DNA of 60,656 nucleotides from a virus (Duplodnaviria > Caudoviricetes), in IMG/VR virus record IMGVR_UViG_3300021197_000990, positions 1 to 60,656 of that record. One strand, given 5' to 3'. Under the pieces are notes generated by a model. The model had not been told where the DNA came from and did not search any database. It saw only the letters and a list, made by a program, of their open reading frames with translations. How positions within the stretch are numbered: the stretch's first letter is position 1; each line of letters begins with the position of its first letter. Positions 1 through 60,656 of the stretch are shown here, one piece after another. Position numbers and translations under genes: made by a program.

Positions 1-122
1 AGTATGTTGGTGGTGGCGTTGAGGCTGGCTTCTCGGTTGTAGGTGATAGCTTACCTGCAGCATCTGAGCAAGACACTGTAGACGAGCAAGCTGAACCAGA
101 TATGGCAAGCATGCCTTTCTAA
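1..122 (+). CDS. 3' end of the SSB gene (duplicated by the terminal overlap)
   Basis: Identical to the last 122 nt of 59682-60212. Confidence 0.9.
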   Translation, partial: YVGGGVEAGFSVVGDSLPAASEQDTVDEQAEPDMASMPF

Positions 123-132
123 TATAAAATAA

Positions 133-171
133 ACCAGATGGTCCTTACGGATCGTCTGGTATTTTTTTTTT
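133..171 (+). terminator. Intrinsic terminator after SSB
   Basis: ACCAGATGGTCC-TTAC-GGATCGTCTGGT hairpin followed by a T-run. Confidence 0.85.
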
Positions 172-184
172 GGGATGATGTTTC

Positions 185-349
185 ATGGATATACTTACAG
201 ATTTAAGAGTAATTCTCTTTATAATATTTGCAGTAATCGTATCTGCAGCTTTTTATCCTATAGAAACATGTGCAGTATTAGCAGTCTTTATACTTCAGCA
301 ACAGTTCTCCTTTTGGAGATCATTTCTTCGGTCCACTCGTGGATCTTAG
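185..349 (+). CDS. Small membrane protein, 54 aa (MDILTDLRVILFIIFAVIVSAAFYP...); second copy at 60273-60437
   Basis: Translated by hand; hydrophobic; both substitutions between the two copies are synonymous in this frame (TTA/TTG, TCA/TCG). Confidence 0.55.
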   Translation: MDILTDLRVILFIIFAVIVSAAFYPIETCAVLAVFILQQQFSFWRSFLRSTRGS

Positions 350-425
350 ATTAATTTTTCTGCGCGCCGAGACCGATCTTACAGATCGTCACGTCACGTC
401 CAGATGTTCCCTCTGGAACTCCCTT

Positions 426-494
426 AGGAGCATTAGGAGCACAGGAGCGTTAGGAGCACAGGAGCGTTAGGAGCCAGGGAGCGGGAGCAGGAGC
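426..494 (+). repeat. Tandem (A/G)GGAGC array: 9 GGAGC units here, 10 in the other copy
   Basis: Seen directly; higher-order unit TTAGGAGCACAGGAGCG. Confidence 0.9.
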
Positions 495-503
495 CTGGGG
501 TGT

Positions 504-525
504 GCCGGACAGGCGTCCATGAAAT
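504..525 (+). promoter_or_regulatory. Motif B, CCGGRC-WGGC-GTCC(A)TGARAT
   Basis: Recurs at 6631-6651 and 6669-6690, always intergenic. Confidence 0.55.
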
Positions 526-527
526 AA

Positions 528-547
528 TGTCCAGCTGAAGCTGTCCA
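528..547 (+). promoter_or_regulatory. Motif C, TGKCCA-SS-TRAA-SS-TGTCCA; putative phage promoter
   Basis: Four independent intergenic copies, each upstream of + strand genes. Confidence 0.65.
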
Positions 548-565
548 ACCATATAGGATAAAACC

Positions 566-904
566 ATGATTTTATTTAATTCAATTGTCAAACACTACTA
601 CATAGGTTTCGGCAGAAACAAAGACTATGTAGAAGGTCTGCTAAACAATGTGAAAGGTTATGTAAGCCAACGTGGTAAACTCGAGCTTTCTTATATCAAC
701 TCTTATGGCGACAAAACAGTTGCTCTAGGTAAAGTAAAAACCTTCGGTCCTTTAGTTTTCGTGAAAGCTACGGCATTCGGCTACACTAAGTGGGACGAAG
801 GTATCACCATTGCGACTATCGGTTGGAAGACTAAAAAGCATGTCTATTTAGCCACACCAATTGCACTCAATGAAATCTTAACAGTTCGTATAGAACACAA
901 CTAA
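566..904 (+). CDS. Hypothetical protein
   Basis: ORF with AGGA RBS. Confidence 0.75.
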   Translation: MILFNSIVKHYYIGFGRNKDYVEGLLNNVKGYVSQRGKLELSYINSYGDKTVALGKVKTFGPLVFVKATAFGYTKWDEGITIATIGWKTKKHVYLATPIALNEILTVRIEHN

Positions 905-918
905 TCTAAGGATTTAAT

Positions 919-1950
919 ATGGATAAATCAATTAAATACTGTTTCTCTGACACTAAAGAACCATTGTTCTGGTGTGACATCAAAGGTGAAACATGGTGGG
1001 GTTACATTGACGGTACTGTAGAGTTTCACGCAATGAGTGATGCTGACGCCGATGTTCTCTATGGACAAGGTAAAATTGTAGAAGAAGACAAAGCTTATGG
1101 AGACATGTCAGTTATGTTCGGAGATATAAACCTCAAAAACATCGGTTTACTCGGTGGTCCAATCGATGCTAACATCAAAGCCTCTTATGGAGCTGATGGT
1201 GATAAGGAAGACAAAGCAGAAGTTGGTATCATTCGTCTACCAAAAGACTATGATGCCACGTTAGTAAACACCGATATACTTCCTGATGATCTTGCAGCTA
1301 AACTAGAAATAGCACTAGCCAAAGAAGATCGTCCGTCATGCATATCTATATTGTTCGATGGTGTGCCAGGTACAGGTAAAACTATGGCCGCAGCTTACAT
1401 TGCAGACAAGATGGGTCGTAAGCTTAAATCATATAAGCTAGGTGAACTGCTTGGCAAGTATGTAGGTCAAACTGAGAAAGCTCTAATGAAAGCGTTCGAT
1501 GATGCAGAGAAAGAAGGTCACATCTTACACCTAGATGAGATCGACTCTATTGCTAGCGACCGTGGTAAAGCTGATCGTTCATACGAAGTAAAAGCTGTTA
1601 ACGCTCTATTGCAAAGTATGGATACGTTCGAAGGTATATTCATTGCAACTACGAACTCTAAGGATGGATTAGACAGTGCTATTAAACGTCGATTCCTACT
1701 TAAGAAAGAGTTCAAGAATGTTACAGGTACACAAGCTGACAAACTAGCTAAGATGTTCTTTAAGCGTAAAGCTCCTAAGAACTTACCAGATGACATTCTA
1801 GCTCCTGCAGACTTTAACCTAGTTAAACACTCATTGCTATTCATAGAAGATGACAAGATCAATAAGAAGTTCATCGAAGAGCAATTACTAGAAGAAGCTG
1901 CAGAACGTAATGACACTAAGAATAAAGCTAACAAAATAGGGTTCTTATAA
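919..1950 (+). CDS. AAA+ ATPase (classic clade) ending in KIGFL
   Basis: Walker A GVPGTGKT, pore loop KYVG, Walker B LHLDEID, sensor TTN, Arg finger IKRRF. Confidence 0.93.
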   Translation: MDKSIKYCFSDTKEPLFWCDIKGETWWGYIDGTVEFHAMSDADADVLYGQGKIVEEDKAYGDMSVMFGDINLKNIGLLGGPIDANIKASYGADGDKEDKAEVGIIRLPKDYDATLVNTDILPDDLAAKLEIALAKEDRPSCISILFDGVPGTGKTMAAAYIADKMGRKLKSYKLGELLGKYVGQTEKALMKAFDDAEKEGHILHLDEIDSIASDRGKADRSYEVKAVNALLQSMDTFEGIFIATTNSKDGLDSAIKRRFLLKKEFKNVTGTQADKLAKMFFKRKAPKNLPDDILAPADFNLVKHSLLFIEDDKINKKFIEEQLLEEAAERNDTKNKANKIGFL

Positions 1951-2177
1951 TGGTTTTTATGAATTTAGATGTTGAACTAGGTAACTATGTATTCTACTTA
2001 GAAGTAGAGTATTGGCCAAGCGACAAAGTCTACGATGTTATTGCTGTTGATGCATCAGTCCAAGGTAAATGCGGACTTAAACCCATCGATAACGAGAACT
2101 TTGTAGATGAGTTGCTCGATATGAACTATGATGAAATACTTGAATGCGTTCAAGAACATTATAGTGACATGAACTAA
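1950..2177 (+). CDS. Hypothetical acidic protein
   Basis: ORF translationally coupled to the upstream gene. Confidence 0.7.
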   Translation: MVFMNLDVELGNYVFYLEVEYWPSDKVYDVIAVDASVQGKCGLKPIDNENFVDELLDMNYDEILECVQEHYSDMN

Positions 2178-2189
2178 TAGGAGTTTATT

Positions 2190-2366
2190 ATGAACTACGA
2201 CAAACAAGATATGTTATGCAATGCTTACGCTACTGTCTGCGACGAGTTACAAGTCCTAGACAAACTAGATGATGAGCGATTTGATATTCGTATAAAAGAC
2301 CGTATCCTAGCTCTTGAGAGTGTAGCAATATTGTTGCATGATTTAGCTGTAGAAGAAATGGAGTAG
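2190..2366 (+). CDS. Hypothetical protein, 58 aa (not in ORF track)
   Basis: AGGAG RBS; MNYDKQDMLC...EEME*; fills the gap between neighbours. Confidence 0.7.
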   Translation: MNYDKQDMLCNAYATVCDELQVLDKLDDERFDIRIKDRILALESVAILLHDLAVEEME

Positions 2367-2370
2367 TATT

Positions 2371-2607
2371 ATGTCTGTCTTAACTTGGGATCAGTTCGCT
2401 GATGACAACAAACTAAATGCAACTCTATACTTTCTAGAACTAGAAGGTAGTGTAGATATGACTAGAATAGATGATGAAGTTCTGCCATACTACTGCGAGA
2501 AGTATAATGATGAGGTTATTGCAATTCTTACCGAGTGGTACGTCGAGTTCATAAGAGAACTACATAACAACGACAAACTAACACTAGGAGGTAAGCAATA
2601 TGAATAA
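2371..2607 (+). CDS. Hypothetical protein
   Basis: ORF with GGAG RBS. Confidence 0.7.
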   Translation: MSVLTWDQFADDNKLNATLYFLELEGSVDMTRIDDEVLPYYCEKYNDEVIAILTEWYVEFIRELHNNDKLTLGGKQYE

Positions 2608-2848
2608 TTCAGAAACTATAGTTCGTGCTATTCGTTCTTACTACGATGATTTAAATATGTATCAGTTCCACTTAGATAGACTTGACGATCCATATGATAA
2701 TCTCACTAGTGCAGATAAACAAAGAACTGAAGCTCTCGTCAGAAGATATGAAGATCAAGCGCTGCAAATGCTAGGCTATATCAAGATGAGGTTTCTAGAT
2801 GACATAAAGAACGCTCCATCGTCCATGAAAGAACTATGGGGCGAATAA
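2600..2848 (+). CDS. Hypothetical protein
   Basis: ORF with AGGAGGT RBS. Confidence 0.75.
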   Translation: MNNSETIVRAIRSYYDDLNMYQFHLDRLDDPYDNLTSADKQRTEALVRRYEDQALQMLGYIKMRFLDDIKNAPSSMKELWGE

Positions 2849-2927
2849 CATTGTGTCAACTATAATAATAACAGTGGCAGCTATAGGTCTCGGGATCTAT
2901 AAGCTGTCAGTAATTCTAGGAATTATA

Positions 2928-3020
2928 ATGATTGCGATCAAAGGTAATAAGAGCACTAGCTCAGCCTGCGATCGTATTCGTCAACAAAACATACGTCTTT
3001 ATGGTAAAGACTTAATTTAA
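2928..3020 (+). CDS. Possible 30-aa peptide
   Basis: AGGA RBS; MIAIKGNK...KDLI*. Confidence 0.35.
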   Translation: MIAIKGNKSTSSACDRIRQQNIRLYGKDLI

Positions 3021-3034
3021 TTATAGGTGAAATC

Positions 3035-3463
3035 ATGACTTACTTAATATACAAAAATCTTCACAATGGCTTATGGTCTATCAAATGTAAGAAAACTGGT
3101 CTAGTTGTAGGTCATGCTGAAGCCATCATTATGCAAGATGTTCAACCTAAAGTGTCAGAAGCAGGTCGCAGACGTGTTCTCGCAACTCGCTCTAAAGTTG
3201 TTCATGCATATATTGCAGGTGATATACTACATACATTTGGTTTCACTAGCTTCAGAGGTCGTAACTACTCTCAAACAAAATGCAAAGCACCACTTAATCT
3301 CTCCTCTATGACACCTAGAGAAGATATCACGTACAACCCATATCAACATTCAGAGTTCGTATTCCGTGGCTCTAATCAACCATATGCAGGTTCTGACATA
3401 GTAATTCTCACCAATGATGGTGTAGCTTGTCACGACTTTATTAACAAATCTATAGAGGCATAA
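3035..3463 (+). CDS. Conserved phage protein of unknown function
   Basis: YKNLH..WS, VSEAGRRRVL and VHAY motifs of a common phage family (from memory). Confidence 0.8.
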   Translation: MTYLIYKNLHNGLWSIKCKKTGLVVGHAEAIIMQDVQPKVSEAGRRRVLATRSKVVHAYIAGDILHTFGFTSFRGRNYSQTKCKAPLNLSSMTPREDITYNPYQHSEFVFRGSNQPYAGSDIVILTNDGVACHDFINKSIEA

Positions 3464-3465
3464 TT

Positions 3466-3624
3466 ATGACATCACTTAGCTTGCATGACATAGTAACAAC
3501 TGAAGTAACTACAAATTCTGTGAATGGCACAACGTGGACTACATACAAGTTCATTAATGATGATGGTTCGTATACAGAAGTAACAGCATTTTGTAAGAAG
3601 GAAAAAGATGATGATAACAACTAG
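3466..3624 (+). CDS. Hypothetical protein, 52 aa (not in ORF track)
   Basis: GAGG RBS; open frame filling the gap. Confidence 0.55.
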   Translation: MTSLSLHDIVTTEVTTNSVNGTTWTTYKFINDDGSYTEVTAFCKKEKDDDNN

Positions 3625-4006
3625 TGAAGTAAAATTTGACGCTTATATGAAGCAGTATGCCGCAGCACGTCTTAAAAATCCTTTGATTGCTGAGAACTGT
3701 GCAACATATTCTGAGTTAGAGCATGTAGAAACACACGAGGCTGTACGCTGGTTTGGTGGTCGAGCTAACGCTCAAGGTTTTGGTATCACTTCAACTGGTG
3801 AGCTCGTAGGTCTATTCAGTTCCGTTGCTGGAGCTGGTAACGATCTAATCAAGCATGCCATCCGTGAAGGTGCTACTTACTTAGACTGTTTCGATGGGTA
3901 TCTACCAACCTTATACTCAAAGCATGGTTTTGTAGAAACACGTCGTGAACGTAACTACACCGATGGTCAACCTGATATTATATTTATGGAGTTACGAGAT
4001 GAATAA
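3608..4006 (+). CDS. GNAT-fold (acetyltransferase-like) protein
   Basis: GAGNDLIKHAIREGA and LPTLYSKHGF resemble GNAT motifs A and B. Confidence 0.6.
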   Translation: MMITTSEVKFDAYMKQYAAARLKNPLIAENCATYSELEHVETHEAVRWFGGRANAQGFGITSTGELVGLFSSVAGAGNDLIKHAIREGATYLDCFDGYLPTLYSKHGFVETRRERNYTDGQPDIIFMELRDE

Positions 4007-4283
4007 CTTTACACCAAGATTACGTGAGCTACAAGCAGAGCTAAATGCAGCAGTTAACGAAGTAGTAGATGACTTCACTCATAAGTTCATTGATCTATAC
4101 TACGATGACTTTGTGAAAGAGCATATGTGTGCAGAAGTAGGCATCAATAGTCTTCAACTAGAACGCTTACTCGAGCTAACAGACTGTGAAATACATGATC
4201 TAGTAGATTCAGATGAAGCACGTGAAGACGCATTTGATGAAGCTGTAGCTACTATTAGAGCAACTATTAGAGATATGTACTAA
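3999..4283 (+). CDS. Hypothetical protein
   Basis: ORF; start moved to the ATG after GGAG. Confidence 0.7.
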   Translation: MNNFTPRLRELQAELNAAVNEVVDDFTHKFIDLYYDDFVKEHMCAEVGINSLQLERLLELTDCEIHDLVDSDEAREDAFDEAVATIRATIRDMY

Positions 4284-4292
4284 GGAGTTATT

Positions 4293-4583
4293 ATGAGAAC
4301 GTTGAATATTAGTGAAGATACTGCTGACACTTTGTTTATAGACTTGCTGAACGAACACTTAGAGCTAATACTTAGCACTAATACTTCGTTCATTCATGGA
4401 GACGACTTTAACAGTAGCATGAGGATCAGTAAAGCTATTAGTATCTTAATGCAACAGCTAAAAACAGACGCTGAGCATAAGCAGTGGTTAATGCATACTC
4501 TACATCCTTTACAAGATGCTTACATTTCTCATGAGTACGAACTCAACGCGATACAAGACGCTTACACCTCTAGCGAATATTAA
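4293..4583 (+). CDS. Hypothetical protein
   Basis: ORF with AAGGAG RBS. Confidence 0.7.
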   Translation: MRTLNISEDTADTLFIDLLNEHLELILSTNTSFIHGDDFNSSMRISKAISILMQQLKTDAEHKQWLMHTLHPLQDAYISHEYELNAIQDAYTSSEY

Positions 4584-4648
4584 AAAAAACTAAAGGTGAC
4601 AGTCATGGAAACAGTAATCCAAATTCGAATAAATAAAGGAGCATTAAT

Positions 4649-4951
4649 ATGATCTCAGGTGGAACTAATAATAACTCAGTCGAACAAGACTTATCCATCA
4701 CGATTATGGAAGAGGCTATCGACTTAAAACGGCGTAAGTCTAAAGACTATCAAGGTTCACAGTTTAGTCAAGCCGACTACTTCCCTTATGGTCATACAAG
4801 CTACTTACATATGTTACATACTAAAATGTTACGTATCAGATCTGTAGCTGAACAAGAATCTACTAACTTCGAGTCACTTGAAGATAGTCTTATTGACATG
4901 ATTAACTACGCCGCTATGTATGCTGCAGCTGCTCGTAAAGGAGAGGTCTAA
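4649..4951 (+). CDS. Nucleotide-modification-associated domain 1 (DUF1599-like, all-alpha)
   Basis: KSKDY...KMLRIRS...ESLEDSLIDMINYA pattern. Confidence 0.7.
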   Translation: MISGGTNNNSVEQDLSITIMEEAIDLKRRKSKDYQGSQFSQADYFPYGHTSYLHMLHTKMLRIRSVAEQESTNFESLEDSLIDMINYAAMYAAAARKGEV

Positions 4952-5220
4952 TGCAAACCAACGGAACAACCGAAATAAAACTAGACGACGAGTTACTAAC
5001 TCTAGAGGTCGAGTACAGTGGCTGGTACGATCCGGGCGTATGCTCGGGTCCACCTGAGAACTGCTATCCACCAGAAGGTGAGATGGAATGGCATATCTCT
5101 AGAGCATGGGTGTGGATTGAAGAAGCATCTATGGATATTCAGTTAACTCAAGATCAAATCAAAGAAATACTACCTAGCATCTATGACACAATCGATGCTG
5201 ACGTATCATCATTACTTTAA
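4951..5220 (+). CDS. Conserved phage protein (GPPENCYPPE motif)
   Basis: Coupled ORF with a motif recurrent in phages. Confidence 0.75.
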   Translation: MQTNGTTEIKLDDELLTLEVEYSGWYDPGVCSGPPENCYPPEGEMEWHISRAWVWIEEASMDIQLTQDQIKEILPSIYDTIDADVSSLL

Positions 5221-5230
5221 GGAATATATT

Positions 5231-5719
5231 ATGTACAAGACTATCGCACGTGGTAACGACGCTCGAGTTAAAACTTATCGTGGAACTGTAACTTCTAAAA
5301 CAGATCCAGAGTTATTAGAACTTAAAGCTAACATCAAACGTCGTAATGATGAGATCAACGCATCTAACGAACGCATTATGTCTTACATCGAACAAGGTGT
5401 AACTAAACATATTGCAGTACCTGGTGGCTGGATTAAGGTTCCTTACTCTATCCTAGACTTACAAACCACACTTCGCGTACGTCTTATGGGTCGTGGTCCA
5501 CGTGAGTCTATCAAGAGTGAAGCGCGTTCTAAAGGCTATCATGGTGATCTAAGTTGTTATCTTCCTATGGAATTTGCAACTCACTTCGATGTCTACATTA
5601 ATCATAACTCTGACGACACATTAACTAAATATGCAAAACGTCTAGGTTACAACGACTACTATGACGCATGGATTAAAACACCAGCACGTCATGCATTCGA
5701 ACCACACTTTGCATTATAA
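5231..5719 (+). CDS. Hypothetical protein
   Basis: ORF; start chosen after AAGGA. Confidence 0.75.
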   Translation: MYKTIARGNDARVKTYRGTVTSKTDPELLELKANIKRRNDEINASNERIMSYIEQGVTKHIAVPGGWIKVPYSILDLQTTLRVRLMGRGPRESIKSEARSKGYHGDLSCYLPMEFATHFDVYINHNSDDTLTKYAKRLGYNDYYDAWIKTPARHAFEPHFAL

Positions 5720-5730
5720 CAGGAGTTCCT

Positions 5731-5955
5731 ATGACCATCCCTAATGCTACATTTCTATATGGTGATGCGTTAGCTCAAGTAGATACTGTAAAGCTCGATT
5801 CAGGTTATCTAGTGCGACCTAAGGGTCAACTAGGTAACTGCGGGTTCTTTCCTTATCCATGGACAGCTGCCCATCACAAGGTAAAAGAGGTTGCACAACG
5901 TGAGTTCATATGTGGGCATCACGGCAAAATAGCTAAACACTTACGAGGTGAATAA
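5731..5955 (+). CDS. Hypothetical protein
   Basis: ORF with AGGAG RBS. Confidence 0.7.
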   Translation: MTIPNATFLYGDALAQVDTVKLDSGYLVRPKGQLGNCGFFPYPWTAAHHKVKEVAQREFICGHHGKIAKHLRGE

Positions 5956-6599
5956 TGTATAACACTGGTAAAGTAAAAGAGATATTCCAAGGCTTATATG
6001 CTAATGATACTAAACCTGAAGACGATACTATCGAAGTCATTGGTTTACAATTCTTAGCTGATAGCCCATATATCTTCCGTCCACCTAACCAAGAGTACAT
6101 CGACGCAGAAATAGCCTGGTACGAATCAGAGTCTAGATCTGTAGATAAACTTGCAGAAATATATGGCAAACGTGTAGCTATCTGGGATAGTGTCTCTGAT
6201 AACGATAACATCATCAACAGTAACTACGGTTGGTGTGTTTATAGTAAAGAGAATGGTTACCAATTCGCCAATGTTCTACAAGAACTAACTAATAATCCAA
6301 ACAGCCGCAGAGCTGTAATGATCTACAACCGTCCTGAAATGTGGACTGATTACAATCATAACGGTCGTAGTGACTTTATGTGTACTCATTGTGTTCACTA
6401 CATGGTTCGCAACGGTAAACTTATATCGCTAGTAAACATGAGGTCAAACGATCTAGTATTCGGCTACAACAACGATTACGCATGGCAGCGTCATATTCAA
6501 GCTAAGCTAGCGATGGCTCTTGAGTTACCTGTTGGCGAAATCATATGGTCTGTAGGTAATGCACATGTATACTCAAGGCACTTCAGTCTCCTCTCATAG
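5955..6599 (+). CDS. dCMP hydroxymethylase (T4 gp42-like, thymidylate synthase superfamily)
   Basis: INSNYGW, SRRAVMIYNRP, SDFMCT (catalytic Cys), VNMRSNDLVFGYNNDYAWQ and HVYSRHF are collinear with T4 gp42; Asp at the dCMP-specificity position. Confidence 0.88.
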   Translation: MYNTGKVKEIFQGLYANDTKPEDDTIEVIGLQFLADSPYIFRPPNQEYIDAEIAWYESESRSVDKLAEIYGKRVAIWDSVSDNDNIINSNYGWCVYSKENGYQFANVLQELTNNPNSRRAVMIYNRPEMWTDYNHNGRSDFMCTHCVHYMVRNGKLISLVNMRSNDLVFGYNNDYAWQRHIQAKLAMALELPVGEIIWSVGNAHVYSRHFSLLS

Positions 6600-6609
6600 G
6601 GGACTCAGT

Positions 6610-6624
6610 GCCTTCGGGCTTTTT
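6610..6624 (+). terminator. Short UUCG hairpin plus T-run; possible terminator
   Basis: GCC-TTCG-GGC-TTTTT, preceded by another hairpin overlapping the stop codon. Confidence 0.45.
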
Positions 6625-6630
6625 AGGTCG

Positions 6631-6690
6631 GCCGGACTGGCGTCCTGAAATCTGAATATTTTTTAAAACCCGGGCAGGCGTCCATGAGAT
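6631..6690 (+). promoter_or_regulatory. Two copies of motif B
   Basis: GCCGGACTGGCGTCCTGAAAT and CCCGGGCAGGCGTCCATGAGAT. Confidence 0.55.
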
Positions 6691-6725
6691 CCCATGCGAA
6701 TCCTTACGCCCACTTATTGTCATCA

Positions 6726-6745
6726 TGGCCAGCTAAAGCTGTCCA
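6726..6745 (+). promoter_or_regulatory. Motif C copy
   Basis: TGGCCAGCTAAAGCTGTCCA. Confidence 0.6.
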
Positions 6746-6779
6746 AATTTATGATGATAACACATAGGAGTAACTAAAG

Positions 6780-7211
6780 ATGTCCAAGAAAGGTATGCAT
6801 CCAAATTCGCTAGCAGCCTTAAAGAAAGGTGCCGCTCCAGAGTTTAACTCTGAGACTGCCAAGATTGCAGCCGCAAAGTCAGCTGAAGTTAGACGTCGTA
6901 ATAAAGAAGCTCGTGATGCTCTCAAAGCTACTGCAAGTAACTTTAAGAAAGTAGCGAAAGAATTATCCGACGATGTACCATCAGCTATCGAGATCTTAAA
7001 CCTGCAAATGGTAAAGGCGTTAGCTAATGATGACACTGACATGGTCATTGAGCTAGCTAAAGTACTAGCAGAATACCAAGCACCTAAACTAGCACGTACT
7101 GAGAACACAAATGTAGAAGTATCTGCAGATGATCTATCAGACGAAGAGCTAGAAGCTAAACTTAAAGCATTCTTAAAAGATGATGATGACAAAGGTGATG
7201 ACGATGAGTAA
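6780..7211 (+). CDS. Putative terminase small subunit-like DNA-binding protein
   Basis: HPNSLAAL...F..E.AK.AAAKS..RR N-terminus, LAEYQAPKL and DDLSDEEL resemble TerS-like proteins. Confidence 0.5.
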   Translation: MSKKGMHPNSLAALKKGAAPEFNSETAKIAAAKSAEVRRRNKEARDALKATASNFKKVAKELSDDVPSAIEILNLQMVKALANDDTDMVIELAKVLAEYQAPKLARTENTNVEVSADDLSDEELEAKLKAFLKDDDDKGDDDE

Positions 7212-7629
7212 CATGGCAGACACTATAAAGACTATGAATGATAGGTTCGGAGTTAACGACTGGGTAATCGACAAATTACAGAGCGATGACTTTGAGTCTG
7301 TTGAGAAGTTACTAGAGTTCCGTATTAAGGACCTATTGGCAGAAGAGTTCTTAGAGACACAAGCTGCTTTTAAGGAGAAAAACGCGGAAGAACTCGTTGA
7401 TGGTTTAGTAGACCTCATAGTAATCGCAATGGGAACGTTAGACATTCTAGACGTTGACACTCATAAAGCATTTAACAAAGTAATGAAAGCTAACCTAAGC
7501 AAAGAAGCTGGTATAAAACCAGAGCGACCAAATCCGCTCGGACTGCCTGATTTGCTAAAACCAGAAGGCTGGGTAGGACCTGATCATAGGTTTAACCATG
7601 GCTTACTACCACTTATATGGGAGGAGTAA
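7204..7629 (+). CDS. MazG-like all-alpha NTP pyrophosphatase (candidate dCTPase/dUTPase)
   Basis: EEFLE...ELVDGLVDL...V.KANLSK...LLKPEGW..PD. Confidence 0.85.
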   Translation: MSNMADTIKTMNDRFGVNDWVIDKLQSDDFESVEKLLEFRIKDLLAEEFLETQAAFKEKNAEELVDGLVDLIVIAMGTLDILDVDTHKAFNKVMKANLSKEAGIKPERPNPLGLPDLLKPEGWVGPDHRFNHGLLPLIWEE

Positions 7630-7781
7630 TGCAAAACTTAGAACTCCAATTATTAATTCTATTCCTAGGTGCAATCATATGGACCGTGGTGCTGATATTA
7701 GTAGTATCACCTGATAAGACTATAGATAAAGTAAGAGAAGAGCTGGAGGCTCACGAGAGGAACCAAGATGACAAGCTATAA
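7629..7781 (+). CDS. Small membrane protein, 50 aa (not in ORF track)
   Basis: Coupled start, GAGGAG RBS, one hydrophobic helix. Confidence 0.6.
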   Translation: MQNLELQLLILFLGAIIWTVVLILVVSPDKTIDKVREELEAHERNQDDKL

Positions 7782-7980
7782 CATACTAATACTGATCGCG
7801 ATATTCGGACCATGCATATTATTAATGTGCTTGGCTGTAAGAGAAGAACAAAAGGATAAAGCCAATGAGCAACAGAAACGTGGACGTAACGTTAACGCAG
7901 GAACTGTACGATCAAGTAACAGAAAATGCAATGAAGTACAACAAAGTAAGTGCAGAAAATGTAACTCTTGCAATGGCTAA
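7768..7980 (+). CDS. Possible small membrane protein
   Basis: N-terminal hydrophobic helix; long overlap with the next gene lowers confidence. Confidence 0.4.
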   Translation: MTSYNILILIAIFGPCILLMCLAVREEQKDKANEQQKRGRNVNAGTVRSSNRKCNEVQQSKCRKCNSCNG

Positions 7981-8344
7981 ACGATGTGAGTGTGAACTGT
8001 ATGAATTACAACTAATGAAGGAAGGCCGTTGGCAAGAGTTCAATGGTTGGGCAGTTGACGGCATATCAGAGGAATATGGTCATGTAGACTGTAAGACTAT
8101 TGTAGGATCTAAACCATGGTGGAACATAAGTAAAACGTCTATGCGTAACATATGTAGACAACATGGAGTTATCGATCACTACTATTTCTTAAAGATGACT
8201 AACCCTAAGACCGCAAGGTTTGAGGTAGGTGAGACAGTTAAGTTCGAATGGACTGGTGTACTGTCTTATGCAGAAGTAATGAAGTATATCCAATGCAGCT
8301 CAGGTCATGGCTACTATGTAGACACGAGGAAAGCTCATGTGTGA
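7865..8344 (+). CDS. PD-(D/E)xK nuclease resembling T4 DenB (endonuclease IV)
   Basis: KRCECELYE, AVDG...VDCKT, WWNIS and C-terminal IQCSSGHGYYV parallel remembered DenB blocks. Confidence 0.5.
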   Translation: MSNRNVDVTLTQELYDQVTENAMKYNKVSAENVTLAMAKRCECELYELQLMKEGRWQEFNGWAVDGISEEYGHVDCKTIVGSKPWWNISKTSMRNICRQHGVIDHYYFLKMTNPKTARFEVGETVKFEWTGVLSYAEVMKYIQCSSGHGYYVDTRKAHV

Positions 8345-8428
8345 TAGATGTAAAGTTCCACCTGTGCAAACAATATAATCTAACTATAGCTAAAGGGTAA
8401 AGCCCTGCAGCAACTCAAGGAAACTATT

Positions 8429-10276
8429 ATGCAACTAGTATATGATATTGAAACTGATGGTCTATTCGCAGAAGTAACTAAGATCTGGTGTATTGTAGCA
8501 GTAGATATTGCTAACAATAACAAGGTTTACTCTTACTCAGATCATGACAACGACTTACCGAGCATTGCAGAAGGCTTAAAGCTATTGCAGTCCGCTGATG
8601 TATTGATCGGTCATAACATTATCGGCTATGATAATGTAGTAATCAAGAAGTTATTTAACATTGACTTATCATTTAACACTGTAAAGAACTTAGATACATT
8701 AATTATGTCTCGTGTATTCAACTATGCACGTCCCGGTGGTCACTCATTGAAGAACTGGGGTAAGTTAGTAGGTGATGACAAGATATCATATGATGATTGG
8801 ACTCAGTACTCTAAGGAAATGCTAGAATACTGTATACAGGATGTTATGGTAAACGTAAAGATCTACCACGCAGTTATGAAAGAGTTCAAAGCTACCCACA
8901 AAGTAAACCCATTAATCAGTAATGGTCTACGCATCGAACATGAGATTGCTCATATCAATACTGAGATTCGTTCTGATGGCTGGAACTTTGATATGGATAA
9001 AGCGCTAGCTACTAGACAACGCATGGATGATGAGATGTCTCGCATTCGTGGTATCCTTGAGCCAATGTTAGGTAAACGTAAAGTACTAATTGATAAAGAA
9101 CCTAAGACTCCTAAGTTTAAGAAGGATGGTACTTATCAAGCAACTACTGTTCGTATGCTTACAGACTATTTCGGTCACGAGGTTAAACCTGAGGACACTC
9201 ATTTGATGGCAGCAGGTACACCATTCCAACGTACTAAGATGGAACAGATAGAACTAGGTCAAACACCATTAGTAAAAGAGTGGTTGTTAACTCAAGGCTG
9301 GAAGCCAGATGAGTACACTCGTAAGAAGATTAATGGTAAGTGGGTTAACCAAGGTCCTAAGTTTACATCTACTTCATTGAAAGCATTCGGTGAGCTAGGT
9401 GAAATGATTGACTCTTACTATACTATAAGAAACCGTATCGCTGTACTTGAAGGCTGGATCGAGAACGTTGAGAAAGCAGGTGATGGTCGTCTTCACGGTG
9501 ACATGTTCACTATTGGTACTCCATCTTTCCGTTGTAGACACAGTGGTATCGTAAATATTCCTTCAGTTAATGCTGCATGGGGTAAAGAGATGCGTGAGCT
9601 ATTCAAAGCAGATGACGGTCATGTACTAGTAGGTGCTGACTCTGCAGGTAACCAGCTACGTGGCTTATGCCACTACGTAAATAACGAAGAGTATACTGAC
9701 ATTGTAATCAATGGTGATCAACATCAACGTAATGCGGATGCGCTAGGTTGTAGTCGTCCACAAGCTAAGTCATTCTTGTATTGTTATTTATTCGGTGGTG
9801 GTGATGCTAAGTTAGGTCAATGTATTACTGATAAGCTAGATGCAGGTCGTGGTCGTAAAGCTCGTGATGACTTCGCTAAGTCTATTACAGGATTAGCAGA
9901 GATACGTGAGAAAGTAGAATCAGAGTGGCGTTATAAGGAACACAGGCAAGGTGTTGGTTGGGTTCATGGTTTAGATGGTCGTCCATTATTCGTACCAGCT
10001 GAACATCAGTGTCTTAACTACTTACTACAGTGCGCTGAAGGTATCACTTGTAAGGCTGCAACTGTATACGCCTATAAGAAGATTAAAGAGCAAGGCCTTC
10101 GTGCTAGTATCAGAATCTTCTATCATGATGAGGTGCAGATCTCCTGTCACCCTGATGATGCAGATAAAGTAAAAGAAATAGCTATCGCTGGTTTCCGTGA
10201 AGCACCTAAAGAATTTGGTGTTGACTGTATGGATGGTGATGGTATCGTAGGTAACAACTATGCCGAGACTCACTAA
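8429..10276 (+). CDS. DNA polymerase, family A (T7 gp5-like), with 3'-5' exonuclease
   Basis: ExoI DIETDG, ExoII GHNIIGYD, motif A GADSAGNQLR, motif B RPQAKSFLY, motif C YHDE. Confidence 0.96.
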   Translation: MQLVYDIETDGLFAEVTKIWCIVAVDIANNNKVYSYSDHDNDLPSIAEGLKLLQSADVLIGHNIIGYDNVVIKKLFNIDLSFNTVKNLDTLIMSRVFNYARPGGHSLKNWGKLVGDDKISYDDWTQYSKEMLEYCIQDVMVNVKIYHAVMKEFKATHKVNPLISNGLRIEHEIAHINTEIRSDGWNFDMDKALATRQRMDDEMSRIRGILEPMLGKRKVLIDKEPKTPKFKKDGTYQATTVRMLTDYFGHEVKPEDTHLMAAGTPFQRTKMEQIELGQTPLVKEWLLTQGWKPDEYTRKKINGKWVNQGPKFTSTSLKAFGELGEMIDSYYTIRNRIAVLEGWIENVEKAGDGRLHGDMFTIGTPSFRCRHSGIVNIPSVNAAWGKEMRELFKADDGHVLVGADSAGNQLRGLCHYVNNEEYTDIVINGDQHQRNADALGCSRPQAKSFLYCYLFGGGDAKLGQCITDKLDAGRGRKARDDFAKSITGLAEIREKVESEWRYKEHRQGVGWVHGLDGRPLFVPAEHQCLNYLLQCAEGITCKAATVYAYKKIKEQGLRASIRIFYHDEVQISCHPDDADKVKEIAIAGFREAPKEFGVDCMDGDGIVGNNYAETH

Positions 10277-10285
10277 GGAGGTACT

Positions 10286-10576
10286 ATGAGTAACTCAGTC
10301 GTATATAACTTAAGTCTAAGCGATAGTAAAATATTGTGTAGGACTATTGATAAATGCAGAATTAAAACTAACCTTAATAAAGAAAGTATTATTGATGAGA
10401 TACTATATGCTGTATCAGCTGATGATGGTAACGTACAACTGTATGCTATCGAATGGCTGTATATTATAGATGCACTCAAAGATAAACTCAAAGGCAAGCG
10501 GATACAAGATCGTGAAGCACTTGATGATCTACTACATGATCTATTAAAACTAAAGCTAAATCTAGCTGGAGAATAA
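10286..10576 (+). CDS. Hypothetical protein
   Basis: ORF with AAGGAGGT RBS. Confidence 0.7.
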   Translation: MSNSVVYNLSLSDSKILCRTIDKCRIKTNLNKESIIDEILYAVSADDGNVQLYAIEWLYIIDALKDKLKGKRIQDREALDDLLHDLLKLKLNLAGE

Positions 10577-10577
10577 T

Positions 10578-11345
10578 ATGAACAACAAGATGCACATCCT
10601 CATCGATGCGGATAGTATCTACTTCAAACTATGCTGCTGCACTAAGCGTGAGAAAGACATACGCAAAGGACTTAAGCAGAAGTTAAAAGAGATAACCGAC
10701 AATGCTCGGCACTTCTCTGAGGAAGTAGAACTGTTTATCGCAGTGAAGGGTGTAGATAACTTCAGGTTTTCTGTAGCGTCAGACTATAAAGGCCAACGTA
10801 AGGACCTTGAAGCTGACATGAAGAAAGCTTTGAACTATGCTAACAACCATCTCATAGACGAGTATGGAGCTGTATCATCTACAGGTATGGAAGCTGATGA
10901 CTTGGTATCGATCTGGGCACATGAGTGTTGGGCTAATGGCTTGACCTATTGCGTAGTGCACATCGATAAGGATCTGGATATTATTCCAGGACCACATTAT
11001 AATTTCGATAAGAAGGAGGTGTATTCTATCTCGCCTGATGATGGATTCCGCAAGTTCATGCATCAGTGTCTCACGGGTGATCGTGCAGACAACATAGCTG
11101 GTATCAAAGGTATTGGTCCAAAGAAAGCCGATAAGATCTTAGAAGGTGTACCAGCTAATCGAATGTGGTCAGTCGTTAAGCAATCATGGCGTGAACATGG
11201 TTACAAAGGTATTGACTTAATAAAAGCTGCTAGACTATTATGGATGGGTGCTTGTAGTAATGACATCAGTACTGCCAACCTAGCTGTGATCAATCGTTTA
11301 GAGCGAGGTTATGATAAGTTCTGGGAGGTCGAAGATGAATCTTAA
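10578..11345 (+). CDS. 5'-3' exonuclease / RNase H (T7 gp6, FEN family)
   Basis: IDADS, YKGQR, EADD, DKD, GDRADNIAGIKGIGPKKA. Confidence 0.93.
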   Translation: MNNKMHILIDADSIYFKLCCCTKREKDIRKGLKQKLKEITDNARHFSEEVELFIAVKGVDNFRFSVASDYKGQRKDLEADMKKALNYANNHLIDEYGAVSSTGMEADDLVSIWAHECWANGLTYCVVHIDKDLDIIPGPHYNFDKKEVYSISPDDGFRKFMHQCLTGDRADNIAGIKGIGPKKADKILEGVPANRMWSVVKQSWREHGYKGIDLIKAARLLWMGACSNDISTANLAVINRLERGYDKFWEVEDES

Positions 11346-11709
11346 ACATCACTTTAAAGTTAAACCACTGTCTGCTAACAGGATGTGGGGTAAACGAGGA
11401 GTTAAGACCTTTAAGTCTGCTGAGTATAAAGAGTTCCAAGAAGAGATCCGTGATACCATCATGGCAGATGACTGGAGCTGGCCGTTCAAGGATGAACTAG
11501 TAGACTTTAAAGTAGAAGCTGGGTTGTCTAACCGTGGAGCTGACATAGATAATGTTATCAAGCCTCTGCTGGATACGTATCAAGGTATGTTCCATGGGTT
11601 TAATGATAACAAAGTCTACCATATAGAACTAACCAAATGCATCGTCAAGAAAGGCGATGAGTACCTAGATGTAGAAGTAACAACCTTTGATGGAGATGAT
11701 ATAAAATGA
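11335..11709 (+). CDS. rusA: RusA-like Holliday junction resolvase
   Basis: PLSAN...DIDNVIKPLLD...FND. Confidence 0.85.
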   Translation: MNLKHHFKVKPLSANRMWGKRGVKTFKSAEYKEFQEEIRDTIMADDWSWPFKDELVDFKVEAGLSNRGADIDNVIKPLLDTYQGMFHGFNDNKVYHIELTKCIVKKGDEYLDVEVTTFDGDDIK

Positions 11710-11912
11710 TGTACCGTGTATACTTAACAACCAAGTCTGAATGTGAACGTGTAGAAGCCGATGAGATCCTATGGGGTAATGGTGTAGTACAGTTCTTAAA
11801 GAAACCAGAGACTAACTCTCTGATCCAGATAGAGACTAACGCTAAACCTATAGTAACCTATTCGTTCAATCAGTTAATCAAAGTAGTATATGAAGGAGAT
11901 GCAGATGCCTAA
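11706..11912 (+). CDS. Hypothetical protein
   Basis: Coupled ORF. Confidence 0.65.
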   Translation: MMYRVYLTTKSECERVEADEILWGNGVVQFLKKPETNSLIQIETNAKPIVTYSFNQLIKVVYEGDADA

Positions 11913-12099
11913 GTTTGACTTTAAGTGTGACAAGTGTGAACACGTAATGCTAGATGTAGTTAAAGCTAGTTTCGTTAAGCCTAATCCCCCATGTGAAAAA
12001 TGTGGGGAGGACTCGTTGAAAACATACTGGCAACAAGGCAAGACATCATTCCAGACACAAGGTAAAGGTGGTGGCTGGACTGGAAGTAATACATTCTAA
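11905..12099 (+). CDS. FmdB-family zinc-ribbon protein
   Basis: MPKFDFKCDKC...CEKCG...GGGW. Confidence 0.8.
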   Translation: MPKFDFKCDKCEHVMLDVVKASFVKPNPPCEKCGEDSLKTYWQQGKTSFQTQGKGGGWTGSNTF

Positions 12100-12123
12100 T
12101 TAAGAGTACGTAGGAGAACTCAA

Positions 12124-12270
12124 ATGAGTAAGCAAAACAAACCTGTAGATGATTCGTGGATGGATGAAGAGTTAGCAAGTAGAATCCGTCAAGATAGATA
12201 CTACCGCAAGACAAAGAAGACCAAGAAGAAACTTAACCAAGATCAAGTATGGGAAAACCGATGGAATTAG
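12124..12270 (+). CDS. Hypothetical protein, 48 aa (not in ORF track)
   Basis: AGGAG RBS; MSKQNKPVDDSW...NRWN*. Confidence 0.6.
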   Translation: MSKQNKPVDDSWMDEELASRIRQDRYYRKTKKTKKKLNQDQVWENRWN

Positions 12271-12476
12271 AAGGCAAAGATAAGCTCGCATTAGACGAAC
12301 TAACAAACTTAATCATGGATAACTATGATGTGTATGACTTAGATAAAGTAGAAGATGACTACATACGAGACACCATAGACATGATGATGAGAAACTGGAA
12401 GAGCATATTGCCGTTCTACAAGATACACCGCATTTATAAAACCATTAAACTAATCAAAGAAGACAAAAGTCTTTAA
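12261..12476 (+). CDS. Hypothetical protein
   Basis: ORF; start uncertain (12249 or 12261). Confidence 0.6.
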
Positions 12477-12486
12477 GGAATCTATT

Positions 12487-13077
12487 ATGAATTTCACTCC
12501 AATTGTAATCGAGAAAACTGATAAGTCTGAACGTAGCTATGACATCTACTCTCGTCTATTAAAAGACCGTACAGTATTCTTGAACGGTGGTGTAGATGAT
12601 AACGTAGCAGCAACAGTAGTAGCACAGTTGTTATTCTTAGAAGCAGAGAATGCTGATGAGGATATTACATTATTCATTAACTCACCTGGTGGTGTAGTGT
12701 CTGCTGGCTTAGCAATGTATGACACAATTCAATTCATTAAACCAGATGTAAGAACTATTGTAACAGGTCAAGCTTGTTCAATGGGTTCATTCCTAGCTAA
12801 CGCTGGCGCACCTGGAAAACGTTACATGTTACCTAATGCAAGACATATGGTACATCAAGTATCTGCTGGTACCTCAGGACAATGTTCTGATATGCGTATA
12901 GCAGTTGAAGAAGCTACAAGAATTAACAACACTCTTGCTACGATATATGCAGAGCATAATAGCAAGGGTAAATCAGTAGAAGATCTACTTAAAACTATGG
13001 ACCGTGATACCTGGATGACCGCAGAAGAGTCACTAGAGTACGGATTGATAGACGAGATCATTACTAAAAGAGCATAA
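12487..13077 (+). CDS. clpP: ATP-dependent Clp protease proteolytic subunit
   Basis: [28 protein letters not shown] (Ser), MVHQ (His), DRDTWM (Asp). Confidence 0.96.
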
Positions 13078-13123
13078 CAATCGGAGTGGAGTAATCCTGC
13101 TCCACTAACTATTGGATAATACT

Positions 13124-14791
13124 ATGAAAAAGCAATATGAAACTTCACCATTCGTTAAGACTCACGTTCCATGCTTAGATCAGACTGATTGCTGTTCATC
13201 TGACGGCAGATCTATTAGGCAAGATGGTAGCAGCTTTTGCTACGTCTGTTCAACAAACTTTAAATCAAATCAAGAGGACACTTCATTGGAGACTATCAAT
13301 GTTAAACCAACCACCAATACTTTTCGTGCTGAGTCAGTCGACACTATTCGTAATTATAGTAGTTATCCTATTAGTACTCGTGGCATTAGCCAAGAAGTAG
13401 TAGATCATTTCAACGTCAAGATGTCTGTAGATACTGAAGGCAGACCTGAAGCACACTACTATCCGTTTACTATTAACGGTCAGATTGCTGCATACAAAGT
13501 ACGTAAGTTACCTAAAGAGTTCTCTACTGTAGGTCAGTTCAAAGATGCAGAACTATTTGGCCAAGCACAATGTGCCGGTGGTCGTACTCTAGTAATCACA
13601 GAGGGTGAGTTAGATGCTATGGCTGTAGCTCAAGCTTACTTAGAGAAATATAGTAAGTTCTACCCTGTTGTATCGTTACCTAACGGGGTACAGTCTGTTA
13701 AGTCTTTACTAACTAACCGAGATTTCGTACGTAAGTTCGATACTGTAGTTCTAATGTTTGACATGGATGAAGCAGGTCAAGAGGCTGTAAGCAATGCTGC
13801 TAAGATCATAGGCATTGGTCGTGTTAAAGTCGCTAAGCTGAAGACTAAAGATCCATGTGATGAGCTTAACGAACATGGCTATGAGTCTATACTTAGAGCT
13901 ATATGGGATGCAACCACATGGTCACCAGCAGGTGTACTTATGGGTACAACTATATGGGATAAGTATATCGAACGTTGTAATGTAGAATCTGTTCCATACC
14001 CAGAGTGTCTATCAGGTCTTAACGATAAGATCGAAGGTATTCGTCAGGGTGAGATTACATTGTTCACGTCAGGTACAGGTAGTGGTAAGTCAACAGTAAT
14101 CAAAGAGATTATATTCGAGCTACTAGAAAAGACTGATGAGAAGATAGGCTTGATATCACTAGAAGAATCTATTGGTGATACAGCTGAGAAGTTTATACAA
14201 ATGCAAATGCGTCGTCCGTTACATGGACATCCACCAGCTACTGAAGAAGATCAACGTGAAGCTTTCGATAAGGTATTCGGTGATGAACGTCTAGTTCTAT
14301 TAGATCACCAAGGTTCTGTATCAGATGATTCACTTATGGATAAGATCGAGTACATGGCATTGATGGGTTGTAAGTACTTAGTACTAGATCACATCACAAT
14401 TGCTGTGTCAGAAGGTAACGATGGATTAACTGGTAACGAAGCTGTCGATAAGCTGATGTCAGATTTACTGAAATTAGTTAAGCAACATAACGTATGGTTA
14501 GGATTAATCTCTCACTTACGTAAAGCGATGGGTGGTAAGTCATTCGAGGAAGGTGCATTGCCGTCTATCGATGACATCAAGGGTTCTGGTTCTATTAAGC
14601 AGATCTCATTCGACATCATTGCATTTGCTCGTAACCTAGTTGCAGAAGAAGAATATGAACGTAATACAATTAAACTACGAGTGCTTAAGTCACGATTCAC
14701 TGGTAAGACTGGTGAAGCAGGTGCAGCTGTCTATGACACTGAGACTACAAGACTAGGCAAAGGTTGTACAGGATTTGACTTGGAGATGTAA
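13124..14791 (+). CDS. Primase-helicase (T7 gp4-like)
   Basis: Cys zinc-binding N-terminus, TOPRIM ITEGELDA and FDMDEAG, Walker A SGTGSGKS, LDHI, SHLRK, KSRFTG; alternative TTG start at 13112. Confidence 0.96.
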   Translation: MKKQYETSPFVKTHVPCLDQTDCCSSDGRSIRQDGSSFCYVCSTNFKSNQEDTSLETINVKPTTNTFRAESVDTIRNYSSYPISTRGISQEVVDHFNVKMSVDTEGRPEAHYYPFTINGQIAAYKVRKLPKEFSTVGQFKDAELFGQAQCAGGRTLVITEGELDAMAVAQAYLEKYSKFYPVVSLPNGVQSVKSLLTNRDFVRKFDTVVLMFDMDEAGQEAVSNAAKIIGIGRVKVAKLKTKDPCDELNEHGYESILRAIWDATTWSPAGVLMGTTIWDKYIERCNVESVPYPECLSGLNDKIEGIRQGEITLFTSGTGSGKSTVIKEIIFELLEKTDEKIGLISLEESIGDTAEKFIQMQMRRPLHGHPPATEEDQREAFDKVFGDERLVLLDHQGSVSDDSLMDKIEYMALMGCKYLVLDHITIAVSEGNDGLTGNEAVDKLMSDLLKLVKQHNVWLGLISHLRKAMGGKSFEEGALPSIDDIKGSGSIKQISFDIIAFARNLVAEEEYERNTIKLRVLKSRFTGKTGEAGAAVYDTETTRLGKGCTGFDLEM

Positions 14792-14796
14792 TACAA

Positions 14797-16902
14797 ATGA
14801 AATGGCATGAAAACGTAGAGCTCTATCTTAGGGCTCAACTTACCAATGGTAAACGTTTCAGACATGAAGGACTAAACATACTAAAAGACAATGCAGCTGT
14901 CTGCTACCCTAATTTAGATGGGTACATTCAGTCTGCTCATCATAGTATATCTACGATATGTAAGCTAGAACCATGTGGCACTAAAGCTACTGGTGGGTTA
15001 ACTAATATCAGCTCTACAATAGGCAAAGATATTATGGCAACCATTGGCTCTACACATCAACAGGTAGACTGGAAGAAGTACCTACAACTAGGTGATCTAA
15101 TGATCGAAGCTTTCTTACAGTCAGGGTTACTGAGAATTATTACACCTGAAGCTAGATCTAGAGAACCTATTCTAGTAGAGATAAATGAAGGCTGGCCAAC
15201 AGATTTACCTGAGGCCTTAATCAAGCGAACACTAAGAGGTACGTTTGCTAACAAGCCTAAAGATATCACAGGTCCAACTCAGCTAATCAACTATGATCCA
15301 CTAGGACTAACATTCCATAAGAAGATTATTAAGAGATGGGATGAAAACTTAGATGGCCTTGTCGCTAATATGTTAGATACTCCGTGGATGAAAGCAGTTA
15401 ACAAACTTCAACAAACGCCATGGTCTATTAACAGTGATGTTCTTGAAGCAGTTGTGAGTCAACCTGAAAAGTTCTTCAGCATAGACTCTAAGACTAAAGA
15501 GAACTTCTCTAAGAAGATAGACTATGAATACACTGTCAGCAAAGCAAACATACTAGATGGCACAGTCTTTTATACTGCTGCAGACTTAGACTATAGAGGT
15601 CGTATATACTTCGTTGAGTCATACCTTAACTTCCAAGGTTCAGACTTAGCACGTGGACTTCTAACCTTCGGAGAGAGCAAGATCGTAACGCCTAATGGCT
15701 TACGCTGGCTCAAGATACATTGTGCTTCCTCATTCAACCAGAGTTATTCTATCGATGATATTCCTAGCTGGTGTTCAAGAGATTATGCATCTCACCTACG
15801 AGCAGAAGGCTTAGATAACATATCAGTAGATAAGATGACACTGAACGATCGTGAAGCTTGGTGTGATAACAATATGGAGTTAATAAATGAAACGGTCAGA
15901 AATGGAACGGTGCAAGACTGCGAGAAGCCTGTATGCTTCCTTGCTGCTGCTATTGAGCTTGTCAATTATCATGCTGCCAGTGGTGATTATTATAGTAGCT
16001 TGCCTATACCTGTGGACGGTAGCAACAATGGTTGGCAACACCTTGGTGCAATTTCTAAAGACATTGAGACGGGTAAACTAGTAGGTCTAGTACCAGTAGA
16101 TATTCAGAATGATTTCTACGTACAGACTGCTAAACGATTAATCGAGATTACAAAGGACGAAGAACGTAAGAGTATTCTAGATAGTATGCCTATGAAAGCT
16201 ATACGTAAAGGTATTAGTAAGCGTGGGAGTATGACTAGAGCTTACTCTGCAGGTGCTCAGAAGATAGCAGAGAATATGTTTCAAGACTGTAAGTCTGCTG
16301 GCTATACATTGAAGTATGGTATTACTGAAGAGCATTGTAAAGGATTTGCTAGAGACTTAGTTAAGGCTATCAGTGATGTATGCCCAGGTCCTTTAAGTAC
16401 TATGAAGTTCTTACAAGAGCTAGCAGCTGATAAGCTAAACGAAGGTTACAACTACTTAACATGGACTACACCATCAGGTTTTAAAGTTGTCTATGAGAAC
16501 TACCACATGGATCAGGTAAAGTATGCTAACCGTATTAAAGGTGTAGGCAATGTCCAAGACAAAGTCAAGCACGTACTTAAGATGTCATCACCTTGTCCTG
16601 ATAGACGAGGCTTTATGTGTGGCATTAGTCCTAACTTTGTGCACAGTCAGGATGCTGCTCACATGCAATCAGTAATCGATAGATTTGATGGACTGTTCGG
16701 TGCAGTTCACGATTCATTCAGTACTCATGCTTCGCAAGTAGATGAGCTACTAACTATAACCAAAGACGTATTCATTGAGATGTATGATCATGATAACTAC
16801 TTCGATGACATATGCTACAGACTTAAAGCTGAAGCTATGCAACCACATCGTGGTAACTTATCGATCAAAGATGTTAAAGCATCAGACTACTTCTTTGCAT
16901 AA
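14797..16902 (+). CDS. Single-subunit (T7-superfamily) RNA polymerase, compact, 701 aa
   Basis: DYRGRIY, motif A VDGSNNGWQH, motif B RKGISKRGSMTRAYS, PNFVHSQDA, motif C VHDSF. Confidence 0.95.
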   Translation: MKWHENVELYLRAQLTNGKRFRHEGLNILKDNAAVCYPNLDGYIQSAHHSISTICKLEPCGTKATGGLTNISSTIGKDIMATIGSTHQQVDWKKYLQLGDLMIEAFLQSGLLRIITPEARSREPILVEINEGWPTDLPEALIKRTLRGTFANKPKDITGPTQLINYDPLGLTFHKKIIKRWDENLDGLVANMLDTPWMKAVNKLQQTPWSINSDVLEAVVSQPEKFFSIDSKTKENFSKKIDYEYTVSKANILDGTVFYTAADLDYRGRIYFVESYLNFQGSDLARGLLTFGESKIVTPNGLRWLKIHCASSFNQSYSIDDIPSWCSRDYASHLRAEGLDNISVDKMTLNDREAWCDNNMELINETVRNGTVQDCEKPVCFLAAAIELVNYHAASGDYYSSLPIPVDGSNNGWQHLGAISKDIETGKLVGLVPVDIQNDFYVQTAKRLIEITKDEERKSILDSMPMKAIRKGISKRGSMTRAYSAGAQKIAENMFQDCKSAGYTLKYGITEEHCKGFARDLVKAISDVCPGPLSTMKFLQELAADKLNEGYNYLTWTTPSGFKVVYENYHMDQVKYANRIKGVGNVQDKVKHVLKMSSPCPDRRGFMCGISPNFVHSQDAAHMQSVIDRFDGLFGAVHDSFSTHASQVDELLTITKDVFIEMYDHDNYFDDICYRLKAEAMQPHRGNLSIKDVKASDYFFA

Positions 16903-16914
16903 CAGGAGAACACT

Positions 16915-17172
16915 ATGGAAAACCAAAATTACTTATGGCTACGAGGCCAGAAGAGTTACACTGATAAAGACTTTATTGAAACCTTTAACTTAGATCCTTC
17001 ACTAGAAGGTAAGCCTGAGATCAACGATGCTATGTTAGATGTGACACACAAGATTAACATGCAGCATTATATGGATGCTAATAACATGACTGAAGAAGAT
17101 GCACGAAGTAAAGCAGATGCTATTAGAGATAATACACGTGCTGACATCCACAGTATTCTTGGCAAGAAATAA
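16915..17172 (+). CDS. Hypothetical protein
   Basis: ORF with AGGAG RBS. Confidence 0.75.
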   Translation: MENQNYLWLRGQKSYTDKDFIETFNLDPSLEGKPEINDAMLDVTHKINMQHYMDANNMTEEDARSKADAIRDNTRADIHSILGKK

Positions 17173-17235
17173 ATAAAAAAAAACCCTACTACGGGATTCC
17201 TTACGGAGTCCTATAGTAGGGTATATTTTTTTTTT
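17173..17235. terminator. Bidirectional intrinsic terminator between the two arms
   Basis: A-run, long hairpin CCCTACTA...TCC-TTAC-GGA...TAGTAGGG, then T-run, between convergent genes. Confidence 0.92.
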
Positions 17236-17365
17236 ACTTCTCTTTGTCTTTGATATTATCTTCTAACTTAATTTCTTTAGAGATATCGTCATCAGACTTA
17301 CGAGTTAGTAGGAAGCCGATTAACAACAGGCCACCACCTAATATTAGTAATGTTTCATAGTTCAT
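17234..17365 (-). CDS. Small membrane-anchored protein, 43 aa (not in ORF track)
   Basis: AAGGAG RBS; MNYETLLILGGGLLLIGFLL followed by a charged tail. Confidence 0.65.
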   Translation of the reverse strand: MNYETLLILGGGLLLIGFLLTRKSDDDISKEIKLEDNIKDKEK

Positions 17366-17376
17366 ATGTATACTCC

Positions 17377-20300
17377 TTAGTGAGCGTAGTATTGATACAC
17401 TGGAACACCTAATCTCTTAAGTTCTTTATCCAGCTCTTTCTTCTTAGCTTCAGTTTGTTTAATCATTACAGACAAACGACTCTGAACATTCATATCTTTT
17501 AATATGTATCTGGTTGCGTCAACAATCTGTTTACCAGTCAATGCAGTATCTCTATCTATAGCATGTACAGGAATACCTACCTTGCGCAGACCATCAATCA
17601 TATGCTTAGCTTTATTCTTAGCTAAGTCATTGAGAGTATCAGGATCTGCATCAGCAGGAAGGTTACCAGTTTGTTTTATAAACTGCTTCAAGTTCCTAGG
17701 TACTAGAGATCCATACTCATTTAGTTCTTGCTTCAACAAGTAGTCTAACATAGGGAAGTCTGATACTAAGTACTCTTTCTTAGGATCTAAAGCTTTCATA
17801 GCTTTTGCGATAATATCCATTGACTTCGCATTAGAGTTATAAGCTTGTTCCAAGTAACTCCACTTCATGTTGATGTTGTACCAGTTCTTATTAACTTCTT
17901 CTAGTGCTACATCATATCCTCGAGCATCAACTTTAAATGCATCATAGATAGTATGAACATAAGGCTTACCACCAGAAGCTGCCTTCATTCTCTCCCAAGA
18001 CTTACCAGTTACTAGTGAAGCAACTGTTGCTGCATCAGTAGCCTGTATAGGACCTGGTACTGCACCACCCATAGCTTTACCACCAGTGCGCTCATCACGA
18101 GCAGCAGCTGCAGTCTTCTTAGCAGGTGGGTAAATGTCAGTAGTACGCTTAACTTGCTTACCATCTTCATTCACGCGATACGAGATACGCTGTTCAGGTT
18201 CAACGTTAGCCTCAATGACTGTACCACCAAAGTGTAGCGGCATGCCATGAGGACCTCTGATTGTGAACGGAATATCTGCGAAAGCTGCAAGCGCAGCAGA
18301 AGATTTCATAAGTGCTCTAGACTTAATTGCATCTGCAGATAAAACGCTAACAACACCAGCTGAGTATGTAGAAAGCAATACATCAGATAGATTATTAAGA
18401 TCGTTGCTAGGACTTTCTAATACAGACTTAACACCTTCATAAGCTACGATGTAGTTAGCATTACTGTCAAGCTGTGGATACTCTAGTGCCATCTCATATA
18501 GTAAAGCAGCAGCTTCATCTATTGCAGGACCCATGCTAGAAATGTCCAGGCCGTAACCAAATGTCATAGTAGACCACTTGTTCAGGTCTCTGTGAGAAAA
18601 CACCTTACGCGCAACCTCATAGATCTTATCGACACCGACTTCATCAAAGTAAGAGGTGAACATCAGACCACCTGTTTGATCTTTAATAGTATCAAGCAAT
18701 GTATCTTGTAGCTTATCACGTAGATCACCATCATCTAACAAGTGTCTACCTTGATTACGGATAACACCAGTAGCTAAAGCAACTTCAATAGATCCCATCT
18801 GAATACCATTAGCTGCTAGACCATTAGTCTTACCATCGAAGTAAGCGTTAAAGTAAGAGTCGTACTTACCGTGCTTCTCCATAGCTGCAGTGTATTTAGA
18901 GAAGTCTATAAGACCATCTATAAAGTGTGGACCATCTTCGCCTTTAGCTTGTATCTCACGGATCAAGTCAGCATCAGCTTCAGGATCTAGTTGTAACCCT
19001 GTGAACTGAGGGAAGTTAGGATCTGTCAATGGAATACCTTGAGCAATAGCATCTGCTACAGCATCAAGTTGACTATCAGTCATACCTTGTTCTACTAACG
19101 ATCTTAATCTACGGCCCCATTTAAGTAGCTGAGGTGTTGCATTTTGTAATGCTCGCTCACGTGCTTCAGGTAGTAGCATATCACCAGCTTGATCTTTGCC
19201 TCTATAACTAACTCCAGATACGTTCTTACTAACTAACATCATCGCATACATCTGTCGTAAGTTTTTATCGATACGGCTACCCTTCCTAGCTGTCGAAGGT
19301 TCAGCCGCTCTTGTAACGAAGCGTACTGGTTTAGAGGTAGTAGCATCAAATGTAGTTTGCTGTGGAGATAATCTTCCGTTATAAGCCATAGTATAGTAAG
19401 TGAAGTAGTTCAGTGAACCACGTTCTGCTGCTATAGCTCTAGTCTCTTGAGCAACTTTATTTTGCACTGCTTGCATATTCTCTTGTGCTACATATCCATC
19501 ATCAGGATCAGATGCTTTCTCTTTAGCTATAAAGCCTTGCATCTTCTTAGGTCCCATGTTATGGATATCACCGAACACACCTGTTAATTCATTTTGAACA
19601 CCAGCAAGAACAGGCAATGCTGTCATGTAGTAGATCTTCTCACGCTGCTTGTCAACGACGTTAGCGATACTAGATAAGTTACGCTTAGCTTCTTTAAGCA
19701 TTAGAGAGTCTTTAGGTTTGATCTGACCAGACATCTCCTTAGAGTAGTTCTTTGCTTCACCTTTAGCATGCATAAGGCCAGGCGATTTAGCCGGTCTCAC
19801 TTGCTGCTTAGGGAATAACTTCTTACGAGCTTGAGCAGAAGCCGTCATTACGTCAGCACCTTCAGGAGTAAGAACAAAGTAAGTCTGTTGACCACTTGCT
19901 TGCTCACGATTGAGTAGATCTTTATTGTTAGCTGCGTATAACTCTTTAGCTGCATCACCAAGTAACGTAGCTTCTTCTATAGAAAGACGATCATTAGTTT
20001 CTTGAGCACCCATTAAACGTTGGTACTCACGATCTAACTCAAGACCAAGTTGAGCATTGCCTTTCAACTTAGGAAAAGCAGAACCTTCTTCTATTGGGAA
20101 GTCATCGGGATCAATACCTTCTTTCTTAAGTGCTTGCACAAGTACTCGTTTAGAAGACTCAAAGTTTTCAGCCATCCAGTTTTCTGTAACGACTGACATC
20201 ATACCAATAAAGTCAGGGTTGTATTGAGCTTTACCTACGTTGTCTTGCACAGCTCCAACTTTACGGAGCACAACAGGTAAACCATCTACTGTGTTAGTAC

Positions 20301-20730
20301 CTAAGAATGAAGACATACCAACTTCTTCGTTAGTTACATTCTGAATTAGGTTATTAGCACGACGGAACATACCACCTAGCCCATCACTAGTGTCAACTTT
20401 CTTATTACCTTTAGGTTTGTAAGCTCCTAAGTCTTGTTGAACACGCTGCTTAATGCTAGGTCTCTGTTGATTATCTATCTCAGCTTGAAGCTCAGGTGTC
20501 ACTGTCATATCAGCAGGTTTTGGATCTTGCACTTGACGTTGATTGATTGCGTCAACACCAGCATCTACTGATCCAACTAATTCGTCTATCGATGCCATAA
20601 GGTCTGGATCGACGCCATCGCTAGCGCCTTCCATTGTTGGCATATCAGACTGAAGTTCTTCAACAGCTGTCTCAGATAGTGTTTGGTTATTACCACCACC
20701 TTGTGCTGTAGATATATTGAACTTTGCCAT
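17377..20730 (-). CDS. Second single-subunit RNA polymerase, probably virion-encapsidated (vRNAP)
   Basis: AYNGRL (DxxGR-like), motif A FDGKTNGL, motif B RDLNKWSTMTFGYG, PGPIQATDA, motif C HTIYDAF in correct order; last large gene of the ejection-protein cluster. Confidence 0.87.
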   Translation of the reverse strand: MAKFNISTAQGGGNNQTLSETAVEELQSDMPTMEGASDGVDPDLMASIDELVGSVDAGVDAINQRQVQDPKPADMTVTPELQAEIDNQQRPSIKQRVQQDLGAYKPKGNKKVDTSDGLGGMFRRANNLIQNVTNEEVGMSSFLGTNTVDGLPVVLRKVGAVQDNVGKAQYNPDFIGMMSVVTENWMAENFESSKRVLVQALKKEGIDPDDFPIEEGSAFPKLKGNAQLGLELDREYQRLMGAQETNDRLSIEEATLLGDAAKELYAANNKDLLNREQASGQQTYFVLTPEGADVMTASAQARKKLFPKQQVRPAKSPGLMHAKGEAKNYSKEMSGQIKPKDSLMLKEAKRNLSSIANVVDKQREKIYYMTALPVLAGVQNELTGVFGDIHNMGPKKMQGFIAKEKASDPDDGYVAQENMQAVQNKVAQETRAIAAERGSLNYFTYYTMAYNGRLSPQQTTFDATTSKPVRFVTRAAEPSTARKGSRIDKNLRQMYAMMLVSKNVSGVSYRGKDQAGDMLLPEARERALQNATPQLLKWGRRLRSLVEQGMTDSQLDAVADAIAQGIPLTDPNFPQFTGLQLDPEADADLIREIQAKGEDGPHFIDGLIDFSKYTAAMEKHGKYDSYFNAYFDGKTNGLAANGIQMGSIEVALATGVIRNQGRHLLDDGDLRDKLQDTLLDTIKDQTGGLMFTSYFDEVGVDKIYEVARKVFSHRDLNKWSTMTFGYGLDISSMGPAIDEAAALLYEMALEYPQLDSNANYIVAYEGVKSVLESPSNDLNNLSDVLLSTYSAGVVSVLSADAIKSRALMKSSAALAAFADIPFTIRGPHGMPLHFGGTVIEANVEPEQRISYRVNEDGKQVKRTTDIYPPAKKTAAAARDERTGGKAMGGAVPGPIQATDAATVASLVTGKSWERMKAASGGKPYVHTIYDAFKVDARGYDVALEEVNKNWYNINMKWSYLEQAYNSNAKSMDIIAKAMKALDPKKEYLVSDFPMLDYLLKQELNEYGSLVPRNLKQFIKQTGNLPADADPDTLNDLAKNKAKHMIDGLRKVGIPVHAIDRDTALTGKQIVDATRYILKDMNVQSRLSVMIKQTEAKKKELDKELKRLGVPVYQYYAH

Positions 20731-23700
20731 TAACTTCCTCCTTTAAAATCCCATGCGTCTAGGGCTTTGTTGAACCCTTGTGTCGGGATTGAGAATAACT
20801 TAGCTGTGCCTTTGCCTAATCCTTCAGTATCACCTTTAAGTAAATCAATACCTGTACCAACTGCCATACCAGCTTTACTGATAGCAGGTGACTGACCACT
20901 TATCTCGTTGTATAACCATTCACCAGTGTTCTTAGATCTAGATTCATAGATCGGAGCAATAGTAGATGTGATACGTTCCATAGTTCCCATGAGACCTGAT
21001 GATTGAACACCACGTCTAATAAGTTCTGCGTTATCAAGATAAGGAGTTGACTCACCATATTTGAGTAAGTCTTTAAGGTATTGAGATGCGAATCCCATCA
21101 TGATCATTCCGGTCATAACAGCAAATGCATTATACTTCATAGCAGGTGAACCACGCTTAATGTACTGTTGCCAGAACTTAGGTATGTGGTTTGCTGTGAA
21201 TGTAGACATGAAACCTTGGAACTGAGTAAACAATGCGAACCGTGGATCTTGATAGAACAACGGACGGTTACCAGTTTGCGGGTTTGCAATAGCTTCGTTT
21301 ATAAAATTGTATAATGGATCTCTAATCATATCAGTCAATACACCAGTCTGCTCAGGAGATAGTGTCTCAGGATCTGCTGCTAGCAATTCCTGAAGTTCTT
21401 TTAGTTTACCTGGAGCAACAGTCATGCCTATATTTCTAAGCATCTCTTTGGCTTCCTGGACTTCATTAGTCACAGGTTGACCTTCGTTTTCTAGTATTGT
21501 ATTAATATGATTAAGCATAAAGTCAGCGCCAAAGCTAGCTCTAACTGCTCGAGTCCAATCAGTGTACTGGGTAAGACCAGTCATTCTGAAGTATAGTTTA
21601 ATTAAGTTCTGTTTAGCTGGTATGATTTCACTAACACCAACCTTACTAGCTGTACTAATATCCGGATCAAACATACCTACATTATCGGCTTGCTGATAAG
21701 AATAGTTGTTCATAAGCTTAGCTGCTTCATACTCATCGATATCAAAGTCCTCAGACTTAATTATCTCATGTAGTTCTTTAGCTAGCTGTTGACCTCTAGA
21801 CTTAACACTGTTTTTATCCTTGCCAAATATCTGTTCAGACGTAAGACCTTTCATAGTGATCATCGCCTCTGGTAGAGATGACAATGCCGCTAATGATAGA
21901 GATGTTACAGTAGTAAAGAAGATAAAGTTCTTTTGAACCTCAGCAGCTTTCTTACCTTCATCAGTAGTAGGTCTATGGTAGTTACCAGAATCAGCTTGCA
22001 AATAGTTATACATCTGCGCACCAATGTAATCTGCTTGATCTTTAGGCATGCCTTCAGCTTCAGCTTCACGTAGTAACTCTTCGATTACTTTACCGTTGTC
22101 ACCGACATACTGCTCATGAGCTTGATATCTTGCAGCTGACTTAGCAGCAGTGATAGCGTTGGCCATGATATCTTGTTCCATAAAGTCTTGGAACTCAGCA
22201 CGTTCTGATAGACCTAACGTTCTCTTCTTGTGAGCTGTCGGAACTGTACCTCTCTCGACAACATCGAATGCTTCATCAAGAGTGTTAACCATATCACTGC
22301 CTAGAATTGCTTCTGTGATCTGCACAGCTTGATCTCTTGAAATATTGCCACCATCAATACGAGTTAATCGCTCAATGAATGATGCTTTATTCTTAGAGAT
22401 TACAGACTTATTAAAACCTTTAAACTTAAGTAAGTAGTCTTCAATGTAACCTAGATCTGGATTAAACTTAGTCTGATCTGTATGCATCTCTTTACCAACT
22501 TTCTGTAAGTCTTTAACTAGACTAAGTATAAGTTGTTTTTGAGGTGTAGACTCAGGCACTAGATCTGGGTTAAACTTACCGTTCTCCATTGCATTACTAA
22601 TTACTTTATATATTTTACTACCTGGATCGCTGAAGTTGGTAAACTCACTACCACCTTGACCAAATAGCTTATAGAACTTCTCAGCTTTAGGTAAACGGTT
22701 GATATACTTTGTAGCCACATGGTGCCTATAGTTTTCAAACGCTGCACCTTCATACACTTTCTGTATACCAGCACCAAACATACCTGCTAGCTTTCTGATA
22801 GATCTATATTTAGATTGTTTATCGATAGGTAGAGTATGATGCAGATGTCCTTTAAACACCTTGCCAACCTTAGTCATAGCATTTAACGCTTGATCAACTA
22901 AAGTTCTACCTTGTTTATTTCTTTCGTTAGCTTCAAATCTTGCTTTAAGACCTGTCTTGGTTTCATCTTCCCAAAACCCTGTGCCTCTGTTGTCAGCTTT
23001 GCGTCTAGCATCTTCAGCTATCTCAAGAGTTGTAGGAACCATCTCTTCTGAACCGTAGAAACTTGCTTCTTCACGGAACATAGCTTCAGCTTCTGATCTG
23101 TTCTTAAGATCTGCTGGTGCTAATCTCCAAGCTACATCTGCCCACTGGCCTTTATCGTATACAGTAGCTGCGCCACTCATACCTGCACCAAGTGAACCAC
23201 CTGCAATTGCTGCACCAATAGCTCGTTCTTTAAGATCTTCCCAGTCCCAACCTGAGCCATCGAAGTTTGCACCTGCGTAAGCTATAGATTCTTGAAGTGC
23301 TTCCGTTACACCTTCACCCATGCCACCTTGGATAGCATTAAGAGCAAGGTCGTTGAATGTTTTCTTAGCTGTCAACTGAGATGCAGCAAGCTTAGCACTA
23401 TCTTTCGCAAGACCAGCAACCTGTCTACGAGTTAGACCTGCTAGTTTAGCTTCAGCCATATTCTTAGATATGCCTTCAGCGTTCATAAGTTTAGCCACAC
23501 CTTGTTCAAAGAACTCTTTAGGAGTGTTACCAGTGAACTTAGTAGCTAGCTTTAAACCAACCATATCTAATGCACCTTGAACTACACCAGAAGCTATAGC
23601 TGCGGCTGCTGATTTGTTGTCACCAGCTTGTTCATTATATACTTGACCAGCATAAATAGATGCAGGCACTGTAAGAGATGCACCACCAGTAGGAGCTGCT

Positions 23701-24596
23701 GCCGCTACTGAAGCCATTGTGATAGCCATGTATGGCAAAGACATTGCTAAGTTGTTTCCTAAGAACTCCATAGCTGTGCCAAATGATTTGACATCTTTAT
23801 AGTCAGTTAGTATTTCTGCGTTCTCCATGATGCGACCACGTATTCTAGCGGCACCATGTTCACCCCAGTCAGCTACATCTTCAAGACCTGTTGAGTCACC
23901 GAACATGTGAGCTATACCATAACCAGCTTCTTGTACACCACGCATTGCAGTATTCCAAGAGTCGGTTAAAGGGCTTAACGCTTTGTTATTTAAATCACGA
24001 TCTGTACTTCTAAATTGTACATTACTACTGAACATATCTTTATTGTATGCATATTCTTCTTCATTAGTAGCTGCACGCTTAAAGTTTAACCGATCATAAC
24101 CTTCAGACATCATAGACTCTAGTAGAGCCTGTCCGCCTGCTTTTAATTCTTCATCACCGTCTTTGACGATCTGATCACCAAACAGTTGAGCTACATTGTA
24201 GGCATCAATCTGGTTTTGTGTAGATGCTGGATGAAGGTCTGATACTCCAGTCTCTATGAGACGAGTAGCAAAGTCCTCACCTTTAGCATTCAATAGTTGA
24301 ACTGTTCCACGACCATGAGCAGCTTCTTGATCTAAGACTTTAACATCTGTAAAGCCTTGTTCTTTAGCTAGCTTCATTAGGTCGATAGAGGCAGCGCCAC
24401 CAGCAGTTCCCTGCTTAAAGTTAACGCTACCATCTTCGTTCTTGCCTAATATTTTAGCGATCTCTGGAGCATCAAATCCGGCGACACGGTATGTCTTACC
24501 TTGCTTATCTCGTAATGTATCTAAATCTACAAACGAGTAGTCACCATTTAATGTTGAGCTATCCATGACGGATAGTAAATCTGGATCGATGTCCAT
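20730..24596 (-). CDS. Large internal virion/ejection protein with N-terminal SNase-like domain
   Basis: VDLDTL...YRVAGFDAPE...HGR...LIETG; remainder helical with Ala/Gly-rich hydrophobic stretches. Confidence 0.7.
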   Translation of the reverse strand: MDIDPDLLSVMDSSTLNGDYSFVDLDTLRDKQGKTYRVAGFDAPEIAKILGKNEDGSVNFKQGTAGGAASIDLMKLAKEQGFTDVKVLDQEAAHGRGTVQLLNAKGEDFATRLIETGVSDLHPASTQNQIDAYNVAQLFGDQIVKDGDEELKAGGQALLESMMSEGYDRLNFKRAATNEEEYAYNKDMFSSNVQFRSTDRDLNNKALSPLTDSWNTAMRGVQEAGYGIAHMFGDSTGLEDVADWGEHGAARIRGRIMENAEILTDYKDVKSFGTAMEFLGNNLAMSLPYMAITMASVAAAAPTGGASLTVPASIYAGQVYNEQAGDNKSAAAAIASGVVQGALDMVGLKLATKFTGNTPKEFFEQGVAKLMNAEGISKNMAEAKLAGLTRRQVAGLAKDSAKLAASQLTAKKTFNDLALNAIQGGMGEGVTEALQESIAYAGANFDGSGWDWEDLKERAIGAAIAGGSLGAGMSGAATVYDKGQWADVAWRLAPADLKNRSEAEAMFREEASFYGSEEMVPTTLEIAEDARRKADNRGTGFWEDETKTGLKARFEANERNKQGRTLVDQALNAMTKVGKVFKGHLHHTLPIDKQSKYRSIRKLAGMFGAGIQKVYEGAAFENYRHHVATKYINRLPKAEKFYKLFGQGGSEFTNFSDPGSKIYKVISNAMENGKFNPDLVPESTPQKQLILSLVKDLQKVGKEMHTDQTKFNPDLGYIEDYLLKFKGFNKSVISKNKASFIERLTRIDGGNISRDQAVQITEAILGSDMVNTLDEAFDVVERGTVPTAHKKRTLGLSERAEFQDFMEQDIMANAITAAKSAARYQAHEQYVGDNGKVIEELLREAEAEGMPKDQADYIGAQMYNYLQADSGNYHRPTTDEGKKAAEVQKNFIFFTTVTSLSLAALSSLPEAMITMKGLTSEQIFGKDKNSVKSRGQQLAKELHEIIKSEDFDIDEYEAAKLMNNYSYQQADNVGMFDPDISTASKVGVSEIIPAKQNLIKLYFRMTGLTQYTDWTRAVRASFGADFMLNHINTILENEGQPVTNEVQEAKEMLRNIGMTVAPGKLKELQELLAADPETLSPEQTGVLTDMIRDPLYNFINEAIANPQTGNRPLFYQDPRFALFTQFQGFMSTFTANHIPKFWQQYIKRGSPAMKYNAFAVMTGMIMMGFASQYLKDLLKYGESTPYLDNAELIRRGVQSSGLMGTMERITSTIAPIYESRSKNTGEWLYNEISGQSPAISKAGMAVGTGIDLLKGDTEGLGKGTAKLFSIPTQGFNKALDAWDFKGGS

Positions 24597-24605
24597 AAAA
24601 ATCTC

Positions 24606-26315
24606 CTATTTGTTTTCTCTTCGGTCAACACCTAGCTTATCTGCTACGAAAACATAGAAACCACTTTCGTGATCGTTAGCCATCGCATCATACTTATCGC
24701 GAACCTCTTGATCAAGCCCAGTCCATTCTTGGATCTTCTTGTTCATAAACAGGTTAGCAATATCAGACACGTTGCCTTCTACTTTATTAAGTTTCATAAC
24801 ATCAGCAACTTTGTTATTGAGCAAAGCCATCTTGCCTGCATCAACCCATTGAGGGTTTTCAGGTGTAGAACCTTTAGCTTCAAATAACTCAGGTGTACCA
24901 GTTCTAGTACGAATAACTAGCTGATTAAGGAACGGACGAATGTCTCTTGGACGTTTGCCTGAGGCCTTAGCATAGTTACGCATATCAGCATAAGCTTGGT
25001 CTAGCAGTACACCAGCTTCATTAGGATCGATGTTATTGGCTGCTGCCCATTGACCTACATGATGTGCTGCGGTTCTAGGATTAAGATCCGTAAATGTACG
25101 TTTATCTTCACCTTCACCGAATGTACCAAACTGTTTCTGCAAAGACTTAAATGTATCTGCAGCTACTGATTGAGCTTTGTATTGACGTTCATTATATTCT
25201 TTAGAACCTTTAACTCGGTAAGGATCTGTCTCATATTGTTCAGGATTAATTGGTTTACCACCAGCAGTGACATATACTTTATTACCAGTTTTATCTTGAG
25301 CAACATAAGCTTTAATTTGCTTACCAGTCTTTTTGTCTTGAACCAACGTTGGGTTAGTTCGATCTATCTTAACTGTACTCTTAGTAATTGGTATTAAGTC
25401 TTTAGCATCACGTGACTGTTTGTAAGCTTCTATGCTGTCTGAAGTGTATTGCTTTTCTTCATGTAGCTTTTGTACTTTCTGCTTATGACCTAACTGTTGT
25501 CCTAAGTAACGCTTACCAGTCCAACGTAAAGAACCACCATGAGAGTAACCAAGAGCTCTACTACCTAAATACATGATTGCTGCTTCAGCTAGATCCTCTT
25601 CATTAAGTAAACCTTGAGCTGCATTACCTAGTGCTGTTAGAACTTTCTGGAACATACTAGGTTTTTCTTGAGCTAGATTCTCACCAGCATCCTTTTGATC
25701 TTCATCATCTACTTGATCAATGGCTGCTTCATCACTTACAGACTTCTCATCGTTTACTGTTTGTGCTAAGACATTTATTGCTTTCTGCTCTGGTTCTTCT
25801 GTCACAGGAACTTCATCAGTCTTAGGAACAACACCATTATATCGATCTCTTGAGTCACTTGTGCTGATCACACCACCAGTTAACTCTGTGATATCATCAG
25901 CTAAGTTCTCTGTAAATTGAGGTTTAAACTTCTCACGACCATCACCTACTTCAACATCTGCAAACTCATCTATATCATTATATAAAGGAACTTGCTGTTG
26001 AGGTCTAGGAACAGAGTTGGAGGTAGGTTGAAACGGCACACGACCATCACCAACATTCTCTTGTGCAAACTCATCTATATCATTATAAGTAGTCTGACTT
26101 ACAGGTTGAGCTTGTTGCTGTGGAACACCAGCGTTACTAGCCATATACTCTAGACCTTGCTGCTGCATCTGACCAACTGGCATCGTCATCAACTCCGGCA
26201 CTTGAGGCTGTGGCACTTGAGCTTGCTGAGGATCTAACATCTTTGGAATGTCAAACTCCTGAGTAATGGTGTTACCATCTTTATCTTTGACAGTCATTTT
26301 CTTTACTTGATTCAT
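24606..26315 (-). CDS. Putative internal virion protein
   Basis: Position; Q/P-rich N-terminus with duplicated YNDIDEFA...VGDGR. Confidence 0.6.
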   Translation of the reverse strand: MNQVKKMTVKDKDGNTITQEFDIPKMLDPQQAQVPQPQVPELMTMPVGQMQQQGLEYMASNAGVPQQQAQPVSQTTYNDIDEFAQENVGDGRVPFQPTSNSVPRPQQQVPLYNDIDEFADVEVGDGREKFKPQFTENLADDITELTGGVISTSDSRDRYNGVVPKTDEVPVTEEPEQKAINVLAQTVNDEKSVSDEAAIDQVDDEDQKDAGENLAQEKPSMFQKVLTALGNAAQGLLNEEDLAEAAIMYLGSRALGYSHGGSLRWTGKRYLGQQLGHKQKVQKLHEEKQYTSDSIEAYKQSRDAKDLIPITKSTVKIDRTNPTLVQDKKTGKQIKAYVAQDKTGNKVYVTAGGKPINPEQYETDPYRVKGSKEYNERQYKAQSVAADTFKSLQKQFGTFGEGEDKRTFTDLNPRTAAHHVGQWAAANNIDPNEAGVLLDQAYADMRNYAKASGKRPRDIRPFLNQLVIRTRTGTPELFEAKGSTPENPQWVDAGKMALLNNKVADVMKLNKVEGNVSDIANLFMNKKIQEWTGLDQEVRDKYDAMANDHESGFYVFVADKLGVDRRENK

Positions 26316-26324
26316 AACTATCTC

Positions 26325-27047
26325 CTATTTCATTTTGCTATCAAAGTAGCGATTAATTTTTATTCCACCAATCTCTTGATCTTCAGGTCTAACTAGCTCA
26401 TCACCTGCCGCTGTCATATCTATAGTTCTTATTTCAGGAACTTCAGCGCCGTACGGATCGCCTATGCTTGAACCATCACCCAATCCTGATTGACCATTAA
26501 CAGGTCCATCTAATCCTGGCATAGTTACCATGTTTCCACGATCTATTGCATTTATGATATCACCACCTGTTGCACTCGCTTCTGTTGTAGTGTTTCCTCC
26601 ACCAATGACTATAGGATTAACTATAGGTGGTGTTGTAGGAGGAGCAGTCACAACTGGAGGTGCTGCTGGAGGCGGAGTCGGTGTAGCTGGAGGTGTATAA
26701 ACTGGAGCCGGTGGTTGTTGAACCACTGGTACCTCGTTTTGAGGTGGACTCACAGGATCTTGTGCTGGAACTTGTGGCTTAGGATTTCTTAACCTAAAGC
26801 CAGGCTGAAAGTCAGGTATTGGATCTGCATACGGATCATCTGCTACTGGAGCTACTGGAGCTTGCTCAGCTGTCGTTGGAGGAGTTACACCAATATCCGG
26901 TTGAGGCATTGGCATACCTGTTGGAGGCATCTGCGTCTCTGGGATAGTAACTCCTGGTGTCATACCTACGTTACCAAAAGATACTTGAGGTTGTGGAATA
27001 TTGTAGACTTGTGTATACTGTCTAGACCAATCTGGATTCCAAGTCAT
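26325..27047 (-). CDS. Proline-rich, probably disordered virion protein
   Basis: ORF with AAGGAG RBS. Confidence 0.65.
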   Translation of the reverse strand: MTWNPDWSRQYTQVYNIPQPQVSFGNVGMTPGVTIPETQMPPTGMPMPQPDIGVTPPTTAEQAPVAPVADDPYADPIPDFQPGFRLRNPKPQVPAQDPVSPPQNEVPVVQQPPAPVYTPPATPTPPPAAPPVVTAPPTTPPIVNPIVIGGGNTTTEASATGGDIINAIDRGNMVTMPGLDGPVNGQSGLGDGSSIGDPYGAEVPEIRTIDMTAAGDELVRPEDQEIGGIKINRYFDSKMK

Positions 27048-27056
27048 AGTATCTCC

Positions 27057-27590
27057 TTAAATGCCTAAGACACCTTTAAATAGTGGGTTATTTTTAAAGC
27101 CATTAAACTGAGTTCCATTAGTGTTAGCCATCTGCTGAACTGTTAATGGTCCTGCTAATGGATTCACTGTGTTGCTTTGTGGAGTAATGTTAGATAGACC
27201 TTCAACTGAAGCTTGCATAGCTGGTGCTGCAGCCTTTGGAGTAACTGCATCAGCTGCAACAGAGCTTGCTGTTAGTTGCTTAGGAACATCAGGCATAGTT
27301 AGTGGATCTGTTGTAAGTGCTTTCTCAGCACCACCAGACATCATACCAGTTAGACCTTCTGTAGCTTTACCCATAAGAGTAGAACCTGCAGCTGAAGCCA
27401 ACGTGCTCTTCAAGTCTACGGTACCTTTACCACCTAGCTGTCCACCTAATGATGCACCAATCTGTCCACCTAATGGACCACCAACAGCAGTGCCAAGTGC
27501 ACCACCTGCTATAGTTCCTAGCATGCCTAGTAGTGGATCACCACCACCACCTTGTTGTATTAAAGCTGGGTTAATTTTTGCGACTGCCAT
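27057..27590 (-). CDS. Gly-rich putative ejection (pilot) protein
   Basis: Glycine-zipper GxxxG segment; coupled to the upstream gene. Confidence 0.6.
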   Translation of the reverse strand: MAVAKINPALIQQGGGGDPLLGMLGTIAGGALGTAVGGPLGGQIGASLGGQLGGKGTVDLKSTLASAAGSTLMGKATEGLTGMMSGGAEKALTTDPLTMPDVPKQLTASSVAADAVTPKAAAPAMQASVEGLSNITPQSNTVNPLAGPLTVQQMANTNGTQFNGFKNNPLFKGVLGI

Positions 27591-28207
27591 TATTTACCAC
27601 CTCCGCCTTGAGAAGTTTGAGTCTGACCTTGTGGTGCAGAACCTAAATAACCAAAGAAACGTTCAGCAGCTTTAGCTTCGCTATCAAGACCTTCTTGTTC
27701 AAGACCACGTTTAGCTTGCTCAGCGTTAGTTAAGATACCTGCAGCACGTTGTTTAGCTTGTTGATCAGCAGCAGATAATTCCATACCGCGATCTAACACA
27801 GCAGCTTCACGAGCACGATCAGCTCTTGCAGAACCTAAAGCACCTTGTTGTGCGCCTTGAATTTGACCTTCAGTGTTTCGCATAGCATTCACTAAGTTCT
27901 CAGCACCTAAGCCTTCTTGCATTGTTTGTTGTGCCATGTTACCAGTTTGGTCTAATGCATCTTGCATACCAGCAGTATCTGCTACTTGACCTAGTTTACC
28001 TGATTCATACAGACGACGAACATCGCCTAACACAGGAGTAACATGACGTTTAATATCTGGATCAATTGATGTTGATGTGGTTTGTTGTCCACCACCACCG
28101 CCACCGTTGGCGATATTCTTATTTACTACTCGAGCAACTTCTGCTGGCAAGTAGTCCAGACCAATTGATAAGTCTGTTTGTTCAAATGAGTTACCATACT
28201 TAGACAT
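27590..28207 (-). CDS. Putative ejection/internal virion protein
   Basis: GGGGG-QQTTST, GALGSARA, Q/A-rich helices. Confidence 0.6.
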   Translation of the reverse strand: MSKYGNSFEQTDLSIGLDYLPAEVARVVNKNIANGGGGGGQQTTSTSIDPDIKRHVTPVLGDVRRLYESGKLGQVADTAGMQDALDQTGNMAQQTMQEGLGAENLVNAMRNTEGQIQGAQQGALGSARADRAREAAVLDRGMELSAADQQAKQRAAGILTNAEQAKRGLEQEGLDSEAKAAERFFGYLGSAPQGQTQTSQGGGGK

Positions 28208-28220
28208 TATAATCTCCTAA

Positions 28221-28394
28221 TTATTTATCTGATTTGTTTTTAGCTACACGTTTGCTTTTATGTTTGTGGTAAGAAGCCCGCAGCTGTTCACGCTTACAGA
28301 CTTTACATTCATAACGATAGCCATCTTTCTTACTCTTGTCCGTATGGAACTCTGAGTATTCTTTCTCAACCTTGCATTTAGAACAAGTCTTCAT
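28221..28394 (-). CDS. Stand-alone C4 zinc-finger protein, 57 aa (not in ORF track)
   Basis: MKTCSKCKVEKEYSEFHTDKSKKDGYRYECKVC; ATGA overlap with the upstream stop. Confidence 0.75.
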   Translation of the reverse strand: MKTCSKCKVEKEYSEFHTDKSKKDGYRYECKVCKREQLRASYHKHKSKRVAKNKSDK

Positions 28395-28867
28395 ACTGTT
28401 CCCCTAAATCCGTATCTAATATAACCAGTAAAGTTCTTATTAAGAAACTCTACATATGCTTTTGCATGTTCTGCTGAGTGAATAGTATCAGCTCGCCAGT
28501 CTGTGCAATTGTGTTCTTTAATATAATCCACCATGTAGCTGAAGCAAGATATAACATCTTTAGCATTCTGCTCACGTCCTAATGTATAGTCTACGATCAT
28601 ATCTTTTACATCCATCACCGGCTTACCTGAGTAATCCTCATTGTAAACAGTGCATAGCATAAAGGCTGTAATATTGTTATTGCTATCTACAGCTTTAATA
28701 GCTAAGTAATTCTTATTACCAGATGCTTGCTGGTTAACTACATTAATAAGTCCTTGTATCCAATACCCTTCGTTTCTATCGTATCCTTGGTATTCATCCA
28801 TGTTCCATGTATCGCTCATAAGATTACTGCATGCTAGTATATCACCAGCTGTAAGTAGTTGTATCAT
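28391..28867 (-). CDS. GNAT-like protein preceding the ejection genes
   Basis: MIQLLTAGDI...YLAIKAVDSNNNITAFM pattern; position like T7 gp13-type genes. Confidence 0.55.
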   Translation of the reverse strand: MIQLLTAGDILACSNLMSDTWNMDEYQGYDRNEGYWIQGLINVVNQQASGNKNYLAIKAVDSNNNITAFMLCTVYNEDYSGKPVMDVKDMIVDYTLGREQNAKDVISCFSYMVDYIKEHNCTDWRADTIHSAEHAKAYVEFLNKNFTGYIRYGFRGTV

Positions 28868-28910
28868 AATGTCCCCTTAAGTATACTATAGGTATAGATT
28901 ACCCATTGTC

Positions 28911-28925
28911 CCCATAAGGGTTACA
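28911..28925 (-). promoter_or_regulatory. Putative late phage-RNAP promoter TGTAACCCTTATGGG
   Basis: Four intergenic copies; ends in GGG like T7/T3 promoters. Confidence 0.75.
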
Positions 28926-28930
28926 ACAAA

Positions 28931-29770
28931 CTAAAAGTTAAGATACCTGAGTATTAACACTTGTCCACCGTATTCTGCATTAGCATCTTGCAGTATGCCA
29001 GAAGAAGCATTACCATTTACAGGTCCTCTACTTGCTCTTATTGCTGTCATCTTCAAAGTAGTATCATTAACTGGAGCTACTGTCGGTATAAAGTTACCAC
29101 CGCCGTAGATAAAGCTAAATCCTGGTTCTACCATTTCATACTCACTGACACTCTTTACACCTGATAATCCACTCACAGCATAGAAACTTCCTGGTGAGTT
29201 AGCAACTGTTACATCTGAACTCGCTGGTGAAGTGCTGAGACTCTGAGTACCAGCTCCTGATATAGTAAGACTTATATCTGGCATAGACACTATATCTACT
29301 AAGGATACAATGTCTACCCATCTAGAGTCAAATACTTTATTATTACTAGAATCTTTTATCTCAATACCGTAGTCCTGAGTTGAATCAACAGTAGGTGTTA
29401 CAGTAGAGCTTGAAGCACAGATAATCCACTCAACCTTCGTGGGAGAAGGCGAGTACATTCTGATCCTGTTATAGTCTGTGCTGTTATGTTTATATACAGT
29501 AGCCTTAGGTAACGCGCCTCCATAACCTCCACCACCATTTCTGATGGCTAAGATTGGTGGAGTGGAATAAGAGCTAGACAACACTATGGTTGAGAACCAT
29601 GTATCCTCAGAGTCTATCTTATACCACCCACCTGAATCATCGTTTACCGAAGTTATTGAGCTGACAGTATTATTGTTTCGAGTTCCTTTCTCAGTGACGA
29701 CAACTACTGGATTGTCTTCATCTAACACTAGGTTAGTATCACTGTTTCTTAGTTCAATACCAAAAGCCAT
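28931..29770 (-). CDS. Tail fibre/tip-associated protein
   Basis: Two (Y/F)GIE(I/L) motifs, also present at the C-terminus of the giant fibre. Confidence 0.65.
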   Translation of the reverse strand: MAFGIELRNSDTNLVLDEDNPVVVVTEKGTRNNNTVSSITSVNDDSGGWYKIDSEDTWFSTIVLSSSYSTPPILAIRNGGGGYGGALPKATVYKHNSTDYNRIRMYSPSPTKVEWIICASSSTVTPTVDSTQDYGIEIKDSSNNKVFDSRWVDIVSLVDIVSMPDISLTISGAGTQSLSTSPASSDVTVANSPGSFYAVSGLSGVKSVSEYEMVEPGFSFIYGGGNFIPTVAPVNDTTLKMTAIRASRGPVNGNASSGILQDANAEYGGQVLILRYLNF

Positions 29771-29779
29771 AACTTCCTC

Positions 29780-32700
29780 CTACTTAAATATAAATAAACC
29801 AACTTCACTAGCTGAACCATTGTCGGTCACGCTTACTGTTTTTGTTGTTGTTCCTGTAACCGTGTACTCAACACCTGATGCAGAGCTAGAGTTAGCTGCA
29901 CCTGATCCTATAGGTAATATCTCAGTTGCGGCTTCAGGCACTGTAACATTAGTGCTACCAGATCCTGAAGATACATCTAAGTTCCCTGCATATCTTATTA
30001 ACAGTTCATTACCATTTAGTGATACGTCACCATTTGCTTTGATAATCTCAATGCCATACTCTCCAGCTGAACTAGTCGGAGGGTTATTAACTTCTGTGAC
30101 TATCACATCTTTCTGCGCATTCACTGAAGCATAACCATCGTTAACAGTTAAGGTTACTGTATAAGTTCCTGCAACCGTTGGAGTAAATGACCAAGTTGCA
30201 GTTGATGAAGCTGCTCTATTGAAAGAGTTAGTTCCATCTGTAGCAGTATAAGCATAAGTTAACGAGTGACCGTCAGCATCACTAGAACCAGCTCCACTAA
30301 CATTTACCGGATCTCCCTCTTCACCACTTGCTGGGGCAGTTAGTACTGCTACAGGCGCTTGGTTGTCTAAGAGAATAGTAAAGTTCTGTGTAACGCTATC
30401 TGTCCGTCCTAAACTATCAACTACATCAAGAGTCACACTACCAGCTGTATCTACAGTAACATCAGTAAATGTAGCTGTAGTATTCTGAGAGCTTGTAGAG
30501 GACAACGTGATTGGTCCTGTAGATGACCAAGTCCATGAAGTGATAGTAACACCTGCATCTAACGTTGCAGATCCAGTGAGTGCATCTGAGGTACCTTCTA
30601 GCGGCGTTGTAGAACCTACTGAACCGATGGATGCTGTCAAGGTGCTAGGAGCAAGTTGTGTTGCTGTAGCATCCAATGTATCCGTATCTCCGTTACGAGT
30701 AGCTGTAACTCTAAACACTGCGGATCTCTGAGATCCTGCGTTGCCAGTCCATGTGACAACACCTGTAGAAGAGTTTATAGTAGCTGCTGAAGATCCTGAT
30801 ACTTTAGAGTAACTTAAAGTACCTGTACTGGTTATAGAAGGCGAGACAGTTCCTGCTGGAGCGGTCTTATTAGCATAGCTATAGCTAGAGATACTTGCAC
30901 CTCCTTGTTGCAGAGATGTAGCATCTACTGTGATAGTCTGTCCGTTCCTAGAGAATGTACCTCTAACTAACACAGATCTATCTGCTGTACCTTCATTTGC
31001 AGTCCATGTAACAACACCGGTACTTGTATTCACTGTTCCAGCACTAGAGCCAGAGACTTTAGAATAAGAAACAGTTGAGTACACTCCACCTACAGTAGGA
31101 CTAACTGTCCCAGCTGCAGCATTCTTAGTTGTGTAGCTTAATGTTCCTGATACGTTACCTAACTGCGTAGCCGTAGCATCTACTGTATCTGTATCTCCAT
31201 TACGCGTAGCTGTAGCTCTGACTGTGATAGACCTTGAGTTAGTTGAGGTGTTTGTTCCAGACCAAGTAACAGTACCGGTACTAGAGTTAACTCCACCTGC
31301 TGCATCTCCTGAGATCTTAGTGTAGGTCACAGTATCTTGAACTCCGCCAGTGGAGTCAGACTGAGTAGTTATGTTAGGATTAACTGAAGCATAGCTTAAG
31401 GTTATTGTAGCTCCACCTTGTTGCGTACAATTAACATCTACTGTATCTGAGTCATCACTTTGCGTGAAGACACCACGGACGACACAAGATCTCTCAGAAG
31501 TTCCTTCATTAATAGACCATGTGACTTCACCAGTAGAAGTGTTAACTGTTGCAGCTGATGATCCTGAAAGTTTAGAGAAAGTAACTCCACTATACGTTCC
31601 AGTGATAGAAGGACTTATTCCTCCTGCTGCAGCGTTCTTAGTTCCATAACTGAACGACCCATTTGTTCCAGCGAACTGCTTACAAGTAGCATCAAACGTA
31701 TCTGTATCACTATTCCTAGTTACAGTAGCTCTGACAGTTATTGTTCTATCTGAGCCAGTTTCATTTGCGCTTGAGAACGTAACTACACCAGTACTAGAGT
31801 TAACAGATCCTGCTGCATCTCCAGACTGCTTAGCATAGCTTATAGTATCATAGGTACCTGAGACTGTTGGTGATCTTGTAGTAGTTCCTGAGCTCAAGTT
31901 AGAATATGACAAGCTTACACTCGCTCCACCTAACTGAGTACTAGTAGCATCCACAGTATCTGTATCACCGTTTCTAGAAGCTGTAGCTCTAACTACACAT
32001 GATCTATTTGCTGTAGCTTCGTTCGCAGTCCACGTCACAGCACCTGTACTTGTGTTAACAGTAGCAGCGGCATCACCTGATATCTTAGCAAAAGATATAG
32101 AGTCATGTGTTCCGCCAATAGTAGCGTTCACAGTTCCAGAGGCTGCTGACTTGTTTACATAACTTAATGAAACAGTTGCACCACCATTCTGGGTAGCTGT
32201 AGCATCTGCTGTGTTCGTATCTCCATTACGAGTAGCTGTAGCTCTGACTGATATAGATCTAGCCGAAGTGCCTTCGTTAGTTCCAGACCAAGTCACAGTA
32301 CCTGTACTAGAGTTTACTGTACCAGCTGCATCGCCCGATAGTTTAGAATACGAGACAGAAGAATATGTTCCACCTGTAGTATCCACTTGCGTTGTGATGT
32401 TAGCATTAACATTAGAGTAACTTAATGATACTGATGCTCCACCTAACTGAGTACAAGTCGCATCGATAGTATCACTATCACCATTCCGTGTGACGGTAGC
32501 TCTAACTGTGATAGATCTAGATGCAGTACTTTCATTATTAGAAGCCCACGTCACCACTCCAGTTGAGCTGTTAACTGATCCTTGAGAATCACCAGACACT
32601 TTAGAGTAACTTAAAGTAGTGTAGGTTCCACTGATAGTAGGACTTACATCACCTGATCTAGAGTTCTTATCAGCATAGCTCAATGTCGCAGATGCTCCAC

Positions 32701-35700
32701 CTTGCTGAGTTGCCGTAGCATCAGAAGTTGCAGTATCTCCATTACGAGTAGCAGTAGCTCTCACTACACAAGATCTAGAACTAGACGATTCATTATGAGT
32801 CCAAGTAACTATTCCTGTAGAAGTATTGACACTTGCTGCTGAAGATCCTGAGACCTTAGAGTAACTCACAGAAGTGTATGTACCACTCACAATAGGTGAC
32901 TGATCTCCTGATGTAGCGTTCTTAGTCCCATAACTGAGTGAAACGTTAGCTCCGCCTAGTTGAGTCTGAGTTGCATCTACAGTATCTGTATCTCCATTAC
33001 GAGAAACAGTAGCTCTCACAGTTATTGATCTGCTTGAAGTAGAAGGGTTAGCGCTTATCCAAGAGACTACACCTGTGCTTGAATTAACAGAAGCGTTATT
33101 CTGTGTTCCAACCTCAGAGTATGATATTGAGCTATACGTACCTGAGACTGTTGGTGACTGCGTTAACACATTAGCATTGATATTTCCATAACTTAAAGCT
33201 ACACTAGCTCCACCTTGCTGCGTCATAGTTGCATCAGCGGTGTTTGTGTCTCCATTTCTAGTAGCAGTAGCTCTAATGACGCAAGATCTTGAGGCTGTAC
33301 CTTCATTAGCTGTCCAAGTGACTACACCTGTAGAAGTGTTAACTGTTGCAGCTGATGATCCTGAGACCTTAGAGTAACTTACAGCACTGTATGTACCACT
33401 TATACTAGGTGTAGATGTACCTGCTGCTGCATTTCTAGTAGCACCTGTTAGAGATACTGAAGCACCTCCTAATTGTGTACAAGTTGCATCGACAGTATCG
33501 CTATCACCATTTCTAGTACTTACAGATCTTACTGTTATTGATCTTGAGCTAGTGCTCTCATTGTTAGAAGCCCATGTCACCGCTCCTGTAGAAGCATTAA
33601 CTGATCCTTGAGAATCACCGCTAAGCTTACTATATGATATAGAAGTGTATGTTCCACTAACTGTAGGACTTACTGATCCAGATCTAGAGTTTTTATCAAC
33701 ATAAGATAATGTATGACTGGTACCACCTTGTTGTGTACTTGTAGCATCTGCAGTATCTGCATCACCATTGTTGCTTACCGTAGCTCTTACGACACAAGAT
33801 CTGCTACCTGTTCCTTCATTAAGCGTCCAAGTCACTGCACCTGTTGTAGTGTTAACAGTAGCGGCTGACGATCCTGAGACCTTAGAGTAACTAATACTAG
33901 AGTATGTTCCTGCTATTGAAGGGTTCACTGTTCCAGAAGTAGCATTCTTAGTAGCATAACTAAAAGATGTTATAGAAGAACCTGCTAACTGAGTAGCTGT
34001 TGCATCCACAGTATCTACATCTCCATTCCTAGAAGCTGTAGCTCTTACGACGCAAGATCTAGAACTAGCTGCTTCGTTCAGTGGCCATGTAACAGCACCT
34101 GTTGTTGTATTAACAGAAGCGTTAGCATCTCCAGACTGTTTAGCATAACTGATACTAGAGTATGTACCACCCGGACTGGCGTTTTGAGTTCCACCAGATG
34201 CAGCAATGTTACTGTAACTTAATGAAACTGAAGCTCCACCTTGTTGAGTAGCAACGACGTCAGATGTATCTGTATCACCATTTCTAGAAACAGTAGCTCT
34301 AATCGTAGCTGTTCTGCTACCTGTTCCTTCATTAGCTGTCCACGTGATCTGACCTGTGCTAGAGTTAACAGTACAAGCTGTACTTCCTGATACTCTAGCA
34401 TAACTGATACTAGAGTACGTACCTGCAATGGTAACGTTAACACTACCTGCTACAGCATTCTTAGTGCCGTAGCTGAAAGATGTTATAGCAGCACCACCTT
34501 GTTGTGTAGCCACTGCATCTGCAGTATCTGTATCACCATTTCGTGTCACTGTAGCTCTTATTGTAGCTGTGCGAGAACCAGTTCCTTCATTAAGCGTCCA
34601 TGTTATTTGACCCGTACTAGAGTTAACAGTACAAGCTGTACTTCCTGATACTCTAGCATATGACACTGAACCAGTGGTAGTTATTGTAGCGTTGACAGAC
34701 CCTGCTGCTGCATTCTTAGTAGCATAGCTAAATCCAGAGACTGATGCTCCACCAAGTTGAGTAGCTGTTGCATCTACTGTATCAGTGTCTCCGTTACGCG
34801 AGGCTGTAGCTCTAACCGTTATTGATCTATCAGCTGTGCCTTCATTGACTGAACTCCAAGTCACTACACCTGTAGAACTGTTGACAGTACCAGCAGCATC
34901 ACCTGAAAGCTTAGCATAACTCACAGAACTATATGTTCCGGTCGTACTGTCACCTTGAGTAGTAATATTTGAGTTTACATTAGCATAACTTAACCCGATG
35001 GTTGCACCACCTTGTTGAGAGGCAACTGTTGATATAGTTCTTGATACTCCACTTAAGCTTATTGTAGCTCCAACGGTAGAAGTCCTAGATGCAGATCCTT
35101 CATTGTGAAGCCATGTTAACGTTCCACTAGAGTTAATTGTAGTTGCTGAACTGTTTTCAGTCCATGTTCCTATACTTGAGTAGTTACCAGATGCTGATAC
35201 TGCAACACTACCTGATGCAGCGTTCTTAGTAGCATAGCTGATAGTACCTTGTAGTATCGTTGTAGTCGTCGTAGCGCTTCCACTAAACGAACCACCAGAC
35301 CAAGATAAAGTATATCCAATGCTTGTTGATCCATTGTTTGGAGCTGCTACTGAGGTAGCTATACTTTCATTATCTTCTGTAGTAGTTACTGTTCCACTAT
35401 TAATTGTAGCATTAGTGTCGTTACGTTTTACTGTCCAGTTAATATTTGTACCAGTACTTAAGTTAACTACAGAACCAGTGATGCTTACAGTACCACCTGG
35501 CACTACAACTGCAGTGCTGTTTATATTACCTGATACAGGAGTTGTAACTGCAACTGTGTCTACATTAGTCGTTGTAGATCCATTACCACCATTAGCAACT
35601 GGACGTCTTGATTGCAGAGTATAAGTTCCTGCACCTCGGTTTGTTACACTAACATTCGAACCACTACTTGATTGTTCAGTAGAGTTCGGAGTAAACCAGT

Positions 35701-37483
35701 CTCTAGCTACTGAGCCACCATTAACTAACCTATATTGACTCGTACTTGATAAGAGTCTAAACTTGACTAAGAAAGTAGACTCACTACCACTTAGCTCAAT
35801 TAAATTGTTAGTAGTGCTCGATGAGTTAGATACAAAACCAGCTGTTGAACCCGTGTTGTACGCCATTGTTTTTGAACCAACAGATGATATTGCATTACCA
35901 GAGACGTTAGATCTCTTGGTCCACCCATAGTAAGTAACATTACGAGTTAACCCAGTGTAAGAGTTAGACGATTGCCATGCAGCATCTCCTGCAGCTGGTG
36001 TGGCTGAAGAAGTTTTAAGTATGTATGTTGTAGTTCCACCACTACCACCAGATCCTGAGACTGTAGCCGAAGCTGTTGTTCCAGAAGTAAATGATTGTGA
36101 TACTGTAACAGATGTATCTGCACTTGGAGCTGATGGATTAACAGTTATTGTGTACGTATATAAAGTAGTAGTATCTGTTTGCCATAAATAAAATTCAGCA
36201 AACGGATCGTATACAGCAGACTGATCGCGACGTCTAACAGTGAAGCTATAAGTTCCAGTACTGCCTGGATTATAAGAGATAGTGTGAGAGTTACTGTTGA
36301 TTGCATTTGTAACACTTTCAGTTCCTGATGAAGCACTAGAGCTTATATCAAAAATAGTACGCACCGCTCCATTTGAAGCTGTCTGTATATAGTTGTTACC
36401 TTCTGTTCTGACGGTAGAGTATGTTTGAGATTGTGTTATGGTAGATGAAGTTCCACCACCTGAACCACCTGATCCTTCTTGAGATGCAGTACCTACTGTT
36501 AACCATCTAGAGTAACCATTCCTTGTAACTTGTCTATAAACTGTAACAGACCTAGCACTAGATCCTGAGTTGGATGCCCAAGTTATAGTTCCGTTTGACG
36601 TGTTTATTGTTGCTCCATTAGTGCTACTGCCACCGGCAGAAGTTACTGCCCATGTTCCTGCAGTTCCAGTAAATGTTGGACTACCTGATGGAGACTCTGT
36701 GCCTCCACTGGATACTTCTTGAGAGTATGCATAGGCTCCAGAAACGCCTGGTCCACCTAGCTGGGTGACTGTTCTATTAGTGTTAAATGAACCTGAAGCA
36801 TTTGTCGCGGTACAAGTTACAGTTGCAGTTCTTGAACTAGTAGAGGTATTAGCGCTATCCCAAGTAATGGCACCAGAGCTAGAGTTTATACTAAGTAGCG
36901 AACTCGATTCTGAATAGCTATACGTTGGAGCTGGAGAACCATTTGCAACTGGTGATGTTGATAAGCTAGCAGTAGCTCCGCTATTTGCATTACCACTATT
37001 CCACACTGGTTGAGTAGTGAAAGAAGTTGGTGCAGATCCAGAGCTGACTACAGTAAACCATAAATATTTAGTATTTGTAACAAGACTAGCTTTTGGATCT
37101 GTAAAAGTTCTTTGTACTATCTTTATTGGGTAGGTACCAGTATTCGCAGAAGTTACTGTCCAAGTTCCGGATACTGGAAGAGTAGCCCAAGTCTGTCCTG
37201 ATCCATTGTTTGTATCTGTACCAGAAGCTTGCTCACCTGTATTTCCAGGAATGAAGACGTCATTAGGATCTGCGCGGAACTCCACGGAGAACATTGATTG
37301 ACCTTCATAACAATCCATTTCAATTGTATCACCTTGCGTGATTGACAATGGGTTGGTTGGTGGAGCAGTAGAACTATTACTAAATGCACCATTAATCTGA
37401 GCGGCTGTGTAGCTACCTGGAGAGCTAGTGTAAGCTTGTGCACCTGTAGATTGGTTTGCTATGTTGACATTCTTTAAAGCCAT
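29780..37483 (-). CDS. Giant Ser/Thr-rich fibre/adhesin with ~20 BACON/Ig-like repeats and PKD-like domains
   Basis: 18 tandem ~85-aa repeats (TW..N....RS..VRAT..RNGD.....TQ.GG) plus two near the N-terminus; C-terminal NQAPVA...SSDADG...GTYTVTLTVNDG. Confidence 0.85.
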   Translation of the reverse strand: MALKNVNIANQSTGAQAYTSSPGSYTAAQINGAFSNSSTAPPTNPLSITQGDTIEMDCYEGQSMFSVEFRADPNDVFIPGNTGEQASGTDTNNGSGQTWATLPVSGTWTVTSANTGTYPIKIVQRTFTDPKASLVTNTKYLWFTVVSSGSAPTSFTTQPVWNSGNANSGATASLSTSPVANGSPAPTYSYSESSSLLSINSSSGAITWDSANTSTSSRTATVTCTATNASGSFNTNRTVTQLGGPGVSGAYAYSQEVSSGGTESPSGSPTFTGTAGTWAVTSAGGSSTNGATINTSNGTITWASNSGSSARSVTVYRQVTRNGYSRWLTVGTASQEGSGGSGGGTSSTITQSQTYSTVRTEGNNYIQTASNGAVRTIFDISSSASSGTESVTNAINSNSHTISYNPGSTGTYSFTVRRRDQSAVYDPFAEFYLWQTDTTTLYTYTITVNPSAPSADTSVTVSQSFTSGTTASATVSGSGGSGGTTTYILKTSSATPAAGDAAWQSSNSYTGLTRNVTYYGWTKRSNVSGNAISSVGSKTMAYNTGSTAGFVSNSSSTTNNLIELSGSESTFLVKFRLLSSTSQYRLVNGGSVARDWFTPNSTEQSSSGSNVSVTNRGAGTYTLQSRRPVANGGNGSTTTNVDTVAVTTPVSGNINSTAVVVPGGTVSITGSVVNLSTGTNINWTVKRNDTNATINSGTVTTTEDNESIATSVAAPNNGSTSIGYTLSWSGGSFSGSATTTTTILQGTISYATKNAASGSVAVSASGNYSSIGTWTENSSATTINSSGTLTWLHNEGSASRTSTVGATISLSGVSRTISTVASQQGGATIGLSYANVNSNITTQGDSTTGTYSSVSYAKLSGDAAGTVNSSTGVVTWSSVNEGTADRSITVRATASRNGDTDTVDATATQLGGASVSGFSYATKNAAAGSVNATITTTGSVSYARVSGSTACTVNSSTGQITWTLNEGTGSRTATIRATVTRNGDTDTADAVATQQGGAAITSFSYGTKNAVAGSVNVTIAGTYSSISYARVSGSTACTVNSSTGQITWTANEGTGSRTATIRATVSRNGDTDTSDVVATQQGGASVSLSYSNIAASGGTQNASPGGTYSSISYAKQSGDANASVNTTTGAVTWPLNEAASSRSCVVRATASRNGDVDTVDATATQLAGSSITSFSYATKNATSGTVNPSIAGTYSSISYSKVSGSSAATVNTTTGAVTWTLNEGTGSRSCVVRATVSNNGDADTADATSTQQGGTSHTLSYVDKNSRSGSVSPTVSGTYTSISYSKLSGDSQGSVNASTGAVTWASNNESTSSRSITVRSVSTRNGDSDTVDATCTQLGGASVSLTGATRNAAAGTSTPSISGTYSAVSYSKVSGSSAATVNTSTGVVTWTANEGTASRSCVIRATATRNGDTNTADATMTQQGGASVALSYGNINANVLTQSPTVSGTYSSISYSEVGTQNNASVNSSTGVVSWISANPSTSSRSITVRATVSRNGDTDTVDATQTQLGGANVSLSYGTKNATSGDQSPIVSGTYTSVSYSKVSGSSAASVNTSTGIVTWTHNESSSSRSCVVRATATRNGDTATSDATATQQGGASATLSYADKNSRSGDVSPTISGTYTTLSYSKVSGDSQGSVNSSTGVVTWASNNESTASRSITVRATVTRNGDSDTIDATCTQLGGASVSLSYSNVNANITTQVDTTGGTYSSVSYSKLSGDAAGTVNSSTGTVTWSGTNEGTSARSISVRATATRNGDTNTADATATQNGGATVSLSYVNKSAASGTVNATIGGTHDSISFAKISGDAAATVNTSTGAVTWTANEATANRSCVVRATASRNGDTDTVDATSTQLGGASVSLSYSNLSSGTTTRSPTVSGTYDTISYAKQSGDAAGSVNSSTGVVTFSSANETGSDRTITVRATVTRNSDTDTFDATCKQFAGTNGSFSYGTKNAAAGGISPSITGTYSGVTFSKLSGSSAATVNTSTGEVTWSINEGTSERSCVVRGVFTQSDDSDTVDVNCTQQGGATITLSYASVNPNITTQSDSTGGVQDTVTYTKISGDAAGGVNSSTGTVTWSGTNTSTNSRSITVRATATRNGDTDTVDATATQLGNVSGTLSYTTKNAAAGTVSPTVGGVYSTVSYSKVSGSSAGTVNTSTGVVTWTANEGTADRSVLVRGTFSRNGQTITVDATSLQQGGASISSYSYANKTAPAGTVSPSITSTGTLSYSKVSGSSAATINSSTGVVTWTGNAGSQRSAVFRVTATRNGDTDTLDATATQLAPSTLTASIGSVGSTTPLEGTSDALTGSATLDAGVTITSWTWSSTGPITLSSTSSQNTTATFTDVTVDTAGSVTLDVVDSLGRTDSVTQNFTILLDNQAPVAVLTAPASGEEGDPVNVSGAGSSDADGHSLTYAYTATDGTNSFNRAASSTATWSFTPTVAGTYTVTLTVNDGYASVNAQKDVIVTEVNNPPTSSAGEYGIEIIKANGDVSLNGNELLIRYAGNLDVSSGSGSTNVTVPEAATEILPIGSGAANSSSASGVEYTVTGTTTKTVSVTDNGSASEVGLFIFK
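30653..35248 (-). repeat. 18 diverged ~255-bp coding repeats
   Basis: Counted in the translation. Confidence 0.85.
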
Positions 37484-37495
37484 GCTAGCCTCCTA

Positions 37496-37855
37496 TTACT
37501 TCCAAGTTATTTTTGTCCAGTGCTTGCCTGGGCCTAGTGCATCTCTATGTTGCTCTACTATCTTAGTGTTATACTTAAGATAGTTGTTTAATACTTTAAC
37601 GTTTGTGACCATTCCATACTCTGCTCCATGTTTCTTAGCAGCATCTAGAAGATCTTGCATGGAGCCTTGAAGTATGAATACACCTATTGTGCAACCTTCT
37701 GCTGCAATTCCAAAGCCAGATAACTTATCTTCAGATAAATAGAAGTCAGCATCAGAGGAGCTAATTGTCTCTATTCCACCAACAGCTGCTAAGACTTCTT
37801 CATTTGTCTTTGATATTACCGAAATAAAATCTGCTTTTGATACATTATGATACAT
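37496..37855 (-). CDS. Hypothetical protein, weakly similar to 3608-4006
   Basis: SGFGIAAEG..IGVF...LLDAAKKHGA. Confidence 0.65.
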   Translation of the reverse strand: MYHNVSKADFISVISKTNEEVLAAVGGIETISSSDADFYLSEDKLSGFGIAAEGCTIGVFILQGSMQDLLDAAKKHGAEYGMVTNVKVLNNYLKYNTKIVEQHRDALGPGKHWTKITWK

Positions 37856-37873
37856 AGCATCCTCCTTTATTGA

Positions 37874-38545
37874 TTACGTTAATTTACCAATCTTAACTCT
37901 TATATTACTACTAGCATCTTTTATTGTTATTAAGTTATTTGTAAACTCTATAGAACCACCAGCATCAGACTGGTCAGTCACTTGACTTAATGTCAGAGTG
38001 TTAGTCTGTATTCTATTTGCATTCAATGTGTTGGTATCTATTCTGCCACCATTGATAGTAGTAGTTCCTGAGGCACCGACTGAAGCTGGAGTTAATAAAG
38101 TTCTACTTGTCGTTCCATCAGTTGCTGCGATACCACCATTGTCTCCAGTGTTAGTGAAGGTTACTACTCCATCAAATACAAAACCTTTAGAAGGAGTTGT
38201 ACCGGTGTCTACAGTTGTTGATGCTTGAGTTGCTGCACTAGCTTGAAAGAACACTAATGTAGAAACCCAAGGCCTACTGGTGCCTGTTGCATCAACCTCA
38301 GGTGGTGTCTCAGACCAACCAGAAGTTATACTTGATAAAGCACCTGTCGACCAAGTTATAGTTGCACTGGGTGCAGCTGGCACAGTATCAGAAGCTGTTT
38401 CTCTATACAGATACCTAACTGCTGTTCTTGCTCCAGCGTTGCCATCGGCACCCGGATCTCCAGGTGCTCCAGGTGATCCTGGTAGTCCATCATCTCCATC
38501 AGCAACATCAAATAAGGTTATCACACCTCTTGCTGTTCTAGACAT
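37874..38545 (-). CDS. Tail fibre protein with short collagen repeat
   Basis: G-X-Y repeats; TTINGGRIDT; C-terminal IRVKIGKL. Confidence 0.75.
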   Translation of the reverse strand: MSRTARGVITLFDVADGDDGLPGSPGAPGDPGADGNAGARTAVRYLYRETASDTVPAAPSATITWSTGALSSITSGWSETPPEVDATGTSRPWVSTLVFFQASAATQASTTVDTGTTPSKGFVFDGVVTFTNTGDNGGIAATDGTTSRTLLTPASVGASGTTTINGGRIDTNTLNANRIQTNTLTLSQVTDQSDAGGSIEFTNNLITIKDASSNIRVKIGKLT

Positions 38546-38556
38546 ATTATTTCTCC

Positions 38557-39705
38557 TTAATCAGGAACGGTAACAATACAAGAGAACTCTTCTGAACTAT
38601 TATCGGTTACATCCTCTGGTCCAACTACAATTGTAGAGTAAGCTAAACCATTAGCTGCTTCACCACCGGTGCTTACTACATTTCTATTGGTTGAGTTGTC
38701 AACGTTTATTTGTGATCCGTTCTTCAACCACTGGTAGCTAGTAGGAGTTAACGTGCTTCCATCTTTAGCATCTGTTACTACAACTGATAAAGTTTTAGCA
38801 GAACCACTGTTGTTTTTAAAGACAACGCCACCAACACTAGAAGTTATAGCTACATTGATTGCTGCAGCACCTACTGCTCCATCTCTGACCTTAACGACAG
38901 TGATAACATCTGAGCCACCTGTAGCACCTGATACTTTTATAGCGTAAGTATCGTTTGCGCCTAGGTTTTCTTTAGATACAAGAAGACGTTGAGCGTTAAC
39001 AGGAATAGTTCCAGTCGTAGTAAAGACACCAGTGGTGTCATCATCAAAACCTTTTATTCCACCTGCTACATTCGAAGCTGAAGTTACAGCCGAGAACGGG
39101 TTACCGTTTAAAGATGTTTCATAGGTTTGAGAACCTGGAGAACCATCAGTTACGATAGTAAACTCTACGTCACCGTTGCCAGTAGCTAAGAATGTTCCAT
39201 CAGCTTCTGCAAAGAAAGCTTGCTTATTTGCTGTTAAGCTAATAACAGAACCACCTGCACCTTCATTGACCTTAACTAGTGTTAGTGTCAGAAGTACGGT
39301 TCCTGTAGATCCTTGCGCTGGATCTTTATATTCTACTGCAACTTGTACAGTACAAGAGTTTACGTTCGTAGTAGGTATAGTTGCTACTGTAAGAATACCT
39401 GTTGCAGGATCTACAGCTACAGACCAACCAGTACCACTAGTTACTTTAGTGTCTGTTGCTCCAGCGCCTACTGGTTTAATTCTAAACTCGTTATTCTGAA
39501 CGTTACCATCTGTGTTTAATGTCGCTAATGTGCTACCAATGTAGACTATTGCTTCTGTGCTGAATAACTGCCTTGTTGCAGTATCTACTACGCCAGAAGA
39601 GCTAGCTGCAAATGTATGGTTTTGGTTCGTGAGTACCGCTGCTATTGGGTTTGAGCCATCGTTAATATCTACAATGGTTACTGCCCCTCTTGCTATACGC
39701 GCCAT
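38557..39705 (-). CDS. Virion structural (tail) protein, beta-rich
   Basis: ARGAVTIVDINDG N-terminus shared with 37874-38545. Confidence 0.7.
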   Translation of the reverse strand: MARIARGAVTIVDINDGSNPIAAVLTNQNHTFAASSSGVVDTATRQLFSTEAIVYIGSTLATLNTDGNVQNNEFRIKPVGAGATDTKVTSGTGWSVAVDPATGILTVATIPTTNVNSCTVQVAVEYKDPAQGSTGTVLLTLTLVKVNEGAGGSVISLTANKQAFFAEADGTFLATGNGDVEFTIVTDGSPGSQTYETSLNGNPFSAVTSASNVAGGIKGFDDDTTGVFTTTGTIPVNAQRLLVSKENLGANDTYAIKVSGATGGSDVITVVKVRDGAVGAAAINVAITSSVGGVVFKNNSGSAKTLSVVVTDAKDGSTLTPTSYQWLKNGSQINVDNSTNRNVVSTGGEAANGLAYSTIVVGPEDVTDNSSEEFSCIVTVPD

Positions 39706-39716
39706 ATTGTTTCTCC

Positions 39717-40526
39717 TTAATCTGGTATATTAGAAACCTGAAGTTGTATCGGTTGTGATTTATCGATATCTTCAGATCCAATTGTTATTTCTCTTAATGC
39801 AGAGCCATGTATGTCATTGGCTTCTGTTGATGATGCGGGAGTTCCGATGCTACAGAACAAGGCACCTGGAGTTCCAGTAGCTAGTAATGGACTTTGTCCA
39901 CTGTTGATTACATTTCTACTTGCATCAACGCATACTACTTCTCCGCTCGGTACAGTCCATTCGTAGTCATACTGAGTGTGGGCTAAATCACTTTCATCAA
40001 AGCCTTCTCTAGACACTACTGCTTTAAGCGTAGTACTAGCACCATCAAAACGTAATGCTGTACCATTATTTGTAGCTACTCGCACATCTATTCTATCAGT
40101 CGCGTTAGAGAACACGCGAACAGGAGTAGACCAAGCATTTGCTGGTATTAACTCTACAGCTGCGGTGTCTGCTATATTTACTTGAATAGCGAATATAAAC
40201 TTATCCGATACAGGTAGTATTCTAGACCAACCATTCAGGTCTTGAGTAGATACTACTTTCTCAAATAAGCCGGTAGCATAAGTATATTGAGTATCAATTA
40301 ACAGATCTTCTGTAGGTGGAAGTATACTAGAAGTATAAGCCTTATATAGAATAAGAGTTACTGCATTTACTACATCACCTGTGGAACCACCAGTAGAACC
40401 ACCAGTGCCTGTGTTTACTTCAACTTGCACAGGAGCGCCCTGGCTACTTGCCAAGGCTGTGTTCACTTGGTTCATCCAAGAATCTAATTGTATATCTCCC
40501 GTAACAGGAGGTCTGATTATTGCCAT
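39717..40526 (-). CDS. Virion structural (tail) protein
   Basis: Position; C-terminus resembles that of 38557-39705. Confidence 0.65.
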   Translation of the reverse strand: MAIIRPPVTGDIQLDSWMNQVNTALASSQGAPVQVEVNTGTGGSTGGSTGDVVNAVTLILYKAYTSSILPPTEDLLIDTQYTYATGLFEKVVSTQDLNGWSRILPVSDKFIFAIQVNIADTAAVELIPANAWSTPVRVFSNATDRIDVRVATNNGTALRFDGASTTLKAVVSREGFDESDLAHTQYDYEWTVPSGEVVCVDASRNVINSGQSPLLATGTPGALFCSIGTPASSTEANDIHGSALREITIGSEDIDKSQPIQLQVSNIPD

Positions 40527-42700
40527 TATCTTCTTCCTCCTTTACCAATATCAAACTGCATACCACTAAGTCTCCAGCCGTTACCTGACTGAGCTAAGTC
40601 TGTTACTCTATAGCTTAAGAATCTTCCAGAGAACCTTGAATCTGTCTTGTACTCTTTACCAACAGTAAACGTAGAGTTTATATTAGGTAATGTAGAACTT
40701 GATAGAGGTTCTGCAAACGTTTCATCTAGCACATTAGTACCTCTGAATCGTAATTCTAAGTCAACATCTGGTTTATCAAAGCGATCTTTATTAACCCACA
40801 GAACTGTAGAGTTTACGCTTTCAACGTCAAACTCTGGAGTAAGTGGAGCTTCTACCCGCGTCACATAACTCTCGTAAGTGTTACCTAGATGATCTAAGTA
40901 GTAGCCTTTGAAGTCTGCTCCATATATGCTTTTACCATCTGTCAGGATAGGTCTAAGAATATTTGGGTTAACATTTGCACCAAGCGTAGTTCCATCCCAG
41001 TCTAGACTAGGACCCATATCAACTGATACAAAAGCTGGAATATCAAACTCAGACCAAACATTAAATCTGTAGTTCCATACTAACACTTCATTATTTAGAC
41101 CATCTGCGTTGTTATCCTTGTTGGGATAAACTATCCAGACTTCATTCTGTGATCTGTTAAACAACAGCTTCATGTTATCTAGCTTTTCAGTATTAAGCTT
41201 TTCATAAAAGTAACTCTGTACTCTGTCAGCAGCTAGCGATTCTATAGAAGCTGGATGACCAGAGAACTTATAGATATCGTTACTTCCTACTACTATATGG
41301 ACACCATTAAACTCTAGTACTGATCCTTCACTTAAAGCACCATAGGAGTATGAAATATCCTGTGCAATGTAAGGAGCAAATGAGTTATTAGTAGGCACAA
41401 TAGCATGTATAGAGTTGTTTGTATACACATACAAGTTACCTTGCATCTCTGCTAGTTCTGTGACAATACCTGTAGTTGCTAATTGAAACTCATCAGCGGT
41501 AGATACGCCAGCTGAGTATGGGTTCCAGTTATTAGGAATTGATCCTGGAGCAGCCACGTCAGATATTCTAATTACACCTGGCAAATCTCTAATACCTTTC
41601 TTAGCAGACACAATAGTATATCTAGCATTTGCGTAGTTACCTGCTGGTATTTGTGCTGTTACTTGTATCTGATTAGAAGCTGGTATGCTTCCTATAGTGT
41701 AGTATATCTTAGCTGGTTGAGTAAGAAGTATCTTGTCACCTACTACGAAGTTGTGATCTCTAGTGAATGTTATGATACGAGAACCATCAGTTGCTACTGA
41801 AGCTATTGTGGGACTATCTATCTCTGTGAGGTTACCTGCGACTAACTTATCGCCCCAAGCTTTTATTACACCACATCTTATTTGAACGGTATCAATAGAT
41901 CTTACAGATATAATAACGTTATCACCGTCTTCTAAGAATTCAGTAAATGCTCCTGCACCTACACCGCCTGGCGCTAGTGCCAGTGAAACAACGTGAGTAT
42001 TTGTTGTTGTGTCAAAGAATAAAGTAGCTTGCTGTTCTGTTCCTTCACCTTGAAGTACTTGACGAAACTTACGTGCGCCTGTTGCACCACTGATAACGTC
42101 TACTACAACATCGTTAGCTGTGAAGTCTACTTCTTCACCTATATCAAAGTCAGGTATATGGATTAGTGGATCATACTGATCGTTTATCTTATCAATCTTT
42201 GCATTGTATGAATCCCATCCAGGAAGTTCATAAGCTTCTAGAAAGCTAGCATTAGTATTGCCTTTCTCATCTAGTATGTAAACAGGCCTAGATGTTCCAT
42301 TGTTTAAAACTATAGCATATCCACCTTGAAATATAGTATGCTGCCAGCTAGATGTTGACGTCACTGTATAATTCAAGGATGTGTAGCTCTTTGTCTGAGC
42401 GTTCAATAGATACAGTTGATCTACATTTCCATTTGTTACAACTACTACGTAGTACAGACTCAGTGGTGCAATGTTTGGGTTGCTCCATGCTGCTACATAT
42501 TTTATATCAAATGAATCAGATAGAGGAGCAAGGTCAGCCTTAGTTATTAAGTTCTGACTACCTGTTGCTTTTTCTACTGAACTATCTTTAAAACGTACGT
42601 TCACTGCTGAAGTAAAACCTGAAGGTGGTATAGTAACGCTTGGTGAATCTTTGACCATGCCAATTGTATGTAAATTGCCTACTGGGATTATTGAACCCAT
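40526..42700 (-). CDS. Tail nozzle/stabilisation protein (tail tubular B-like)
   Basis: Size, NVRF near the N-terminus, propeller-like repeats, GRFLSYRV...GGRR end. Confidence 0.7.
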   Translation of the reverse strand: MGSIIPVGNLHTIGMVKDSPSVTIPPSGFTSAVNVRFKDSSVEKATGSQNLITKADLAPLSDSFDIKYVAAWSNPNIAPLSLYYVVVVTNGNVDQLYLLNAQTKSYTSLNYTVTSTSSWQHTIFQGGYAIVLNNGTSRPVYILDEKGNTNASFLEAYELPGWDSYNAKIDKINDQYDPLIHIPDFDIGEEVDFTANDVVVDVISGATGARKFRQVLQGEGTEQQATLFFDTTTNTHVVSLALAPGGVGAGAFTEFLEDGDNVIISVRSIDTVQIRCGVIKAWGDKLVAGNLTEIDSPTIASVATDGSRIITFTRDHNFVVGDKILLTQPAKIYYTIGSIPASNQIQVTAQIPAGNYANARYTIVSAKKGIRDLPGVIRISDVAAPGSIPNNWNPYSAGVSTADEFQLATTGIVTELAEMQGNLYVYTNNSIHAIVPTNNSFAPYIAQDISYSYGALSEGSVLEFNGVHIVVGSNDIYKFSGHPASIESLAADRVQSYFYEKLNTEKLDNMKLLFNRSQNEVWIVYPNKDNNADGLNNEVLVWNYRFNVWSEFDIPAFVSVDMGPSLDWDGTTLGANVNPNILRPILTDGKSIYGADFKGYYLDHLGNTYESYVTRVEAPLTPEFDVESVNSTVLWVNKDRFDKPDVDLELRFRGTNVLDETFAEPLSSSTLPNINSTFTVGKEYKTDSRFSGRFLSYRVTDLAQSGNGWRLSGMQFDIGKGGRR

Positions 42701-42709
42701 GTGACCTCC

Positions 42710-43159
42710 TTATAGTTTACTTCGAGAAACGCCTTTAGTTTTCTCAATCGTACGAAGTCCACCTAGTCCAAGCATACCTAATAGAACAGGTAGCATTGTT
42801 GCTAAGTCAACTTGTGGGAATATTATTGCTGAACCATCAGCTGTTGTTACACCTAATGTTGCAACTACGAAAGTGAACAATGGTGCTATTAAGAAGTTTA
42901 ATGCGAAACCTAATCCGCATACCCAACCTATAAACGGGCGCCAACCTGCCACGAAAGTATCGTCGCTTTTAGCTTCTTCTTTATTTAAATCAACTTGAGC
43001 AAGAGATAGCTCATGAGCATTTCTTTCAGCTAACGTTTCAATCTCAAACTTAAGTTGATCTTTAGTTAATTTCTTATCTTGGTAATCGCCTACTAAGTCA
43101 ATGATCTTATCAACCGCTCCACCAGAAAGCAAGTTACCTATAAATGATAGTACACTCAT
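42710..43159 (-). CDS. Holin (3TM, GTA-holin family)
   Basis: AGWRPFIGWVCG...LLGMLGLGGLRTIEK. Confidence 0.85.
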   Translation of the reverse strand: MSVLSFIGNLLSGGAVDKIIDLVGDYQDKKLTKDQLKFEIETLAERNAHELSLAQVDLNKEEAKSDDTFVAGWRPFIGWVCGLGFALNFLIAPLFTFVVATLGVTTADGSAIIFPQVDLATMLPVLLGMLGLGGLRTIEKTKGVSRSKL

Positions 43160-43182
43160 GGCATTCTCCTATTGCATAAATG

Positions 43183-43497
43183 TTAATTTAAAGATAGTTC
43201 TTCTTCCTTGCACTTAGTTTCTTTAGGTTCTTCGACCTTACTAAGATACAAGCATTTAACTACCGCTAAGTTTAAAAGTCCGTTAGCATTCACTAAACAT
43301 CTATCAGACTTTTTAAGTTTACACACCATTTGTTTATTTAACAAGTATGACACTGTAAATATAATTCCGGTGATGCTAGCTGTGATCAGCCAGTTAGTTG
43401 TTAGTAAAGATACAAAGTATGCTGACAGCAGAGATACTGATATCGTGATCATAATACTTTCTACTGCATTTATACTTCCGTGTTGTTTCTGTGGCAC
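43183..43497 (-). CDS. Possible membrane protein
   Basis: Two hydrophobic segments; GTG start. Confidence 0.5.
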   Translation of the reverse strand: MPQKQHGSINAVESIMITISVSLLSAYFVSLLTTNWLITASITGIIFTVSYLLNKQMVCKLKKSDRCLVNANGLLNLAVVKCLYLSKVEEPKETKCKEEELSLN

Positions 43498-43501
43498 GTG
43501 G

Positions 43502-43804
43502 TTACTCCTTCTTGAGCTGTGCTGAGAGCATTAAGTCAAGCTTAGACTCTACTGAGCTGAGCTGTTTCTCTAATGATCTTCTTGATTCGTTAGCTGAATG
43601 ATGATGGTCTGTTAATTTAGATACGGACTTATACATTGATGCTGAAGCACCTCCGTGTAGTGTTTCTAATTTAGCCAGACCTTCTGCTATGTTTGCTAAT
43701 CTCTTGCTGGTCTCTTCTTGTTTGCTTATCAGCATTCGTAACCAGTATATAACCGGTACGACTACAAGAATTACTGCGTCTTTTACTAGATCAAACCATT
43801 CCAA
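43502..43804 (-). CDS. Membrane-anchored coiled-coil protein
   Basis: AGGAG RBS; N-terminal hydrophobic helix. Confidence 0.65.
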   Translation of the reverse strand: MEWFDLVKDAVILVVVPVIYWLRMLISKQEETSKRLANIAEGLAKLETLHGGASASMYKSVSKLTDHHHSANESRRSLEKQLSSVESKLDLMLSAQLKKE

Positions 43805-43843
43805 TGTAATTCTCCTATTGGTTAGCTACTTGTCCTCTAGTAG

Positions 43844-44935
43844 TTATTGTTGTTGTATTGTCTTAAGAACTGCGCAAACATTAAACCGTGTTATTCCTGA
43901 TAAGTCATCACGAACTATAAGCTCTATTCTTTGGTTCTTAGATTCATCAACGAGTAAAGTATCCTCAGGTAGATTTATCTCAGCAATGATAGTAACATTG
44001 TTATTAGTTCCAAAGGCTTCTACATGAGTGTCACCCCAGCTTAGTATAGAGAATAAATCTCTCGCATCTAAAGCTGCAAATACTTGGCGATCATCCCGTA
44101 AAACTAGTTCTATACCTTTAGTTAACTCTGGTATTCCAAAGAATTCTAAAGAGTCTAGCTCAGTCTTACCTGTAGTAACTGCTGTAAATCTCACACTTGA
44201 GATGTAAGCTTTCTGACCTTGTGCCGCTGAAGCAGTGAACCTAATGTTATCTGAAAGATCTGGAGTGGTTGTAGATATAAGCTTAACAGAGTCTAAGTAG
44301 TACTCAGGCGCACTACCTTTACCTTGATCTATAGTCGTGAAGATAAAAGCATTAACAGAACTTGATTGAGCAATAAAATCAGACATTGGAATATCAGCCA
44401 CTTGCCAAGTTCCTATGTTTGAAGTGTCAACGTAGTCAGATAAATTTATAGAAGAAGATACTTGTTGATTATTAGACAACATAGCTATTCTTACTTCTTT
44501 GATATCTCTAGTTTCCCAGTCATTAATGTTAACTCTCAACATCAATCTTTCAAAAGATAGTGGGTTGATTGGCGAGTCAGATAATGTGAAACTATCGTTG
44601 TTCTTGAAGTTCGTTACATCTATCACGTTAACACCTTCAGCTCCTGCAATTCCTGATCTTGTGAAGTTGACATCATTGTCACCTGTCAAATCGGTGCCAG
44701 TCCAACTCTCAACACCACCTTCGGTGTATATGATTGTCTCTGTGGTTACTGCTGTTGCTATTGGATTGATAGCTGCATTTCTACCAAACTTACTATTTAC
44801 TAGATACTTAACATCATATTGTTGATGAAGTAGTGGGTGAGTGTAAGCTACAAGTCCGGTTGGGGTATCACCGTGCTTTGTAACGGTAACAGTCTCTCGA
44901 CTGCCACTCCCTTTTATCTCGAACTTAGCTGCCAT
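43844..44935 (-). CDS. Virion structural protein with a possible carbohydrate-binding insert
   Basis: WQVADIPMSDF and YYLDSVKL resemble CBM beta-sandwiches. Confidence 0.6.
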   Translation of the reverse strand: MAAKFEIKGSGSRETVTVTKHGDTPTGLVAYTHPLLHQQYDVKYLVNSKFGRNAAINPIATAVTTETIIYTEGGVESWTGTDLTGDNDVNFTRSGIAGAEGVNVIDVTNFKNNDSFTLSDSPINPLSFERLMLRVNINDWETRDIKEVRIAMLSNNQQVSSSINLSDYVDTSNIGTWQVADIPMSDFIAQSSSVNAFIFTTIDQGKGSAPEYYLDSVKLISTTTPDLSDNIRFTASAAQGQKAYISSVRFTAVTTGKTELDSLEFFGIPELTKGIELVLRDDRQVFAALDARDLFSILSWGDTHVEAFGTNNNVTIIAEINLPEDTLLVDESKNQRIELIVRDDLSGITRFNVCAVLKTIQQQ

Positions 44936-45516
44936 TATCCTGAGTAGCTATCTGCACCTACAACAGAGAACTCTACACCGGCTTGAATAACCCCACCGGT
45001 ATTGTCTCCAACGTAGTTAACAGCAATAGCTTTGCCTGGTGGAATTAACAAACTTCCATCTACATCTATTAAGTTATTCGTTAAGCTTGGATAGTTCTTA
45101 GTCACAGTTGAGCCAGTGGCGTTGAAGCCATTCTCATAGCACACAGTTCCGCTAAGCACTGGACTACCACTAGTTAAGTTAACAGGAACTTTAATAGAAC
45201 CACCTGATGTATATTCAGCATCCATCTCTATATTGAAGTAGTTAGAAGCATTAGGAACTGCAGTACCTCCAGTAAGTCCAACATGACTTAACTTAAACTT
45301 CTTAACAGCTATTATGTCGCTCTGGTTTTCATTCTTTAGATAGATAACACCTACTGTTCCGTTCACAGGAGTGACTTCACCAAATGCGTAAAACGTTTTC
45401 TGATAGTCTTTAGCTATCAAATGGTCAAATGGAATATTAAAAGCAGCAGTTAAAACTCGGTTGTCCTCATCTACTGCAGCTAGCTTTCCATTACCTATAC
45501 CTGATTCAATTATCAT
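44935..45516 (-). CDS. Virion structural protein (paralogue of 45697-46281)
   Basis: Shared N-terminus, YLKN/YIKN and IPPG motifs. Confidence 0.7.
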   Translation of the reverse strand: MIIESGIGNGKLAAVDEDNRVLTAAFNIPFDHLIAKDYQKTFYAFGEVTPVNGTVGVIYLKNENQSDIIAVKKFKLSHVGLTGGTAVPNASNYFNIEMDAEYTSGGSIKVPVNLTSGSPVLSGTVCYENGFNATGSTVTKNYPSLTNNLIDVDGSLLIPPGKAIAVNYVGDNTGGVIQAGVEFSVVGADSYSG

Positions 45517-45517
45517 A

Positions 45518-45691
45518 TTATTCTCCTAAGTCTTTCACATCATCTTCATTGATGCGCAAGCCTGATAATTCTGAAAGATGCAAATCGAGTTTCTTTAGCT
45601 CAATCAGTATCTCGTGTAATAACTCTTTCGTATCTCTTTGAGTCTCGTCAAGAGTTATCTTTCCAAAAGCATTTACTAAATCTTTAGCCAT
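45518..45691 (-). CDS. Hypothetical protein, 57 aa (not in ORF track)
   Basis: MAKDLVNAFG...LLHEILIELKKL...; fills the gap. Confidence 0.65.
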   Translation of the reverse strand: MAKDLVNAFGKITLDETQRDTKELLHEILIELKKLDLHLSELSGLRINEDDVKDLGE

Positions 45692-45696
45692 AGCGA

Positions 45697-46281
45697 TTAC
45701 TCTTTGTAACCAGCGAAACCAATATAGTAGTCTGCTGAACCACCTGCGGTGTCTACTGTGATACCGAAAGCTTGACCTGGTGGAATAGCTAAGTCGATGC
45801 TAGCAAACAATCTTCCAGAACCTTGAATTAAGAAAGCGTTTGGTGTACTAGGCACTGTATCGAATGTGCGGCCACCTGTTGTTGCATCGTACGCGATTAC
45901 ATCATTGAAGTCTTCTATAGCTCCAGCCTGTCTGTTAGGTATATCTATTCTGTTAGCTTCTGAAATAAGTGTTCCACCTGTTGGATTCTGATATACTTTA
46001 ATTTTAAAGATACCATTAGATCCTGGTGTTACATTCCAAAAACCACCAAACAAGTTTACTAGTTCTAGTTCTTCATCTGAGTTGTTCTTAATATAAAGAA
46101 CTGCTTGCTCACCTGAAGTAGCTGATAACGTCTTATCAAAAGAGTTAATGTTAAACGCTTTACCATTTTCTACCGCAACTCGGTAAACCGACTCAGTAGT
46201 CGCTTCTACTTCTAATTGATTATTGCTATTAACTTTAGCTCTATAGTTAGAGCCTGTGCCGTCTATAATAGTGCCAGCCAT
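45697..46281 (-). CDS. Virion structural protein
   Basis: AAGGAG RBS; paralogy with its neighbour. Confidence 0.7.
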   Translation of the reverse strand: MAGTIIDGTGSNYRAKVNSNNQLEVEATTESVYRVAVENGKAFNINSFDKTLSATSGEQAVLYIKNNSDEELELVNLFGGFWNVTPGSNGIFKIKVYQNPTGGTLISEANRIDIPNRQAGAIEDFNDVIAYDATTGGRTFDTVPSTPNAFLIQGSGRLFASIDLAIPPGQAFGITVDTAGGSADYYIGFAGYKE

Positions 46282-46292
46282 GTTAATTCTCC

Positions 46293-46925
46293 TTATTCAC
46301 AGAACCAGAACGAAAAGTCTCCGTCCTTGTTCACGTTAGTCTGTATCCATAGGAAGCCTGTATCATCAGGAGCTTCATCTTGGATATAAATTTTATTACC
46401 TTGAGGTTCAAGTGTTTCTACTAAAACATTCACTTGGGTTGGATCAGTTATATCTTGAGATACAGCTACGTTATCTCCAACAAAGTTTATAGTAGCAATA
46501 TCAGAAGCTACTGATGTTCCTTGGTTTAAAACATCTATATTAGCATCTGCTCCATCAGCTCCATCTTGTCCAGCAGGACCTTGAGGTCCAGTAGGTCCAA
46601 CAGGGCCAGGAGGTCCTATGATTACCTCAGTCTCAGTAACACTACCATCAGATTGCTCGAATGATGATCCAGAGCTCCCTGTTGATGTCGTCTGAGATCC
46701 AATTGATTTACGGGTAGTAACTACTGAGCCTCCAGTAAAAGCGCTCCCAGAGGACTCCGTAGGAGTCGAGACGTTAGCTACTTTACTTTTACTTAAGCTA
46801 GTTACTGAATCAATCGCAAAACTACTACCTGAAGCATCAAGCTCTGTAGATAGTTGTTCTGTGGTTTCATCAGTTAACGACGGGCTAGTATCACCACCAA
46901 ATGCTCCACCTAATGATTTAGACAT
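46293..46925 (-). CDS. Collagen-repeat fibre protein
   Basis: GPPGPVGPTGPQGPAGQDGADG. Confidence 0.75.
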   Translation of the reverse strand: MSKSLGGAFGGDTSPSLTDETTEQLSTELDASGSSFAIDSVTSLSKSKVANVSTPTESSGSAFTGGSVVTTRKSIGSQTTSTGSSGSSFEQSDGSVTETEVIIGPPGPVGPTGPQGPAGQDGADGADANIDVLNQGTSVASDIATINFVGDNVAVSQDITDPTQVNVLVETLEPQGNKIYIQDEAPDDTGFLWIQTNVNKDGDFSFWFCE

Positions 46926-46936
46926 TTGCTATCTCC

Positions 46937-47872
46937 TTAGATAAAACCATGACCACTATAGTTAACTCTGATATTACCACCAGATGCTTTACGACGGCGC
47001 TCTTCTTGATTAAGCTCATCCATAGCATTTAAGAATCTTTGGTAGTACTTCTGACTCTGATCTTCTTCTTGTAAGTAATCAAAGCATCTATGTAGTGCAC
47101 CGAATAATAGAACACGTTCGTTCTCATCTCGTAACCAGTTAGACACTTGAGTTACTGAACGTACATATGAACCTTCTACAATTGAGAATGTTTTACGTGT
47201 TGTAGGGTTCAATGCCGCATGTTCAACTGGTGTTAGTACTTCATATAACTCAGGAGCTGCTTGAGCTGCTGCAAGAGTTAGACCTGTTGGAAGAGCTACA
47301 CGAGCATCAAGTGCTGCTAGTCTACGATAGTAGTGAACTTCAATAACGTCATCAACATCGATGTGTCCTGATAACAAGATAGACCCTTGCTTACGTGACC
47401 AGAAGTTATATGATACTTTATCATGGTTCAAATCGTAGTACGTTCTTATGTCACTCTTCTGATCGAATACTGGATCAGAGTATGTATGAGTAACTACTGG
47501 TACACCATCAGCATCTAGTATGACATTGTCTGAACCGTCTCTAGTTGCTTTACCAGCAGATCTGATGTGGATGAATGATACTAGACTACCTGGTACAGGA
47601 ATCTCAGCATCTTGTATACCATCAGCTGTTATCTTCTTTAATGTTCCTACTCCAACGTTAGATGAATCTCCGCCAGTGTATGTAGGAGCTACACCATCTT
47701 CAGTTAGTACGAAGTATGAAGTAAACTCTAGTGGTGGTATCTCTAAACGACGATATGCTTCATCGGCTGAGTATCTTAAAGCTGAAGTAATGATAGAGTC
47801 TGATAATGCTTGGGTGTCTCGGTTTGCCCAATCGCGAACTAGATCAACTAGCTCATCATAAAATAGTGACAT
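46937..47872 (-). CDS. Head-tail adaptor (tail tubular A-like)
   Basis: YDELVDLVRDWANR...NWL...LLFGAL...YL pattern. Confidence 0.7.
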   Translation of the reverse strand: MSLFYDELVDLVRDWANRDTQALSDSIITSALRYSADEAYRRLEIPPLEFTSYFVLTEDGVAPTYTGGDSSNVGVGTLKKITADGIQDAEIPVPGSLVSFIHIRSAGKATRDGSDNVILDADGVPVVTHTYSDPVFDQKSDIRTYYDLNHDKVSYNFWSRKQGSILLSGHIDVDDVIEVHYYRRLAALDARVALPTGLTLAAAQAAPELYEVLTPVEHAALNPTTRKTFSIVEGSYVRSVTQVSNWLRDENERVLLFGALHRCFDYLQEEDQSQKYYQRFLNAMDELNQEERRRKASGGNIRVNYSGHGFI

Positions 47873-47881
47873 GATCTACTC

Positions 47882-48163
47882 CTACCATTTAACTTTATTA
47901 GCCCAATAAGCAGCACTCATTGGACCTTTCTTAATATTGGCTGCATGTCTTGCTTTAAAGCTTTTCTTACGCGCTTTATCTTTTGCAGACTTCGGAGACT
48001 TACCAGCTCCAGACACGCCTTGTTGTCCGAATCTAATAGTCTTAACTTGGTCACCACTCTTAGCTACAACTACGTGTGACTTAGATGGATGACTTGGAGT
48101 ACGCTTCGGTTTATTAAAACCTAGTACTCCGGCTCTTTTAAGCCGTGGATCTTTTGTGGACAT
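47882..48163 (-). CDS. Conserved basic phage protein (DUF6321-like)
   Basis: NKPKRTP..KSHVV..IRFGQQG..SFKARH..SAAYWA..KW. Confidence 0.8.
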   Translation of the reverse strand: MSTKDPRLKRAGVLGFNKPKRTPSHPSKSHVVVAKSGDQVKTIRFGQQGVSGAGKSPKSAKDKARKKSFKARHAANIKKGPMSAAYWANKVKW

Positions 48164-48172
48164 GATGCACTC

Positions 48173-48487
48173 CTAGTACGACATCAAGTATGGGTATTCA
48201 GATCTTATAATCTTCATTAGTTTTACTACTGCATCTTTATCATGCATGAACATTGGATCGTGAATGTTTAGTCCGTACTTGTAATTAATTTCAATAGCTA
48301 CGATATCAGGTATAGTACAAGCTTTCTTATAGCCAGTATCTTTCATTGTACCTGCCATCTCTCTATCTTGCTTAGCTGCTTCAACAAATGCTCTGTGATC
48401 TTGAGTTGCTTTGAACTGCATAGTTTCAGTATCGATCTGAGCGTTTAATCCTGCAGATGTTTTAATGTTCTTAATATTTTTACTCAT
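48173..48487 (-). CDS. Conserved phage protein downstream of the capsid gene
   Basis: ORF with GAGG RBS. Confidence 0.7.
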   Translation of the reverse strand: MSKNIKNIKTSAGLNAQIDTETMQFKATQDHRAFVEAAKQDREMAGTMKDTGYKKACTIPDIVAIEINYKYGLNIHDPMFMHDKDAVVKLMKIIRSEYPYLMSY

Positions 48488-48505
48488 AATGTCCTCTGAT
48501 ATCTA

Positions 48506-48733
48506 TTATGCTATTGCGTTAAAACTTCCTGACTTATTAATAAAGCCAAGCTTAGCGTTATTGATAGTTGTAGCTGTTGAGCCTTGTACAAAAACTGCAC
48601 TGCCAATGCTATACTTCTTAGTTGTGTCGTTCCAAGCTGGAGTTCCCCATACACAATTCTCTGCAGGAAGGATTACTGTACCTGCTGGAATACCTGTAGG
48701 TGGGGTTGTAAATGAACCTTGAATTACTAACAT
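48506..48733 (-). CDS. Hypothetical protein (possible capsid decoration)
   Basis: AGGAG RBS; follows the capsid gene. Confidence 0.65.
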   Translation of the reverse strand: MLVIQGSFTTPPTGIPAGTVILPAENCVWGTPAWNDTTKKYSIGSAVFVQGSTATTINNAKLGFINKSGSFNAIA

Positions 48734-48755
48734 AATTTTCTCCTAGTTATGTTTT

Positions 48756-48785
48756 AAAAAATAAAGGAGAGACCGAAGTCCCTCC
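48756..48785 (-). terminator. Terminator after the major capsid gene
   Basis: GGAGGGAC-TTCG-GTCTCTCC-TTTATTTTTT on the minus strand, analogous to T7 Tphi. Confidence 0.88.
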
Positions 48786-48809
48786 AAATATTATTATATT
48801 ATTTCTGTC

Positions 48810-49880
48810 TTACTTAAGACCGAAGATCGCACCACAACCTTTAGGGTTCTTAACCTCTAAAGTAGTTTCTTCAACGATCATGCCAACAGTTGAATCACCT
48901 TTCTGACCTACATCAACTTCCGCCATTGGACGTAATGTAGCTAGAGCGAACCACTGTGGATCATAGATTAATGCACAAGAATCTTTCTTCTCAGCAGCAA
49001 CGATTCCATCATTAGTTTGAAGACCCATGATGTAGTTAGGAACTACCATCAAGTCACCAAAGTCTGACATGTAGATATCTACTGATTGACGTAACTTACC
49101 GCCTTCATCGATGTTACGACGAACACCAGCATCAGATACCATAAGGTCAGAGAAGTCACGACGTAACTTAGGAGACAACATGATCTTAGTAGCAGAACCA
49201 CCTTCTTCATAAATCTTCTGCATAGATGCATCGATATCAGATAATGCTAATGCTGCACGGTTAGCTACTAGGTCTAATGTTGGAGCAGTAGTACCTTTGT
49301 TAGCGTCACCAGAAGCAACAGCTGTACCAGAAGCATATACACAAGTATCTTCAGAGTTAACGAAAGACTGGAAACCACCCATAGTACGAGTACCAGAACC
49401 GTTAGCAACCTGATAACCGTGGATTAAGTCATGCTCAACGTCACGACGTAATTCAGTACCACGCTTCTTAAGTTGGTAAGCATACTCATCAGCAACACCA
49501 GCTTGATCAACAGCACGACGAGTACCAGATACAGCAATAGTCTTACCATTGATTTGAGTGTAGTTACCAAGACGCGTACGGTTAGGTCCAACTAAGTTGA
49601 ACGCAGTACCACCCTCAGAACCACCAGCACCTGGAGCTGCGAAGTCTGCACCGTCAACTAACTTAGAGTCACCTGGAGCAGCTAGCTCATCAGTCTGCCA
49701 CTCATGGAAAACTGCACTTGCTTTTGACTTACCGATAGAAGATAAGAACGGAGTCTCATCACGAGTAATTAATGAAATGAAATTTGCTAAGTCTTCACGT
49801 TGTGAAACGTTAGAGTTAGAAGTACCAGAAGCAACTGCTCCTGCTGGACCTGTGGTTGCGCGACCGCCTGTAGTAGCCAT
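48810..49880 (-). CDS. Major capsid protein (SU10/phiEco32-type, DUF5309-like)
   Basis: REDL...ETPF.S.IG..KA...HEWQTD, GNYTQI, YQL.K..ELRRDVE, SDFG. Confidence 0.9.
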   Translation of the reverse strand: MATTGGRATTGPAGAVASGTSNSNVSQREDLANFISLITRDETPFLSSIGKSKASAVFHEWQTDELAAPGDSKLVDGADFAAPGAGGSEGGTAFNLVGPNRTRLGNYTQINGKTIAVSGTRRAVDQAGVADEYAYQLKKRGTELRRDVEHDLIHGYQVANGSGTRTMGGFQSFVNSEDTCVYASGTAVASGDANKGTTAPTLDLVANRAALALSDIDASMQKIYEEGGSATKIMLSPKLRRDFSDLMVSDAGVRRNIDEGGKLRQSVDIYMSDFGDLMVVPNYIMGLQTNDGIVAAEKKDSCALIYDPQWFALATLRPMAEVDVGQKGDSTVGMIVEETTLEVKNPKGCGAIFGLK

Positions 49881-49910
49881 AATAGACTCTCCTTAATTGA
49901 TTGATTGTTT

Positions 49911-51023
49911 TTAAATGTTACCTAAAGATTTAGCAGCATATTCCCGTAGGAATGCCATCTGATCGTCTTTAGAAGCATCTTCCTTGAAAGCACGAGCTTT
50001 CGTCATTTTAGCCTTATCGGCTTTCTTCTGAGTTACAGTTTTAGCTTTCTTAGCTGGAACAGCTTTCTTAGTTGGAACTGCTTTACGCTTTGCTTCGCCC
50101 TTGCTGACACCTTCTTTTAGTTTACGGTAGTCATTAAGTACGCGAACGATAACTGGATCTGCGATAGTATCTACGATATTCTCATTGATACCTTCACTGA
50201 TAGCGAACTCACGAATTGATAATGCAAGATCTTCATTGAAGCCAGGAACGTGTTCGTCAATAGTTTGATTGAAGTGATTGACTTGCTCTTCCCATGCCTT
50301 CATTTGTTCTGCTTGCTGTTGTGTCTGAATCTTTTCTTGTAATCCTTCACGAGTGTTGCGAGCTTCCCAGTATTGCTTTTGCAATTGCTCACGCTCATCT
50401 TTAAGTTCAGATACTTGGAATGTGTCACCCTCATCACGAGCTGCTTGAATCTTAGCTTCAATGTCATGATATGCTTTAGCGTGACTAGCTTCTTCTTTCA
50501 TCAGAATTGCTGCAGAGGCTTCACTAAGTTGTAAGGCTTCCTGTAGTTTCTCACTACGCTCTTCCTCTATTTGTTTCTTAGCTTCACCAATTTCACGACC
50601 TTTCTTACTAAGTGAGGCATCTGTTTGATAACCTTTTAATAGGTCAGCAAATGAGACATCTAATTCTTCGCCGTCAACTTTGACACGAACTTTAGCATCT
50701 AAGTCTAAGTCATCCGCAGTAAAGATATCAGCTTCTTGGGTAGCGTCTTCGTCTTCATCAGACTCTTCGGCATCCTCATCTTCTAGCTCTTCTACTTCTT
50801 CCTCAACTTCCTCGTCAGTATCGACTTCTTCTGGAATTTCTTGGTCGTCTTCTATTTCCAGTTCAGCCGTGTCGTCAATCAGCTCATGTTCTTCAGGTAG
50901 CGGTTCAACTTCATCCACAAATTGTGAACTAGAAAGAACGGCATCTAACAAGGCTTGTTCCGACTGTGCGTCAGCACCTGGAATGTCATCGCTATGCGGT
51001 AGAGATTCGTTGTGTACTGTCAT
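49911..51023 (-). CDS. Scaffolding protein
   Basis: Acidic N-terminus, VKVDGEELDVSFADLLKGYQ, coiled coil; immediately upstream of the capsid gene. Confidence 0.85.
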   Translation of the reverse strand: MTVHNESLPHSDDIPGADAQSEQALLDAVLSSSQFVDEVEPLPEEHELIDDTAELEIEDDQEIPEEVDTDEEVEEEVEELEDEDAEESDEDEDATQEADIFTADDLDLDAKVRVKVDGEELDVSFADLLKGYQTDASLSKKGREIGEAKKQIEEERSEKLQEALQLSEASAAILMKEEASHAKAYHDIEAKIQAARDEGDTFQVSELKDEREQLQKQYWEARNTREGLQEKIQTQQQAEQMKAWEEQVNHFNQTIDEHVPGFNEDLALSIREFAISEGINENIVDTIADPVIVRVLNDYRKLKEGVSKGEAKRKAVPTKKAVPAKKAKTVTQKKADKAKMTKARAFKEDASKDDQMAFLREYAAKSLGNI

Positions 51024-51039
51024 AAATTATTCTCCTCGA

Positions 51040-51240
51040 TTACTTCGTAGTTTTAGCAGCTGAAGTTTTTGCTGCAGGTTTAGTGGTTTGTTTCTTATAA
51101 ATGTCAAGTAGGTTATGAAGGTCTACTAGAGAACCTGCATTCATCTTACATTTACCACTAGAACGCATTGAATCATACTCAAGCGCGTTAATCATACCTT
51201 CGATATTATGGATCAAAGCTTCTTTATTTATTTCTCTCAT
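51040..51240 (-). CDS. Hypothetical protein
   Basis: Coupled ORF. Confidence 0.65.
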   Translation of the reverse strand: MREINKEALIHNIEGMINALEYDSMRSSGKCKMNAGSLVDLHNLLDIYKKQTTKPAAKTSAAKTTK

Positions 51241-51551
51241 TGTCCGTTGTCCTCTTCGTTGTTGCCCATAAATGGAACGTTGGCACCATACATTTCGTAC
51301 TGTGCTAGTTTACCTTTAACATCACCAAGTGCTAATACACAAGAGTATATAAACTCTCTAGCTTTAGTCTCATGTGGTTCTGTCTTTAAAAACTGTAAAT
51401 AATAGTCTACCATTAGCTCGCCGTAAGCACCAGTAAAGAACTCTTCTCGTTCACGTTTAGCGAACTCTGCCTTTACTAATGCTTCTTTAGCTTGAACATC
51501 TGGATGAACACCTTTCAACTTCTTCTCAGCTGACTGCTTGTATTTGTTCAT
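51237..51551 (-). CDS. Hypothetical head-module protein
   Basis: ORF with AAGGA RBS. Confidence 0.7.
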   Translation of the reverse strand: MNKYKQSAEKKLKGVHPDVQAKEALVKAEFAKREREEFFTGAYGELMVDYYLQFLKTEPHETKAREFIYSCVLALGDVKGKLAQYEMYGANVPFMGNNEEDNGQ

Positions 51552-51560
51552 TACTGTTCC

Positions 51561-51923
51561 TTATACTTGTGCGACATAGATGCCAGGGAAATTAGTGGCA
51601 TTTGGTGTATGTCTAGTACCTGTAGAGATAAGACTATGTCCACCTTCAAATGATAACGTTACGTCGTTTGATACACCTTCTTGGTTTATAATAACAAGAT
51701 GTATACATTCATCAGGACCTAGTTTGTAGCTACCAGTATCTAAGTCAGAGCTATTACCGCCTTCCTCATGGATTTGAATTGCTACTTTATCAGCGATATC
51801 TTGAGTTACTGTAAGAGTAGATCCAGTGTGGTTCCATACTAGATACTCTACTATCTGACTAGCTGTAAGGCTTATTGTAACAGGATCTAAAGTACCGTTA
51901 CTGTTTATAGAATTACGAGGCAT
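51561..51923 (-). CDS. Hypothetical protein
   Basis: Coupled ORF. Confidence 0.65.
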   Translation of the reverse strand: MPRNSINSNGTLDPVTISLTASQIVEYLVWNHTGSTLTVTQDIADKVAIQIHEEGGNSSDLDTGSYKLGPDECIHLVIINQEGVSNDVTLSFEGGHSLISTGTRHTPNATNFPGIYVAQV

Positions 51924-52585
51924 TAACCTTCTCCTTTATTCATAGCCGCTATAGTATTCGAGATGTGTTCTAGTCTTTTGACAACACCATCATTCGGATC
52001 TTTACTTTTGCGACTCTTATATTCTTTATGATCTAGTATCTCTTTGGCTGCTTCAGCATAGTTGCCGTTGTTGAAATGCTTAACCCATTTAAACTTAGGT
52101 TTCATATCACCACGGTACTTTGCACTTAGTAAAGCTGCTTTGACATCTTCAGGTTGATCGTTGTATGAAGGAATGATATTAGCTAAGTCAGACTCTTGAC
52201 GTTTGAACACTTGGCTTAGTGGCATATTTAAATACTCACCAGTCTGTCCGACGCCTCCAGTTTCTACTGGGTTCTTCTCACGGTCATCCATATATCTACC
52301 TGCGAAGAAACCTTCTTCACGTACTAGATGTTTAAACCGAGGTTCTAACTCACGACCTAATCGTTTCTCTACTTCCTTTACTGCTTTATCACCACTGAAA
52401 TATCTATCATCAGAGAATACTTCTGTATTTGGTATAGCTTTGCGTTGCAGTTCTGCATCAGACAATAACATCTTAGGTGAAGCTAGAGGAGGTTTTGGTA
52501 TCCCAGGAACTTCCTCTTCTTCTTTACCTAGCGCTAAAGGACCTGCGGCGTTTGATAACATCGTCATATTAAACGGGTTAATCAT
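51923..52585 (-). CDS. Lysozyme-like muramidase (GH24/pesticin-like)
   Basis: EEGF....YMD....TGGVGQ and FNNGNYAEAAKEIL. Confidence 0.72.
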   Translation of the reverse strand: MINPFNMTMLSNAAGPLALGKEEEEVPGIPKPPLASPKMLLSDAELQRKAIPNTEVFSDDRYFSGDKAVKEVEKRLGRELEPRFKHLVREEGFFAGRYMDDREKNPVETGGVGQTGEYLNMPLSQVFKRQESDLANIIPSYNDQPEDVKAALLSAKYRGDMKPKFKWVKHFNNGNYAEAAKEILDHKEYKSRKSKDPNDGVVKRLEHISNTIAAMNKGEG

Positions 52586-52593
52586 ACTACCTC

Positions 52594-54732
52594 CTATTGT
52601 CCTTTAATTAATTGTCTAGCTAATGCAATGATTTGATCATATCCAGGATGTTCAGGAAGAGCTGTGCCTTCTTTGGTTGCCTTAATAGTTAAGTCAGCCC
52701 ATTCTTGGAAATGCTTATCAATACTTACTGCTAGCTGTTTAGTGTTATCATCTTCTGTATTCTTAGTCTGAGCTGTAGTATACGCAATGTTTGCTTGAGC
52801 TAAAGCCATATCAGCTTGTAACTTCTGCTGAGCTAATTCTTGCTCTTGTTGCGCTTTCTCAGATTGAGACTGCACTGCTTTCTCTGCACGCTCTTTAAAC
52901 TCATCAGTAGTATAGTCTTCTAGGAAGTCTGCACTATCTAAGCCCATGGCTTCTATTAGCTGAGTTGCTAAGATTGCTGGAGCTTCAGGCTTAACAGCCA
53001 TACCTGCACCTGCTTGATTAAGCTGAGGTAGGATGTTCTGAGCAACTGATTGTAGCTTCTGAATCTTATTAGCATTTGAGTTTTCACCAAGGTCGATAAA
53101 GATCTCACAATCTAAATCACGTGGTAAACGAGAAGCATCGATCTTCAGTAGTCTACCATCAACTGGTAACTGAGCACCTAGCTGATTTTTATGAATACAA
53201 AGATATACACCTTTACATAAACGTTTTAATCCAGTCTCTGCAAATCTACGAGCAATATGTTGCACTCGCTTTTGAGAAGCAGATTGAACAGCAGCCATTT
53301 TAGCTTCACTGTTACCAGACACATACAAGTTATCATTAAGACCTTGAGCGGCTTTAGACATACCTGTAGCTTGTTCTTTTATTAATTGTAAATGAGACAG
53401 CAATGGAACTGTACCTGTAGATATAGTATCAGGAGCTAACGCAGCTACTGCACCATTAGGATTACCATTAGTAGCAATGATCTGCTTAGGCTTCATATTC
53501 TGAAGAGCAGAGAAATCTACTACATTAGGATCTGCTAGCTTAGGTGAATAGTTAGTTAAGTATGTATTCTCAACAAAACCACGCATAATAGCTGTAGATG
53601 CTAAAGTAGAGCTACGAGTCATATCAGCGATTGATAGACCATGGAACTCATATGGGATATCGATAGGACATAAGCTTGCAATTGGAACCATATCACAATC
53701 TTCTTCTAGTAAGATATGCTCACCAGCCCTTATGAAATGTTTAAGCTCAGCAATGCCGTCGCCATCTCTATCTACTTCTAACCAACATTCGGTTACAGTT
53801 ACTTCTCTATTAGCTTCTAGTGGAAACAATGAGTCCGCACCAGAGTAATATTCTTGACCTGTCACTGCTTTACGTGCTGCTACTTCTGTGTTGTAGCTAG
53901 CTGTATCTCCAGCCCAGGTACCATCTTCACTTAACTCGCACCACTCATCTTCAGTTAACTCATCAGCAACTTCAGGCCACCAACGTCTGATCTCACTTCG
54001 TGTCATTGTTGTTTGAATCCCAACGAATGAAGCATCATCAATAGTCTTAGCATCTGCAGAGATACGGAAGTTCTCTGGTGGTACGTTCTCGATTTTAACT
54101 CGAGACTTGTTAATTGTTCTTTTAATTCGTACGTCAACGTAGACTAGTTCAGCTTCACCTGTTTCGTCAAAGTCGTTTTCATACTGCAGTTCACCAACGA
54201 TCTCTACGTTCTCGTCGGCTAGTAGTTCGTCTAAGCGAGTCTGAGATATCTTCTCATACTCTTCAAAGTCGATACAAAAATCTTCTACATAATCCCATCT
54301 GATGATAGAATTCTTCCACAGCAAGGCAGATTTAATCCAAGTCTGTAGGGTTTCCCATCCGCTATTCTGTTTGAATAAGCAGTGGTTAGTTAATAATGAC
54401 GCTTGATGCGCGATCTTGTGAGATTCAGGTGAACCATCATAAGGTACAAATCGAGCTAACTTTTGATTATTTAGAAATAAATCACAGATTAAAGCTGTAT
54501 AAGCTTCAACGGTCTCAGTAGTTGACGAATCAACAATAGCTGAAACACCTTGTGGTGCTAGGTGACCGTTAGCCATACCAGCATATTCATAGGTAGACTT
54601 CAAACGCTCAGACGATAAGTCTGAACTGTTAAGCCAATCACCAACTGAATTACTGATACCAGAGTCAATAAGGTTGACTAAGGCTTCATCTGTAACTTTC
54701 TCTTTATAGTTTTGACCACCTAGCTTTGACAT
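52594..54732 (-). CDS. Portal protein
   Basis: 712 aa; VPPENFRIS, DRDGDGIAEL; follows terminase. Confidence 0.9.
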   Translation of the reverse strand: MSKLGGQNYKEKVTDEALVNLIDSGISNSVGDWLNSSDLSSERLKSTYEYAGMANGHLAPQGVSAIVDSSTTETVEAYTALICDLFLNNQKLARFVPYDGSPESHKIAHQASLLTNHCLFKQNSGWETLQTWIKSALLWKNSIIRWDYVEDFCIDFEEYEKISQTRLDELLADENVEIVGELQYENDFDETGEAELVYVDVRIKRTINKSRVKIENVPPENFRISADAKTIDDASFVGIQTTMTRSEIRRWWPEVADELTEDEWCELSEDGTWAGDTASYNTEVAARKAVTGQEYYSGADSLFPLEANREVTVTECWLEVDRDGDGIAELKHFIRAGEHILLEEDCDMVPIASLCPIDIPYEFHGLSIADMTRSSTLASTAIMRGFVENTYLTNYSPKLADPNVVDFSALQNMKPKQIIATNGNPNGAVAALAPDTISTGTVPLLSHLQLIKEQATGMSKAAQGLNDNLYVSGNSEAKMAAVQSASQKRVQHIARRFAETGLKRLCKGVYLCIHKNQLGAQLPVDGRLLKIDASRLPRDLDCEIFIDLGENSNANKIQKLQSVAQNILPQLNQAGAGMAVKPEAPAILATQLIEAMGLDSADFLEDYTTDEFKERAEKAVQSQSEKAQQEQELAQQKLQADMALAQANIAYTTAQTKNTEDDNTKQLAVSIDKHFQEWADLTIKATKEGTALPEHPGYDQIIALARQLIKGQ

Positions 54733-54878
54733 TATCGATGTCCTCCTAAGAACGGACGATCTTTAGTATTCTTAAGATCTTTACTAGTATAATGACCAGG
54801 CTGTGGTGTCTTCGCCGGTTTCTTCTTATCTTGAGAAGTAGGCGCCGACTTATTTAATCGTGCTTCGTTAAAACGCAT
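54732..54878 (-). CDS. Small basic protein, 48 aa (not in ORF track)
   Basis: AGGAGG RBS; stop overlaps the portal start. Confidence 0.65.
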   Translation of the reverse strand: MRFNEARLNKSAPTSQDKKKPAKTPQPGHYTSKDLKNTKDRPFLGGHR

Positions 54879-54904
54879 TGTAACCTCCTAGGTTCTATCA
54901 ATCT

Positions 54905-55060
54905 ATCTGCGCAAGATGGACTTGTACTATTGCTACTTGGCGTGAGCCATAGAGTATGAAACCTCTAGTAGGTACGGTACCGTCCGGTGAAAATTGCCCA
55001 TTTTAAGTCTGGGCCCGACTCGAGGACTCTGTATAGAATTTCTCTAAATTGTTTTACTTA
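54905..55060 (-). ncRNA. Candidate structured RNA (pseudoknot plus three-way junction) in the portal-operon leader
   Basis: Pairings found by eye; lies just downstream of the putative late promoter. Confidence 0.45.
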
Positions 55061-55075
55061 CCCATAAGGGTTACA
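55061..55075 (-). promoter_or_regulatory. Putative late promoter TGTAACCCTTATGGG
   Basis: Exact copy of 28911-28925. Confidence 0.75.
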
Positions 55076-55080
55076 TCAAA

Positions 55081-56748
55081 TCAAAGCCACTTAGTATCGT
55101 TACTAAAATCTATAGCTCCGGTTCTCTGACGCCATGAGACATTGCTTCTAGATAGCTTATCCCAATGAGTACGTAGTACTTCACAACCCATAGCTAAAGC
55201 CATAACTGTGTCATCATAACATCCTGGTGCTGCTTCAGTCTTACCTGTTGCAGTAGACACATAATCCTTCAATTCTTGAATCATTACGTTAGATGGTATG
55301 TTGATCTCTTCATTCTCTATTAGGTTCTTTAGATTACCTATGATTGCAGGCTTAGATGCTGAGGTTGTCCTAAAACCTAAGCGTAGCCCTTCATCGTTAG
55401 AGACATTAGCTATTTTAGTCTGCTTATATAAGTTGATATAGTTCATAGACTCTAGCTTCTGCAGCGTAGCAATACCCATACTGTTACTCTCTACACATAA
55501 TAAAGCATTATTGTAATAACGCCCTAGGTAGAATAGGAACTCTCCATACAGACTAGGATCAATCCTATTGTCTCTATATAAAGCTACTACTCTGTGTTGA
55601 GCATCTAATACTACAGCTGCTGAACTATCTTGTCCTACACCTAATGCTACATCGGCTGCGATTACATAGTTACTATCAAAGTCTGGGAAGTCCCATATCT
55701 GTAGTTTACCCTCGCGGCTTTCATCAAACATCTTGCTGTGCGGATCCCACGTCATGTTACGCTGGGCTGCTGCAGGAAGTAGCGCGTCCAGTTTCTCTGT
55801 GTTGAATACGTTACTACCACTTACAATGAACGCTTCATCTGGCGTTGCTGGATACTCTTGTTTGAATTTGAGTTCTCCACCTTCTGCAATTTTGAGTCTT
55901 CTCCAATATAATTGGTCAAGGGATAGATCATACTTCTCTTGAAGCTTCTCCTCCTCTAAAGAGAGCTCCATCCCCTCCGGTGCCTCTCTCTGATACTCCT
56001 GAGTCCAGAACCATGGTAGGAAGATAGGAATATACTCGTTCTCTCCAGCCATAGCACCTTTCCATAGACGGTAGAATTCACCCTGAGCACCATTAGCGGT
56101 AGACTCTAGAATAACCTCGGTACCTGCAGCCTGTGAGATACCTTGGAACATACCAGCAAGTATCTTCTCATCGTGTGTCCAGAAGGCAACCTCAGACAAG
56201 TGAGCTATCGTTGGTGTTGTACCACGTCCCGCTTCCGGTGAACCGGCTGTGTATAGTCTATAAGATCCTATAGCCTCCTTATCTCTATACCATGGGCTAT
56301 TTATCTTTATCTCTTTAGCATTAGACGTTATCTCTTTAGGTTTAAGATCTCCATCCATATTCTTAATTAAGTTCTTACTCATACCGAACAGTGCATCAGA
56401 GGTAGCACTATCGTGAGCCATAACTACAGATCTAGAGTGGGGTGAGAAGTAAGACTTCCAGAATACCCTACCTGCACAGTACGTACTTATGCCTTGTTGT
56501 CGGGCTTTAAGGATTATAGCTCTAACCTTACCTGTCTCTTCAACCTGCTTAGCTAGCTTGTCAGTAATATACTTCTGCGCTTCATTTAGATGGAAGGGTA
56601 CAAAGCCCTTACTAGCATCTTTAGTTACAATTTGTATCTGCTCCTCAGCGAACTTAGCGAAGTCCGTTGAGTAGTCTTTAAGTTTATCACGCTTATCCTT
56701 CTCCTTGAGGAGCCGAATAGCCTGAGCCTTAGTAATCTTATTAGTCAT
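55081..56748 (-). CDS. terL: Terminase large subunit
   Basis: ILKARQQGIST, HLSEVAF, LESTANG, ADVALG, DDTVMA. Confidence 0.96.
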   Translation of the reverse strand: MTNKITKAQAIRLLKEKDKRDKLKDYSTDFAKFAEEQIQIVTKDASKGFVPFHLNEAQKYITDKLAKQVEETGKVRAIILKARQQGISTYCAGRVFWKSYFSPHSRSVVMAHDSATSDALFGMSKNLIKNMDGDLKPKEITSNAKEIKINSPWYRDKEAIGSYRLYTAGSPEAGRGTTPTIAHLSEVAFWTHDEKILAGMFQGISQAAGTEVILESTANGAQGEFYRLWKGAMAGENEYIPIFLPWFWTQEYQREAPEGMELSLEEEKLQEKYDLSLDQLYWRRLKIAEGGELKFKQEYPATPDEAFIVSGSNVFNTEKLDALLPAAAQRNMTWDPHSKMFDESREGKLQIWDFPDFDSNYVIAADVALGVGQDSSAAVVLDAQHRVVALYRDNRIDPSLYGEFLFYLGRYYNNALLCVESNSMGIATLQKLESMNYINLYKQTKIANVSNDEGLRLGFRTTSASKPAIIGNLKNLIENEEINIPSNVMIQELKDYVSTATGKTEAAPGCYDDTVMALAMGCEVLRTHWDKLSRSNVSWRQRTGAIDFSNDTKWL

Positions 56749-56885
56749 TATGAGTCCTCATTCTGTATAGACAAATAATACTTAATGGTGAAGGGGGTAA
56801 AAGCCCTTTGGTATACCTATATTATTTTTATATGTCTGCTATTTGCTAATATAATTCAGGTGGCCCCAGGGTTCCTTAGAGTTCA

Positions 56886-56899
56886 CCATAAGGGTTACA
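56886..56899 (-). promoter_or_regulatory. Putative late promoter upstream of terL
   Basis: TGTAACCCTTATGG(TG) on the minus strand. Confidence 0.7.
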
Positions 56900-57376
56900 T
56901 CAGGGATTATGCTATGTGGAGTAGACTATCAGTGACTGTGAGATGCTGTGGGGAGACTATTAGGAGACTATGAGATCTTAAGGGTGAAGGGGGTAGCTTA
57001 TGTTAGTCTAAGCTCAGGGCAGCTATGTCTCAGTCAACCTATAAAGTAGGTAATAATATATAGTACCCTTAATAATCCCACGGGCCCCCTCAACTCTCCC
57101 CTCACTCCCTCCCCTAATCCTCTCCCTCCCAGTGATTTACTCCGGGATACTACCAGTCACCGTGGGTATTATAAGGTCTTAGGGTTGATCTGAGGGATCC
57201 TGAGGGTGTATCGTGAGTAGGGTATAGGAGCTTAGAGTGCTTTAGCGGTGATCTTGCGGTGGGATTAGGACTTGGAGGTGGCTGTGAGTGGGCCGTGGGG
57301 CAATGGCTTATATCAGATCCTAAAGTTCCCTACAGTTTCTTGTAGTCTACCTACATTGTCTACTATTTAACCTTCT

Positions 57377-57391
57377 TGTAACCCTTATGGG
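57377..57391 (+). promoter_or_regulatory. Same motif in the opposite orientation, pointing into the early region
   Basis: TGTAACCCTTATGGG on the plus strand. Confidence 0.65.
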
Positions 57392-57654
57392 TCCTGGGGT
57401 TTCTATAAGTCCTATCTACTATAAGTATACTCTATGATCTTATATACTTACTCTACGATCATATAGTCACCTGTGTGTATCACCTGTGAGTTACCCGTGA
57501 GTACCTGTGAGTGTGTGGTACTGTGAGTATAGACTATAAATATAGACATAAGATAGATGCTAACAGGCTAGAATAAAGGGGAGATGTAGGGATTAATTTG
57601 TCAGCAGTTGTTTATGTATCTTAATGGTGAGGAGTGTCTATTATGTCTACGTAT

Positions 57655-57844
57655 ATTGTGTTGCTTCGCAACCCAACCTGACGTTTGGTATCTCAGAGCA
57701 TTGTGTTGCTTCGCAACCCAACCTGACGTTTACTGTAGTCTGCTGCTGTTAGCAATAGCTTACGAGCATTGTGTTGCTTCGCAACCCAACCTGACGTTTG
57801 GTGTCTTAAAGTATTGTGTTGCTTCGCAACCCAACCTGACGTTT
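57655..57844 (+). promoter_or_regulatory. Four identical 32-bp repeats containing an N4 vRNAP-type hairpin promoter
   Basis: ATTGTGTTGCTTCGCAACCCAACCTGACGTTT at 57655, 57700, 57768 and 57813; template strand GTTGC-GAA-GCAAC. Confidence 0.78.
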
Positions 57845-57886
57845 ACTGAAGCCTGCAGCTGCTCCTCATGATACTAGACGATATGG

Positions 57887-57906
57887 TGTCCACGTGAACG
57901 TGTCCA
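57887..57906 (+). promoter_or_regulatory. Motif C copy
   Basis: TGTCCACGTGAACGTGTCCA. Confidence 0.65.
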
Positions 57907-57940
57907 CTCTCATGGTATCTTGTATATCACGTAATGGTTA

Positions 57941-58041
57941 GGCCAGCCGATTGGTCCGAGGTACAGAAGTCTTTGTATCAGGTTCAAGCACGAATACGTC
58001 TGATCAGCGAAGTGATCCAGGTTACAAAAGTCCATGTAACT
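57941..58041 (+). ncRNA. Candidate structured RNA: duplicated two-hairpin module
   Basis: Two modules with covarying stems and AAGTC in the second hairpin. Confidence 0.4.
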
Positions 58042-58088
58042 TCATACGGCAATTCAACATCTAACTTAATAACCAAGAGGATTTTATT

Positions 58089-58184
58089 ATGTCTCCAGAA
58101 TGGATCGTATTAATCACATTAGTTTCAGTAGTATTAACAGCATCATGTCTTGGTGTTTTCTTAGCTAAAGTTATGGAGTGCTAA
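58089..58184 (+). CDS. Small membrane peptide, 31 aa (not in ORF track)
   Basis: GAGGA RBS; single hydrophobic helix. Confidence 0.6.
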   Translation: MSPEWIVLITLVSVVLTASCLGVFLAKVMEC

Positions 58185-58186
58185 TC

Positions 58187-58426
58187 ATGATGTATAAACT
58201 AACTAAAACTCATCAGCAAGGTCTAGTTGACGAATCAATAGTTTTGTTCAACATTTTAGATGAGCAGACTAACGATCCTAAGATGCAGGATAAAGTCGTA
58301 CTTATCTATATGTCTTACTATTCAGATGGTGAGACTACACAGTTTAGACAAGCAATGTCTAAGCAAGATGCTAGAAATGTTTATAGTAACTTACGTAAAG
58401 AAGGTTACTTTGCAGAAGATGCATAA
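58187..58426 (+). CDS. Hypothetical early protein
   Basis: GGAG RBS. Confidence 0.7.
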   Translation: MMYKLTKTHQQGLVDESIVLFNILDEQTNDPKMQDKVVLIYMSYYSDGETTQFRQAMSKQDARNVYSNLRKEGYFAEDA

Positions 58427-58434
58427 CTCCCATT

Positions 58435-58467
58435 ACCTCTGTTCCTTCGGGTTCAGAGGTCTTTTTT
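58435..58467 (+). terminator. Intrinsic terminator
   Basis: ACCTCTG..CC-TTCG-GG..CAGAGGT-CTTTTTT. Confidence 0.75.
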
Positions 58468-58492
58468 ATTTGACTACCAAGAGGATTTAGTC

Positions 58493-58810
58493 ATGTCAGA
58501 ATTTAAATATTATCGTGCAATGTCACGTAACGAGTATTCAGAATTATGTGTTGCTGATCAGTATGCAACCAACTTAAACACTAACACTTACTGGACTAAC
58601 AGCTATCATGCTGCTATGCAGTATTGTAGTGAAGGCCGTATCATTGTCGAGATTGTTCTTGATCGTGATATTCCAAGTCCATATCATGGCATCGCACACG
58701 GTGTTGATGAATATGGTGTTATGAACAATCATCATGAAGTTGTAATGACTCGTGGTTTGTTCAATGACCAACTAGTAAACGTACTAGAAATGCAAGAGTA
58801 CGAATACTAA
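58493..58810 (+). CDS. Hypothetical early protein, possible ADP-ribosyltransferase fold
   Basis: YYRAM..E, YWTNS...A..Y, HEVV. Confidence 0.65.
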   Translation: MSEFKYYRAMSRNEYSELCVADQYATNLNTNTYWTNSYHAAMQYCSEGRIIVEIVLDRDIPSPYHGIAHGVDEYGVMNNHHEVVMTRGLFNDQLVNVLEMQEYEY

Positions 58811-58876
58811 TAACGCTGTGTAGCTAATAGCTAGCGAGCAGTAACATTATATAAATCAACAACTTAGGTGATTATC

Positions 58877-59596
58877 ATGGAAATTTTATTAATGCTTTTA
58901 ATTGCTATCATTATGGTAGCATCTGTAGGTGCTGTGTCACGCAGCTTAAATAGTGACCTTGTTAAAGGTTACGTCAACATGGCTATCTTTATCGGTGGTC
59001 TAGTTCTAGCAACTTCAATGCTGCTTGCATTCGAAGCTACAGCTCAAGAACTGCAAGACGATGAAGCTGTCGAGTATGTCATGCTATCTGGCGACGTAGA
59101 TAAAGCTATGCTGCTTAAACTAAAGAATGCAATAGCTAAGTATCCAAACCTTAAAACTATTGCTCTAGACTCACCAGGCGGTTACGTTCATATAGGTTTT
59201 GAGATCGGTCACATTATTCGTGAAAACAATCTTAACACTTATATCTATGGTAACGGCTCATGTGCGTCTGCTTGTACTTATATCTTTATGGGTGGCAAGT
59301 ATAGAGGTATGCAATTCGGTGGTAAATTAGGTTTCCATCCTGCTCGTGCTGGTGGTTTTCCTGGTTCTATACCACTAAATGACATCTTGCTTGACGGTCA
59401 ACGTCTAAGTCTTGATGCTGCAGAGTACTTCTTAACTATGGTTAATGCAGACCACAGACTTAAGATTATTCAGTTCTTATCAAAGAGCTATCAGAATACT
59501 CATTATAGTCAAATGGATTGGTATGTACCACGTAAGGATAACTTGTCTCATACGAGCTTGTTCCATGCAGGTGTTGTTACACACTTCTTCCTATAG
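58877..59596 (+). CDS. Membrane-anchored ClpP/crotonase-fold protein (COG3904-like)
   Basis: Two N-terminal hydrophobic helices; LDSPGG, CASAC..IFMGG, LGFH. Confidence 0.8.
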   Translation: MEILLMLLIAIIMVASVGAVSRSLNSDLVKGYVNMAIFIGGLVLATSMLLAFEATAQELQDDEAVEYVMLSGDVDKAMLLKLKNAIAKYPNLKTIALDSPGGYVHIGFEIGHIIRENNLNTYIYGNGSCASACTYIFMGGKYRGMQFGGKLGFHPARAGGFPGSIPLNDILLDGQRLSLDAAEYFLTMVNADHRLKIIQFLSKSYQNTHYSQMDWYVPRKDNLSHTSLFHAGVVTHFFL

Positions 59597-59610
59597 TTAT
59601 ACTTAATTTG

Positions 59611-59630
59611 TGTCCACGTAAACGTGTCCA
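59611..59630 (+). promoter_or_regulatory. Motif C copy upstream of SSB
   Basis: TGTCCACGTAAACGTGTCCA. Confidence 0.65.
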
Positions 59631-59681
59631 CTTTTGTGAATATTATATTTAAATTTTTAGTCAACCAAGAGGAAATCTATT

Positions 59682-60212
59682 ATGACTATGATCACTGAAC
59701 CACGCACTGTATTCGTTAAAGATGTAACTTTAAACTATGCAAAACTAGTTAAACCAGTTAATCCTTTCGGTACAGAACAATATGAGTTGCAAATTGCGAC
59801 TACAGATTCTGCTACAGCTCAAACTATGCGTGACTTAGGTCTTAACGTTAAAGAGAAAGATGGCTCATTTACAGCTTCTCTTAAGCGTAAAGCACGCAAA
59901 GCCAATGGTGATGACAATGGTCGTCCTGTTGTAATAGATGCAGGTCTTAAGCCAATCGATGATAACCAGCTTATGAAATTAGGTAATGGTTCTGTCGGTA
60001 ACGTTAAGTTATACCAATATCCTTACGATGCTGCTGGTCGTAAAGGTACTGCAACTTCATTAACAGCTGTGCAAGTTGTTGATTTTGTTGAGTATGTTGG
60101 TGGTGGCGTTGAGGCTGGCTTCTCGGTTGTAGGTGATAGCTTACCTGCAGCATCTGAGCAAGACACTGTAGACGAGCAAGCTGAACCAGATATGGCAAGC
60201 ATGCCTTTCTAA
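59682..60212 (+). CDS. ssb: Single-stranded DNA-binding protein (T7 gp2.5-like)
   Basis: YAKL..P, GNGS.GNV, LTAVQVVDFVEY, acidic tail ending in PF. Confidence 0.85.
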   Translation: MTMITEPRTVFVKDVTLNYAKLVKPVNPFGTEQYELQIATTDSATAQTMRDLGLNVKEKDGSFTASLKRKARKANGDDNGRPVVIDAGLKPIDDNQLMKLGNGSVGNVKLYQYPYDAAGRKGTATSLTAVQVVDFVEYVGGGVEAGFSVVGDSLPAASEQDTVDEQAEPDMASMPF

Positions 60213-60656
60213 TATAGAATAAACCAGATGGTCCTTACGGATCGTCTGGTATTTTTTTTGGGATGATGTTTCATGGATATACTTACAGATTTAAGAGTAA
60301 TTCTCTTTATAATATTTGCAGTAATCGTATCTGCAGCTTTTTATCCTATAGAAACATGTGCAGTATTGGCAGTCTTTATACTTCAGCAACAGTTCTCCTT
60401 TTGGAGATCGTTTCTTCGGTCCACTCGTGGATCTTAGATTAATTTTTGCTGCGCGCCGAGATCGATCTTACAGATCGACACGTCACGACCAGATGTTCCC
60501 TCTGGAACTCCCTTAGGAGCAGAGGAGCGTTAGGAGCACAGGAGCGTTAGGAGCACAGGAGCGTTAGGAGCCAGGGAGCGGGAGCAGGAGCCTGGGGTGT
60601 GCCGGACAGGCGTCCATGAAATAATGTCCAGCTGAAGCTGTCCAACCATATAGGAT
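60091..60656. repeat. Terminal redundancy, copy 2
   Basis: Matches 1-559. Confidence 0.97.

Follow-up and report, generated by a model that had tools for sequence, protein, structure and literature searches.

A T4-type dCMP hydroxymethylase in an uncultured marine phage of 60 kb, predicted to put 5-hydroxymethylcytosine in place of DNA cytosine

We found that the window, the whole 60,656-nucleotide stretch of DNA analysed here, comes from an uncultured marine phage of 60 kb with a T4-type enzyme that should swap DNA cytosine for 5-hydroxymethylcytosine (5hmC). Judged from sequence comparisons, the region around this gene is, as a whole, probably best explained as a pre-replicative cytosine-replacement cassette placed before the phage's own DNA polymerase. 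The central inference of the earlier sequence-only reading still holds, on firmer ground than before: a pre-replicative pathway to a C5-modified cytosine, with a T4-type dCMP hydroxymethylase at its core. The features of the region are as follows.

4649-4951, plus strand: Nmad1/DUF1599 protein, 100 aa (PF07659)
4951-5220, plus strand: 89-aa ORF (phrog_14000, 4.9e-06; phrog_6858, 2.1e-05; both of unknown function)
5231-5719, plus strand: 162-aa member of an uncharacterised family (31 representatives)
5731-5955, plus strand: 74-aa ORF that abuts the hydroxymethylase start
5955-6599, plus strand: T4-type dCMP hydroxymethylase, 214 aa (1b49_A match; 47% identity to T4 gp42)
6670-6752, plus strand: repeated element in the intergenic space after the hydroxymethylase, ahead of the following ORF
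6780-7211, plus strand: 143-aa acidic protein (no family above threshold in Pfam or PHROGs)
7204-7629 (ORF opens at 7180), plus strand: MazG-type (DR2231-like) nucleoside triphosphate pyrophosphatase (PF01503, phrog_671)
7617-7781, plus strand: uncertain gene, a 54-aa ORF containing a hydrophobic segment (basis: ORF list and translation alone)
7865-8344, plus strand: PD-(D/E)xK nuclease-like protein, 159 aa (motif and predicted fold)
8429-10276, plus strand: family-A DNA polymerase, the downstream anchor of the cassette

The window is the entire record (completeness rating 100%), a podovirus-like genome with PolA, a T7-like RNA polymerase, an SU10-type capsid and a terminal repeat of about 560 bp. 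The intergenic element at 6670-6752 is similar to positions 505-554 at the inner edge of this repeat; the motif AGCTRAAGCTRTSCAA occurs exactly at 533, 6731, 16827 and 60630, and 7 matches were observed at two or fewer mismatches where 0.5 were expected. The modification genes do lie upstream of the DNA polymerase, as had been proposed: the family-A enzyme matches the DNA polymerases of Pelagibacter phage Kolga (39.6%) and Roseobacter phage CRP-7 (37.3%) by tblastn, and those of four related IMG/VR loci (L028, L030, L031 and L032) at 55%. Further downstream are a primase-helicase with fused Toprim and DnaB domains (13112-14791) and a T7-like RNA polymerase (14797-16902), the sole phage RNA polymerase recognised by Pfam or PHROGs; the second one that had been claimed was not found.

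The case for the cassette starts from the protein encoded at 5955-6599, which belongs to the thymidylate-synthase family (PF00303, 9.9e-20; phrog_160, 1.2e-45). Its closest solved relative is T4 dCMP hydroxymethylase (PDB 1b49_A, E = 5.4e-59, residues 24-213 aligning to 32-225), and the second-best solved match, a true thymidylate synthase, is 47 orders of magnitude behind (3.5e-12). At the functional positions given in the available text of the T4 ternary-complex paper (PMC6400193), 20 of 22 are identical, including E52, S89, Y91, R118, R119, D140, C143, D166, D174, Y206 and R208; the exceptions are the absent T4 Lys28 and an Ala in place of Arg59. Asp174, in the motif NDYAW, falls in the same alignment column as Asp179 of T4 and Asn177 of E. 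coli, which confirms the earlier identification of a gp42 relative with the Asp that selects dCMP. In the alignment the protein has Asp at E. coli positions L143, D169 and N177. According to the accessible part of a 2026 study (PMC13326640), Asp at N177 indicates dCMP as the substrate, Asp at L143 indicates a non-methyl product, and Asp retained at D169 excludes the signature of 5-hydroxy-dCMP synthases, for which Asn there is diagnostic; in agreement with this, our alignment places Asn at D169 in RB69 gp48, a proven 5-hydroxy-dCMP synthase. The predicted enzyme thus has what distinguishes hydroxymethylases, at the residue level, from thymidylate synthases, dCMP methylases and 5-hydroxy-dCMP synthases. 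Furthermore, searches of the genome for ThyX, dCMP deaminase and DHFR were negative, so the gene does not make up half of a thymidylate pathway.

The MazG-like pyrophosphatase and the DUF1599/Nmad1-like gene reported near the hydroxymethylase were both recovered. MazG, which probably starts at 7204 and not at 7180 where the ORF opens, matches PF01503 (PRA-PH; 3.7e-08, 34.1 bits with the cut-off at 21.3) and phrog_671 (9.7e-21), and its E55, E56, E59, D74 and D78, at metal-binding positions, are invariant in 16 homologues. The nearest solved relative is DR2231 (5.8e-06; 2.8e-07 with a profile), and since DR2231 is dUTP-specific, dCTP specificity of the window enzyme is a guess. The same subtype is present in Rhizobium phage RL38J1 (36.8% identity, 3e-16), whose DNA contains glycosylated cytosine derivatives according to the accessible part of PMC13326640. 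The Nmad1 protein scores 28 bits against a cut-off of 25 for DUF1599 (PF07659, 2.9e-06), with phrog_18404 (2.2e-17) and phrog_1485 (4.3e-13) in support, and K30, D33, Y34, Q35, K59, R62, N73, D79, D83 and Y87 are invariant in 18 homologues; Nmad1 adjoins cytosine-directed thymidylate-synthase homologues in other phages too.

Linkage was assessed in 134 related IMG/VR loci, 83 of them with a hydroxymethylase and 19 with ThyX only. MazG was found in 65 of the 83 and Nmad1 in 57, against 1 of 19 ThyX-only loci in each case, counts that are not independent (the 83 TS-like sequences include just 59 different ones, and at least two contigs, L041/L079 and L028/L118, are present twice). MazG and Nmad1 thus travel with the hydroxymethylase, whereas the 162-aa family adjoins either the hydroxymethylase or ThyX. 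Asp occupies D169 and likewise N177 in every one of the 83 TS-like ORFs.

Under the proposed pathway, MazG, perhaps together with Nmad1, would hydrolyse dCTP to dCMP, which would both remove the canonical precursor and feed the hydroxymethylase. This enzyme would convert dCMP, with methylene-tetrahydrofolate and water, to 5-hydroxymethyl-dCMP. Phosphorylation of this product to the triphosphate would fall to a kinase of the host or to a phage protein that was not recognised, and the phage polymerase would incorporate the triphosphate. The nuclease at 7865-8344 may degrade unmodified host DNA.

Plain 5hmC is most likely the base of the virion DNA, because no glycosyltransferase, methyltransferase or carbamoyltransferase was found, though relatives carry a TAGT glycosyltransferase or a methyltransferase. 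Six-frame searches for two DNA-glycosyltransferase families, TAGT and T4 beta-glucosyltransferase, gave no match, and Pfam scans of the ORFs gave no glycosyltransferase above threshold, the sole glycosyltransferase row being a sub-threshold match to Glyco_transf_10 on 4293-4583 (E = 0.059; 13.5 bits, with the cut-off at 23.9); methyltransferases and carbamoyltransferases as finishing enzymes were likewise not found in the genome.

It is nevertheless conceivable, if rather unlikely, that 5hmC is made and then decorated after replication by an enzyme that cannot be recognised from its sequence; finishing enzymes could be among the small neighbours at 4951-5220, 5231-5719, 5731-5955 and 6780-7211, or elsewhere. 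Decoration is common in the lineage, as 24 of the 83 hydroxymethylase loci carry TAGT or a methyltransferase, with in-cassette examples of TAGT in L106 (PF20691, 1.3e-13) and of a SAM methyltransferase (Methyltransf_23) in L085 and L030; the other 59, however, have neither in the span fetched. In these relatives the finishing enzymes occupy the same place in the cassette, and the window genome is without them.

The 162-aa protein speaks for decoration through its predicted fold. It probably starts at Met17 (5231) of a 178-aa ORF that opens at 5183, and matches to its 31 representatives (E <= 1e-3) begin at query residue 13 or later, mostly at 17-28. The family shares the motifs RVRLMGRGPR and ATHFDVYV and the invariant residues R12, Y16, N39, R88, G89, R91, D120 and Y122. 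The model is confident (AF2 pLDDT 89.4) and without known counterpart (Foldseek best E 0.23; VIA best Z 4.3), and PHROGs matched 0 of 28 members. However, in 56 of 77 loci the family is a neighbour of either the hydroxymethylase/Nmad1 or ThyX, and its position next to ThyX in 21 loci is at odds with a transferase specific to 5hmC. Decoration is also disfavoured by the small ORFs, which are without homologues in related cassettes: none was found for the 89-aa ORF in the 134 loci, nor for the 74-aa ORF, which has no Pfam or PHROG match either. The 143-aa acidic protein was detected in 15 loci by HMM, and its homologues in L028, L030, L031, L032 and L041 (39-42% identity) are on the strand opposite to the hydroxymethylase. 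The 54-aa ORF has no family match in Pfam or PHROGs.

Searches of the genome with T4 gp1, the RB69 thymidylate-kinase-like protein and PF02223 gave no dNMP kinase, which leaves one step of the pathway as written unfilled. Apart from an AAA ATPase, Walker A motifs were present in just two ORFs, both from the structural region. The earlier statement that neither a dNMP kinase nor a glycosyltransferase could be recognised therefore holds. In T4, gp1 turns dTMP, dGMP and HMdCMP into diphosphates (record annotation) and is indispensable. For want of a kinase, 5-hydroxymethyl-dCMP might be made with little or none entering DNA, resulting in partial replacement or a reshaped nucleotide pool; the accessible part of PMC13326640 describes trace incorporation only when a TS homologue is expressed in E. 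coli without its cognate kinase. We consider this improbable. Many phage lineages have kept the cassette, with MazG adjoining the polymerase, which would be difficult to account for if the DNA gained nothing from it. Moreover, a small P-loop kinase candidate (Walker A motif, ORFs below 300 aa) is present in only 3 of the 134 loci; cassettes without a kinase thus appear to be the norm, a hint that the step is covered otherwise.

That 5955-6599 performs a different chemistry, as a dCMP methylase (5mC), a 5-hydroxy-dCMP synthase (5hoC) or an ordinary thymidylate synthase, is highly improbable. The enzyme is of the thymidylate synthase superfamily, and its closest cultured-phage matches include Acinetobacter phage records (52.6% identity, at record level); DLP3, a phage of Acinetobacter, has been proven to carry 5hoC, and the synthases RB69 gp48 and DLP3 gp80 share with the window enzyme the superfamily, Asp177 and an acidic residue at 143 (PMC13326640, accessible part). 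Against this, Asp in place of Asn at N177 speaks against dUMP as substrate, Asp in place of Leu at L143 against a methyl product, and Asp at D169, where both synthases have Asn, against the 5hoC type, and the genome is without DHFR.

The protein at 7865-8344 is nuclease-like: E44, E47, D65, D75 and K77 are invariant in 8 homologues, and the model (AF2 pLDDT 86.4) matches NhoI (VIA Z 8.0), I-Ssp6803I (6.4), DpnI (6.3), PvuII (5.8) and Hjc (5.8). Its resemblance to T4 DenB (endonuclease IV) was not substantiated, and homology is hardly credible: the gene does keep its place in the cassette of the nearest relatives, with MazG on one side and the polymerase on the other (HMM matches in 9 loci), but BLASTP against DenB gave E 2.9, the suggested profile comparison (hhalign, 8-sequence alignment) a probability of 0.5%, and tblastn no match in 50,697 phage records, T4 and relatives included, while the top folds NhoI, Eco15I and DpnI are modification-dependent enzymes and point nowhere in particular. 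A function analogous to that of DenB, the cutting of unmodified DNA, is possible.

The T4 hydroxymethylcytosine pathway consists of gp42 (dCMP hydroxymethylase), gp56 (dCTPase/dUTPase), gp1 (dNMP kinase), the alpha- and beta-glucosyltransferases and DenA/DenB. Compared with known systems, the preferred reading, a cassette for 5hmC, shares with T4 a homologous gp42 with the same active-site and water-network residues, and the logic of a pyrophosphatase candidate beside the hydroxymethylase in genes adjoining the DNA polymerase. The label of a T4-style toolkit was, however, overstated, since only gp42 is homologous: T4 has gp1, gp56, glucosyltransferases and DenB, none with a homologue in the window, and the window pyrophosphatase is of the MazG/DR2231 type, whereas gp56 is of the dUTPase_2 type (no pairwise similarity, E 13). 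The T4-like Serratia phage Muldoon likewise has Nmad1 (gp040), with a T4-type hydroxymethylase immediately downstream of it (gp039; Asp at positions 143, 169 and 177), but also gp1 and gp56 homologues and annotated glucosyltransferases that the window is without. In Pseudomonas phage PaMx74 and related Xanthomonas and Stenotrophomonas siphophages, MazG and Nmad1, separate genes in the window, are fused (gp53, phrog_18404 'hydrolase'); the gp53 frame runs 4 nt into that of a TS homologue, which has Asp at 177 and Asn at 143 and is followed by dCMP deaminase and DHFR. The product of this TS homologue probably differs from that of the window enzyme. The cultured Pelagibacter phage Kolga has Nmad1 (gp36), TS (gp35), MazG (gp34) and PolA (gp31) in the window's order, with a ThyA-like TS (Leu143, His147) in which only Asn177 is changed to Asp. 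Roseobacter phage CRP-7 has a replisome and genome plan in common with the window (PolA 37%, primase-helicase 49%, RNA polymerase 34%) and similar size and G+C content; its first 21 kb, up to the structural genes, contain no homologue of the hydroxymethylase, Nmad1, window-type MazG, 162-aa family or nuclease.

The available text of the MetaGPA study (PMC8670742) reports that thymidylate synthase with Asp177 and PF01503, the domain pair of the window, co-occur specifically on cytosine-modified metavirome contigs, a link made by experiment between the pair and modified cytosines in phage DNA from the environment. The finishing enzyme validated there, a 5hmC carbamoyltransferase, is absent from the window; the main text names neither Nmad1 nor the 162-aa family ('Nucleotide modification associated' occurs 0 times).

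The order of the 162-aa family, Nmad1, hydroxymethylase, MazG and PolA recurs in IMG/VR marine contigs, and the cassette, which does without T4's kinase and sugar-adding enzymes, is common to many ocean phages.

The gene at 5955-6599 encodes a 214-aa protein of the thymidylate synthase (TS) family (PF00303, 71.2 bits against a cut-off of 24.3), and we found that the closest solved structure is that of the T4 dCMP hydroxymethylase (1b49_A, E 5.4e-59), the best true TS following at 3.5e-12. The protein matches 1,477 records of the cultured-phage collection, every one at less than 60% identity, and gp42 of T4-like Aeromonas and Salmonella phages is among the best of these matches (47-51%). Functional positions were read from an alignment with T4 gp42, RB69 gp48, E. 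coli ThyA and five metagenomic relatives. An excerpt of the ternary-complex study of the T4 enzyme (PMC6400193) names 22 such positions, and the window protein is identical at 20 of them, including T4 Glu60, Ser94, Tyr96, Arg123/124, Ser144, Asp145, Cys148, Asp171, Asp179, Tyr218 and Arg220; of the other two, Arg59 is replaced by Ala and Lys28 lies opposite a gap. The catalytic Cys (T4 C148) corresponds to window C143, the general-base Glu (T4 E60) to E52, and the water-network and pterin residues (T4 S94, Y96, S144, Y218, R220) to the identical S89, Y91, S139, Y206 and R208. The protein is without the C-terminal tail of TS and ends near T4 residue 226. The likeness to T4 gp42 that the sequence-only reading had noticed, together with the Asp that selects dCMP (window D174), is thus borne out.

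Not all gp42-like enzymes are hydroxymethylases: the excerpted text of PMC13326640 (2026) shows that some, such as RB69 gp48 and DLP3 gp80, are 5-hydroxy-dCMP synthases that depend on flavin and O2. According to the same text, replacement of Leu143 by Asp or Glu (E. coli numbering) admits water and marks a non-methyl product, and replacement of Asp169 by Asn marks the 5-hydroxy type; the change of Asn177 to Asp marks dCMP as the substrate, both there and in an excerpt of PMC8670742. In the window protein positions 143, 169 and 177 are Asp, Asp and Asp, the same as in T4: D140 stands at E. coli L143 and T4 D145, D166 at E. coli D169 and T4 D171, and D174, the cytosine-specificity residue, at E. 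coli N177 and T4 D179. In our alignment, position 169 of RB69 gp48 is occupied by Asn, in agreement with the excerpt of PMC13326640. Furthermore, no ThyX, dCMP deaminase or DHFR was found in the window genome. Given the three Asp markers and a genome without these three enzymes, we read 5955-6599 as a genuine 5-hydroxymethyl-dCMP synthase, that is, a predicted hydroxymethylase.

The MazG-like and DUF1599/Nmad1-like genes proposed alongside it were also recovered, both above their Pfam cut-offs. MazG at 7204-7629, in an ORF that opens at 7180, scores 34.1 bits against 21.3 for PF01503 and also matches phrog_671; its solved relatives are DR2231 entries only (2.8e-07 with the profile), and the acidic residues at the metal-binding positions Glu55, Glu56, Glu59, Asp74 and Asp78 are invariant across 16 homologues. 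From its linkage to the hydroxymethylase, we infer that this MazG would take dCTP, which is the role of gp56 in T4. Nmad1 at 4649-4951 scores 28 bits against 25 for PF07659 (DUF1599); the Nmad domains were reportedly defined by Iyer et al. in 2013. Alignment of Nmad1 with MazG gave an hhalign probability of 2.3%, and proteins fusing the two exist (phrog_18404, PaMx74 gp53). Profile search of the PDB found no relative of Nmad1, its lone row being a chance one at E 0.13, and prediction of a complex between Nmad1 and the hydroxymethylase dimer scored 0.02 against a mark of 0.32, a value that is evidence for neither side.

We examined the cassette in two sets of IMG/VR loci, 55 retrieved from the hydroxymethylase (all at 40-55% identity) and 80 from an 11-row alignment of the 162-aa protein encoded at 5231-5719. 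Iterated HMM searches covered 134 distinct loci and 4,381 ORFs. Near-duplicates are frequent among these loci and no fewer than two contigs are included twice, so that the locus counts do not represent independent cases. The recurrent order is 162-aa family, Nmad1, hydroxymethylase, MazG and PolA, commonly with an overlap of 4-8 nt between Nmad1 and the start of the hydroxymethylase (L068, L069, L070 and L085). Asp is present at both 169 and 177 in 83/83 TS-like ORFs (59 distinct sequences), and at 143 in 82 of them. MazG accompanies the hydroxymethylase in 65 of the 83 loci and Nmad1 in 57, compared to 1/19 each for loci that have ThyX only.

The edges of the cassette are variable among these 83 loci, with a TET-associated glycosyltransferase (TAGT; PF20691, 1.3e-13) in 11, a SAM methyltransferase in 13 and neither in 59. 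TAGT genes lie between core genes at L106:7007-8008 and L024:2370-3371, and methyltransferase genes at L085:8680-9519 and L030:7820-8659, the last of these loci being among the nearest relatives of the window. Judged from their gene content, the relatives suggest that other marine phages carry glycosylated or otherwise decorated 5-hydroxymethylcytosine (5hmC). The nearest relatives retain an acidic 143-aa protein (6780-7211) and encode it on the strand opposite to the hydroxymethylase, a sign that this one gene was inverted inside the cassette. For the small ORFs at 4293-4583, 4951-5220, 5731-5955, 7617-7781 and 7768-7980, the related loci contain no homologues.

Among cultured phages, the genome plan closest to the window is that of Roseobacter phage CRP-7, described in an excerpt of PMC6918029 as a podovirus of 58.1 kb with 40.3% G+C (identities: PolA 37%, primase-helicase 49%, RNA polymerase 34%). 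The cassette is absent from the first 21 kb of CRP-7, the part with its replication genes, and accordingly behaves as an accessory module. Records of cultured phages that match Nmad1 number 51, and in the three that we examined (3/3) Nmad1 abuts a TS homologue with Asp177. In the cultured SAR11 phage Kolga (MT375529; 7044-8698 in locus L142), gp36 is Nmad1, gp35 the TS and gp34 a MazG of the same type, followed by PolA as gp31. The Kolga TS is ThyA-like, with Leu143 and His147 kept and Asn177 changed to Asp, and a modified cytosine may be present in Kolga DNA; the main text of the paper describing this phage mentions neither these genes nor such a base. In Serratia phage Muldoon, Nmad1 (gp040) is directly upstream of a T4-type hydroxymethylase, which is followed by annotated glucosyltransferases. 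In Pseudomonas phage PaMx74, the MazG and Nmad1 fusion (gp53) overlaps thyA, whose product has Asn143, and a dCMP deaminase and DHFR follow. As the TS subtypes differ between Kolga (Leu143/His147) and PaMx74 (Asn143), Nmad1 and MazG seem tied to the cytosine substrate rather than to one product. Since Muldoon encodes homologues of T4 gp1 and gp56 as well, Nmad1 is unlikely to be a mere stand-in for either. Finally, the MazG subtype of the window is shared by Rhizobium phage RL38J1, whose DNA carries glycosylated cytosine derivatives (PMC13326640, excerpted text).

The record of 60,656 bp is the entire IMG/VR virus record, with a completeness rating of 100%. Bases 1-559 recur at 60091-60656 (551/557 aligned positions identical, with three small indels) and thus form a terminal direct repeat of about 560 bp, which supports a complete genome with about 60.1 kb of unique sequence. 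Some of the indels adjoin a 17-nt tandem array at 426-476. The source entry gives the record as linear and without end repeats, unlike the repeat seen in the window ends. The main features are the following:

Up to 16,902, + strand: early and replication genes
919-1950, + strand: AAA+ ATPase (PF00004, 1e-27)
8429-10276, + strand: PolA, a family-A DNA polymerase
Early and replication block, + strand: 5′-3′ exonuclease and RusA
12487-13077, early and replication block, + strand: ClpP, a full protease (1.4e-72)
Early and replication block, + strand: fused Toprim and DnaB primase-helicase
14797-16902, + strand: T7-like RNA polymerase
Minus strand: structural genes (SU10-type capsid, adaptor and portal)

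A further ClpP/NfeD-like protein is weakly matched at 58868-59596, and with the AAA+ ATPase and ClpP it could make up a phage-borne Clp-type protease system. Among the structural genes, 42710-43159 encodes a three-TM holin of the gene-transfer-agent type (PF11351, 4.7e-15), a family typical of alphaproteobacteria, which may be a hint at the host. The 16-nt motif AGCTRAAGCTRTSCAA occurs on the + strand at 533, 6731, 16827 and 60630, with 7 matches at up to 2 mismatches compared to 0.5 expected, and a longer element from the inner edge of the terminal repeat (505-554) is copied at 6670-6752, between the hydroxymethylase and the next gene. The motif or the repeated element might function as a promoter of the phage or as a regulatory site of another kind. 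Scanning 4200-8500 for sigma-70 promoters and terminators gave chance-level matches only. All sequencing runs containing the window are marine or seawater metagenomes, present as contigs, a form in which base modification does not show, with shares of at most 0.35, and no RNA run is listed.

The ORF at 7865-8344 shows a PD-(D/E)xK pattern, in which E44/E47, D65, D75 and K77 do not vary among 8 homologues (29-95% identity) and are laid out as a Glu on a helix, an Asp on a strand and then (D/E)xK. Its AF2 model (pLDDT 86.4) best matches restriction, homing and Holliday-junction nucleases in VIA (NhoI Z 8.0, I-Ssp6803I 6.4, DpnI 6.3, Eco15I 5.9, PvuII 5.8, Hjc 5.8), Z scores of up to 8 being in the range that the tool calls common; Foldseek matches to the PDB are weaker (best E 1.4e-02). 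We take all six of the named enzymes to be PD-(D/E)xK members. With its invariant residues and the best matches of its model, 7865-8344 is a probable nuclease. A search of the phage collection with tblastn gave no match for this protein. The more specific proposal of a resemblance to T4 DenB did not hold in a profile comparison (hhalign probability 0.5%) or in pairwise BLASTP (E 2.9). No DenB name appears among the best 50 BFVD fold matches, many of which are unnamed, and T4 DenB itself matches no Pfam family. The T4-style modified-cytosine toolkit put forward by the sequence-only reading consequently survives in part, both as observation and as interpretation: hydroxymethylase, MazG and Nmad1 stand, and DenB falls away. 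A second phage RNA polymerase was not found, the T7-like enzyme being the only one recognised in the window by Pfam or PHROGs.

The same reading had recognised no dNMP kinase or glycosyltransferase, and our searches agree. For the kinase, T4 gp1, the thymidylate-kinase-like RB69 p045 and PF02223 were all without a match at E<=1 in the window. Walker A motifs were found there in the AAA ATPase and two structural-region ORFs only, and no small P-loop protein was found. The queries work, as those with gp1 (6e-43) and gp56 both find the Muldoon homologues; gp56, which is of the dUTPase_2 type, was rejected as a counterpart of the window MazG (no pairwise similarity, E 13). For glycosyltransferases, neither TAGT (PF20691) nor T4 beta-glucosyltransferase (PF09198) gave a six-frame match in the window, and Pfam scans of the window ORFs returned no glycosyltransferase or other transferase above threshold, a scan that unrecognisable enzymes would escape.

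We then considered the 162-aa family. Exhaustive HMMER search yielded 31 representatives, with match positions that indicate a start at Met17 and with R12, Y16, N39, R88, G89, R91, D120 and Y122 invariant. The model is confident (pLDDT 89.4), and no solved fold was matched by Foldseek against the PDB (best E 0.23) or by VIA (wide best Z 4.3, helices only). Pfam gave just a sub-threshold DUF2961 row, PHROGs matched 0/28 members, tblastn against phages found no match and the ESM Atlas no usable one. Among 77 loci with a member of the family, 37 lack ThyX but contain the hydroxymethylase, Nmad1 or both, and 21 have ThyX (PF02511, 5.6e-43), which in 3 cases is joined by Nmad1 or the hydroxymethylase. 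Overall, 56/77 loci carry one or more of these three genes and 21/77 carry none, many of the latter being cut by contig ends. Members lie 0.1-2 kb downstream of ThyX, at L099:4635-5321 and in 20 further loci, on contigs that lack the hydroxymethylase, Nmad1 and a MazG of this type.

Standing beside two unrelated pyrimidine C5 one-carbon enzymes, the 162-aa protein may act on substrates or products that these share. Alternatively, the family may be a mere syntenic passenger of related replication modules. Under a bolder hypothesis, which we consider a long shot, an uncharacterised core protein fills the missing step of the kinase-less cassette and Nmad1 is an accessory subunit. The 162-aa family is the best candidate for this core protein given its Arg-rich invariant motifs, a modelled fold that is confident and unlike solved ones, and its hydroxymethylase or ThyX neighbourhood. 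Under this hypothesis, the 162-aa protein could act on 5-substituted pyrimidine deoxynucleotides, either as a kinase of a new, non-P-loop kind or as their carrier, and could, by analogy with T4 gp1, serve both dTMP and 5hm-dCMP; Nmad1 would be an accessory of cytosine-directed TS homologues and not an enzyme itself.

Protein identities, conserved residues and gene linkage are established here, and from them we propose a pathway. MazG, perhaps with Nmad1, would convert dCTP to dCMP, from which the hydroxymethylase would form 5hm-dCMP with methylene-THF. A further kinase and the host NDP kinase would raise 5hm-dCMP to the triphosphate, which PolA would incorporate into DNA. Because no finishing enzyme was recognised, the virion DNA would stay undecorated. 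In the excerpted text of the MetaGPA study (PMC8670742), it is specifically on metavirome contigs with modified cytosine that Asp177-bearing TS and PF01503 are found together, which supports such a pathway in kind. This type of system is already known; what stands out biochemically in the new member is the missing kinase, along with two conserved uncharacterised proteins.

If the DNA is 5hmC-substituted, T4-style cytosine replacement extends to common marine podovirus-like phages of the CRP-7 type. Numerous ocean virus contigs contain related cassettes, and the cultured SAR11 phage Kolga has one as well. Such a modification would bear on escape from restriction and CRISPR, as well as on the efficiency with which certain sequencing and enzymatic library protocols recover these phages. 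The minimal cassette raises the question of how 5hm-dCMP is phosphorylated without a gp1-type kinase, and the TAGT and methyltransferase genes that vary among its relatives suggest that a family of decorated 5hmC bases occurs in the ocean.

Follow-up and report, generated by a model that had tools for sequence, protein, structure and literature searches.

What does a 1117-residue protein do at the far end of a phage's late operon, when its catalytic motifs read like those of an RNA polymerase (RNAP) and its sequence matches no curated family? The question is raised by the gene P0001, which lies in the window, by which we mean the whole 60,656-nucleotide stretch of viral DNA analysed. An earlier note had described an open reading frame of this length carrying all the catalytic motifs of the T7 superfamily, and a motif search bears this out: NGR, DGKTNG, RxxxKxxxMTFGYG and IYDAF occur once each, and in that order. 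The strand, which the note had left unstated, is the minus strand, and the plus-strand frame across the same positions is riddled with stops.

17377-20730, minus strand: P0001, 1117 aa, a DNA-dependent RNA polymerase of the single-subunit type, highly divergent, and a candidate for a virion (ejected) RNAP
19372-19380, minus strand: codons of NGR, residues 451-453 of P0001
18820-18837, minus strand: codons of DGKTNG, residues 632-637
18550-18591, minus strand: codons of RxxxKxxxMTFGYG (RDLNKWSTMTFGYG), residues 714-727
17935-17949, minus strand: codons of IYDAF, residues 928-932

Catalytic motifs and fold of P0001

In an alignment of 56 homologues, which outside the motifs share 36-59% identity with P0001, the invariant positions include G452 and R453; D632, G633, K634, N636 and G637; R714, K718, T721, M722, F724, Y726 and G727; H926, Y929, D930 and A931; and, at the free C-terminal end (QYYAH), Q1113, Y1114 and H1117. 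The motifs are thus the conserved core of the family rather than a chance pattern, and the persistence of catalytic residues amid such divergence is the mark that selection for catalysis leaves. We equate these residues with those of T7 RNAP by motif, D632 and D930 with the aspartates of motifs A and C and G452-R453 with the end of (T/D)xxGR; in motif B (R..K..M..YG), the methionine matches that of T7 RNAP, in a position where DNA polymerase I has phenylalanine.

Does the protein also have a polymerase fold? A template-free AlphaFold2 model (pLDDT 85.4, pTM 0.85) places D632 at the end of a strand (628-633), R714 to Y726 on a helix (714-725) and the pair Y929-D930 where strands 925-928 and 931-935 are joined by a turn, which is how palm and O-helix are laid out in T7-type polymerases. 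The best 50 matches listed by Foldseek against the PDB are exclusively single-subunit RNAPs, among them T7 RNAP (E 4.2e-16), the N4 mini-vRNAP (E 2.5e-14) and mitochondrial RNAPs. VIA-align gave Z 26.7 against T7 RNAP (650 residues aligned, rmsd 12.3), Z 26.5 in a second T7 RNAP comparison (560 aligned, rmsd 5.0) that runs up to T7's final residue, Z 24.7 against yeast mitochondrial RNAP (701 aligned) and Z 22.9 against the N4 mini-vRNAP (rmsd 6.8, 750 of ~1095 residues). By these scores P0001 is no nearer to the N4 enzyme than to T7 or mitochondrial RNAPs. Residues 92-1117 of the model nevertheless pair with 47-1063 of the N4 chain, co-linearly and end to end, and the similarity in size noticed earlier holds (1117 against 1106 aa). 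Structural matches in BFVD were T7-like RNAPs together with fragments of virion RNAPs from the N4-like group, and a 1453-aa protein of Shigella phage pSb-1 was among the matches.

Sequence methods find none of this. P0001 matched no Pfam family at E <= 0.01, PF00940 included, and no PHROGs family at E <= 0.001; phmmer and profile searches of the PDB returned no match, N4 chains included, and hhalign found no profile-profile match between the P0001 family and the family of the second RNAP encoded by the same genomes. On its predicted model P0001 is a structural member of the single-subunit RNAP superfamily outside the curated sequence family, and the fold taken together with the invariant catalytic motifs makes its assignment to the T7/N4 superfamily near certain.

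The late operon and its cysteine-free block

P0001 has the following neighbours.

17173-17235: inverted repeat, A9 - CCCTACTA...TAGTAGGG - T10, separating the convergent operons
17234-17365, minus strand: 43-aa reading frame with a hydrophobic N-terminal stretch, predicted membrane protein, the last of the late operon
20730-24596, minus strand: p1288, 1288 aa, all-helical, cysteine-free, candidate T7 gp16-type internal core/ejection protein
24606-26315, minus strand: p569, cysteine-free, 5' of p1288, candidate gp15-type ejection protein by its position
26325-27047, minus strand: p240, small and cysteine-free
27057-27590, minus strand: p177, small and cysteine-free, with a weak PHROG match to 'tail associated lysin' (3.5e-4)
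27590-28207, minus strand: p205, small and cysteine-free

The earlier description of P0001 as ending the ejection-protein cluster holds in so far as no other large gene follows it in the late operon on the minus strand; the 43-aa frame comes after it. Beyond lies the inverted repeat, which looks like a bidirectional terminator and went unlisted by the consensus scan because its loop exceeds 8 nt. On the other side, the p1288 stop codon overlaps the P0001 start (TAATG), with a strong Shine-Dalgarno sequence (AAGGAGG) just 5'. p1288 matches a PHROG of virion structural proteins (phrog_6958, 1.1e-27) and carries a staphylococcal-nuclease-like motif at its N-terminus. Its top Foldseek rows, both weak, were the PhiM1 ejectosome (E 0.048) and the T7 core (E 0.065); VIA-align gave a weak Z of 7.1 with the PhiM1 ejectosome protein (286 aligned) and Z of 5.2, 4.8 and 4.0 with T7-type core proteins (224-286 aligned across all four matches), values that fall under the program's own caution line and come from a low-confidence model (pLDDT 60.5). 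The model thus weakly suggests a T7 gp16-type core protein. Analogues of p569 in relatives span 593-1367 aa. The three small genes p240, p177 and p205 (26325-28207, minus strand) open the cysteine-free block.

This block comprises six consecutive proteins (17377-28207), which contain no cysteine in 3596 residues. P0001 alone would be expected to hold 8.5 cysteines from the proteome frequency, and it has none, whereas in the same genome RNAP2 has 14, the DNA polymerase 12, the primase-helicase 11 and the portal 10. The pattern extends to relatives: cysteine is absent from 55 of 56 P0001 homologues, 21 of 24 p1288 homologues and 16 of 19 p569 analogues, against none of 40 RNAP2 homologues (range 7-14, median 11). 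The N4 vRNAP likewise lacks cysteine, a feature that one account ties to passage through the tail and periplasm (PMC3821669).

A second polymerase and the relatives of the phage

The genome of this marine-type, short-tailed phage, ~60 kb in length, combines a T7-type primase-helicase, as the earlier note had it, with a CRP-7-like capsid protein, whose best cultured match is that of Roseobacter phage CRP-7 (52.9% identity), followed by many Pseudomonas and Escherichia podovirus records. The second, unsplit RNAP that the note had called is likewise present and belongs to a recognisable family.

13112-14791, plus strand: T7-type primase-helicase, from domain and PHROG scans
14797-16902, plus strand: RNAP2, 701 aa, PF00940 (E 1.1e-54), of the canonical short T7-like / 'N4-like RNA polymerase' family

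The early/middle operon on the plus strand has RNAP2 as its final large gene, convergent with P0001. This arrangement is shared, as RNAP2 and the primase-helicase adjoin the P0001 homologue convergently in 52 of 52 IMG/VR loci. Upstream, 40 of these have a p1288 homologue, the remaining 12 having <=621 nt of upstream sequence. Across the loci, P0001 homologues are 25-41% identical, RNAP2 36-59% and the primase-helicase 44-79%; the faster change of P0001 is what one typically sees in proteins of the virion and in ejected ones.

The lineage is common in metagenomes, with 248 clusters of P0001 homologues (at 50% identity) and 52 IMG/VR loci; among the matches listed, lengths are mostly ~1100-1300 aa, with a maximum of 1537. 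No giant polypeptide was found in this phage, and a search for fused homologues of 1956-5000 aa returned none, which by its own rating is weak evidence. Both results agree with the earlier view that this is not a typical N4-like phage. CRP-7, the nearest cultured phage, has counterparts of the capsid protein (53%), primase (49%) and RNAP2 (34%), and of p1288 at the C-terminus; no P0001 homologue is detectable in it, and the syntenic position is taken by an unrelated protein of 1235 aa, so P0001 is dispensable to this general architecture.

Three families of repeated motifs

If two polymerases are at work, where might each begin? The three promoter classes reported earlier exist as three families of repeated non-coding motifs, which we treat as putative promoters.

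57655-57686, 57700-57731, 57768-57799 and 57813-57844, plus strand: Class 1, four identical 32-nt elements
57888-57906, 529-547 (duplicated at 60626-60644), 6727-6745 and 59612-59630, plus strand: Class 2 repeats, GTCCASSTRAASSTGTCCA
57377-57391, plus strand: Class 3, repeated non-coding motif TGTAACCCTTATGGG
56885-56899 (upstream of terL), 55061-55075 (between terL and portal) and 28911-28925, minus strand: further Class 3 copies

The Class 1 elements (4 matches against 0.05 expected) lie 5' of the first early genes and contain GTTGC-TTC-GCAAC, so that the template strand for rightward transcription reads GTTGC-GAA-GCAAC, a hairpin with a 5-bp stem and a GAA triloop; as template-strand DNA the element folds at -6.2 kcal/mol (z -3.1). 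N4 early promoters, as set out in PMC4496689, have a 5-7 bp stem and a 3-nt G-N-A loop with a sheared G:A pair (-10G, -11G, -12A). The G-A-A loop fits this triloop and is comparable to the G-G-A of N4, and by this analogy the Class 1 elements are candidate hairpin promoters of P0001. The 32-nt element is absent from the control regions of the five relatives compared and has no match elsewhere in IMG/VR; hairpins with a TTC loop occur in two of these five regions, two apiece.

Class 2 copies are all on the plus strand, 5' of plus-strand gene groups, and their central palindrome is preserved despite changes between CAGC/GCTG and CACG/CGTG. Class 3 is unstructured as a single strand, and we consider it a candidate duplex promoter of RNAP2; going upstream from the cysteine-free block, the first copy reached is that at 28911-28925. 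A crude consensus scan for sigma-70-like sites showed no excess around P0001 (5 against 9.4 expected) or in the early region (16 against 13.1 expected).

A proposed stand-alone early polymerase and its alternatives

We favour the reading, at a probability of roughly 0.6, that P0001 is a stand-alone, ejected early RNAP. The enzyme would be an active single-subunit RNAP of the T7/N4 superfamily, diverged past the reach of sequence methods, made late as the final large product of the structural operon alongside gp14/15/16-type core proteins. Having entered the cell with the DNA, it would start plus-strand early transcription ahead of any phage gene expression, probably at the four hairpin elements of the 1.3-kb control region, and RNAP2, encoded at the far end of the early/middle operon, would take over later, with the late operon read from TGTAACCCTTATGGG sites; such a cascade might run independently of host RNAP. 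The earlier claim that the polymerase is injected is one that we too infer, from gene position, coupling to the gp16-like neighbour and the family-wide absence of cysteine.

Could P0001 be active and yet never packaged? As a cytoplasmic enzyme it might serve late or very late transcription, replication priming or origin activation, or the making of a packaging RNA. Fold and catalytic motifs are silent on location, CRP-7 does without the protein, and the free, invariant C-terminus resembles that of the cytoplasmic T7 RNAP, which also ends freely. The Class 1 repeats, too, may serve other roles, such as a packaging site or an origin, in the latter case one primed by an RNAP. On the other hand, there is no reason for a cytoplasmic P0001 to lose all of its cysteines, when RNAP2 keeps 7-14 in 40 of 40 homologues; the translational coupling to a virion-type protein, which in all relatives closes the structural operon, would be left unaccounted for, and a polymerase for late transcription is unexpected as the final gene of the late transcript. 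We therefore regard an unpackaged role as unlikely.

A second alternative accepts packaging and ejection and gives P0001, as part of the ejectosome, a mainly mechanical task: its transcription would pull the genome in, as that of the host RNAP does for T7, and early expression would be left to the host RNAP. The operon that P0001 shares with the gp16-like p1288 would suit this, as would the tandem set of four promoter-like elements, which, lying where the early region has one of its ends, are well placed for a pulling engine. Genome entry is driven by transcription in both T7 and N4 (PMC13434306, PMC4496689). Transcriptional pulling would also make early mRNA, so this proposal shades into the main explanation, and the early region lacks the excess of sigma-70-like sites that host-driven expression might lead one to look for; we find it distinctly improbable. 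That P0001 is a structural or ejection protein of polymerase descent which has lost RNA synthesis would fit its extreme divergence and the lack of any Pfam, PHROG or profile match, and is scarcely credible when none of the 56 homologues departs from the catalytic aspartate pair, the motif B R/K/Y, the GR or the residues at the C-terminus.

Returning to the ejected polymerase, a bolder picture can be drawn, which we hold as tentative and rather doubtful: a widespread marine-type podovirus lineage of ~55-75 kb would rely throughout on two single-subunit RNAPs and no host RNAP, a cysteine-free enzyme ejected alongside gp14/15/16-like proteins and reading GNA-triloop hairpins, and RNAP2, a short T7/N4-RNAPII-like enzyme, reading duplex late promoters of the CCCTTATGGG type, with the unfused pair of gp16-like protein and polymerase as the state preceding the N4 fusion, a missing link between T7 and N4. 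Should P0001 be packaged, the ejected-polymerase strategy would be older or more widespread than believed, and the phage would offer both a natural experiment on how the giant N4 polymerase was assembled, its gp16-like part and polymerase still being unfused, and a compact RNAP, free of cysteine and possibly specific for hairpins, that biochemists could use and that could serve in tools for ssDNA-templated transcription. More generally, conserved 'hypothetical' giants of ejection operons can conceal enzymes visible only by structure prediction.

Comparison with known systems

To our knowledge, virion-delivered single-subunit RNAPs have hitherto been the hallmark of one family, the Schitoviridae, where they sit inside a polypeptide of 3500 aa. 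Here, an enzyme of N4-mini size and the same fold stands as a protein of its own, and the podovirus lineage that encodes it is another one, common in metagenomes. The fold of P0001 is like that of the N4 gp50 mini-vRNAP (residues 998-2103; PDB 2PO4, 3C2P, 3C3L, 3C46 and 9PNQ), and both enzymes are cysteine-free and encoded by late genes with ejection proteins; the candidate Class 1 promoters would resemble those of N4 as well, in that they are short hairpins, with a 3-nt loop of the G-N-A form, close to where the early region begins. In contrast to the 3500-aa gp50, P0001 has neither an N-terminal ejection domain nor a C-terminal encapsidation domain, and sequence similarity between the two is undetectable. 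According to PMC10654107, gp50 of the Schitoviridae reference genomes spans 2842-3820 aa and ExDGxxxG is the hallmark applied to N4 vRNAPs; P0001 has YFDGKTNG, in which the DGxxxG part is present and the E absent. The Schitoviridae lack a gp16 analogue and the vRNAP occupies that slot, as stated in PMC13434306, whereas the gp16-like role here seemingly falls to a separate protein, p1288.

Published precedents are N4-type virion RNAPs split into two or three ORFs, in Alteromonas phage AltAD45-P1 (ORF126/127) and Shigella phage pSb-1 (gp101-103). In these phages the virion RNAP domain is its own ORF beside other large virion proteins, as here, so that an RNAP domain encoded by itself has, in principle, a precedent, and the 'undescribed system' of the earlier note narrows to the P0001 family and its lineage, for which our literature search found no published description. 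The AltAD45-P1 RNAP part is reported to lie within a large 2481-aa ORF, and for one split-RNAP case later authors suspect a gene-calling artefact. Both RNAPs are gp50 homologues recognisable by BLAST and HMM in N4-like genomes of 70-104 kb, whereas the P0001 family is a sequence orphan that has the RNAP last in gene order and is accompanied by an unsplit RNAP2.

T7 RNAP and the Autographiviridae RNAPs (PF00940) give the highest structural scores with P0001 and have the same motif order, and in its invariant free C-terminus (QYYAH) P0001 follows T7 and not N4. RNAPs of the T7 type work in the cytoplasm as early or middle enzymes and recognise promoters in duplex DNA; compared with T7 RNAP, P0001 is ~230 aa longer, cysteine-free and sited in the structural operon. 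The arrangement also recalls the T7 gp14-gp15-gp16 core, with three proteins of increasing size (240, 569 and 1288 aa) ending the structural module. The N-terminus of p1288 has an SNase-like motif and nothing that can be matched to that of gp16, and a fourth protein, the polymerase, is added to the set.

Finally, the virion RNAPs of crAss-like and phiKZ-type jumbo phages are phage polymerases delivered with the DNA, in some cases freeing the phage from the host RNAP, and they belong to the two-barrel, multisubunit-type lineage and not to the T7/Pol-I-like right-hand fold. Their strategy is the one that we propose for P0001; the lineage of the fold is different.

A single-subunit RNA polymerase fold in a sequence-orphan family

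The open reading frame at 17377-20730, which the earlier note had read as a hidden second RNA polymerase, lies on the minus strand and does encode 1117 aa (P0001), and the catalytic motifs listed there each occur once and in the claimed order: NGR, DGKTNG, RDLNKWSTMTFGYG and IYDAF. By sequence, the protein matches nothing in Pfam, in PHROGs or, by tblastn, in 50,697 phage records, and searches of all PDB sequences (phmmer; 56-sequence profile) returned chance-level matches only. Neither BLASTP nor hhalign gave a meaningful match to RNAP2, the canonical T7-like RNAP of the same genome; one non-significant BLASTP segment (E 0.73) pairs both motif-A regions, and the P0001 family profile aligned to a 40-sequence RNAP2 family alignment with a probability of 0.5% (hhalign).

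P0001 nonetheless has a family of its own, comprising 272 proteins in a word-indexed search and, when HMMER was run over all 1.84 billion representatives, 248 clusters (152 with E <= 1e-30). The full-length members listed are mostly ~1100-1300 aa long and all lack Pfam domains; three members are 62-66% identical to P0001. Across a 56-member alignment (36-59% identical to P0001) the polymerase motifs are invariant columns, namely G452-R453; D632-G-K-x-N-G637; R714, K718, T721, M722, F724, Y726 and G727; and H926, Y929, D930 and A931, as are the C-terminal Q1113, Y1114 and H1117. Among 185,579 species genomes, the family matched a single 20.7-kb contig of a Dehalococcoidia MAG, most likely a wrongly binned phage contig and not a host call.

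A template-free AlphaFold2 model built from the 56-member alignment (pLDDT 85.4, pTM 0.85) falls below a pLDDT of 50 only at residues 1-75 and in loops 102-104, 106-114 and 197-206. When this model was searched against the PDB with Foldseek, the polymerase fold anticipated by the earlier note was recovered: all 50 matches shown are single-subunit RNAPs, among them T7 (E 4.2e-16), N4 mini-vRNAP (2.5e-14) and the yeast and human mitochondrial enzymes. VIA-align gave Z scores of 26.7 (650 aligned, rmsd 12.3) and 26.5 (560 aligned, rmsd 5.0) for T7 RNAP, 24.7 for yeast mtRNAP and 22.9 (rmsd 6.8) for N4 mini-vRNAP, the last being the longest alignment (750) and co-linear over model residues 92-1117; a viral structure library gave matches to T7-like RNAPs and to parts of N4-like virion RNAPs. 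In the model, D632 sits at the end of a β-strand, R714-Y726 on one helix and Y929-D930 in a β-turn, which we take to be the motif A, B and C layout of the superfamily, and M722, four residues beyond K718, is presumably the RNAP state, DNA polymerase I having Phe. The hairpin at 847-866 is a candidate for the specificity loop. On this predicted fold, P0001 is almost certainly a single-subunit RNA polymerase, an identity we regard as settled, barring an assay. It stands equally far from the T7-type, mitochondrial and N4-type enzymes and falls outside the curated sequence family PF00940.

Genome layout and candidate ejection neighbours

The complete IMG/VR virus record (60,656 bases; 100% complete by CheckV) is labelled linear by IMG/VR, and its ends overlap (1-566 with 60091-60656) at ~99% identity, with small indels, among them the gain or loss of a AGGAGCGTTAGGAGCAC-type repeat copy (17 nt) and a difference in T-run length. 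As this overlap cuts through the SSB gene, it does not look like a physical terminal repeat but like the outcome of circular or concatemeric assembly from a population with slight heterogeneity. Read as a circle, the record has a three-part layout (the first three lines below); no tRNAs were found in the window.

Main features of the genome
56749-58090, non-coding control region, 1.3 kb
~58090 across the record junction to 17172, plus strand, early/middle operon, ending with DNA polymerase, T7-type primase-helicase and the 701-aa RNAP2 (14797-16902)
Terminase gene (55081-56748) down to 17234, minus strand, late operon
58868-59596, plus strand, early protein with weak ClpP/NfeD-like protease matches under Pfam cut-offs
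59682-60212, plus strand, early gene for an Enc34-type ssDNA-binding protein (PF10991, 2.8e-7)
919-1950, plus strand, early gene for an AAA ATPase (PF00004, 1e-27); a MoxR-family ATPase is at a similar place in Roseobacter phage CRP-7
29780-37483, minus strand, 2567-aa protein, largely tandem ~85-aa repeats, with a PKD/Ig-like Pfam match near the C-terminus
24606-26315, minus strand, 569-aa protein (p569)
20730-24596, minus strand, 1288-aa protein (p1288)

The early genes have in common an unusual extended ribosome-binding context, CCAAGAGGA(N8-10)ATG, at 58072-58092, 58476-58496 and 59660-59682. The repeats of the 2567-aa protein, probably a long fibre or adhesin, show a 255-258 nt periodicity in at least 14 copies with 60-80% DNA identity.

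Among the large genes of the structural operon, that for P0001 comes last. Its ATG shares bases with the TAA that ends the p1288 gene (TAATG), with AAGGAGG upstream, and a crude consensus scan found fewer sigma-70-like sites around it than in shuffled controls (5 vs 9.4); the nearest promoter-like element upstream is a site at 28911-28925, of the class termed 3 below. This arrangement is conserved: convergent RNAP2 and primase-helicase genes follow the P0001 homologue in 52/52 related IMG/VR loci, and a p1288 homologue lies directly upstream in 40, the other 12 having at most 621 nt of upstream sequence. Across 24 loci, the lengths of the three proteins preceding the terminator are 593-1367 aa for the first (in loci with enough upstream sequence), 1270-1474 aa for the second and 1116-1342 aa for the third.

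The p1288 protein matches a PHROG of virion structural proteins (1.1e-27); phmmer and profile searches of the PDB gave no match, and unnamed clusters were returned from the protein atlas. Its model is entirely helical but of poor confidence (pLDDT 60.5). In a Foldseek search of 350,542 chains, the PhiM1 pre-infection ejectosome and the T7 core protein took the top two ranks, and VIA comparison with four T7-type core entries gave Z scores of 7.1, 5.2, 4.8 and 4.0 over 224-286 co-linear residues. Since these scores lie below the tool's caution line and the fold is of low confidence, the predicted match to a gp16-like core or ejection protein is suggestive only. The family consensus of its N-terminal ~100 aa starts with D-x-D-T ... 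R-x-x-G-x-D-A-P-E, which we take to be a staphylococcal-nuclease-like signature; Pfam gave weak SNase matches in 2/24 members (best E 0.002), and an atlas neighbour carries the name TNase-like.

Absence of cysteine and probable packaging

P0001 contains no cysteine in 1117 residues, where 8.5 would be expected at proteome frequency (chance ~2e-4), and the whole run of six adjacent proteins (28207 to 17377), 3596 residues in total, is cysteine-free. Elsewhere in the window, RNAP2 has 14, the DNA polymerase 12, the primase-helicase 11 and the portal 10; the 2567-aa protein, in contrast to the ejection block, also has 14. The pattern holds across relatives, with zero-cysteine homologues making up 55/56 of the P0001 family, 21/24 for p1288 and 16/19 of the p569 analogues, as against 0/40 for RNAP2 (median 11). 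That two RNAPs of the same fold in a single genome should be cysteine-rich and cysteine-free is the strongest argument that they pass through different compartments on the way to their template. Against an N4-type virion role counts the invariant free C-terminus of P0001, presumably a T7-like trait. From its position, conserved arrangement, neighbours and cysteine content, we infer that P0001 is a virion protein, and we put the probability that it is packaged and has an early role at roughly 0.6. The lack of cysteine has been noted for the N4 vRNAP too, and explained there by the enzyme's route through the tail and the oxidising periplasm (PMC3821669).

Candidate promoters and a proposed transcription programme

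The three promoter classes proposed in the earlier note do exist as families of repeated motifs, in the control region and intergenic spaces, and we treat them as candidate promoters. Class 1 consists of four identical 32-nt elements (57655-57844), which sit immediately ahead of the first early genes and whose core has 4 matches against 0.05 expected. Each forms a 5-bp stem with a 3-nt loop, extendable by three further pairs (-6.2 kcal/mol, z -3.1), and for rightward transcription presents a G-A-A loop in a GC-rich heptamer on the template strand. This agrees with the G-N-A scheme of N4 early promoters, described as a GC-rich heptamer centred at -11 with a 3-nt loop and a sheared pair -10G/-12A (PMC4496689). 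Class 2 (GTCCASSTRAASSTGTCCA) has four separate locations, each on the plus strand and each preceding a group of plus-strand genes (5 matches including the end duplicate, against 0.01 expected). Its central palindrome is maintained by paired changes, but its hairpins are weak (z -0.9 to -3.3); the motif may be a regulator site or another type of promoter. Class 3 (TGTAACCCTTATGGG) has three minus-strand copies, one ahead of the terminase gene, one in the terminase-portal interval and one upstream of the cysteine-free block; a single plus-strand copy is directed towards the early region. It does not fold as single-stranded DNA (z -0.04), and similar motifs (CCTTATAG-like) occupy the same three kinds of place in 2/4 relatives tested. 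The class is consistent with a duplex promoter of the T7 type, used by RNAP2, the better conserved of the two polymerases. Divergent class 3 sites are flanked by CCCTC/GGGAG-type runs in a gene-free, G/C-skewed stretch (56950-57300) with no listed ORF of at least 60 aa, the nearest listed frame (56785-56973) stopping at its left edge.

As the simplest programme, we posit that ejected P0001 would open the early region from the class 1 elements, and perhaps from class 2 too. The RNAP2 gene lies at the distal end of the very operon that RNAP2 would have to start, and sigma-70-like sites in the early region are not in excess (16 vs 13.1 expected, crude consensus scan). SSBs assist N4 transcription, and the early Enc34-type ssDNA-binding protein may likewise help P0001. 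RNAP2 would next drive the late operon, at the end of which P0001 would be made for the next round. Which enzyme reads which motif class is something we infer, and a fully host-independent two-polymerase cascade, with the arrangement as an unfused precursor of N4 gp50, seems to us rather unlikely.

The class 1 repeats could instead mark an origin or packaging site. The element occurs in this genome alone: when IMG/VR was scanned for exact copies of its core, there were 0 matches, and the 32-nt element was not found in the control regions of five relatives. TTC-loop hairpins do occur in 2 of five relatives, two copies of a class-2-like palindrome lie in one relative, and two of a different palindrome, with a 9-bp stem, in another; class 2 itself was found by exact IMG/VR scan in 23 contigs of very different sizes, with one match each. 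With P0001 homologues only 25-41% identical, promoter turnover among relatives would be plausible. CTGTGAG/CTGTGGG iterons also cluster in the control region (57469-57530) and in those of two related viral contigs, L063 (70-244; ten 12-nt steps) and L061 (32-361; five copies). Unlike the hairpin repeats, these iterons are conserved in kind between genomes, which makes them a candidate origin or packaging signal.

Comparison with known systems

CRP-7, the nearest cultured relative, resembles this genome in its capsid protein (52.9%), primase (49%), RNAP2 (34%) and the C-terminus of p1288. It differs at the syntenic position of P0001, which holds the unrelated gp33 (1235 aa; 17859-21566, minus strand), without similarity to P0001 by BLASTP or hhalign. 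No P0001 homologue was found in any long frame of CRP-7 (best hmmsearch E 0.44; motif regexes without a match), and either the P0001 gene has been replaced or the ejection operon encodes gp33 as another, distinct cargo. Of RNAPs, the CRP-7 paper mentions the T7-like ORF30 alone.

The functionally closest system is the N4 virion RNAP, with which P0001 agrees in structure, context and cysteine content; in P0001 the ExDGxxxG motif is incomplete. The earlier note was right to call the genome atypical for an N4-like phage. P0001 is not a giant polypeptide and has no sequence homology to gp50. A search for fused P0001 homologues among proteins of 1956-5000 aa found none, weak evidence by the tool's own rating. 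In the Schitoviridae ejection operon, the gp16 slot is reported to be taken by the polymerase (PMC13434306), whereas here a gp16-like protein (p1288) and a polymerase are separate neighbours.

As for novelty, the claim of an undescribed system holds in part: we found no description of the P0001 family in the literature as consulted, but split N4-type polymerases have already been reported for AltAD45-P1 and pSb-1 (PMC10654107, PMC3821669). A survey of hidden N4-like viruses dropped all hits below 2500 aa, and the discarded 'N4-vRNAP-associated' proteins, listed in its supplementary tables, could include this family (PMC10654107). The split polymerases are, unlike P0001, recognisable gp50 homologues in N4-like genomes. 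We therefore rate P0001 as a variant of the known virion-RNAP strategy: a stand-alone, sequence-orphan and probably ejected single-subunit RNAP of a non-N4 podovirus lineage.

Follow-up and report, generated by a model that had tools for sequence, protein, structure and literature searches.

The window analyzed here comprises the whole 60656-nt record, which has a G+C content of ~40% and a CheckV completeness of 100. The two ends of the record overlap (positions 1-559 versus 60091-60656; 95-99% identity with small indels), so the unit genome is ~60.09 kb and the record either is circularly permuted or carries a terminal repeat. For one relative (G001), the 'direct terminal repeat' assigned by IMG/VR was rejected as a physical end and was taken as a circular-assembly overlap, since it falls inside the late operon. 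The genes on the + strand extend from 58089 to the record end and from 1 to 16902, and consist of small early ORFs and replication genes, among them a family A DNA polymerase (PF00476). A 559-aa ORF (13112-14791) occupies the place of the annotated primase of Roseobacter phage CRP-7. The genes on the - strand run from 56748 down to 17377 and include terminase, an SU10-type portal, and other structural genes. CRP-7 is the closest isolate and has the same layout, with 55% identity in the portal and 34% in the RNA polymerase (RNAP). Its record is unassigned below Caudoviricetes, and the accessible part of its published description presents it as a novel group and mentions only a T7-like polymerase (PMC6918029). 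Beyond a table listing, no tie between CRP-7 and a virion RNAP (vRNAP) was found in the literature searched.

A 1.2-kb divergent gap, with terL on one side and the early genes on the other, contains an array of four repeats that have the same orientation as the early genes:

57655..57686, + strand, repeat unit 1 (32 nt), with the hairpin GTTGC-TTC-GCAAC at 57660-57672
57700..57731, + strand, repeat unit 2, with the hairpin at 57705-57717
57768..57799, + strand, repeat unit 3, with the hairpin at 57773-57785
57813..57844, + strand, repeat unit 4, with the hairpin at 57818-57830

The 32-nt unit (ATTGTGTTGCTTCGCAACCCAACCTGACGTTT) is present in four perfect copies separated by 13, 36, and 13 nt, such that the unit starts are 45, 68, and 45 nt apart. 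The initial annotation had described these repeats, had regarded them as a duplicated two-repeat block in which the spacers diverged while the repeats did not, and had noted a bottom-strand hairpin; all three descriptions were borne out. The block at 57648-57748 is 90% identical to that at 57761-57861, and TRF reports a period of 113 with 1.8 copies for the array. Among the 101 aligned nt, the two blocks differ at 10 positions, none of which is inside the 64 nt that belong to the units (hypergeometric P=1.8e-5), and the two 13-nt spacers agree at 69% of their positions. Because all of the block differences lie outside the units, the 32-nt units appear to be under constraint. The 13-mer hairpin core (GTTGCTTCGCAAC) has exactly four exact occurrences in the 60656-nt record, all on the + strand. 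When up to two mismatches are allowed, the number of matches rises to seven compared to 0.98 expected, a count reached in 0 of 100 shuffles. On the bottom strand, the unit reads GTTGC-GAA-GCAAC, which forms a 5-bp stem and a 3-nt loop. As single-stranded DNA, one unit folds at -6.2 kcal/mol (z -3.08) into a two-tier hairpin, in which an outer TTG/CAA pairing surrounds this core. For the bottom strand of the whole array, the fold has a z of -4.65 and the centroid structure shows three of the four hairpins.

Several other types of elements were searched for in this region. Sigma-70-like sites at 56600-58600 are as frequent as expected (5 versus 5.1), with none within the repeats, and a scan of the same interval for terminator-like sites (a G+C stem followed by a T run) found zero. 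A tRNA scan found none, Rfam provided no match at E<=1, and blastn of 56700-58200 against GenBank phages had no match. A CRISPR array or repeat mimic was rejected because the spacers are irregular (13, 36, and 13 nt). Neighboring short repeats include CTGTGAG-type runs at 57465-57512 and a pyrimidine tract at 57086-57126.

In addition to the array units (hereafter class A), the + strand of the window contains dispersed hairpin elements of a second type, class B:

57886..57908, + strand, B1, CCACG-TGAA-CGTGT followed by CCAC, 42 nt past the last array unit
59610..59632, + strand, B2, 50 nt before the ATG at 59682
60621..60645, + strand, B3, repeated as 524-548 in the end overlap, where the ATG at 566 follows after ~20 nt
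6722..6746, + strand, B4, upstream of the replication genes, with ~35 nt between it and the ATG at 6780

Class B elements in the window have stems of CACG/CGTG or CAGC/GCTG and loops of TGAA or TAAA, followed by TCCA(A/C). Each lies 20-55 nt before a Shine-Dalgarno sequence and an ATG, which for B1 holds only in the variants that lack 57919-58062 (see below); in the window, ~180 nt separate the end of B1 from the ATG near 58090. Many of the relatives, as compared at terL-anchored loci, have class B counterparts, such as gagcCACAC-NNN-GTGTGtctcttt or CACG-CAAG-CGTG, usually in two to three copies located ~400, 700-1800, and 5100-5500 nt from the terL start. Among 20 aligned class B elements, all 100 of the 100 stem cells are paired and three of the five pairs have changed on both sides (17 cells), a covariation score that was reached in 0 of 500 shuffles. 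The loops vary freely between copies, and the conserved letters are those of the stem base, with its invariant CCA...TGT(C), and of both flanks. This count was restricted to class B because MAFFT misplaced the class A units, and for the same reason the register between the two classes was set manually. With the hairpins so aligned, the array unit reads attgt|GTTGC TTC GCAAC|ccaacc and B3 reads aatgt|CCAGC TGAA GCTGT|ccaacc. The two classes share a GT 5' of the stem, a CCA(A/C) 3' of it, a two-tier fold, and a location on the + strand in the early/middle block. In this manual register, class A has the flanks that characterize class B, namely a stem preceded by G(T) and followed by CCA(A/C) or TCTCT, on the + strand and before genes. 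However, its stem base is GTT...AAC instead of CCA...TGT. The TGT common to both is weak evidence, since a generic scan for TGT plus a hairpin was not enriched (37 found versus 26.8 in shuffles, sd 5.5). Intermediates between the classes occur among the relatives. One (L048) has an element with a GC-TTC-GC core inside class B flanks, another (L060) has, at the corresponding genomic position, a tandem of two such elements in 60-nt units, and a third (L010) has GTGGC-TTC-GCCAC in noncoding early DNA.

The phage encodes two single-subunit RNAPs, one at the end of each strand block:

17377..20730, - strand, 1117-aa single-subunit RNAP, candidate virion (ejected) polymerase, cysteine-free, last in the late operon
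14797..16902, + strand, 701-aa T7-like RNAP (PF00940; PHROGs 414, 2166, and 2051), last large gene of the + block

For the 1117-aa ORF, Pfam, PHROG, and PDB sequence and profile searches gave no RNAP match and did not detect homology to gp50, the vRNAP of N4, and tblastn against GenBank phages had no match. The AlphaFold model (pLDDT 82.1, pTM 0.80) nevertheless supports a single-subunit RNAP fold for the product of 17377-20730. Foldseek matched it to T7 RNAP (E 1.0e-14) and to the N4 mini-vRNAP (3c3l, 2.7e-13), and in VIA comparisons it had a Z of 27.9 to T7 RNAP (8dh5_E; rmsd 5.3, 564 aligned) and 23.6 to the N4 mini-vRNAP (3c46_A; rmsd 6.8, 755 aligned). Judged from these models, the fold does not place the enzyme nearer to N4 than to T7. 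Among 32 sequences of its family, DGKTNG, TMTFGYG, and YDAFK are invariant; these we take to be RNAP motifs A, B, and C. The search found 284 homologues of similar size (search window 614-1955 aa; the 120 listed homologues have 812-1301 aa), and the family is encoded in four of the five related records examined, at 26-39% identity. The N4-like size of ~3500 aa, with N- and C-terminal ejection/packaging domains, is not found in this 1117-aa protein. CRP-7 gp33, the positional counterpart, was considered as a homologue and is not supported (hhalign of alignment A1, probability 0.4).

The genomic context of the 1117-aa ORF resembles that of a virion protein gene. Like gp50 in N4, it closes the late operon, and it adjoins a PHROG 'virion structural protein' and a weak tail-lysin match; its 1288-aa neighbor had only chance-level matches among PDB sequences. 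The six consecutive proteins encoded at 17377-28207 (1117, 1288, 569, 240, 177, and 205 aa; 3596 residues) contain no cysteine at all. The other late proteins have 45 Cys in 8086 residues, which predicts ~20 for this block (Poisson P ~2e-9 by our own arithmetic), and the 701-aa RNAP has 14. The vRNAP of LUZ7 and LIT1 is likewise reported to have no cysteine in the accessible part of PMC3715699. Based on the predicted fold, the gp50-like position, and the cysteine-free block, a vRNAP-like assignment of this candidate is reasonable.

The vRNAP of N4 reads hairpin promoters, and the hairpin of the array has the sequence of one of them. The initial annotation had equated the 13-mer with that of N4 promoter P1 and had stated that the downstream bases differ. 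Both statements hold: N4 (EF056009) carries the identical 13-mer at 90-102, 52 nt 5' of the gp1 start at 154, and the complementary 13-mer is printed within the 'P1 promoter' templates in the accessible text of a 2026 paper (PMC13434306), while the bases that follow are TTATGGACA in N4 and CCAACCTGACG in the array. The orientation was also correctly given, in that rightward transcription into the early genes of the + strand would use the strand with the GAA loop as its template. According to the available portion of PMC4496689, the N4 vRNAP recognizes template -11A/G, -10G, -8G, and +1C, and the promoters are conserved from -17 to +1. Since the array hairpin is identical to that of P1, it has the -11 purine, -10G, and -8G on the template, together with the loop-closing G:C pair and the loop that are required for extrusion, and the units conform to the N4-type pattern of a template-strand hairpin with a 5-7 bp stem and a 3-nt loop. 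By contrast, the +1C of N4 is absent, as 57677 is C on the top strand and therefore G on the template (by our own count, which places +1 at 11 nt from the loop center, as in P1 and P2). The bases from -4 to -1 are CCAA in the array, compared to TTAT in P1 and TTTT in P2. The first top-strand G past the hairpin of unit 1 is G57680, 14 nt from the loop center at 57666. In LUZ7, as described in the accessible text of the ONT-cappable-seq study (PMC9163698), early promoters have a stem of at least 4 bp, a 3-nt loop, and a start-site G at 13-14 nt from the hairpin center, the two strongest early starts are in tandem at 33 nt from each other, and a second hairpin class with a 3-4-nt loop serves the middle polymerase. 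Given that class B elements precede each early/middle module, have conserved flanks and variable loops, and occur in a phage with two single-subunit polymerases, this N4/LUZ7 precedent suggests that class B most resembles a hairpin promoter.

A third motif, class C, allows a different view of these hairpins. Its copies are as follows:

57377..57391, + strand, class C motif TGTAACCCTTATGGG, 280 nt upstream of the array and oriented toward it and the early genes
56885-56899 (1 mismatch), 55061-55075, and 28911-28925, - strand, class C copies before late genes

At up to three mismatches, class C has six matches compared to 1.37 expected, and it looks like the end of a T7-type promoter. In the relatives, CCTATAGGGA-like motifs occupy the matching place ~110 nt before the first class B hairpin; L057 has three of these in tandem, and in L060 a TAGGGAGAG motif lies directly 5' of the hairpin in each 60-nt unit. 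Because the copy at 57377 is upstream of the array and has the same direction, the array hairpins could act in RNA instead. They would then be part of the 5' leader of early mRNA transcribed from class C, as stabilizers, processing or protein-binding sites, or decoys, and class B would act likewise. The recurrence of upstream motifs in the relatives, and particularly the arrangement in L060, is consistent with this possibility, and the covariation of class B suits RNA pairing as well as DNA pairing. However, the stems are only 4-5 bp, the class B loops vary freely, unlike those of typical protein-binding RNA hairpins, and no Rfam family matches. Moreover, the conservation of the stem base and both flanks resembles a promoter footprint, and class C itself is a putative promoter. 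Overall, we regard a function at the RNA level as unlikely.

The distribution of the array among strains and relatives raises another alternative. When Logan contigs from four marine runs were placed on 56000-59000, two variable segments were identified:

57631..57881, variable segment 1 (251 nt), which holds the whole array and is skipped, with 7 other letters instead, in contigs of two marine runs
57919..58062, variable segment 2 (144 nt), with the joint 57918->58063 in contigs of runs X1, X3, and X5

The joint 57630->57882 was found in X1 (8100-nt contig, depth 22.4) and X5 (depth 4.7), which are runs from different studies. The 37-nt island between the two skipped segments, which includes B1, is kept. 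As contigs of two runs join 57630 to 57882, the array appears to be dispensable to the phage. On the other hand, 75-nt contigs of X1 and X3 span 57770/57773 to 57844, so forms with the array coexist. Since the close variants without it keep only B1, the array may be regarded as an accessory, strain-level amplification. Among 80 related terL-anchored loci (terL 66-79% identical), none has the 13-mer and none has the 32-mer at up to ten mismatches. Class B elements, on the contrary, are dispersed, conserved in the relatives, and kept in the variants, whereas the class A units form a cluster and are strain-specific.

Arrays of the same 13-mer are also found far from this phage group. When JGI metagenome contigs were scanned for two copies 25-55 nt apart, 93 stretches with 77 distinct arrays were recovered (2-5 copies, period 22-68 nt, G+C 0.21-0.68). 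Based on crude calling of ORFs of at least 70 aa, 29 of the distinct arrays are within ORFs, 23 lie ahead of an ORF on the opposite strand, nine lie ahead of a co-directional one, and the other 16 are without any ORF within 400 nt. Marker proteins (27 from N4 and 19 from the window) matched at only one of the 93 array loci. The exact 23-mer that combines the hairpin and its downstream flank had no match in the JGI metagenome contigs, and a search of IMG/VR for the tandem pattern recovered only two contigs, both in giant-virus bins. As 13-mer arrays recur in unrelated contigs and few of these are promoter-oriented, the P1 hairpin sequence alone is not diagnostic of a vRNAP promoter. The suggestion in the initial annotation that the array independently supports the vRNAP call does not stand, given the tandem arrays in 93 metagenome stretches and their mostly non-promoter orientation. 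A decoy for co-infecting N4-like roseophages was also considered and found no support, as GCTTCGC is absent from the + strand of the first 3 kb of DSS3phi2 and EE36phi1. In CRP-7, GCTTCGC is not present anywhere.

These patterns would be expected if the array were an unstable hairpin minisatellite (VNTR-like) that arose by slippage or recombination around the GCGAAGC/GCTTCGC mini-hairpin, with no dedicated function or with side effects such as pausing. Such an origin may account for the presence/absence polymorphism among near-identical strains, the lack of the unit in the relatives, and the 77 metagenome arrays and two giant-virus-bin contigs that are mostly not promoter-oriented. It is less compatible with the avoidance of the unit nucleotides by all 10 block differences, which needs either selection or very precise gene conversion over 32 nt, with the flanks that the unit has in common with class B, and with the irregular spacing, which forms no simple slippage ladder. 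The minisatellite is an improbable explanation as well, on a par with function in RNA. Less probable still is a duplex-DNA protein-binding array (origin iterons, packaging sites, or regulator sites at the late/early junction): four direct 32-nt repeats, conserved beyond the hairpin, do lie in the only large noncoding region beside the terminase operon and among other short repeats, but the array is dispensable in variants as an origin or pac site should not be, its 45/68/45-nt spacing is not helically phased, relatives keep other repeats there without the array unit, and no candidate binding protein was identified.

We therefore return to hairpin promoters as the preferred reading, in which the array would be an accessory, strain-specific battery of such promoters for one of the two single-subunit polymerases (probability roughly 0.4). 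The initial annotation had assigned this battery specifically to the enzyme encoded at 17377-20730. What stands of this proposal is the identity of the hairpin to P1, the orientation, the fold and gene position of the enzyme, its place in the cysteine-free block, and the tandem precedent in LUZ7; what weighs against it is the absence of the array from the 80 related loci (even though four of the five related records examined encode this polymerase family), the lack of +1C, and the dispensability of the array. Between the two enzymes, our analysis would lead us to prefer the 1117-aa one, as in N4, over the 701-aa T7-like one, which would correspond to the middle hairpin promoters of LUZ7. Nevertheless, the promoter reading with the 1117-aa enzyme in particular is tentative, and we consider it rather doubtful.

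Under the promoter reading, the four units would be extra tandem copies of the hairpin element found ahead of early and middle genes in this phage family. The inverted repeat may be extruded as a hairpin on the template (bottom) strand, where GTTGC-GAA-GCAAC is the same as that bound by the N4 vRNAP. The polymerase would presumably recognize the hairpin and the conserved flanks (GT before and CCAAC after), and initiation could occur a few nucleotides downstream, plausibly at G57680. Transcription would then proceed rightward through B1 into the small early ORFs from 58089, such that the array provides an optional four-fold reinforcement of the first promoter. In the corresponding cascade, the ejected enzyme may read the hairpin promoters of early and middle genes and the T7-like enzyme may read class C for late genes; this order is suggested by the location of the 701-aa polymerase gene at the far end of the + block and by class C preceding late genes. 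In view of the apparent constraint on the whole 32-mer, its place, its orientation, and its kinship with class B, we argue that the array probably works like class B. In its full form, the proposal is that the CRP-7-type marine podoviruses, a group outside the schitoviruses, inject along with their DNA a stand-alone 'mini-vRNAP' lacking cysteine that reads a family-specific set of class B hairpin promoters, and that the first promoter in this strain is supplemented by the four-copy P1-hairpin battery. This combination is possible, though on the present sequence comparisons we hold it to be more doubtful than credible.

Should the units prove to be promoters, the use of hairpin promoters by an injected single-subunit polymerase would extend beyond the N4-like phages to an abundant ocean phage group, the only isolate of which infects the Roseobacter RCA lineage, and here the enzyme would be much smaller and stand alone. 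The recognition of hairpin promoters would be shared between virus families, either by descent or by convergence, and promoter copy number would be a trait that varies at the strain level. Strains that naturally have or lack the array could readily be compared to see how promoter dosage acts, and the 1117-aa enzyme, being compact, would suit studies of hairpin recognition. If the units are not promoters, the finding provides a caution, as the N4 P1 hairpin recurs in many unrelated tandem repeats and cannot by itself mark a vRNAP promoter. The main interest may be less in the array itself than in the stand-alone vRNAP-like enzyme and the family-wide hairpin code.

Among the known systems, the early promoters P1-P3 of N4, which are read by the gp50 vRNAP, have the most in common with the array. 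Both have a template-strand hairpin in which a stem of 5 bp closes a GAA loop, and P1 and the array have the same 13-mer. In both phages, the hairpin precedes the first early genes and is co-oriented with them, early and replication genes are on one strand, late genes are convergent, and a single-subunit RNAP is the last late gene. However, the three N4 promoters are dispersed, each followed by a gene and a terminator, whereas the array has four hairpins in 190 nt with no gene between them, and the +1C and the bases at -4 to -1 are not kept. Moreover, gp50 is a 3500-aa protein with N- and C-terminal domains, while the enzyme here is a free-standing 1117-aa protein, and the phage is not a schitovirus. 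A different parallel is provided by the left end of T7, where the tandem early promoters A1-A3, which are of the sigma-70 type, serve the host RNAP. The array likewise would represent several strong promoters stacked ahead of the first early gene and downstream of a phage-polymerase-type promoter, except that the T7 promoters are of the sigma-70 type and the array repeats have no sigma-70-like site. The unrelated tandem repeats of the GCGAAGC mini-hairpin are similar in the exact 13-mer, the copy number of 2-5, and the period of 22-68 nt, and differ in that their flanks are unrelated and most are inside ORFs or before opposite-strand ORFs. Finally, LUZ7 is an N4-like phage with a 3398-aa vRNAP, and its start sites were measured, whereas those proposed here are candidate positions from sequence alone. 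As far as the accessible account of LUZ7 allows the comparison, the phage in this study also has two hairpin classes and a G at 14 nt from the loop center.

Beyond the four-unit array, a second group of hairpin elements (class B) lies ahead of early and middle genes, in the window as well as across the family, with further copies in the relatives L008–L057. In these elements, all stem positions are paired in every cell of the comparison (100%), and both sides have changed in three of the five pairs, i.e., compensatory substitution. Class B is a candidate promoter class of CRP-7-type phages. The copies in the window are:

57886–57908, class B hairpin (B1)
59610–59632, class B hairpin (B2)
524–548 (= 60621–60645), class B hairpin (B3)
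6722–6746, class B hairpin (B4)

The double coordinates of B3 reflect the window ends (1–559 and 60091–60656), which repeat each other with 95–99% identity. The small length differences between these end copies fall in a 17-nt tandem repeat, TTAGGAGCACAGGAGCG, at 60513–60580. The overlap represents either circular permutation or a terminal repeat; the IMG/VR label for this record is 'linear'.

The gap between terL and the early genes contains a divergent pair of TGTAACCCTTATGGG motifs (class C), and the other copies are located ahead of late genes. The motif itself forms a small hairpin (ACCC-TTAT-GGGT). CCTATAGGGA-like motifs are found at the corresponding place in relatives, with three in tandem in the related locus L057. 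The class C copies are:

57377–57391 (+), TGTAACCCTTATGGG motif
56885–56899 (−), TGTAACCCTTATGGG motif
55061–55075 (−), TGTAACCCTTATGGG motif
28911–28925 (−), TGTAACCCTTATGGG motif

Just 3' of hairpin B1, a second variable segment (57919–58062; 144 nt) is absent from contigs of three marine runs. A putative 59-aa ORF (57934–58113) begins within this segment, which also contains several small hairpins, one of which is GATCA-GCGAAG-TGATC. Elsewhere in the gap are short repeat runs of the CTGTGAG/CTGTGGGG type (56900–57530), with comparable runs at the same place in relatives, and a pyrimidine tract (57086–57126). The depth of one contig from run X3 (57112–57620) is about five times that of its neighbours.

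An extended ribosome-site motif, AACCAAGAGGA, is common to early ORFs (58072–58093, 58476–58497, and 59654–59673) and also present in the relatives L012 and L013. The close relative L010 has about 770 nt of noncoding sequence 3' of its first early gene (700–1457, − strand), which includes several TAAA-loop hairpins and a sequence with CACGCTTCGCAGC context that is conserved in L006, L007, and L026. This stretch possibly encodes a noncoding RNA.

Many unrelated contigs, including some longer than 100 kb, also carry tandem arrays of the exact N4 P1 hairpin 13-mer (L087 and L088, IMG/VR giant-virus bins; L097–L189, metagenome contigs). The flanks of these arrays are unrelated and often extend the palindrome. 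Dispersed copies in L098, L103, L121, and L165 each lie 3' of a GC hairpin and 5' of a T run.

Among the late genes, the 2567-aa protein (ORF 29780–37483, − strand) has many diverged tandem repeats of ~255–258 nt (~85 aa) at 30650–35250 and a PKD/Ig-like Pfam match close to its C-terminus. The interval between the convergent gene blocks (17160–17240) contains a putative bidirectional terminator: a long hairpin, CCCTACTA...TAGTAGGG, with an A run and a T run at its borders. Cysteine is absent from all 3596 residues of six adjacent late proteins (17377–28207, − strand; 1117, 1288, 569, 240, 177, and 205 aa). By predicted fold, the first of these proteins is a single-subunit RNAP, and the 177-aa protein has a weak tail-lysin match. 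This block looks like an ejection-protein set with a free-standing polymerase.
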